DNA of 24,000 nucleotides from Desulfofalx alkaliphila DSM 12257 (GTDB lineage: Bacteria > Bacillota > Desulfotomaculia > Desulfotomaculales > Desulfohalotomaculaceae). Every line of letters starts with the position of its first letter. The stretch's first letter is position 1. Below, one piece after another: positions 1 through 24,000 of the stretch. The notes under the pieces are model-generated. The model had not been told where the DNA came from, made no database searches, and was given only the letters and a program-made list of their open reading frames with translations. The stretch covers positions 1 through 24,000 of the forward strand of contig NZ_JONT01000020.1 of NCBI RefSeq assembly GCF_000711975.1, read 5' to 3'. The position numbers were made by a program, and so were the translations under genes.

Positions 1-50
1 CTTCTGAACCATTTAAAGTTCTTCCGAAGTAAATAAAGTTCTTCAGAAAC
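1..50 (-). repeat. Two to three closely spaced inverted-orientation copies of the 17-18 nt motif GTTTCrGAAGAACTTTAT (reverse complement at 33-50 and 14-29; a partial copy at 1-9 is cut by the window edge)
   Basis: The reverse complement of 33-50 is gtttctgaagaactttat. The reverse complement of 14-29 is cttcggaagaacttta. The reverse complement of 1-9 is gttcagaag. These are the same motif as the direct copies at 356, 442 and 489. Confidence 0.7.
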
Positions 51-76
51 CACTCCTGTCAAAGGGGTGGTTTTTT
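50..76 (+). terminator. Rho-independent terminator-like hairpin
   Basis: ccactcc (50-56), loop tgtcaaa, ggggtgg (64-70, one G-U pair), followed by T6 (71-76). Confidence 0.6.
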
Positions 77-261
77 CCATTTTTACAGTCATGGGTAAGG
101 GTTATAAGGGAAAGAAAACAGGAGTGAAAAGGCGGGCAGAAAACAGGAAGAATACCAGGGCCAAGGATTAAGGAGTATGAGAAAACTCCTGAAACAGTTG
201 ATAATACTGGGTTTAAAGCAGGGAAAGAGACAGGGGTTAAGACAGGGGTTAATGTTCAAGT

Positions 262-317
262 GAGAAAGGGGAAAAGAGGAAAAAGGAAAAAAGGGGGAGA
301 AAAGGGGAGGAGAAAAA
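262..317 (+). repeat. 56-nt uninterrupted polypurine (A/G only) tract inside a strongly purine-skewed, GGA-rich region (about 85-345)
   Basis: Direct reading: gagaaaggggaaaagaggaaaaaggaaaaaagggggagaaaaggggaggagaaaaa contains no pyrimidine. A second 24-nt pure-purine run lies at 419-442. Confidence 0.9.
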
Positions 318-355
318 TTGATTTTTTAAATATAAAATTGGAAATTTTGAGGGCA

Positions 356-509
356 GTTTCAGAAGAACTTTATTATCCTAAGCTGTCTGACAATTTGATT
401 TTAAGGGGTTAAAAAATTGGAGGGGAAAGGGGGAGAAAGGAGTTTCAGAAGAACTTTCCCAACGGTAGAATGCGGGTTTGCGGGGTATGTTTCGGAAGAA
501 CTTTATTTT
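356..509 (+). repeat. Three direct copies of the motif GTTTCrGAAGAACTTT(AT) at 356-373, 442-457 and 489-506
   Basis: The copies read gtttcagaagaactttat, gtttcagaagaacttt and gtttcggaagaactttat. Their orientation is opposite to the copies at 1-50. The last copy sits exactly where TRAP-permease similarity begins. Confidence 0.75.
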
Positions 510-512
510 GTG

Positions 513-902
513 GGAACATTTGTGGCTTGCAGTATCAGCGGGGCTAACCTTTGGAAAACCGGATTCCAAGCTATGAAGTTGGGCGTTACAGTCTTTATAA
601 TTCCAATTGCCTTTGTTTACAACCCCGCCCTTTTGATGTTTGGTACTGTCGGAGAAATAGTAATCTCTTTCGGTATAGTTGTGGTAGGCGGAGTCTTTTT
701 AGCTGCAGCCCTGCAAGGATATTTTTTCAAGGATATGGGTATTGCAGAAAGGCTTATGGTTGGTTTCGGCGGGGTTTTATTTATACTTAGTTCGGTTACG
801 TATGCATTTGTCGCCTTAGGTTTGGGGCTAATCGCGTGCGGACTGGCCTTAAACTGGTTTAAAAGGTCTACCGTTAATAAAGTGGTAAACGTAAATAAGT
901 AG
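513..902 (+). pseudogene. 5'-truncated remnant of a TRAP transporter fused (4TM/12TM, TAXI-type) permease; only the C-terminal ~130 aa is present
   Basis: The segment ...ISGANLWKTGFQAMKLGVTVFIIPIAFVYNPALLMFG... plus three further TM helices matches the conserved C-terminus of TRAP fused permeases, which normally exceed 600 aa. The upstream part of the ORF (417-512) is purine-rich junk starting at TTG. No N-terminal permease sequence is present in the window. Confidence 0.6.
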
Positions 903-934
903 TAATCATCTAGATGGTACACACTATTCCGTCG

Positions 935-963
935 GGTGGGGTGGGGCTTTGCCCCACCCCACC
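935..963 (+). terminator. Very strong GC hairpin after the TRAP remnant (13-bp stem, 3-nt loop) with a weak U-tail
   Basis: ggtggggtggggc ttt gccccaccccacc is a perfect inverted repeat. Confidence 0.6.
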
Positions 964-1020
964 ATTTAGGTAGGCCCGCAAAAAAACCAAAAGGGAACTT
1001 CCTTTGACAAAATCATTGTT

Positions 1021-1119
1021 TTACTTCTTATCTTTATTTAAGGTAGTAAGCTCATCCAATTTACTGAAAATTAATTCTTCATTCCGGCGTCTTTGTGCTG
1101 CATTGTTAACTATTTCCAT
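1021..1119 (-). CDS. Possible 32-aa small protein (MEIVNNAAQRRRNEELIFSKLDELTTLNKDKK), function unknown
   Basis: The ATG is preceded by GGAAGAGGG, a Shine-Dalgarno-like sequence. A weak hairpin plus T-run lies downstream on the minus strand (about 985-1006). It is too short for the ORF track and I recognise no family. Confidence 0.25.
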   Translation of the reverse strand: MEIVNNAAQRRRNEELIFSKLDELTTLNKDKK

Positions 1120-1178
1120 GGCTGTCCCTCTTCCACCTTCATAAGTCAAATCATGGTCAACACTATAAACAACAAAAC

Positions 1179-1199
1179 CACCCGCGAGGGTGTTTTTTT
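1179..1199 (+). terminator. Small hairpin plus T7, an orphan or bidirectional terminator
   Basis: caccc gcga gggtg is followed by ttttttt. An A-rich run precedes it, so it could work on either strand. Confidence 0.45.
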
Positions 1200-1436
1200 G
1201 TATAAGTTTATATTCTTACCCTGCTTGCTCGTTTTTACCAAATAAGTGACAGACATCTAATCTTATTTAACAAATACATAGGCGTGTATCGTATTGATTT
1301 ATTAAGAAGGCTATTTTAATATATATTAGGAAGGATATTGCGCATCATTTGTTAAATTTAGTAATTTAGAAAAGTTTTTATTTTTTAGTTGCTCTTTAAG
1401 TCAAGGTATGATATGGTAATTATAATTGCTATTAAT

Positions 1437-1451
1437 TAATAATAATTATAA
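1437..1451. promoter_or_regulatory. Candidate PerR/Fur-family operator (7-1-7 box)
   Basis: TAATAATAATTATAA differs at one defined position from the Bacillus PerR box TTATAATNATTATAA. It overlaps a TATAAT hexamer at 1447-1452, about 65 nt upstream of the rubredoxin/rubrerythrin operon. Confidence 0.45.
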
Positions 1452-1515
1452 TTTAATAGCGGTTATCTTTATGGCAGTATCCACGAGTTTTTCAAGGACA
1501 AAGGAGGTAAAGGGT

Positions 1516-2184
1516 GTGGGGAAATACGAATGTACTGTTTGCGGATATGTATACGATGAAGCAAAGGGTATTCCCGAAGCGAGTATTGGGCCGGGCACAG
1601 CATGGGCAGATGTACCTGAAGATTGGGTCTGCCCCCTATGTGGCGCAACAAAAGCTGAATTTAAAAAGCAAGGCGAGTCCAATGGGATTTTGAAAAAAAA
1701 GCCGGTATCTGTGGTTGAGGCATCAGGAGATATGAAGGACTTGTCTCCGTTAGAAGCCAGTGCCCTCTGTTCAAATCTGGCACGGGGATGTAAAATGCAG
1801 TACAAACCGGAGGCAGCTGCTCTCTTTGGGGAAGTGGCAGCTTATTTTAAGGGGGCAGCATCACCGGCAAAGGATCCCGATATTGACAAACTGATTTCGC
1901 TGCTCGAAAAAGATCTTGAAGAAGGTTTTCCAAATGCAAATGCAGTGGCATCCGAGGCAAAGGATCGCGGAGCCATGCGTGCACTTGTATGGAGTGAGAA
2001 GGTTACACGGATTTTAAAGTCGCTGCTGGTTCGCTATCAGAAAGAGGGCGAAGCAATGCTTGAAAACGCAGATATTAATGTTTGCACCATATGTGGATTT
2101 GTTTACATAGGAGACATTCCACCGGAAATTTGTCCGGTTTGCAAGGTGCCAAACTGGAAATTTGAAAAGGTGGAAGGGAGGTAA
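1516..2184 (+). CDS. Rubredoxin-domain protein: N-terminal rubredoxin, a helical domain resembling the rubrerythrin four-helix bundle but lacking its iron ligands, and a C-terminal rubredoxin-like Cys4 ribbon
   Basis: [10 protein letters not shown]...DWVCPLCGA is a canonical rubredoxin. The C-terminal CTICGFVY...[14 protein letters not shown] resembles the rubrerythrin C-terminal domain. I place the start at GTG 1516 because AAGGAGG (1501-1507) sits 8 nt upstream. The ORF-track start at 1426 and the ATG at 1472 have no ribosome-binding site and lie in AT-rich promoter DNA. Confidence 0.85.
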
Positions 2185-2188
2185 TTAT

Positions 2189-3346
2189 ATGAGTCGGAAA
2201 CATGCAGTTAGAAATATACGCCTATGTACTAAAGACTGTTTGTGTCTTTATGTCTGCCCCACCGGCGCAACAGATACAGAGAACAGTATCATTGATGTTT
2301 CGAAATGCATTGGCTGTGGGGATTGTGCTGACGCCTGCCCCTCCGGTGCAATTTCCTTGGTGCCGGTAGAATATCCACCCCAGCAGGTAAAATCCGAAGC
2401 AGTAATAAATGTGATGAGGGCACTCTTGCGCAGCAAGACAGAGCAAGAAAATATTGCTTCAGGTTTACCCGGCAGGCTTGGCAAAGCAATCGAAATGTCC
2501 AATCGTATCATGGCGGAAGACCTCATTCGGGAAGCGGGTTATATGCTTCCCCAGAGTCAAAATGCTAAGGATTTTTTACAGTCACTGGTTGATAAGAAAC
2601 AGCCGGATGATTTTCCCATTGAAGTTGTAAAAAAATTGTTGGATCGTTATAATAAAAATATTATTATACAGGAGGATAAAAAAATGGTTAAATATCGTTG
2701 TACTGTTTGTGGTTATATTCATGAAGGAGAATTACCGGAGGATTTTAAATGTCCCAAATGCAAGAAACCTGCTTCGGTATTTGTATTAGTGGAAGAAAAA
2801 GCAGAAGCGGTAAACAAGTATGCCGGAACTAAGACGGAAAAGAATTTATTGGAGGCTTTTGCAGGAGAAAGTCAGGCACGAAATAAATATACGTATTTTG
2901 CAAGTATTGCCCAAAGGGAAGGCTTTGATCAGCTGGCTGAAATCTTTTTGAAAACAGCAAGAAATGAGCAGGAGCATGCTCGGATTTGGCTTGAGGAACT
3001 AGGGCTTTTAGGAAACACAGCTGAAAACCTTTTACAAGCGGCAGAAGGCGAGAATTATGAATGGACAGATATGTATGATCGCTTTGCAAAGGATGCCGAG
3101 GAAGAAGGGTTTAAGGAATTAGCTGAAAAGTTCCGTAGAGTTGCTGCCATTGAAAAGGCGCACGAAGAACGCTATCGTGCTTTACTAAAGAATGTAGAGA
3201 TGAAGCAGGTATTTGAAAAGGACGTAGAAACCATGTGGGAATGCCGTGTTTGCGGTCATCTTGTGGAAGGGAAAAAAGCCCCGGATGTATGTCCGGTCTG
3301 CAAATACAGCCAAAGTTATTTTGAGGTAAGAAAAGAAAACTATTAA
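2189..3346 (+). CDS. rbr: Ferredoxin-like (4Fe-4S) domain, linker, rubredoxin and rubrerythrin fusion protein
   Basis: The ATG at 2189 lies after GGAAGGGAGG. The N-terminus has [12 protein letters not shown] plus an atypical [12 protein letters not shown]. The rubredoxin is [12 protein letters not shown]...FKCPKCKKP. The rubrerythrin diiron motifs are [28 protein letters not shown] and EKAHEERY, with a C-terminal CRVCGH...CPVCKY. Confidence 0.9.
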
Positions 3347-3382
3347 TAAACTCCTCAAACACAATTTGCTAATATTTAGCTA

Positions 3383-3410
3383 TTGAAATAATGTCAGTTT
3401 TATGTAATAT
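3383..3410 (+). promoter_or_regulatory. SigA-type promoter candidate for the riboswitch-ykkCD transcript
   Basis: TTGAAA (3383-3388), a 16-nt spacer, then TAATAT (3405-3410), about 20 nt upstream of the riboswitch. Confidence 0.5.
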
Positions 3411-3429
3411 ATAAGTAAATGCATAGTCT

Positions 3430-3558
3430 AGATGTTTTCTAGGGTTCCGCAACTGATTGTTGGTCTGGTCCGAGAGAAAACTCACAGTTTTACTGTGTCA
3501 CGGAAGGATAAAAGCCTGGGAGATAACTATTTAAAGTTTCTCTCAGGCTTTTGTTTTT
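3430..3558 (+). promoter_or_regulatory. ykkC leader: Guanidine-I riboswitch (ykkC/yxkD leader) with an intrinsic-terminator expression platform
   Basis: All hallmark blocks are present: CTAGGGTTCCG, CTGGTCCGAGAGAAAAC, an internal hairpin cacagttttactgtg, and CACGGAAGGATAAAAGCCTGGGAGA. The terminator stem is aagcctgggaga (3512-3523) pairing with tctctcaggctt (3539-3550), followed by ttgttttt. Confidence 0.9.
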
Positions 3559-3589
3559 CAGGGCAGTAATAAGATTGGAGGTTGTTTAG

Positions 3590-3931
3590 ATGAACGCAAA
3601 TTGGATTAAAGTATTTTTTGCTGCATTTTTTGAGGTCTTATGGGTTATTGGATTGAAGCATGCCAATGATTTTTGGACTTGGACCGGTACCGTTATATCT
3701 ATTATCATCAGCTTTTATGTATTGATTATGGCGGGGCGAAAACTGCCCGTGGGAACTGTATATGCGGTTTTTGTCGGGCTGGGCACAGCAGGCACTGTTA
3801 TTTCCGAAATACTTTTCTTCGGTGAACCATTCAAACTGAGTAAAGTACTTTTAATTTTACTCTTGTTAGCCGGTGTAATTGGTTTGAAAGTGGTTACAAA
3901 GGATGATGTTCAGGAGGTGGCCGATTCCTAA
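3590..3931 (+). CDS. ykkC: SMR-family guanidinium exporter subunit (Gdx/SugE clade, YkkC-like)
   Basis: 113 aa with 4 TM helices. [12 protein letters not shown]...[19 protein letters not shown]...IGLKVVT aligns closely with B. subtilis YkkC as I remember it. A GGAGG ribosome-binding site is present and the gene lies directly downstream of the guanidine riboswitch. Confidence 0.9.
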
Positions 3932-4245
3932 TGGCGTGGGTTTCTTTAGTTTTAGCAGGGTTATTTGAAACCTTTGGTGTTCTTATGATAAATAAGTTTC
4001 ATAAGGATCGGGATTGGAAATCAATTGTGTTATTAGTTATCGGATTTGGGGCAAGCTTTACATTTTTATCCCTGGCAATGAAAACGCTGCCCATGGGTAC
4101 AGCTTATGCAATTTGGACCGGAATTGGCGCCTCCGGTGGAGCCATTTTAGGTATGGTTCTGTATGGAGAATCTAAAGACTGGAGAAGAATTATCTTTATT
4201 GGCATGGTTATATTTGCTGCAATCGGTCTTAGGCTTGTTTCATAA
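3931..4245 (+). CDS. ykkD: SMR-family guanidinium exporter subunit (YkkD-like partner of the heterodimer)
   Basis: 104 aa with 4 TM helices. LPMGTAYAIWTGIGASGGAILG is the SMR signature. The start overlaps the ykkC stop (TAATG), indicating translational coupling. Confidence 0.9.
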   Translation: MAWVSLVLAGLFETFGVLMINKFHKDRDWKSIVLLVIGFGASFTFLSLAMKTLPMGTAYAIWTGIGASGGAILGMVLYGESKDWRRIIFIGMVIFAAIGLRLVS

Positions 4246-4288
4246 AAAACCAGGCCGCTAAAGGCCAGGAATGACAAGGGATTGATAT

Positions 4289-4346
4289 GCTCCCCCTTGA
4301 GTAGACACCTGAAATAACAAAAATTCAGGACTAGGCAAGGGGGAGC
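4289..4346. other. Nested stem-loop in the convergent intergenic region (11-bp GC-rich outer stem, 6-bp inner stem)
   Basis: gctcccccttg (4289-4299) pairs with caagggggagc (4336-4346). It encloses cctgaa (4308-4313) pairing with ttcagg (4324-4329). No U-tail follows on either strand. Confidence 0.5.
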
Positions 4347-4398
4347 GGTTCAGGATTGTGATGCCTGGCTTTTATGGAGTGGACTGACACCGGCCAGG

Positions 4399-5568
4399 TT
4401 ATTCTATCAATTTAACTTTGCTTCCTTGAGATAAATTAATACCGCCGTCCCGGATTATGATGTCACCTTCCTTTAGTCCGTTGGTGATTTCCACCTTATC
4501 ACTGTCTTCTATGCCGGTGGTTACTTGCTGTATCTTTACCCGCCCGTCCTTAACCACCAATACTTCTCTTTTGCCGTCAGCAGAGGTTCGCAGTGATTCC
4601 CGGGGGATTATAACAACATTATTACGGCTCATTGTTTCAATGGCTACGGTAACTTCATAACCTGGTTGCAAGTTGGCCGTTTCTTCCAGTGAAATAATCA
4701 CCGGTACCCGGCGCTGAATGACCCCTAGGGCGGATACCCTTTCCTCTGCCTGGGGATAGATTTCTTTGACTTTACCCGCCAGTACCTGGTTGCCTAGGCC
4801 CAGTGATGATACCTTAACCCGCTGGCCAACTTTTACATTGGCCAGATCATCGCTGAGAATATCGGCCTGTACCTCCATCTGATCCCTGGTAGATACAGTT
4901 ATCAGGTGTTGTCCCAAAGACACAATTTGGTCTTCTTTAACGGCCAATTCCAAAACAATGCCGTCAACCGGGCTTTTTACTACCAGTTGTTGTTCTTTGC
5001 TTGATAATTGGCCAATTAGTTCATTGAGCCCTGCTTCCTGGGCCAAGGAGTTTTCCAGCATAGAATTTTGCTCTTCCAACATATGCCGATAGCCTTCCAC
5101 TGCCAGCCTTGCATCTTCATACTCAACTTGGGTGGCAGCGCCGGCCTGGTGCAACTTTTCCATTCGCTGCAAATGGTTAACGGCATCGTTCAACCTTATC
5201 CGGGTCTGTTCTACCGCAGCCCGGGCCGCTTTTACCGAAGCACTTGCTTGAGATAAACGAGAGCGGTACTCACTGATTTGTATTTCTAAATCTTGGTTAC
5301 TCATGACCACCAGTGTCTGTCCCTCACTGACGGTGGCCCCGGTTTTCACCGGTACATCTACTACCTTAGCCTGTTGCTCAGCAAATAGACGGTGGTAGTT
5401 GGCTGGCTGAACATAGCCGGTGTCTTTAACTGTTTGCCTTATTTCGCCAATTACCGCCGGTACAGTATCAACTTCCACACCGCCGGTACTGCTTGCAATA
5501 AATACTGCCAAAGCCAATACCAGAGCACCTGCTGCTAAGAGAATTCTGCTTTTCTTATTTAACTTCAT
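4399..5568 (-). CDS. HlyD-family periplasmic adaptor (membrane fusion protein) of a MacAB-like efflux system
   Basis: An N-terminal TM anchor (ILLAAGALVLALAVFIA) is followed by a long coiled-coil segment flanked by beta-barrel-like segments. AAGGGGGG serves as the ribosome-binding site. It is the last gene of the ATPase-permease-adaptor operon. Confidence 0.85.
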   Translation of the reverse strand: MKLNKKSRILLAAGALVLALAVFIASSTGGVEVDTVPAVIGEIRQTVKDTGYVQPANYHRLFAEQQAKVVDVPVKTGATVSEGQTLVVMSNQDLEIQISEYRSRLSQASASVKAARAAVEQTRIRLNDAVNHLQRMEKLHQAGAATQVEYEDARLAVEGYRHMLEEQNSMLENSLAQEAGLNELIGQLSSKEQQLVVKSPVDGIVLELAVKEDQIVSLGQHLITVSTRDQMEVQADILSDDLANVKVGQRVKVSSLGLGNQVLAGKVKEIYPQAEERVSALGVIQRRVPVIISLEETANLQPGYEVTVAIETMSRNNVVIIPRESLRTSADGKREVLVVKDGRVKIQQVTTGIEDSDKVEITNGLKEGDIIIRDGGINLSQGSKVKLIE

Positions 5569-5581
5569 TATTACACCCCCC

Positions 5582-7966
5582 TTAATCCCGATACTTCAAT
5601 GCTTCTACCATATCCAGTTTCCGGATGCCGCGGTTAGCATATTTGAATGCCACCATGACAAAGATAATCCCACCAATGGCCGAAAGTATGTAAGTCATGG
5701 GGTAGATTATTACCGGAATAATAAACATATCGGTGCTCACGGCGTTAATATAACCATGGGCCATGGCGCGGCCGAAGGGTAGCCCTAAGGCTATACCCAG
5801 TACCGTTTGTATTGCCGTTTCTTTGAGCAGCAAATTGGAAATTTCTCGGTTGGAAAAACCGATTACCTTTAATGATGCCAATTCATTTTTTCGCTCGTAA
5901 AAGTTTATTAGGGATGAATTATAGACAATGGCAAAACCCAGCACACCGGCAAAGATTACCATTACCCCGGTAAAGTAAACCATCATTTCTAAATGTTGGT
6001 AAAAATTATCTAACTCTTTTTGGCGGCTGAGTACCGATGAAACCCCAATGATCTTATTCAACTGCTCCTCCACCGGCAAAGCTTTTCCATGTTCCACCTT
6101 GAGCATGGCACCGGTGACCACTTGATGTTCACCAATTAAACGGTTAAGCTGCGAAATATTAATATAGCTGCCTCCGCCAACAAATTGCCTGTTAATTCCC
6201 ATCACGGTTAAGTAATCTTGGTGGGAAGGTCCGATACCCAGTTGGGTTTCAACTTTTACTTTGTCTCCGATGTTAACTCCCAAATCATGGGCAGTGCGGC
6301 GGTCCATGAGTATACCGTTGGTCGGCAGCCACAACTGCTGCCCTTGTTCTCCAACCAACATTTTTAGCGAGACATCAGTGGGTAAACCAAGCAATGTATC
6401 ATCTGCAGTTTTGTCACCGAATGCCATTTTAACGGGCATCTCAAAGATTGGCTCTGTTTTTATTACTCCATCCAATTGGGAAATATATAGCAGTTCATTA
6501 TCCTTAACCGGGGCATCAAAACGCACTATCAGATCATATTTTTGCTCCCGGTAAAAATGCTGTTCCAAAAGATAGTCTATCGAGTCATTGAAAAACCATG
6601 AAACAACCAGTAAACCCACAGCTAATACCACTCCCAGCGTGGTGATGGCAAATCTAAGCCGGTTACGAAGGACACCCCTAAGGGCCATTTTCCATGAAGG
6701 ATCAAGCCTGCGCCAAAACCAGGGCCAGTTTTCAAAGATTACTTTCCCGGTGCCTTTAGGAGGCTCCGGCCGCATTGCGTGTGCAGCATTTATTTTCAAT
6801 ATGCCCCGGGTGGCAACAAAACCTGCAGCCATAGCCGTGCCCATGCACAGGAAGGCTCCCAGTACAATTGCCGGCATGCTTATGCCGCCCATTGCCTCAG
6901 GCAAGTTAAAATAAAGGGCGTAAACCCGGGTTAAATAGCCGGCAAGAACAACACCCAGTACAGAACCCAGCACCAGGCCGGTTACCGCCACCAGCATTGC
7001 ATATCCGGCGTAATGCCACATAATCTGCCTATTATGGTAGCCCAATGCTTTCATGATACCGATTTGTAATCGTTGGGACTTCACTAGTCTACTGATAATT
7101 ACAAATTGTATCAGTGCCGCCACCAGTAAAAATATCACAGGCAATGATTGGGAGGTGGTCAGTAATTGATCTAACTCAGCCTGCAATAGGGCATGACTGA
7201 TTTGATCGTCCCGGGGATAGTTAGTCAGATTGCCGTAGGGTTCCAGGATATTTTCAATTTGTCTTACTGTGGCATCTTTATCGGCACCGGGGGCAAAAAT
7301 AATCAATATTTGATTGATCTGCCCAGGCAGATTTAAAAATTGTTGGGCCAGGGCGTTGGGCACGTAAAAGATACCAAAGGTTTCATAATCGGGTATCAGG
7401 GTGGATGCATCCTTAATAGGGTAAACAAACTCCGGGCCTATGGCAGTACCCGCCACCGTTAAAGTTACTTGTTTGCCTTCGGCAGCAATTGTTAGGGTAT
7501 CGTTGAAGGATAGTTTGTTAGCCTCGGCGTACTGGGGATCCAAAAGCACTTCGTATTTGCCCCCATGCCCATGCTCATCAAATATCTGACCGGAAGTTAT
7601 CTCGATACCGTTTATTTCGTTTTCTATGGGCAACCAATAACCTGTTAGCCGGGCGGTGGCCCTTTGATTGTCTTCTTTGAGAACAGGAACATCCTTTTGT
7701 ATCCGGCCGGTTACCTTAAGTACCCCCGGTAAATCCTCAATGCGGCTGACTATTTCCTGGGGAGCATTAATGACATGAAAATAGTGATCGGCAAAATTGT
7801 TATCTTTATAGTATTTATCCTGAGTAGCTTCTAGATTATGATAGGTGGTAACCATTGCAATAAAAACTGTCATGCCAAGCATCACCACAGCCGCCACCGC
7901 TAAGAACTGGCCTTTGGTACTTAAAACAGTGCGCCACAGCTTTTTGTTCAGAGAATTCATTACCAT
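5582..7966 (-). CDS. ABC transporter permease with two FtsX/MacB-type 4-TM modules and two large extracytoplasmic domains
   Basis: 794 aa. It has duplicated FtsX-like signatures (MKALGYHNRQIMWHY... and LKVIGFSNREISNLLLKE...). The start overlaps the ATPase stop (ATGGTAA). Confidence 0.85.
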   Translation of the reverse strand: MVMNSLNKKLWRTVLSTKGQFLAVAAVVMLGMTVFIAMVTTYHNLEATQDKYYKDNNFADHYFHVINAPQEIVSRIEDLPGVLKVTGRIQKDVPVLKEDNQRATARLTGYWLPIENEINGIEITSGQIFDEHGHGGKYEVLLDPQYAEANKLSFNDTLTIAAEGKQVTLTVAGTAIGPEFVYPIKDASTLIPDYETFGIFYVPNALAQQFLNLPGQINQILIIFAPGADKDATVRQIENILEPYGNLTNYPRDDQISHALLQAELDQLLTTSQSLPVIFLLVAALIQFVIISRLVKSQRLQIGIMKALGYHNRQIMWHYAGYAMLVAVTGLVLGSVLGVVLAGYLTRVYALYFNLPEAMGGISMPAIVLGAFLCMGTAMAAGFVATRGILKINAAHAMRPEPPKGTGKVIFENWPWFWRRLDPSWKMALRGVLRNRLRFAITTLGVVLAVGLLVVSWFFNDSIDYLLEQHFYREQKYDLIVRFDAPVKDNELLYISQLDGVIKTEPIFEMPVKMAFGDKTADDTLLGLPTDVSLKMLVGEQGQQLWLPTNGILMDRRTAHDLGVNIGDKVKVETQLGIGPSHQDYLTVMGINRQFVGGGSYINISQLNRLIGEHQVVTGAMLKVEHGKALPVEEQLNKIIGVSSVLSRQKELDNFYQHLEMMVYFTGVMVIFAGVLGFAIVYNSSLINFYERKNELASLKVIGFSNREISNLLLKETAIQTVLGIALGLPFGRAMAHGYINAVSTDMFIIPVIIYPMTYILSAIGGIIFVMVAFKYANRGIRKLDMVEALKYRD

Positions 7967-8670
7967 TCTATCCTTTCCGGCGGCAGCGGCTCAGCATTTT
8001 CAATTATTTCGGTAACAACACCGCTGCGCATCCGAATTACCCTATTGGCCATATTCCCAATGGCACTGTTGTGAGTGACAATGACCACGGTACTGCCATA
8101 CTGGCGGTTGAATTTGAGCAGTAAATCTAAAATTTTCTTGCCGGTTTTATCATCCAGTGCCCCTGTGGGCTCGTCACATAACAAGAGTTGAGGTTTTTTA
8201 ACTGCTGCCCGGGCAATTGATACCCGCTGTTGTTCACCGCCGCTCAACTGCGAGGGGAAATGATCCATTCTGTCACTGAGACCAACTTCCCCCAATATTT
8301 CCTCGGTGTACAGGGGTTCATCAACTAAATTGGCGGCTAACTCCACATTTTCCCTGCTTGTGAGGTCGTAAATAAGGTTATAGAATTGAAACACAAAACC
8401 AATTTCTGTCCTGCGAAATTCAGTAAGCTCTGCATCTCCCGCCTGGCTGAGAACTTGGTTGCCGTATAGCACTTTGCCGCCGGTGGGCAAATCCAAGCCT
8501 CCCATGATATTGAGTAAGGTGCTCTTGCCTGAGCCGCTGGGCCCCAAAATTACCATTAACTCACCCTGGTATATATCTAGGGAGGTTTCCTTTAAAGCCT
8601 CCACCTTTACTTCTCCCATTTGGTACACCTTGGTGACCTGTTCCAATTTCATCAAAACCTTTTTACTCAT
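7960..8670 (-). CDS. ABC transporter ATP-binding protein (MacB/LolD-type)
   Basis: Walker A GPSGSGKST, Q-loop, ABC signature LSGGEQQRV, Walker B LLLCDEPTGALD and H-loop VTHN are all present. A GGAGG ribosome-binding site precedes the start. Confidence 0.95.
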   Translation of the reverse strand: MSKKVLMKLEQVTKVYQMGEVKVEALKETSLDIYQGELMVILGPSGSGKSTLLNIMGGLDLPTGGKVLYGNQVLSQAGDAELTEFRRTEIGFVFQFYNLIYDLTSRENVELAANLVDEPLYTEEILGEVGLSDRMDHFPSQLSGGEQQRVSIARAAVKKPQLLLCDEPTGALDDKTGKKILDLLLKFNRQYGSTVVIVTHNSAIGNMANRVIRMRSGVVTEIIENAEPLPPERIEW

Positions 8671-8714
8671 TACCTTGCCTCCAATAGCAATCTATATGGG
8701 TGGTGGCCCTTGGA

Positions 8715-8746
8715 TTATGAAATATTTGTCTTGTTATATTTCATAA
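8715..8746. promoter_or_regulatory. Operator palindrome 1 (putative TetR site): TTATGAAATAT-N10-ATATTTCATAA
   Basis: A perfect 11-bp inverted repeat in the divergent promoter region between the efflux operon and the TetR gene. Confidence 0.7.
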
Positions 8747-8774
8747 TACTAAAGTATTGATCCAATGGCAACAA

Positions 8775-8808
8775 GTTATGAAATATTATATTTGAAATAT
8801 TTCATAAC
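8775..8808. promoter_or_regulatory. Operator palindrome 2 (putative TetR site): GTTATGAAATAT-N10-ATATTTCATAAC
   Basis: A perfect 12-bp inverted repeat with the same half-site and the same 10-nt spacer as palindrome 1, 60 nt away. Confidence 0.7.
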
Positions 8809-8840
8809 TAATAGTATTCTAAAGGGGGAGGGGAAGAATC

Positions 8841-9443
8841 TTGAATGGATTTGAGCGACGCAGGGAAAGAAAAAAGGAAAGCATTCGCCAGGCAGCAGTG
8901 GACCTATTTACTAAGTTTGGTGAGAAAAGCGTCAGCGTTGCTAAAATTGCTAAAAAGGCAAAGGTGTCGCAAGTAACCATATACAACTATTTTGGCAGTA
9001 AAGAAAATCTCTACTATGAAGCAATTGAGTTATTCTTAGATAAAGTTTTGCAAGATATTAAAGAATTGCTGGAAAGTGATTTGCCTTACCCTCAAAAAAT
9101 AGAACAACTTGTTTTTGAAAGTATTAAATATGAGCGCACCATTAGCCCGGAATTCATTAAATCACTAAATATAAAAGAACCGACAATTACCGGAATTGTG
9201 GAGAACTTTGCTAACAATAGGTATATTCCATTATTGCTGAACTTTATTGAACAGGGTAAAGTTGAAGGTTATGTGAACAAGGAAATTTCCGCAGAAGCCA
9301 TATTGCTCTATATAAGAGCATTTAAACTCTTAAAAGAATCAGAGATACTTACCGATTATGAAAACAAAAAACATTTATCCAAGGAATTAATGGAATTATT
9401 TTTCTATGGCCTCATGGGAAGTCCAAAAAACTCGCCAACTTGA
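8841..9443 (+). CDS. TetR/AcrR-family transcriptional regulator
   Basis: The N-terminal helix-turn-helix is IRQAAVDLFTKFGEKSVSVAKIAKKAKVSQVTIYNYFGSKENLY. A TTG start lies 7 nt after GGGGGAGGGG. The gene is divergent from the efflux operon. Confidence 0.9.
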   Translation: MNGFERRRERKKESIRQAAVDLFTKFGEKSVSVAKIAKKAKVSQVTIYNYFGSKENLYYEAIELFLDKVLQDIKELLESDLPYPQKIEQLVFESIKYERTISPEFIKSLNIKEPTITGIVENFANNRYIPLLLNFIEQGKVEGYVNKEISAEAILLYIRAFKLLKESEILTDYENKKHLSKELMELFFYGLMGSPKNSPT

Positions 9444-9459
9444 TAATTGGCGAGTTTTT
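9431..9459 (+). terminator. Rho-independent terminator of the TetR gene
   Basis: ctcgccaa (9431-9438) pairs with ttggcgag (9447-9454), followed by ttttt. The structure overlaps the stop codon. Confidence 0.8.
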
Positions 9460-9545
9460 CTAATGCAAATAATTGAGTGCTTAACATAAAGCGGCGGCGC
9501 TTTTAATAAACAATATAAGGACCTTAGTTGGGGAGGAATAGAAAA

Positions 9546-11093
9546 ATGACTAAAGTTTTGGTGGGAAGTGCTGTCCGTCAAAGGCCGGCAATTTTAAAGG
9601 CTTTTTTAACCTCATTAATTAACCTTGATAAGTCGGGCTTAATTGTTGATTATGTTTTTGTAAACGACAATGATGTTGTTGAATCGGAAAACATATTAAC
9701 TAAGTTTTCGGTTCCTAAAGGCAAGGTTACTATTTTCAATGGAGAGAGGTATGGTACCTATTATTGTGACAGCAACACCCACCGGTGGATGGATGGGCTG
9801 ATTTGGAAGGTTGCCGAATATAAAGACAAAATTATAAGTTATGCCAGGGAAAAGGGCTATGCTTATCTTTTTCTGATTGATTCCGATATTGTCTTACATC
9901 CCCAAACGCTGCTTCATTTAATAAATTGCAAAAAGGATATTATATCCGAAATTTTTTGGACCAAATGGCAGCCGGACCTGCCGTCCCTTCCACAGGTTTG
10001 GGTCTCTGATAAATACACCTTATATTACAAACAAAAAAGTGAAAGTCTTACAAAGGAAGAGATAAAAAGTAGAACAGTGGGTTTTTTACACTGCCTTAAA
10101 ATACCGGGGGTCTATGAAGTTGGCGGTTTGGGTGCCTGTACACTGTTAAGCAAAAAGGCATTGAGGGCAAAGGTCGGTTTTAAAGAAATTCCTAATCTGT
10201 CCTTCTGGGGGGAAGACCGGCACTTTTGCATTCGTGCAGCAGCCTTAGGATTTAAGCTGTATGTGGATACCTGTTATCCTGCCTATCATATTTACAGGGA
10301 AGAAGACTTGGCCGGGGTTGAATCTTTCCTTGATGAAAGCCGTAGAAACCCGGTGGTTTATCAAAAAGACAGCTTTCTGCGAACCAATACAAAGGCGCAA
10401 AACAATAAATTAACCCTTTCTATGCTGGTGAGAAATGAAGCCCAAAGGTATCTAAAGGAAGTGTTAGAAAATGCCCTGCAGTATATTGATGAAGCTGTAA
10501 TTTTAGACGACGCCAGCGATGATAACACAGTGGAGGTGTGTAAAGAGGTATTAAAAGAAATTCCCTTGACTATAATTTCCAATGATCAGCAAAAGTATCC
10601 AGACGAGCTATCCCTAAGAAAACAACTGTGGGATTTAACCCTGTCCACCGGTCCCGATTGGATTTTAACCTTAGATGCCGATGAAGTTTTTGAAGACTTG
10701 GCTAAAGAAGAGATGAAAAAATTAATAAACCAACCGTACTACGATTACTACGCCTTTCGACTCTATGACATGTGGGATGAAAACCATTATCGGGAAGATA
10801 AATATTGGCAGGCACATTTTCATTACCGGCCCTTCCTGCTAAGATACCAACCAAACTTTCAGTATATTTGGCGGAAGACACCTATCCACTGTAGGTTTCC
10901 TGTAAATATCCACCACTTGCCCGGAGCCATCAGCAGACTAAGATTAAAGCATTTGGGCTGGGCAGACCCCAAATATAGAGCAGAGAAGTATCATAGGTAT
11001 ATGAAATATGATCCCCAGGGTAAATACGGGGTAATGGAGCAGTATCAGTCAATATTAGACCCAAACCCGCGCTTAATAAGGTGGGAAGAATAA
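9546..11093 (+). CDS. Two-domain glycosyltransferase: an N-terminal GT-A-like domain with a DSD motif plus a C-terminal GT2 domain with LDADE
   Basis: The ATG at 9546 lies 9 nt after GGGGAGG. Domain 1 has VFVNDNDV...LFLIDSDIVL...GEDRHFC. Domain 2 has LSMLVRNEAQRYL...AVILDDASDDNT...ILTLDADEVF. Confidence 0.8.
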   Translation: MTKVLVGSAVRQRPAILKAFLTSLINLDKSGLIVDYVFVNDNDVVESENILTKFSVPKGKVTIFNGERYGTYYCDSNTHRWMDGLIWKVAEYKDKIISYAREKGYAYLFLIDSDIVLHPQTLLHLINCKKDIISEIFWTKWQPDLPSLPQVWVSDKYTLYYKQKSESLTKEEIKSRTVGFLHCLKIPGVYEVGGLGACTLLSKKALRAKVGFKEIPNLSFWGEDRHFCIRAAALGFKLYVDTCYPAYHIYREEDLAGVESFLDESRRNPVVYQKDSFLRTNTKAQNNKLTLSMLVRNEAQRYLKEVLENALQYIDEAVILDDASDDNTVEVCKEVLKEIPLTIISNDQQKYPDELSLRKQLWDLTLSTGPDWILTLDADEVFEDLAKEEMKKLINQPYYDYYAFRLYDMWDENHYREDKYWQAHFHYRPFLLRYQPNFQYIWRKTPIHCRFPVNIHHLPGAISRLRLKHLGWADPKYRAEKYHRYMKYDPQGKYGVMEQYQSILDPNPRLIRWEE

Positions 11094-11118
11094 AGAAGGA
11101 GTATCAACATTAGGTTAA

Positions 11119-12723
11119 TTACCCATGAAGGTCCCGTTTGTTATAGCCTATAAAGCCAATCACTGAAAATGCCAGCGCAATTGCAGTTAGTACTGACATA
11201 CTTGTGTAATTTATATCTTCAATTGGTACTTGGGGAATATGACCGAAGGGTGATATGTTAGTCACCCAATGGGGGAGTTGAAGTAAGCTGCCCAAATATG
11301 TTCCGAAAAATGAATATGCTAAATATAACCAAACTAGATCTGCTATTCTCGGCACAAGGCCAATAAGAAATACTGCAATACCGATACTTACCCACATGGC
11401 CGGCAGATAAACCACGGCGGCACTGAACATAGTGGCAAAGGGAATTGGGTTATCCATTGCTGCTGTTCCGGCAAGCCACAGGCCCAGTACAGCCAGCAAC
11501 AATAAAAAGAAACTTGCGGTAAAGGAAATAGAAAAATAACTTCCCATCATACGGCTGCGGGAAACTGCCCGGGTTAACAAATGTTCTGTAAGATTTCTTT
11601 TTTCTTCTCCCCTGAGCTTTAAAAGCGTCATAACAACCGGAATGGTACAAATAATAGCAATGGTTGACATCAAAAGTGATAAAAATTGTTCTGTTACTGA
11701 AAAACCTTCTACAGGTGCAATTAGCTTTCGCATCATTTGGTTTTTTCCAATGAAGGTTTCTAAATCACCCAATACAGATCCATATGAAATTCCTAAAAGA
11801 AATAAACCGATTGCCCAGGCAATTATTGCTGTGCGCTGAAGTTTTAATGCCAGGCCAAGGGGACTTTGTAAAAAGGCAGAGGCATTTTTTCTTCCTGGTT
11901 TTGCCGGTAAAAATCCGGCACCTAAATCACGGCTTTTATTTAAATAAAGGGCTGTCGAGAAAAAGATCAATGCAATAACTGTGGTTAATAATACTGGCCA
12001 CCAGTAATTATTTACATACACTTCAGTACGTAATATCCAACCCAGTGGTGACAACCATGAAAGAGCTTCTACGCTGACATCTCCGATGGCACGAATAAGA
12101 TAAGCCATCCCCAACAGCGCCAAGGAAAAACCAATGGTGCCTTGGGAACTCTCTGAAAGCTGGGCAAACAATGCCGTTGTTGAGGCGAAAAAGCTCCCTA
12201 TTGCAGCCAATGTAACTGCATATAAAATTGAACCTTCTAAATCTATACTTTCAATACCAAGTAGAAGCAGTCCGAAAGCTATTAATAGGGCTAACAAAAC
12301 ATTTGTTCCAAATACAAATAAGCCGGTGGCGGTTAAATTAGATAAACGCCCAAGGTTAAGGGAGCGCAGCATCTCCAGGCGACCATTCTCTTCATCTTCC
12401 CGTGTATGACGTGTAACAAATAAAATATTCATAATGGATACGGCTATGGAAGTGAAAAGCAGCATTTGATGAGCCATCATTGCCCCTATTGTATAATTAT
12501 CTATCCCGTATACAGGGCCGACCATGGCAATCATGGCTGGGTTAAGCATGGTTTCTGCTATTGCCTGCCTTTCTTGCTCTGTTGCATATAAGCCGCTGAA
12601 GGCAGAAGCAGTAATTACGGTAATTAGAGTTACAAGGAATAGCCAAAGGGGAAAAGGGATGCGGTCCCGGCGTACAATGAAATGCACAAGTGTTACTGTG
12701 TTATGAAATAATTGTTTCGACAC
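11119..12723 (-). CDS. ABC-2-type exporter permease, about 12 TM helices (resembles the 'putative exporter of polyketide antibiotics' class)
   Basis: 534 aa and highly hydrophobic throughout. The GTG start lies immediately after the ATPase stop, with GGAG/GGGGG upstream. Confidence 0.8.
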   Translation of the reverse strand: MSKQLFHNTVTLVHFIVRRDRIPFPLWLFLVTLITVITASAFSGLYATEQERQAIAETMLNPAMIAMVGPVYGIDNYTIGAMMAHQMLLFTSIAVSIMNILFVTRHTREDEENGRLEMLRSLNLGRLSNLTATGLFVFGTNVLLALLIAFGLLLLGIESIDLEGSILYAVTLAAIGSFFASTTALFAQLSESSQGTIGFSLALLGMAYLIRAIGDVSVEALSWLSPLGWILRTEVYVNNYWWPVLLTTVIALIFFSTALYLNKSRDLGAGFLPAKPGRKNASAFLQSPLGLALKLQRTAIIAWAIGLFLLGISYGSVLGDLETFIGKNQMMRKLIAPVEGFSVTEQFLSLLMSTIAIICTIPVVMTLLKLRGEEKRNLTEHLLTRAVSRSRMMGSYFSISFTASFFLLLLAVLGLWLAGTAAMDNPIPFATMFSAAVVYLPAMWVSIGIAVFLIGLVPRIADLVWLYLAYSFFGTYLGSLLQLPHWVTNISPFGHIPQVPIEDINYTSMSVLTAIALAFSVIGFIGYNKRDLHG

Positions 12724-13617
12724 CTATGATATACCCCCAACTCCTTTATAATGGCGCATAAATAAATCTTCCAAGGTGGGCGGTGCACTTTCTAATTTGA
12801 CAATTTCGAATTGACTTAAGTACTTCATAACGCCACTTAACTCTTCTGTATCCACCTGAAAGGAAAGGACCTGGCCCTTTTCTTCAATATTATGAACACC
12901 CTTTAATTCTTTTAAAGATTTTATTGGCTGCTTTGTCTCTACAAGCATACTGGTTCTTGTTAAATGACGCAGTTCATCTAAAGTACCTGTTTCAATAATT
13001 TGCCCCCGGCGGATGATGCCAACTTTATCACACAGGCGCTCAATTTCAGATAAAATGTGACTGGAAAGCAGCACACTTTTTCCCGCCATTCTAGCTTCCA
13101 TTACGCATTCTTGAAAGACCCTTTCCATTAGGGGATCAAGGCCTGAGGTCGGTTCATCTAAAATATAAAGATCAGCATCCGGTGCAAAGGCTGCAATAAG
13201 GGCAACTTTTTGCCGATTGCCCTTTGAATAGGTTTTGCATTTTTTGGATGGATCTAAGTTAAATTTTTCAATGAGTTCCTCCCGGCGATTTTTATTATTG
13301 GAACCGCGCAGTTTTATAAATAAATCGATTACTTCACCGCCGGTAAGGTTGGGCCATAGATTTACATCGCCGGGCACATATGCAATCCTTTTATGAATTT
13401 CCACTGCATCGTGCCAGGCGTCCTTGCCAAATACTCTGGCTTCACCTTCACTGGCTTTTAAAAGACCTAATAATATTCTGATTGTGGTAGATTTTCCTGC
13501 CCCGTTTGGACCTATAAAGCCGTAAATTTCCCCTTTGCTCACTTCTATGTTAACCCTATCTAAGGCAGTAAAATTGCCAAATCTTTTTGTTAAGTTAATT
13601 GTTTTCAGAACCGCCAT
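12724..13617 (-). CDS. ABC transporter ATP-binding protein (ABC-2/DrrA-like)
   Basis: Walker A GPNGAGKST, signature YSKGNRQKV, Walker B LYILDEPTSGLD and H-loop SSHIL are present, plus a C-terminal accessory domain. Confidence 0.95.
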   Translation of the reverse strand: MAVLKTINLTKRFGNFTALDRVNIEVSKGEIYGFIGPNGAGKSTTIRILLGLLKASEGEARVFGKDAWHDAVEIHKRIAYVPGDVNLWPNLTGGEVIDLFIKLRGSNNKNRREELIEKFNLDPSKKCKTYSKGNRQKVALIAAFAPDADLYILDEPTSGLDPLMERVFQECVMEARMAGKSVLLSSHILSEIERLCDKVGIIRRGQIIETGTLDELRHLTRTSMLVETKQPIKSLKELKGVHNIEEKGQVLSFQVDTEELSGVMKYLSQFEIVKLESAPPTLEDLFMRHYKGVGGIS

Positions 13618-13753
13618 TTTCCGCCCCCCTTAAAAAAGAGTATCTTCGTAAATTCGGTTGGCTATTCATAGCAATGAAAGAGGGGGTAGATATATTGAGA
13701 AGTTTTTTGAGGGGAGTTAGATGCGGCCGACAAAATGAAACATGAATAATATC

Positions 13754-13780
13754 ACGTTTGTGGAAGGGATTCATAAATTA
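13754..13780 (+). promoter_or_regulatory. Candidate SigK-type (late mother-cell) promoter: AC-N16-CATAaatTA
   Basis: AC (13754-13755), a 16-nt spacer, then CATAAATTA (13772-13780), 33 nt upstream of the ATG at 13813. This matches the Bacillus SigK consensus AC-N16/17-CATAnnnTA. It is a short motif in AT-rich DNA. Confidence 0.35.
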
Positions 13781-13812
13781 TAATAAATAACTGTGTAAAG
13801 GTGTTATATAAA

Positions 13813-14694
13813 ATGAAAAAATATATTATTCCGGCAGAAAGGGATACATTCATAGTAACCCGCGAGAAGGAATATACCGCATGTCATTCGCCTTATTTAC
13901 TTGTTGGGGCAGCGGGCCGTCAAAAGTTTTACTCATATATATATTTTAGGCTCTCTTCTATTCCATCCAGACTTTCGATTATATCTGCCAAGTTAAATCT
14001 ATATTTTGATGTTCCACCATATAAAGGCAGGCCCCCTTCTTCGCTAATTCTAAAGTTATTAAAGGACGGGTTTTGTGATTGTAAAACTAAATATTTTAAT
14101 CGACCGAACTTATTGGCGGAACCACAAAAAAATGTACCTATTCCCAAGGACTTTTCTATGGTTAGCATTGATGTCACTGATATTATTAATAAATGGCGGT
14201 TAAATGGGGCTGAAAATATAGGATTTGCATTGTTACCGGATAGGTGCCATAGCAATGGAGTAATTGTCATTAACAGTATAGATGGTATTGATGATTCCTT
14301 GGTTCCAAGCCTCACAGTAGATACCATCGATCCGGGCCTTGGTTTAATATGCCGAGCCGATAATTTTAAAGAGAAGAGGCTTGTGACTGTGGAAGAAAAG
14401 CATAGCAGCACCAGGGAGGTGTGGCATTATTCAATTTTTAGTTATATAGTAAAAAACATTGGTACAAAGAAAGTAATAATTCAGTTACAAAACAGTCCAG
14501 ACGGTATAAATTTTATTGACGAAGAACCGGCCTTTTTATTAAAGCCGGGTCAGACAGACATTTTCGTAAATACCTTTTTTGCGAGATTCGGCAGACTAAA
14601 ATATAAACTGTCACCGGGCGAGGATGGATTAGGGAAAATTAAAATTTGGCTACAGGGCAAGGGTAACACTTTTACCCTCGGAAACATAGGCTAA
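13813..14694 (+). CDS. Uncharacterised two-domain protein: an N-terminal DNRLRE-like beta-sandwich domain and a C-terminal ~80-aa domain shared with the next gene; no signal peptide
   Basis: The N-terminal pattern ERDTFIV...YLLVG...YSYIYFRLSSIP...ISAKLNLY...YFNRPNL...SIDVTDIINKW...ENIGFAL...PSLTV fits the DNRLRE-domain pattern as I remember it. I prefer the ATG at 13813 (AAAGGTG upstream) to the GTG at 13801. Confidence 0.75.
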   Translation: MKKYIIPAERDTFIVTREKEYTACHSPYLLVGAAGRQKFYSYIYFRLSSIPSRLSIISAKLNLYFDVPPYKGRPPSSLILKLLKDGFCDCKTKYFNRPNLLAEPQKNVPIPKDFSMVSIDVTDIINKWRLNGAENIGFALLPDRCHSNGVIVINSIDGIDDSLVPSLTVDTIDPGLGLICRADNFKEKRLVTVEEKHSSTREVWHYSIFSYIVKNIGTKKVIIQLQNSPDGINFIDEEPAFLLKPGQTDIFVNTFFARFGRLKYKLSPGEDGLGKIKIWLQGKGNTFTLGNIG

Positions 14695-14724
14695 TATTAC
14701 CAAAATATGGGGGAGGTTAAAATA

Positions 14725-15492
14725 ATGCCTAATTTTTCAGTATTTAATTTTGACCCAGATAGGCTAAGGGTTAAAATCTTTGGTTCAGAGGATGTGCCAA
14801 TTAAAACTGACAGCGACGGTAATTTAGATATTCGCGATTTAAGTGAAGCTCAAGATTCCATACTAATCTATGGTTTTGACGGCACCGAAAATGTGGCCAT
14901 CAGAACAGATGATGAGGGCCGCTTGGATATTCGTGGTTTAAGTGAAGCTCAAGATTCCATACTAATCTATGGTTTTGACGGCACCGAAAATGTGGCCATC
15001 AGAACAGATGATGAGGGCCGCTTGGATATTCGTGGTTTAAGTGAAGCCCGGGATTCCATACTAATTTATGGTTTTGACGGCAATGAAAACGTGGCCATCA
15101 AAACAGATGAAGAGGGTCGGTTGGAAATAGCCGGTATTTCGGAACCCATAACTGCAATTACCACACCTAATTTTAATGAGGAAGTATACACAGAGGTGGT
15201 AACTGCTGATGACTTTACCGGTTTAGAATATGAGGATACTGCCACTCAAACGGTGTATAGCTACTTTGTTTATAACAGCGGAGACAATGATGCAGAAGTA
15301 AGGTTGGATGTAAGTGCCAACGGGGCTGACAATATATATTTCATTGACGTGGAACCAAGGGTGATTGCATCGGGCGAAACTGACGTTTTTGTACCAAACA
15401 CCTTTTTGCGTTATACCCGCTTATCTTACCGATCTGCCAATGCCGATGAGGACACAACTTTGGATATTTACTTTCAGACGCAGTCCAGTTAA
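14725..15492 (+). CDS. Uncharacterised repeat protein: four 33-aa repeats (one degenerate N-terminal repeat, three full) plus the shared C-terminal domain; no signal peptide
   Basis: The ATG at 14725 is preceded by GGGGGAGG. The repeat unit is LDIRGLSEAQDSILIYGFDGTENVAIRTDDEGR. The C-terminus, VYSYFVYNSG...YFIDVEP...GETDVFVPNTFLRYTRLSY...IYFQTQ, is paralogous to 14413-14661. Confidence 0.8.
   Translation: MPNFSVFNFDPDRLRVKIFGSEDVPIKTDSDGNLDIRDLSEAQDSILIYGFDGTENVAIRTDDEGRLDIRGLSEAQDSILIYGFDGTENVAIRTDDEGRLDIRGLSEARDSILIYGFDGNENVAIKTDEEGRLEIAGISEPITAITTPNFNEEVYTEVVTADDFTGLEYEDTATQTVYSYFVYNSGDNDAEVRLDVSANGADNIYFIDVEPRVIASGETDVFVPNTFLRYTRLSYRSANADEDTTLDIYFQTQSS
14824..15141 (+). repeat. 99-bp in-frame tandem repeat, 3.2 copies (14824-14922, 14923-15021, 15022-15120, partial to 15141), with a more degenerate copy at 14767-14823
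   Basis: Copies 1 and 2 differ at only 3 nt, all within their first 15 nt. A 111-nt block recurs perfectly at an offset of 99 nt. Copy 3 has about 10 substitutions. Confidence 0.95.
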
Positions 15493-15503
15493 ATACGAAT
15501 ACC

Positions 15504-15531
15504 AAAAGGGGAGCCAGAGGCCCCCTTTTTT
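15504..15531 (+). terminator. Rho-independent terminator after the two structural-protein genes
   Basis: aaaaggggagcc aga ggccccc tttttt: a stem with one bulged A, followed by T6. Confidence 0.75.
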
Positions 15532-15635
15532 AGTGGCAATTAGCTATACTATGGCCGCCACAAATGTAAGGTGGCGCAGCCGGTATTTTTAACGCAACTC
15601 TGTTGATAAGCATATTATAGGGAGAGGTGATAAAG

Positions 15636-17636
15636 TTGGTTAAAGGTGCTTCCCTTAGTCTGTGTATGATCGTCAAAAATGAAGAGCACTATTTAAAAAG
15701 GTGCTTGTCCAGTGCCAAAGAACTGGTTGACGAAATAATAATCGTTGACACGGGGTCAACCGATGGGACCTTAGAGATAGCTAATAATTTTGGCCACAAG
15801 GTTGCAAAAGTTCCCTGGGCAAATGACTTTAGCCTGGCCAGAAACCATTCATTAGATCTGGCCACTTGCGAATGGATTATCTATTTAGATGCAGATGAAG
15901 AGTTGGTAATTGACGATAAAGATAAATTTAAGGAGCTATTAAGGAGAAAAGATGTTGAAGGTTATTTTTTTAATATTATTAACTTTACTTCCGATACACC
16001 GGGTGGCCAGAGAATAAAACATACTAATTTACGATTATTTAAAAACAGGCCCCAATATCGTTTTAAAGGGGCCTTACATGAGCAAATTATTCCTTCTATA
16101 CTGGAGTTTAATCCAAATGCAAAATTGCTTGGTACCGATATTACTATAATTCACCATGGTTATAAAAATAAAGATATAGAGCTTAAAGACAAAAATACTC
16201 GTAATTTAAACATCCTAAAAAACCAGTTGAATAAAGATGCTGAAAATGTGTTCTTGCGTTACAATTTTGCAGTTTCACTTTTGAGAAACAAGCAGCTGGA
16301 AGAAGCGATAAACGAATTTGAAAAGATTTACAAGAAATTAGATTTGAAAGCCGGTTATACACCAACGGTGTTCAGAAATTATGCTGTATGCCTTTTAGAA
16401 AGGAACCTTCCTCAGCGGGCTTTGGAAGTTTTAGATGACGGAATAAGGCTGTTTCCCGATTACACTGATCTTCATTACCTGAAAGGTCAATGCCTAGAAA
16501 AGCTAAACAGAATAACGATGGCACAAAAATGCTACCTTCGTTGCCTGGAGATTGGTGAAGCCAACAGCAAGTATGTATCCACTGAGGGAATCGGGGGTTT
16601 TTGCCCGCTGCGCAATTTGGGAAACATGATGAAAAAAAGCGGTCATCATCAGTTGGCACTAATGTATTATCAAAGGGCTTATCAGAGCAATCCTGAGCAC
16701 CGGCAAACCTTGTTTGACTTGGGGCAGGCATTGAAAAAGGTGTTAAAAGAGCCGTTGAAGATAAGGGCATATATTAAGGACAAAATTAAAGTAACCAATA
16801 TTGAACAATTGATAAATTTGGCGGAATTGCTATATTCCGTTGACGATTATGATGGTTGTATCACTTACCTTAATGAAGCAATAATTAAAGGTGGAATTAA
16901 ATCCCCCCGGCTAACCATGTTAAAGGGAAGATGTTTGTCCCAATTGGGCAGGTGGGATGATGCCCGGCTGCAGTATCTTGAAATAGACTTAGAAAACCCA
17001 CTAATAAAAGATGCTGTGATTGAAAGCTGCCTGTGCTGTTGGTTGGCTGAGCCCATAAAAAATGCCGCTCAAATAATAGATAAGCTAAAAATAAAGGATA
17101 ACCTGACATACAGTTTTTTAAATGCCATCAATAATAATTTAATTCATCAAGAAAAAGAAAAAATCCAAGTAATGAACCCTGAAATTACCGAAAAAATAAT
17201 TGCTAAACTTATAGAGTATAGGCAGGGCGAAATGGCTAAAAAAATCATATTACTATTAGATGATTATTCTGAAGGTGAAGTTTTATATCATATTGGCAAA
17301 GCATTGTTTAACCAAAAAATCTATTTAGAGGCATCCAATTACCTATTGGATGCCCTGTCAGCTGACATAAATCACCATGATTTATATTTCATGCTGGGCA
17401 GTATTTGTTTAAACAGAAGGGCTTTGTGGGAGGCGGAACAATTAATACAGCAAGCCATACAAATTAAAGCAGAGAGCCGGTATTATGAAAAATTAGTTGA
17501 AATATTGCTGGCTCAGGCATACGAAACTGCATTGGAAGCAGTGGCGGAGTTTCCTGAAAATAATACATTTAAAAAGATATTAAATGAAATTAAGAACTGC
17601 CAGCTGGAATATGAGGTTGTGAGGGGATCTTGTTGA
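15636..17636 (+). CDS. Glycosyltransferase family 2 domain fused to a long TPR-like helical-repeat region (the architecture seen in GmaR, and in SunS with its TPR-like C-terminal domains)
   Basis: The GT2 core is LSLCMIVKNEEHYLKRCL...DEIIIVDTGSTDGT...FSLARN...IIYLDADEEL...HEQI. About 450 aa of TPR-like helical repeats follow. A TTG at 15636 lies 8 nt after GGAGAGG; the ORF-track GTG at 15627 overlaps that ribosome-binding site. Confidence 0.9.
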   Translation: MVKGASLSLCMIVKNEEHYLKRCLSSAKELVDEIIIVDTGSTDGTLEIANNFGHKVAKVPWANDFSLARNHSLDLATCEWIIYLDADEELVIDDKDKFKELLRRKDVEGYFFNIINFTSDTPGGQRIKHTNLRLFKNRPQYRFKGALHEQIIPSILEFNPNAKLLGTDITIIHHGYKNKDIELKDKNTRNLNILKNQLNKDAENVFLRYNFAVSLLRNKQLEEAINEFEKIYKKLDLKAGYTPTVFRNYAVCLLERNLPQRALEVLDDGIRLFPDYTDLHYLKGQCLEKLNRITMAQKCYLRCLEIGEANSKYVSTEGIGGFCPLRNLGNMMKKSGHHQLALMYYQRAYQSNPEHRQTLFDLGQALKKVLKEPLKIRAYIKDKIKVTNIEQLINLAELLYSVDDYDGCITYLNEAIIKGGIKSPRLTMLKGRCLSQLGRWDDARLQYLEIDLENPLIKDAVIESCLCCWLAEPIKNAAQIIDKLKIKDNLTYSFLNAINNNLIHQEKEKIQVMNPEITEKIIAKLIEYRQGEMAKKIILLLDDYSEGEVLYHIGKALFNQKIYLEASNYLLDALSADINHHDLYFMLGSICLNRRALWEAEQLIQQAIQIKAESRYYEKLVEILLAQAYETALEAVAEFPENNTFKKILNEIKNCQLEYEVVRGSC

Positions 17637-20047
17637 AAAAACTTTCTATAAGTTTATGTATGATTGTTAAAAATGAAGAATTCTCTATTATTAGATGTCT
17701 AAATAGCATTAAAAATATTGCGGATGAAATCATTATTGTGGATACCGGTTCGGTGGATAATACCATAGAAATTGCCAAGGACTTTGGTGCAAAGGTCATC
17801 GAGCATCCTTGGCAAAACAATTTCAGTGATGCCAGAAACGTTAGCTTGGAGCATGCACACGGAGACTGGATATTGTTTTTAGATGCCGATGAAGAGGTGA
17901 TGGCTGAGGACCTACATAGATTTGAAATACTTGAATCCACTGATAGGGATGGCTTTTTTCTTGTAATACTAAATCTGGATGAAAAAGGCGGTCATACCAG
18001 ACAACAATCCCTGCGGTTATTTAAAAATCAGTGCGAATATCGTTTTCAGGGAGCTATCCATGAGCAGATAATGCAGTCAATTATAAATCATAACCCTTCA
18101 GCCAGATTCGGCAGTTTAAATATTAGAATAAAACACTACGGTTACTTAAATGAACAAGTCAGCAGACATAATAAAGTTTACCGAAATATAAGCATGTTGC
18201 AGCATGAACTCATTAAAGAAAAAAACAACGGCTTTTTGTATTTTAGTCTGGGGAATGAATACATGAGGATGGGTGATTATGCCAAGGCGTTACAGTATTA
18301 TAATATGGCCGAGAATTTTACCGCAGCAGAAGTAAGTTATGCTCCCTTATTGGGTAAAAAGAAAAGTCAAGCTTTAATTAATAGAAAACTATATCAAGAG
18401 GCCCTTGGGGTATTGAAAAATTATTTAAAAATATATCCCGATTATACTGATTTGCTGTTTTTAAAAGCGGGTGTATACTATAAGACCGGTCAACACCAAC
18501 AATCCCTTAGTTTATTTAAACGATGCCTACTGCTTGGAGAAGCACCTGCCTGTTATGTATCGGAAAGTGGAGTGGGAACATATAAAGCTGAACAGGCCAT
18601 AAGAAAGGTATCCGCTTCAATGAATAAAAGCGGAATAAGCCTGTGTATGATTGTTTTCAATGAGGAAAACAATCTACCAAGATGTTTAAACAGTGCAAAA
18701 GATGTGGTGGATGAGATCATTATTGTTGATACCGGGTCGACGGATAGCACTGTACAAATAGCCAATAATTTTGGGGCTAAAGTATATCATTTTGACTGGT
18801 CAGGGGATTTTGCCGAGGCGAGAAATTATTCGTTAAAGTTTGCCACCTGCCCGTGGGTTTTAGTTTTAGATGCCGATGAAATGCTGCGACCCTGTGAACA
18901 TCAGCGGTTGCGGGAAGCAGTTGGCGTTACAGGAACAACTATGGGTTATTATCTAAAAATAATTAACTATTTTGGCCGGGGTGATGCTGAACAATATGTG
19001 GTAGATGCCGTTTGCAGACTGTTTCGGAACAGTAAAGAATTCTCTTTTTCCGGCAGAATACATGAGGAAATTTCCCAATCAATAATTAGCAGGCATGGTT
19101 TGAAGTCAATATCTCCATTGGATGTGCATATTGATCACCGGGGTTATATAGAACAACCGGGATTGAATAATAAAAACCAAAGGAATATTGGTATTTTAAA
19201 AAAACAATTAAAACAAGATCCTGAAGATGCCTATGCTCTCTATGCATTGGGCACAGAATATTTTCAACAGGGTGATTATAACAATGCCCTTGTTCAATAT
19301 TATAAGGCCCTGAGGTTGATAGACGGCAAAGATGTCATGTCTGATCTATTTTTTAAGATTGCAGTGTGTCATTTAGAACTGAAAGAATACCAAAAAGGGT
19401 TACAAATTATTGAGCAAGGTCAGCAGTTATTTGCCCATTTCACCCCCCTGTGGTATCTTCAGGGATTGATTGAGTATAAGCAAAATCAATTAACCCAAGC
19501 TTGTAGAACCTGGGAAAAAACATTGTCAATGGGGGACCCTCCATGGCACCGCTATACCTTTCCCCATGGCATAGGTGGTTTTATCACTGCCGCGGCCCTG
19601 GGTGGTTGTTATGAGAAAATGGGTTTACTTGATAAAGCGGAAAGTTTGTTAGAAAAATATTTGATAAAAGGGAAGGGAGTAAGGGCGGTTACACCCATAT
19701 ATTGTCGAATTTTATTGAAGAAATACCAAGCTAATGAATGCCTGGCAAAACTTGAGAGGTTAAACTATCCCCGTTGTTTTAAGGAAAGCATTATTCTTGC
19801 CCGAGTTTTTAGTCAGTTAGATAATGTTGAATTAGAGCACATCTATTTTAGAAAATCTTTAGATCTGTTAAGAAATCAACCTAATCAAGGGGATTACTTA
19901 CAGTTAATAGCCCTCAAACTGAAGTCTATTGATAAGTATTGCGGCTATGGCATGAAATTAGGGGATCAATCCCCCCTCTTGTCAAGGTTAAAGAGCAAGC
20001 TTATCTCACTCCGAAAGGAGGATAACAAGAACATATGCCCAAAATAG
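17630..20047 (+). CDS. Tandem GT2-TPR-GT2-TPR glycosyltransferase (two complete catalytic modules in one 805-aa protein)
   Basis: Module 1 has ISLCMIVKNEE...IIIVDTGSVDNT...FSDARN...ILFLDADEEV. Module 2, from the in-frame ATG at 18620, has GISLCMIVFNEE...IIIVDTGSTDST...FAEARN...VLVLDADEML. Each module is followed by TPR-like repeats. The TTG start overlaps the upstream stop. Confidence 0.9.
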   Translation: MLKKLSISLCMIVKNEEFSIIRCLNSIKNIADEIIIVDTGSVDNTIEIAKDFGAKVIEHPWQNNFSDARNVSLEHAHGDWILFLDADEEVMAEDLHRFEILESTDRDGFFLVILNLDEKGGHTRQQSLRLFKNQCEYRFQGAIHEQIMQSIINHNPSARFGSLNIRIKHYGYLNEQVSRHNKVYRNISMLQHELIKEKNNGFLYFSLGNEYMRMGDYAKALQYYNMAENFTAAEVSYAPLLGKKKSQALINRKLYQEALGVLKNYLKIYPDYTDLLFLKAGVYYKTGQHQQSLSLFKRCLLLGEAPACYVSESGVGTYKAEQAIRKVSASMNKSGISLCMIVFNEENNLPRCLNSAKDVVDEIIIVDTGSTDSTVQIANNFGAKVYHFDWSGDFAEARNYSLKFATCPWVLVLDADEMLRPCEHQRLREAVGVTGTTMGYYLKIINYFGRGDAEQYVVDAVCRLFRNSKEFSFSGRIHEEISQSIISRHGLKSISPLDVHIDHRGYIEQPGLNNKNQRNIGILKKQLKQDPEDAYALYALGTEYFQQGDYNNALVQYYKALRLIDGKDVMSDLFFKIAVCHLELKEYQKGLQIIEQGQQLFAHFTPLWYLQGLIEYKQNQLTQACRTWEKTLSMGDPPWHRYTFPHGIGGFITAAALGGCYEKMGLLDKAESLLEKYLIKGKGVRAVTPIYCRILLKKYQANECLAKLERLNYPRCFKESIILARVFSQLDNVELEHIYFRKSLDLLRNQPNQGDYLQLIALKLKSIDKYCGYGMKLGDQSPLLSRLKSKLISLRKEDNKNICPK

Positions 20048-21327
20048 TTGGTATTATGGTGGCAAGGAGTCAGCAAGGCTGGCTGGGTGCTTGCTTACGC
20101 GAAGCAACAAAAATTTGCGATAAGATAATAATCATTGATGATAAGTCCACAGACAGAACGATTGAAATATATAAAGCATTTCCGAAGGTGGAATATCACT
20201 GCTATCACAGAAGGATAAGCAAAAAGACAGCTTATGTTAAATTAATTCATTTGGCTAAAAAAAATAATGCGGACTGGGTTTTACTTTTGGATGCCTATGA
20301 AATATTAGAAAAAAATGCTGCTGATGTCATTGGCCGTCTGGTTGCCAGAACAGATCCCAAAGAACCGGTATTCTTATTTTACTACTTAAGATTACTGTAT
20401 TTTTGGCAAGATGCCGAATATTATATCAGCAATGGCCCTTATGCTAATAACTGGGCCCCTAGGCTGTTTACCACCTGGGGGGACGGTTGGAAACTGTTGA
20501 CAAACTGGAATTGGGAAGCCCATAGCACCGGAAAACCACTTCCGCCGCCGGAAGAATACAAAAACTATGGAAAAAGGATAAATGTTTGTATAAAAAACTA
20601 TCATTTTTTTGACGGTAATTTGGGCAATATTTTTCAGAACGGTCCTCAGTTGGTTAAATGGAAAGACAGAAAGAATATTCAATGGCAGTGCTGCCAGGGT
20701 GAGGAAACAATAAACAACTTAAAATATATTAATGAAACCATAAAAATGGTACCGCCCGGTGCCATGAAACTATTGGATGTAGGCTGTGGTCAAGGTGACT
20801 TAGGAGAGATGTTAAAACAGCAGGACCACCGAAGAGAAGTGATTGGTATAGAAAGAGATGAGATGATTGCCTGTATGGCAATGAACAAATATGATTATGT
20901 TATTGTGGGGGATATGGATAATGCAAGCTTAGAATTCCCTGTGGGTTATTTTGACTGCGTAATAGTGCAGAATATGTTAGAAAAAGCAACAGCTCCTTTG
21001 GATGTTCTTTTATATGTAAAAAAGTTTCTACATGACAGTGGTAGTCTTATTCTCAAATGTAAGAATGCAAGGAACATTAATATCATAAATGAACTGGTAA
21101 ATGAAGGGGTATGTGGCTGGGCAAATGAAAGACTTTTCACCTTAAGGGCTATAAAAGAAATGGTTTCTAGGTCTAAAATGAAAATAGAAGAGATACACCA
21201 TATACCCAATGAGGAAAAGAAGATGGCCAATATTGCACTGGGTAATTTATCTTCTCAACAGTTAAAAGAATTAGAAACCGAGTGCTTTATTATTAAAATA
21301 ATTAAGGAAAAGAAAAAGCTATCATAA
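20035..21327 (+). CDS. GT-A/GT2-like domain (degenerate DxD, reading DAY) fused to a class I SAM-dependent methyltransferase
   Basis: The N-terminus has IIIIDDKSTDRT...WVLLLDAYEIL. The C-terminus has LLDVGCGQGDLGEML (motif I) ...FDCVIVQNMLEK...GSLILKC. The start overlaps the upstream gene by 13 nt, and an AGGAGG lies at 20017-20022. Confidence 0.85.
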   Translation: MPKIVGIMVARSQQGWLGACLREATKICDKIIIIDDKSTDRTIEIYKAFPKVEYHCYHRRISKKTAYVKLIHLAKKNNADWVLLLDAYEILEKNAADVIGRLVARTDPKEPVFLFYYLRLLYFWQDAEYYISNGPYANNWAPRLFTTWGDGWKLLTNWNWEAHSTGKPLPPPEEYKNYGKRINVCIKNYHFFDGNLGNIFQNGPQLVKWKDRKNIQWQCCQGEETINNLKYINETIKMVPPGAMKLLDVGCGQGDLGEMLKQQDHRREVIGIERDEMIACMAMNKYDYVIVGDMDNASLEFPVGYFDCVIVQNMLEKATAPLDVLLYVKKFLHDSGSLILKCKNARNINIINELVNEGVCGWANERLFTLRAIKEMVSRSKMKIEEIHHIPNEEKKMANIALGNLSSQQLKELETECFIIKIIKEKKKLS

Positions 21328-21341
21328 AAGATAGCTTTTTT
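21313..21341. terminator. Bidirectional terminator between convergent genes
   Basis: aaaaagctatc ataaaa gatagctttttt: an A5 run, a 6-bp stem and a T6 run, symmetric on both strands. Confidence 0.7.
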
Positions 21342-21344
21342 AAA

Positions 21345-21827
21345 TTATTGGGCGGAACTGGCTGTATTCTTTTTGCGGTATACAATTAACTTAACTTTAA
21401 GAACTACCTTAACAATAAGATTAGCTTTTTGGCCGGCGATTTTAGATGAGGTATCAGCGGGAATGCCCACTATGGTAATGGCCTTAATTTTACTCTGTTC
21501 TTTGACCTCATCGCCCGGGCGTATGTTATCTAATTTTTGTACTGACTGAATGGGAACGACAACTTCTTTGATGAGACCCCCTTTTGCATCGGGGCAGTGG
21601 GCGGAGTTCTGCAGTTTAAAAAGTAGTTTTAGTTTAATAAATCCTTCATTAATAAGCAGATTCTTTTTTATTATGGGAGTTAATACAGGATCACCCACGG
21701 GCTTGCTCTCTACCGGCACTAATAAATCGCCGGTTTTTGGGTCAATTTCTACCCCTATGGGTGCAGGAATGGTGGTTTCGCCAACTTTAATAAACTCTTT
21801 TTTAGCAACTATAAAATCACTGCTCAT
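21345..21827 (-). CDS. Hypothetical 160-aa beta-rich protein with no signal peptide; possibly SPOCS/DUF3794-like (spore-coat-associated fold)
   Basis: A good ribosome-binding site (AAGGAGAG) precedes the ATG. The alternating hydrophobic pattern (LLINEGFIKLKLLF..., IKEVVVPIQSVQKLDNIRPGDEV..., ANLIVKVVLKVKLIVY) recalls DUF3794-type domains. That assignment is from memory only. Confidence 0.6.
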   Translation of the reverse strand: MSSDFIVAKKEFIKVGETTIPAPIGVEIDPKTGDLLVPVESKPVGDPVLTPIIKKNLLINEGFIKLKLLFKLQNSAHCPDAKGGLIKEVVVPIQSVQKLDNIRPGDEVKEQSKIKAITIVGIPADTSSKIAGQKANLIVKVVLKVKLIVYRKKNTASSAQ

Positions 21828-21934
21828 GGCTACTCTCCTTCTTGTTTTTTATACATAATACTCTCTTCAATATATAATGTGATATTGCAATAATGTAGTA
21901 AAATATTCCAAAAGTTAGGGGTTGCGCTGAAAAT

Positions 21935-23125
21935 CTATTTGCGAAAAACACCCAACATCCCACTGTCCAAAAGATAACTCTGATGAGGTTGGTAAACAAG
22001 TGTCTTTGGTCTTTTGTTTTTTACCGGGCTCTTATTATATAAATATTTAGCATACTCTAATATGTTTAGATAAGACTTAACAATTGCATCTCTTTCAGTG
22101 GTATTATAAAAAGATACCTTTTTAGAACAGGAATTACACTCAATAAACCATAAACGACCCTTTTTATCTAGGCCAACATCTATGCCAATTTCAGCGGTTG
22201 GGCCATATGCTTTTTCGATACTTTTATATGCCGTAAACAAAAGTTTTTGCAGCCGGCTTTCTAGTTCTTTAAATCTGGCTTCAGAGTATTTTAAAGTATT
22301 CTGAAAAAATGCTTTAAAAGGATAACTGTTAGCATGGGTAGTAATGGGATGGTTTTTATGGCCCACTCGAACTGAAATTCCGGCCACTGTTAATTCCCCA
22401 TTGCCATTTTTTTGCACTTCTGCACGCAAGTCTATGATTTTATTGTCTATCGTTAACAAATCAATTGCCTGTTGAATTAAAAATTCCTTATTTTGAAAGA
22501 ATCCTTTAATTTCACTAATAAGTTTATTAAAACCATCTACTTTAACAAGGTACATTTCATTATTAAATCTGCTGTACTCATACCTTTCTTCACCTAGTTG
22601 TTTAAGGCGGATAACCTGTTTTCCTCGACCGCCTTCACAACCTTTCAAATAGACGGTATTGTGTAGTTCAAGCATTTTTTTTAAATCCCTAGAACTTTTA
22701 TAAATAACTGATAGGGGTAGGTATTGACGCATGCTCTCAATTTTTAATAGTTTTTCGTATACTTTATATTTATTAAAACCAACTTGGTAATTTAAGGGGA
22801 TAATATTCTTATCCTTAAATTGTTTTTTGCCGCTTTTTCCCATTCTATATATTAAATCGGGGTAGGCAAATATTTTTTTTACCCAAAGATTTTTGTTAAC
22901 ATCATAATAAATTCCTAAAATTCTTTTATTTCTATAATCAATGCTTTTGCTGGCAAACAAAAATAATATTAGTTTTGCTTGCTTGTTTGCCTCAATAAGT
23001 TCTGCAGCCTTCCAAGGGAGAATTTGCTCTTGATATAGCTTTTTAAAATATTTATTGCTTACAAATACCCCCAAGGTGGGGGTATTGTTGGTTTTATTAA
23101 TCAGCAAAAGAGTTCCTCCTTTCAT
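21935..23125 (-). CDS. YheC/YheD-family ATP-grasp protein (family of B. subtilis endospore-coat-associated YheC/YheD)
   Basis: The ATP-grasp core is VYLKGCEGGRGKQVIRLKQ...LIQQAIDL...DLRAEVQKNGNGELTVAGISVRVG...ITTH...EIGIDVGLDKKGRLWFIECNS. The ATG overlaps the upstream stop (ATGA). An alternative TTG at 23107 follows AGGAGG. Confidence 0.8.
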   Translation of the reverse strand: MKGGTLLLINKTNNTPTLGVFVSNKYFKKLYQEQILPWKAAELIEANKQAKLILFLFASKSIDYRNKRILGIYYDVNKNLWVKKIFAYPDLIYRMGKSGKKQFKDKNIIPLNYQVGFNKYKVYEKLLKIESMRQYLPLSVIYKSSRDLKKMLELHNTVYLKGCEGGRGKQVIRLKQLGEERYEYSRFNNEMYLVKVDGFNKLISEIKGFFQNKEFLIQQAIDLLTIDNKIIDLRAEVQKNGNGELTVAGISVRVGHKNHPITTHANSYPFKAFFQNTLKYSEARFKELESRLQKLLFTAYKSIEKAYGPTAEIGIDVGLDKKGRLWFIECNSCSKKVSFYNTTERDAIVKSYLNILEYAKYLYNKSPVKNKRPKTLVYQPHQSYLLDSGMLGVFRK

Positions 23126-24000
23126 TTGCCGTTATTAGCATTACTGTCTATTCTCTCAGTAGTCCTGGAATATTGATGCTTTAAGTGCTTAACGACCTTA
23201 TCCAATTGCGTTACCCGAGAACCTTTTATTAAGATAATAGTGTTAGGCCGTATATATTTATCCACAAATTCGTATAAAAGAGTTTCATTGTCGCAATGAA
23301 TAATGTGCTTTGAGTTAAAACCGTTACCAATTGCACCTTGGCCAATATATTCTGCATTTTTTTTATAAGTGACAAGATAGTCAATTTGTTTATTAGCTAA
23401 GTATTTACCTACTTCTAGATGTCCTGTTTTAGAATATTCTCCTAACTCTGCCATTGTACCTAAAACAGCAACCTTTGTTTTTTCTTTCCCTAATTCAGAT
23501 AACACATCTATGGCTGCTTTCACCGATTGGGGATTGGCATTAAAGCTATCATCAATAAGTAAAACATTTTCTGACAGCCGGATTAGGTTCAGTCTACCCT
23601 TTGGTATTTTCATTCTTTTAAAACCTTCATTAATGTCAAGTGGAGTAAGATTAAGGTGGTGGGCAATGGCAATGGCAAATAAGGCATTAATGACATTATG
23701 GTGTCCAAAAACAGGGATAAAAAATGTTTCCTCTTGATTGTCAATCTTAACTTTAAAGCTCATTCCATTATTTCGATATTCTACGCAGTAGGCTTGAAAA
23801 TCAGAAATACTTTTAATGCCCACCCTTATAACTTTACCTTTGAACTGTTCAACCGGCAGCAGCTTTGAATTATCATCATCGTTGTTAATAAGCAGTATCC
23901 CAGTTGGCTTCATATATTCAATAAGTGCAGATTTGGACTTAACAATATCTTCAATACTGTTTCCCAGCTTTCCGTAATGGGCGGTGCCAATACTGGTGAT
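23122..24000 (-). CDS. MurF-like Mur-ligase family protein (its N-terminal part lies beyond the window end)
   Basis: The reading frame stays open to position 24000 (...ITSIGTAHYGKLGNSIEDIVKSKSALIEYMKPTGILLINNDD...). MurF-type motifs are GHHNVINALFAIAIA, LIDDSFNANPQSVKAAIDVL, AVLGTMAELGEYS..H and ILIKGSR. Confidence 0.9.
   Translation of the reverse strand: MTSIGTAHYGKLGNSIEDIVKSKSALIEYMKPTGILLINNDDDNSKLLPVEQFKGKVIRVGIKSISDFQAYCVEYRNNGMSFKVKIDNQEETFFIPVFGHHNVINALFAIAIAHHLNLTPLDINEGFKRMKIPKGRLNLIRLSENVLLIDDSFNANPQSVKAAIDVLSELGKEKTKVAVLGTMAELGEYSKTGHLEVGKYLANKQIDYLVTYKKNAEYIGQGAIGNGFNSKHIIHCDNETLLYEFVDKYIRPNTIILIKGSRVTQLDKVVKHLKHQYSRTTERIDSNANNGK

Follow-up and report, generated by a model that had tools for sequence, protein, structure and literature searches.

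The window analysed here, a 24,000-nt stretch of the Desulfofalx alkaliphila genome, holds a co-oriented cluster in which two genes for structural-looking proteins are followed by two genes for glycosyltransferases (GT) with TPR repeats and by a gene for a GT-like/methyltransferase fusion (Table 1). A further GT2 gene lies upstream of this module, outside the coordinates first reported, and an unrelated, DrrA-like ABC-2 transporter (11119-13617) on the opposite strand intervenes.

Table 1. Features of the module and its surroundings in the window.
Feature	Position	Strand	Description
Accessory two-GT-like-domain protein gene	9546..11093	+	Pfam GT2 3.7e-15; C-half GT2 with DDASDD and DADE
Sigma-K-type motif 1	13754..13780	+	AC-N16-CATAAATTA; strict regex; 33 nt from its end to the start codon of protein 1
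Protein 1 gene	13813..14694	+	293 aa; N-terminal DNRLRE/CBM96-like beta-sandwich, C-terminal DUF6385 jellyroll; signal peptide absent
Sigma-K-type motif 2	14666..14693	+	AC-N17-CATAGGCTA; lies within gene 1 at its 3' end; 32 nt upstream of the ATG of protein 2
Protein 2 gene	14725..15492	+	255 aa; N-terminal MPNFSVFNFDPDRLRVKIFG, three 33-residue repeats, C-terminal DUF6385 jellyroll
Tandem repeats in the protein 2 gene	14827..15125	+	TRF: period 99 nt, 3.0 copies, 93% matches; encode the 33-residue repeats
Terminator-like hairpin and T-run	15504..15531	+	GGGGAGCC-AGA-GGCCCCC, then TTTTTT; after both structural genes
Sigma-K-type motif 3	15592..15619	+	AC-N17-CATATTATA; the first GT gene starts (TTG) 17 nt downstream
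GT2-TPR protein 1 gene	15627/15636..17636	+	666-669 aa; single GT-A domain of GmaR/SunS type followed by TPR and helical repeats
Double GT2-TPR protein gene	17630..20047	+	805 aa; GmaR/SunS-like GT-A domains at about 1-200 and 330-530, TPRs after each
GT-like/SAM-methyltransferase fusion gene	20035..21327	+	430 aa; Pfam Glyco_tranf_2_4 8.7e-08, MetW 2.1e-11
Operon-closing hairpin	21313..21340		AAAAAGCTATC...GATAGCTTTTT

The two structural proteins share a C-terminal domain, assigned to Pfam DUF6385 (PF19912) with 61 bits for protein 1 (E 1.1e-16) and 103 bits for protein 2 (E 8.8e-30), both above the gathering cut-off of 26.8. The shared domain had been noticed in an earlier, sequence-only reading of this DNA, and what that reading said of the pair holds: the two frames are co-oriented, a hydrophobic signal or transmembrane segment is absent in both (maximum 19-residue Kyte-Doolittle means of 1.11 and 0.54), and a GC-rich hairpin with a T-run, reported by the hairpin scan on the complementary strand, closes them off. 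No mention of DUF6385 was found in the literature searched.

Protein 1 is 100% identical to a D. alkaliphila protein. Its N-terminal domain matches NCBIfam DNRLRE_dom (59.7 bits, cut-off 34, E 3.5e-16) and Pfam CBM96 (E 4.8e-07), and the AF2 model of this domain resembles the carbohydrate-binding module 8wab (E 2.4e-07, TMt 0.72) and the CBM96 structure 7vbo (E 2.2e-05, TMt about 0.72). Because of this predicted fold, protein 1 may bind glycan rather than, or in addition to, bearing it. A scaffold role of this kind would fit a module that is spore-associated but whose GT2-TPR enzymes act on another coat or crust protein, or on a glycan built on a different primer, the DUF6385 proteins being lectin-like scaffolds by which the glycan is bound and organised on the spore surface. 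CBM96 modules bind anionic polysaccharides, and the Paenibacillaceae orthologues of gene 1 encode strongly basic, Cys-rich N-termini, as typical for coat proteins, which could bind polyanions. Moreover, the Paenibacillaceae loci contain two more conserved structural-looking proteins (the MPN...WWE pair) that could be the true acceptors. However, the GT2-TPR genes are linked most tightly and most widely to the DUF6385 pair, also in the Clostridia-class loci, which lack the WWE pair; the long Thr-rich stalks of protein 2 orthologues resemble known O-glycosylated spore fibres; and in the precedents GmaR-flagellin, SgtA-BclA3 and SunS-SunA, the substrate is the product of the adjoining structural gene. 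We consider the scaffold explanation unlikely and propose protein 2 as the main acceptor of glycosylation and as the subunit of a fibre or nap.

Protein 2 contains no Cys and no signal peptide. Its orthologues conserve an MPNF N-terminus and the C-terminal knob, separated by Thr/Gly-rich stalks in which the type and number of repeats differ; total protein length varies between 198 and 869 aa. The N-terminal motif MPNFSVFNFDPDRLRVKIFG is common to the orthologues of Paenibacillaceae, Bacillaceae and Alicyclobacillaceae. The Ser and Thr content of the protein in the window is 15%, far below that of the Paenibacillus stalks, which counts against its reading as acceptor. The 33-residue repeats are of a beta type without collagen GXX, and those of the orthologues are Thr/Gly/Leu-rich and likewise not GXX triplets. 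A BclA-C/C1q-TNF-like domain was not found in the Pfam search, where DUF6385 is the sole match, and no BclA or C1q chain is among the 50 Foldseek matches listed. With both GXX repeats and the BclA-C/C1q domain absent, assignment to the BclA-type collagen-like glycoproteins was rejected.

The C-terminal domain of protein 2 (residues ~150-255) is predicted as a jellyroll with an AF2 pLDDT above 90 in a monomer model. Its best solved matches in Foldseek are PirA and the Ena subunits Ena2A, Ena1B, Ena3A and Ena1C, the latter with E 5e-5 to 7e-4 and TMt 0.53-0.61. PirA and phage proteins match as well as or better than Ena, and the likeness of the model to any of them is generic. At the sequence level, all 22 aligned domains match DUF6385, and none of the 22 has a Pfam match to DUF3992 or DUF4183 even at E<=10; membership of the Ena (DUF3992) or F-ENA (DUF4183) families was discarded.

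The GT genes differ in number from what was first described. The sequence-only reading counted four GT2 cores, each with TPRs; there are three, one in the first GT2-TPR protein (15636-17636) and two in the double protein (17630-20047). Three modules is also the conserved number in the relatives, which split the double protein into two separate genes. The translational coupling of the three genes was read correctly: the stop of the first overlaps the TTG start at 17630, and that of the second overlaps the ATG at 20035. GT2-TPR protein 1 has a single Pfam GT2 stretch (residues 11-143, 2.1e-22), the remainder being helical TPR, and the double protein has two (3.6e-48). All three modules retain intact catalytic motifs, including DADE, as for a GT-A enzyme with DxD (DTGSTD, DADE and HEQ in GT2-TPR protein 1). 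Several Pfam TPR families follow each GT2 domain.

The best solved-structure matches of the GT2 domains are GmaR and SunS, both of which modify proteins or peptides. GmaR is the top match for all three domains (E 4e-36 to 8e-38), with 4.4e-36 (22ao) for GT2-TPR protein 1 and 7.7e-38 for the double protein. The SunS-type matches lie between 1e-21 and 1e-25 overall (SunS-family 7msk, 4.6e-25, for GT2-TPR protein 1; 1.5e-24 for the double protein; 7msn/7msp, 1e-21 to 1e-24). Furthermore, residues 144-390 of GT2-TPR protein 1 match the TPR part of GmaR (7x9r, E 5.3e-14; PMC9638930), and its layout resembles full-length GmaR.

The GT-like domain fused to a SAM methyltransferase, also described earlier, is present, with its DxD degenerated to DAYE and the HEQ region missing in the alignment. 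This fusion is a lineage-specific accessory, found among the 84 related loci (L001-L084) only in L006. Homologues of the C-half of the 9546-11093 protein occur in 50 of the 84 loci, and in L001, L005 and L006 come directly after the GT2-TPR genes. This two-domain GT2 protein, overlooked earlier, is part of the conserved set of the relatives.

The top named NCBIfam match of the GTs is the SunS family of peptide S-glycosyltransferases (TIGR04195). Together with the position of the DrrA-like transporter, this match could suggest a classical envelope-polysaccharide locus or a glycocin (SunS-type RiPP) locus, in which the GTs would modify a lipid carrier or a small secreted peptide, the product leaving through the adjoining transporter. 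The scores of 113.2 and 172 bits are, however, far under the 350-bit equivalog cut-off, and SunS family membership was ruled out. A glycocin cluster is likewise unsupported: a small Cys-containing precursor, a C39-peptidase exporter and thiol-disulfide oxidoreductases are absent among the window ORFs, and the DrrA-like ATPase has no peptidase domain. Neither the window nor the annotated relatives contain a priming transferase, flippase, polymerase or ABC glycan exporter, which also speaks against an undecaprenyl-phosphate (Und-P) polysaccharide or teichoic-type locus. The transporter gene runs in the opposite direction to the module; next to the module, the 84 related loci have no conserved polytopic membrane ORF, and the additional conserved genes encode soluble proteins. 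No nucleotide-sugar enzyme was matched within the window. The absence of priming, flippase and nucleotide-sugar genes, first stated for the cluster, extends across the window. The related loci have no conserved flippase or priming gene either, against a placement inside classical Und-P loci, which would have refuted the sequence-only reading. A polysaccharide or glycocin origin is very improbable.

The distribution of the module was examined with one genome per species in a collection of 185,579 species. The DUF6385 scan gave 115 relatives, and 80 loci were kept, every one from endospore-forming Bacillota. Where at least 7 kb of downstream sequence was available (72 loci), GT2-TPR genes follow directly and co-oriented in 70. 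Exactly two DUF6385 genes and three GT2-TPR genes are found at 45 loci, and the linkage spans Desulfotomaculia, Paenibacillaceae, Bacillaceae and Alicyclobacillaceae. At two Caloramator loci, no GT2 genes could be recognised with the DUF6385 pair, an exception to the linkage. It is borne out by metagenome and genome neighbourhoods, and the arrangement is seen in about a hundred spore-forming species. The structural genes are phylogenetically linked to the GT2-TPR genes, as the sequence-only reading supposed. In the closest relative (L087), an orthologue of the GT-methyltransferase gene and rmlA/C/B/D lie immediately upstream of the DUF6385 pair; this orthologue heads the rmlACBD operon and is preceded by a sigma-K-type motif.

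The SigK-like promoter match proposed earlier is strengthened by the present data. The strict expression AC-N16/17-CATAnnnTA has four matches in the window, against 1.5+-1.3 expected, and three of the four, among them the strict AC-N16-CATAnnnTA at 13754-13780, precede transcription units of the module. A counterpart of motif 1 precedes the orthologous gene in L006, with a TG variant in L005, and equivalents of motif 2 lie upstream of the protein 2 orthologue in L001, L006 and L087. The first GT gene is preceded by the motif in L087 (17 nt), L006 (24 nt), L005 (52 nt) and L001 (53 nt); the function of motif 3 itself is uncertain because it overlaps the ribosome-binding site. Over five Clostridia-class loci, the motif is found upstream of 12 of 32 module genes versus none of 46 others (Fisher p=5e-6). 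At about 50 Paenibacillaceae loci, GCCGT-N20-CATAnnnT(A) is common some 60 nt before gene 1; in most Paenibacillaceae promoters, the canonical 'AC' is missing from the -35 position, which makes the choice between sigma-E and sigma-K uncertain. As for BclA, GT genes directly downstream are combined with a predicted mother-cell promoter.

These motifs would be coincidental if the module were not sporulation-specific and served a glycosylated intracellular or vegetative structure, such as a particle or decoration protein of phage origin or, like flagellin, a filament exported independently of Sec. The DUF6385 fold is frequent in small virion proteins of tailed phages, a phage cementing protein is a marginal match of the DUF6385 profile (E 0.075), a weak DUF6385 relative lies amid phage head genes (L086), and the closest solved GT, GmaR, serves flagellin. 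This explanation is quite improbable in view of the restriction of all kept loci to endospore formers and the enrichment of the motifs at module genes. Moreover, phage, flagellar and secretion genes are not conserved in the loci, which are chromosomal and syntenic between families.

The flanking genes say less. The YheC/YheD ATP-grasp gene, cited earlier as context, is correctly identified (Pfam E 4.4e-71) but is not conserved as a partner, being absent throughout L001-L084 and found at one further locus only (L085). For the 160-aa ORF at 21345-21827, the Pfam search gave no match even at E<=1, and its description as SPOCS-like is therefore unsupported. The operon-closing hairpin could serve both convergent genes.

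Contrary to the earlier statement that no characterised system has such a composition, SgtA-BclA3 of C. difficile is a characterised analogue. SgtA, encoded next to bclA3, is a GT-A enzyme with TPRs and O-GlcNAcylates the exosporium protein BclA3 in vitro (PMC7157674). In both systems, a soluble GT-A/GT2 enzyme with TPRs stands beside a repeat-containing spore-surface structural gene, and by analogy the proposed module would likewise transfer sugar from UDP-sugar directly to Thr/Ser of a protein, without a lipid carrier (PMC7157674). Control by mother-cell sigma factors, predicted for the module, is also shared (bioRxiv 10.1101/2021.06.21.449304). The comparison concerns layout and description. 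BclA3 has collagen-like GPT repeats, whereas the module proteins have none and end in the DUF6385 jellyroll; SgtA is a single 358-aa enzyme, compared with three conserved GT2-TPR modules and accessory GT and methyltransferase genes.

GmaR, the flagellin O-GlcNAc transferase of Listeria monocytogenes (637 aa), combines GT2, TPR and a helical C-terminus, and its likeness to the 666-aa protein runs into the TPR region and includes length and layout. It differs in its neighbours and promoters: GmaR modifies flagellin and doubles as the MogR anti-repressor, and the module has no linked flagellar or MogR-like genes. SunS of Bacillus subtilis shares the GT2 homology and a helical C-terminal substrate-recognition region, but acts on a peptide, whereas the probable substrates here are structural proteins of 250-870 aa; the precursor peptide, dedicated exporter and disulfide-forming genes of SunS are absent, and the module scores lie under the family cut-off.

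On the side of the structural proteins, Ena1/2/3 of the Bacillus cereus group (DUF3992) and F-ENA (DUF4183) are small jellyroll subunits without signal peptide, made in the mother cell. They resemble the module in their tandem paralogous subunit genes and in the predicted fold. Some F-ENA fibres are apparently O-glycosylated, with a GT gene nearby (PMC12357932). Unlike Ena, the module proteins have no Ena-like N-terminal connector, protein 2 lacking Cys and protein 1 beginning with its CBM96-like domain, and show no sequence-level match; Ena loci lack the three GT2-TPR genes, and fibre formation by DUF6385 proteins is putative.

The BclA gene of Bacillus anthracis and B. cereus adjoins the rhamnose operon rmlACBD. 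BclA and, on the proposed reading, protein 2 both have an N-terminal targeting peptide, a repeat stalk of variable length and a C-terminal beta-sandwich knob. The BclA glycan contains rhamnose-type and methylated sugars, which recalls the rml and GT-methyltransferase genes of L087. The glycosylation of BclA has been summarised (PMC12357932). Unlike BclA, the module has no collagen triple helix, BclA-C/C1q domain or rml genes in the window, and its GTs are of the GmaR/SunS type.

Considering these data together, we favour, with moderate confidence, a sporulation-controlled module that makes a glycosylated spore-surface element without a membrane step. Transcription would be directed in the mother cell by a sigma-K-type factor. 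The two DUF6385 proteins would be the structural parts, their jellyroll, of the general fold found in Ena subunits and small phage virion proteins, serving in assembly or oligomerisation. Protein 2 would correspond to a BclA-type nap or fibre protein minus the collagen, with N-terminal peptide, variable stalk and C-terminal knob, and protein 1 to a partner or anchor whose CBM96-like domain may grip glycan or an underlying layer. In the mother-cell cytoplasm, the TPR arms of the three GmaR/SunS/SgtA-like modules would dock the protein substrate, and sugars would pass from soluble nucleotide sugars directly to Ser/Thr residues of protein 2, and possibly also of protein 1. The modules may extend a short glycan stepwise or act at different sites. 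Tailoring would fall to two accessory enzymes, the upstream two-domain GT2 protein and the GT-like/methyltransferase fusion, and the rmlACBD genes of the relative L087 make O-methylated rhamnose a plausible product by analogy. Lysis of the mother cell would expose the product and make a secretion signal unnecessary.

Direct glycosylation of a spore-surface protein, as the sequence-only reading suggested, is well supported by the comparative data, if unproven. The data establish the domain identities, the folds, the linkage of the genes, the promoter motifs and the restriction to endospore formers, and from these we infer the acceptor, the sugars, the spore localisation and the timing. The module probably makes a sugar-coated spore-surface layer or fibre that has not been studied before.

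The reported region consists of five co-oriented genes in Desulfofalx alkaliphila, a spore former of the Desulfotomaculum group. Deposited proteins of this organism match both structural proteins with 100% identity. Neither structural protein contains a hydrophobic segment fit for a signal peptide or membrane anchor, and the C-terminal domain they share is DUF6385 (Pfam 1.1e-16 in protein 1), in line with the sequence-only reading. The N-terminus of protein 1 scores 59.7 bits with the NCBIfam DNRLRE model (cut-off 34) and 4.8e-07 with Pfam CBM96. The terminator proposed behind the pair was found as a GC-rich hairpin with a T-run. The next three genes have overlapping stop and start codons, which bears out their proposed coupling; of the four GT2-TPR cores counted earlier, only three modules were recovered. 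A fourth core was searched for in the 669-aa product of the first GT gene and not found. The fusion of a GT-like domain to a SAM methyltransferase is as described before; in this domain, DAYE replaces DxD, and the HEQ block kept by the other three GT2 domains is missing.

Positions of the features in the window and in numbered related loci (L)
Feature	Locus	Positions	Strand	Remarks
Redox proteins	window	1426-3346	+	two, adjoining, multi-domain
Upstream GT	window	9546-11093		two-domain GT2 protein
Permease	window	11119-12723	-	534 aa, polytopic; no Pfam match
DrrA-like ABC ATPase	window	12724-13617	-	pairs with permease
Sigma-K-type motif	window	13754-13780	+	just before protein 1
Gene 1 (protein 1)	window	13813-14694	+	293 aa; N-terminal DNRLRE/CBM96-type domain, C-terminal DUF6385
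Sigma-K-type motif	window	14666-14693	+	just before protein 2
Gene 2 (protein 2)	window	14725-15492	+	255 aa; three 33-residue repeats, C-terminal DUF6385 (8.8e-30)
Tandem repeats	window	14827-15125		three x 99 nt, encoding the repeats of protein 2
Hairpin and T-run	window	15504-15531		downstream of gene 2
Sigma-K-type motif	window	15592-15619	+	just before first GT gene
GT2-TPR gene	window	15636-17636	+	one GT2 domain, then ~470 residues of TPR and helical repeats
Double GT2-TPR gene	window	17630-20047	+	two GT2 domains, TPRs after each
GT-methyltransferase fusion	window	20035-21327	+	GT-like N-terminus, SAM methyltransferase
160-aa ORF	window	21345-21827	-	convergent with module
YheC/D-type ATP-grasp gene	window	21935-23125	-	
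MurF-like ORF	window	23122-23913	-	overlaps YheC/D gene
Sigma-K-type motifs	L001			before protein 2, first GT
Sigma-K-type motifs	L005			before first GT; TG variant for protein 1
Sigma-K-type motifs	L006			before protein 1, protein 2, first GT, upstream-type GT
Sigma-K-type motifs	L087			before fusion/rml operon, protein 2, first GT
Fusion and rml operon	L087	2760-8619		748-aa GT-methyltransferase-GT; sigma-K-type motif 69 nt before operon
GCCGT element	L009	9752-9785		
GCCGT element	L011	9713-9746		
GCCGT element	L051	8822-8855		also in ~50 other loci
Divergent WWE pair	L004	8236-8817, 8834-9367	-	
Divergent WWE pair	L009	8514-9095		
Divergent WWE pair	L031	8407-9552		
Genes after DUF6385 pair	L002	10900-13409		Caloramator
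Genes after DUF6385 pair	L003	8241-10723		Caloramator
YheC/D gene	L085	15231-16577	-	8 kb from module
DUF6385 relative	L086	8001-8828		275 aa, weak

GmaR is the best solved-structure match for all three GT2 domains (E 4.4e-36 and 7.7e-38), followed by SunS and a SunS-family enzyme (1e-17 to 1e-25), and the similarity of both GT2-TPR proteins runs on into the GmaR TPR fragment 7X9R. Assignment as SunS equivalogs is excluded, the scores of 113 and 172 bits falling short of the 350-bit cut-off. GmaR, the flagellin O-GlcNAc transferase of Listeria, has 637 residues, with GT and TPR domains and a helical C-terminus, and its authors propose that the TPR domain recognizes the protein substrate (PMC9638930). 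The sequence-only reading knew of no characterised system of this composition and did not mention C. difficile SgtA, which is a characterised analogue. This 358-aa enzyme combines a GT-A domain with four TPRs, is encoded immediately upstream of bclA3 and, in vitro, adds beta-O-GlcNAc to Thr/Ser of the exosporium protein BclA3 (PMC7157674).

For comparison, one genome per prokaryotic species was scanned with a 12-sequence DUF6385 alignment. Among 115 DUF6385 relatives, 80 loci were kept, all from endospore formers: Paenibacillus, Cohnella, Alicyclobacillus, Desulforamulus, Desulforadius and several Bacillaceae (Bacillus methanolicus, B. benzoevorans, Neobacillus, Priestia). The protein 2 family profile reaches 1,559 cluster representatives (50% identity) at E<=1e-3 and 598 at E<=1e-10. 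When the loci were annotated with profiles made from the window proteins, the link assumed earlier between structural and GT2-TPR genes held across genomes: GT2-TPR genes lie directly downstream, in the same orientation, in 70 of the 72 loci with at least 7 kb of downstream sequence. Exactly two DUF6385 and three GT2-TPR genes are present in 45 loci, the fused 805-aa protein of the window corresponding to two separate genes elsewhere. Independent neighbourhood look-ups agree, except for two Caloramator metagenome loci. In these, three genes (~260-270, 300-340 and 219 aa) follow the DUF6385 pair instead; as GT2-TPR equivalents they were rejected, with no match to the window GT/TPR queries, no similarity to any window protein and sub-threshold TPR hints only. 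This enzyme set may be a replacement or may have diverged strongly.

Of 84 loci, 50 contain a homologue of the upstream GT's C-terminal half. In Desulforamulus and Desulforadius it stands directly after the GT2-TPR genes; hence, the upstream GT belongs to the module. In the window, the two are separated by an unrelated DrrA-type ABC exporter on the opposite strand. The GT-methyltransferase fusion is lineage-specific, being found in L006 alone among L001-L084 and also in L087. The additional conserved genes of the Cohnella loci encode soluble products. In or beside the module, the related loci show no conserved polytopic membrane protein. A lipid-linked or glycocin system is very improbable.

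The YheC/D gene noticed earlier is real. The supposed SPOCS-like gene is a 160-aa ORF, which matches neither a Pfam nor an NCBIfam family, even at E<=1. As conserved partners, these two and the MurF-like ORF were rejected (0 of 84 loci); a YheC/D gene lies at some distance from the module in L085 and in none of L001-L084. The MurF-like ORF begins within the Mur ligase middle domain (Pfam positions 114-200), its N-terminal part missing; it may represent a ligase that was truncated or split, or half of a dedicated peptide-ligase pair. At the other end of the window, one redox protein (252 aa) carries rubredoxin and rubrerythrin-type rubredoxin-like domains, and the other (394 aa) fuses 4Fe-4S ferredoxin, rubredoxin-like and rubrerythrin domains.

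The SigK-like promoter match of the earlier reading is a strict motif, and further ones precede protein 2 and the first GT gene, the last overlapping the ribosome-binding site. All sigma-K-type promoters here are predictions from motif matches. In the 24-kb window there are four occurrences of the consensus AC-N16/17-CATAnnnTA (expected 1.5+-1.3). Over five loci, 12 of 32 module genes bear the motif, compared with 0 of 46 others (Fisher p=5.2e-6). About 50 Paenibacillaceae loci share GCCGT-N20-CATAnnnT(A), 56-66 nt before gene 1 in a divergent intergenic region. A CATA box of the sigma-E/sigma-K class forms the -10 part of this element, but most copies lack the canonical 'AC'; the strict motif is present in only 8 of 75 upstream regions, versus 0.9% of control regions. 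The sigma-E-type motif ATA-N16-18-CATA[CT]A was found in none of the 75. The invariant GCCGT may represent an unusual -35 or a site for a regulator. A sigma-D reading of this element was rejected, no TAAA being seen by eye at the right spacing. That the module is not a sporulation system is improbable.

In the AlphaFold2 model of protein 2 (19 homologues), high confidence is confined to the C-terminal domain (pLDDT >90 from about residue 150 onwards), where DUF6385 models as a jellyroll. Among solved structures, this jellyroll is best matched by PirA (7fcn; E 1e-5, TM-score (target) 0.73) and by Ena2A, Ena1B, Ena3A and Ena1C (E 5e-5 to 7e-4, 0.53-0.61). Equally good matches come from many small virion proteins of tailed phages. 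Searched against Pfam at E<=10, 22 DUF6385 domains gave no sequence-level connection to DUF3992, DUF4183 or BclA-C, so the likeness to Ena is a lead at the level of fold and not family membership. A sequence search of solved structures with the DUF6385 profile and protein 1 returned marginal matches only (cementing protein, E 0.075). The weak relative in L086 lies amid phage head/morphogenesis genes (Mu F-like, capsid). This context and the phage virion proteins of the same fold hint at a phage origin of the domain.

Protein 1 was modelled with a mean pLDDT of 72.8. Its N-terminal domain folds like CBM96-type modules, with matches to the chondroitin sulfate binder 8wab (2.4e-07, TMt 0.72) and the alginate binder 7vbo. 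In Paenibacillaceae and Alicyclobacillus, the gene 1 orthologues have a strongly basic, Cys-rich N-terminus instead. That the DUF6385 proteins are lectin-like scaffolds and not acceptors is unlikely.

Protein 2 orthologues from Paenibacillaceae, Bacillaceae and Alicyclobacillus keep both the N-terminal peptide (MPNFSTFNxNPDNLRTLIFG, versus MPNFSVFNFDPDRLRVKIFG in the window) and the C-terminal knob. Between them lie Thr/Gly-rich repeats, for total lengths of ~200 to ~870 residues. Protein 2 is like the BclA-type nap proteins in its targeting-type N-terminus, variable stalk and beta-sandwich knob, but lacks collagen. Its 33-residue repeat (LDIRDLS..DSILIYG.DG....I.TD..G.L) recurs in 6-12 copies in very large proteins (P0036, 1391 aa; P0044, 1189 aa; P0158, 2059 aa), which carry no Pfam annotation and proved uninformative; it appears to be an undescribed repeat family. 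In Paenibacillaceae loci, a divergent pair of paralogous proteins (~177-197 aa, no Pfam family) was also seen, at the same position in 52 of 84 related loci and absent from the window and from Clostridia-class loci. These proteins start with M(P/T)N..VFN, like protein 2, and end in WWE; the same system may include them as additional components or substrates.

The window contains no nucleotide-sugar genes, as stated earlier. In the closest relative, the metagenome contig L087 (proteins 61-65% identical), the DUF6385 pair is directly preceded by a GT-methyltransferase like that of the window and then rmlA, rmlC, rmlB and rmlD. The bclA locus of B. anthracis is similarly arranged. BclA glycans contain rhamnose-type sugars (summarised in PMC12357932). 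By this analogy, rhamnose, possibly O-methylated, is a plausible component of the glycan.

The best-supported reading, which we consider somewhat probable, is a module expressed in the mother cell and building a glycosylated element of the spore surface by direct glycosylation in the cytoplasm. The DUF6385 proteins would be its structural parts, protein 2 probably the fibre or nap subunit and chief acceptor, and protein 1 a partner or anchor, possibly glycan-binding. Three GmaR/SunS/SgtA-like GT2-TPR modules would act directly on the protein, and mother-cell lysis would make secretion signals unnecessary. More tentatively, DUF6385 may define a third, hitherto unrecognised endospore surface fibre/appendage class besides Ena/DUF3992 and F-ENA/DUF4183, which would be widespread among Paenibacillaceae, some Bacillaceae, Alicyclobacillus and Desulfotomaculia. 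Its C-terminal jellyrolls would polymerise or trimerise, a three-step O-glycan would coat the variable repeat stalk of proteins like protein 2, and the conserved MPNF... peptide would serve the three TPR-glycosyltransferases as a leader-like docking signal common to several proteins of the locus.

Spore-surface glycoproteins served by their own soluble GT-TPR enzyme are already known in principle (SgtA-BclA3, BclA system). No description of the structural protein family, the constant GT2-TPR trio or their wide distribution was found in the searched literature, nor any mention of DUF6385; the DNRLRE literature deals with CBM96 and archaeal surface repeats, not with this system.

Spore surfaces determine adhesion, hydrophobicity, immune recognition and dispersal. 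To our knowledge, the outermost layers are largely undescribed beyond the B. cereus group, B. subtilis and C. difficile. The module, conserved, compact and apparently self-contained, could account for the outer glycoprotein layer or fibres of Paenibacillus, Cohnella, the food spoiler Alicyclobacillus and the sulfate-reducing Desulfotomaculia. It is directly testable in cultivable carriers and of use for spore-display engineering. A large orphan family (~1,560 cluster representatives) gains a testable function, and three paralogous TPR-guided protein glycosyltransferases on one substrate would be a natural model for the specificity of cytoplasmic O-glycosylation.
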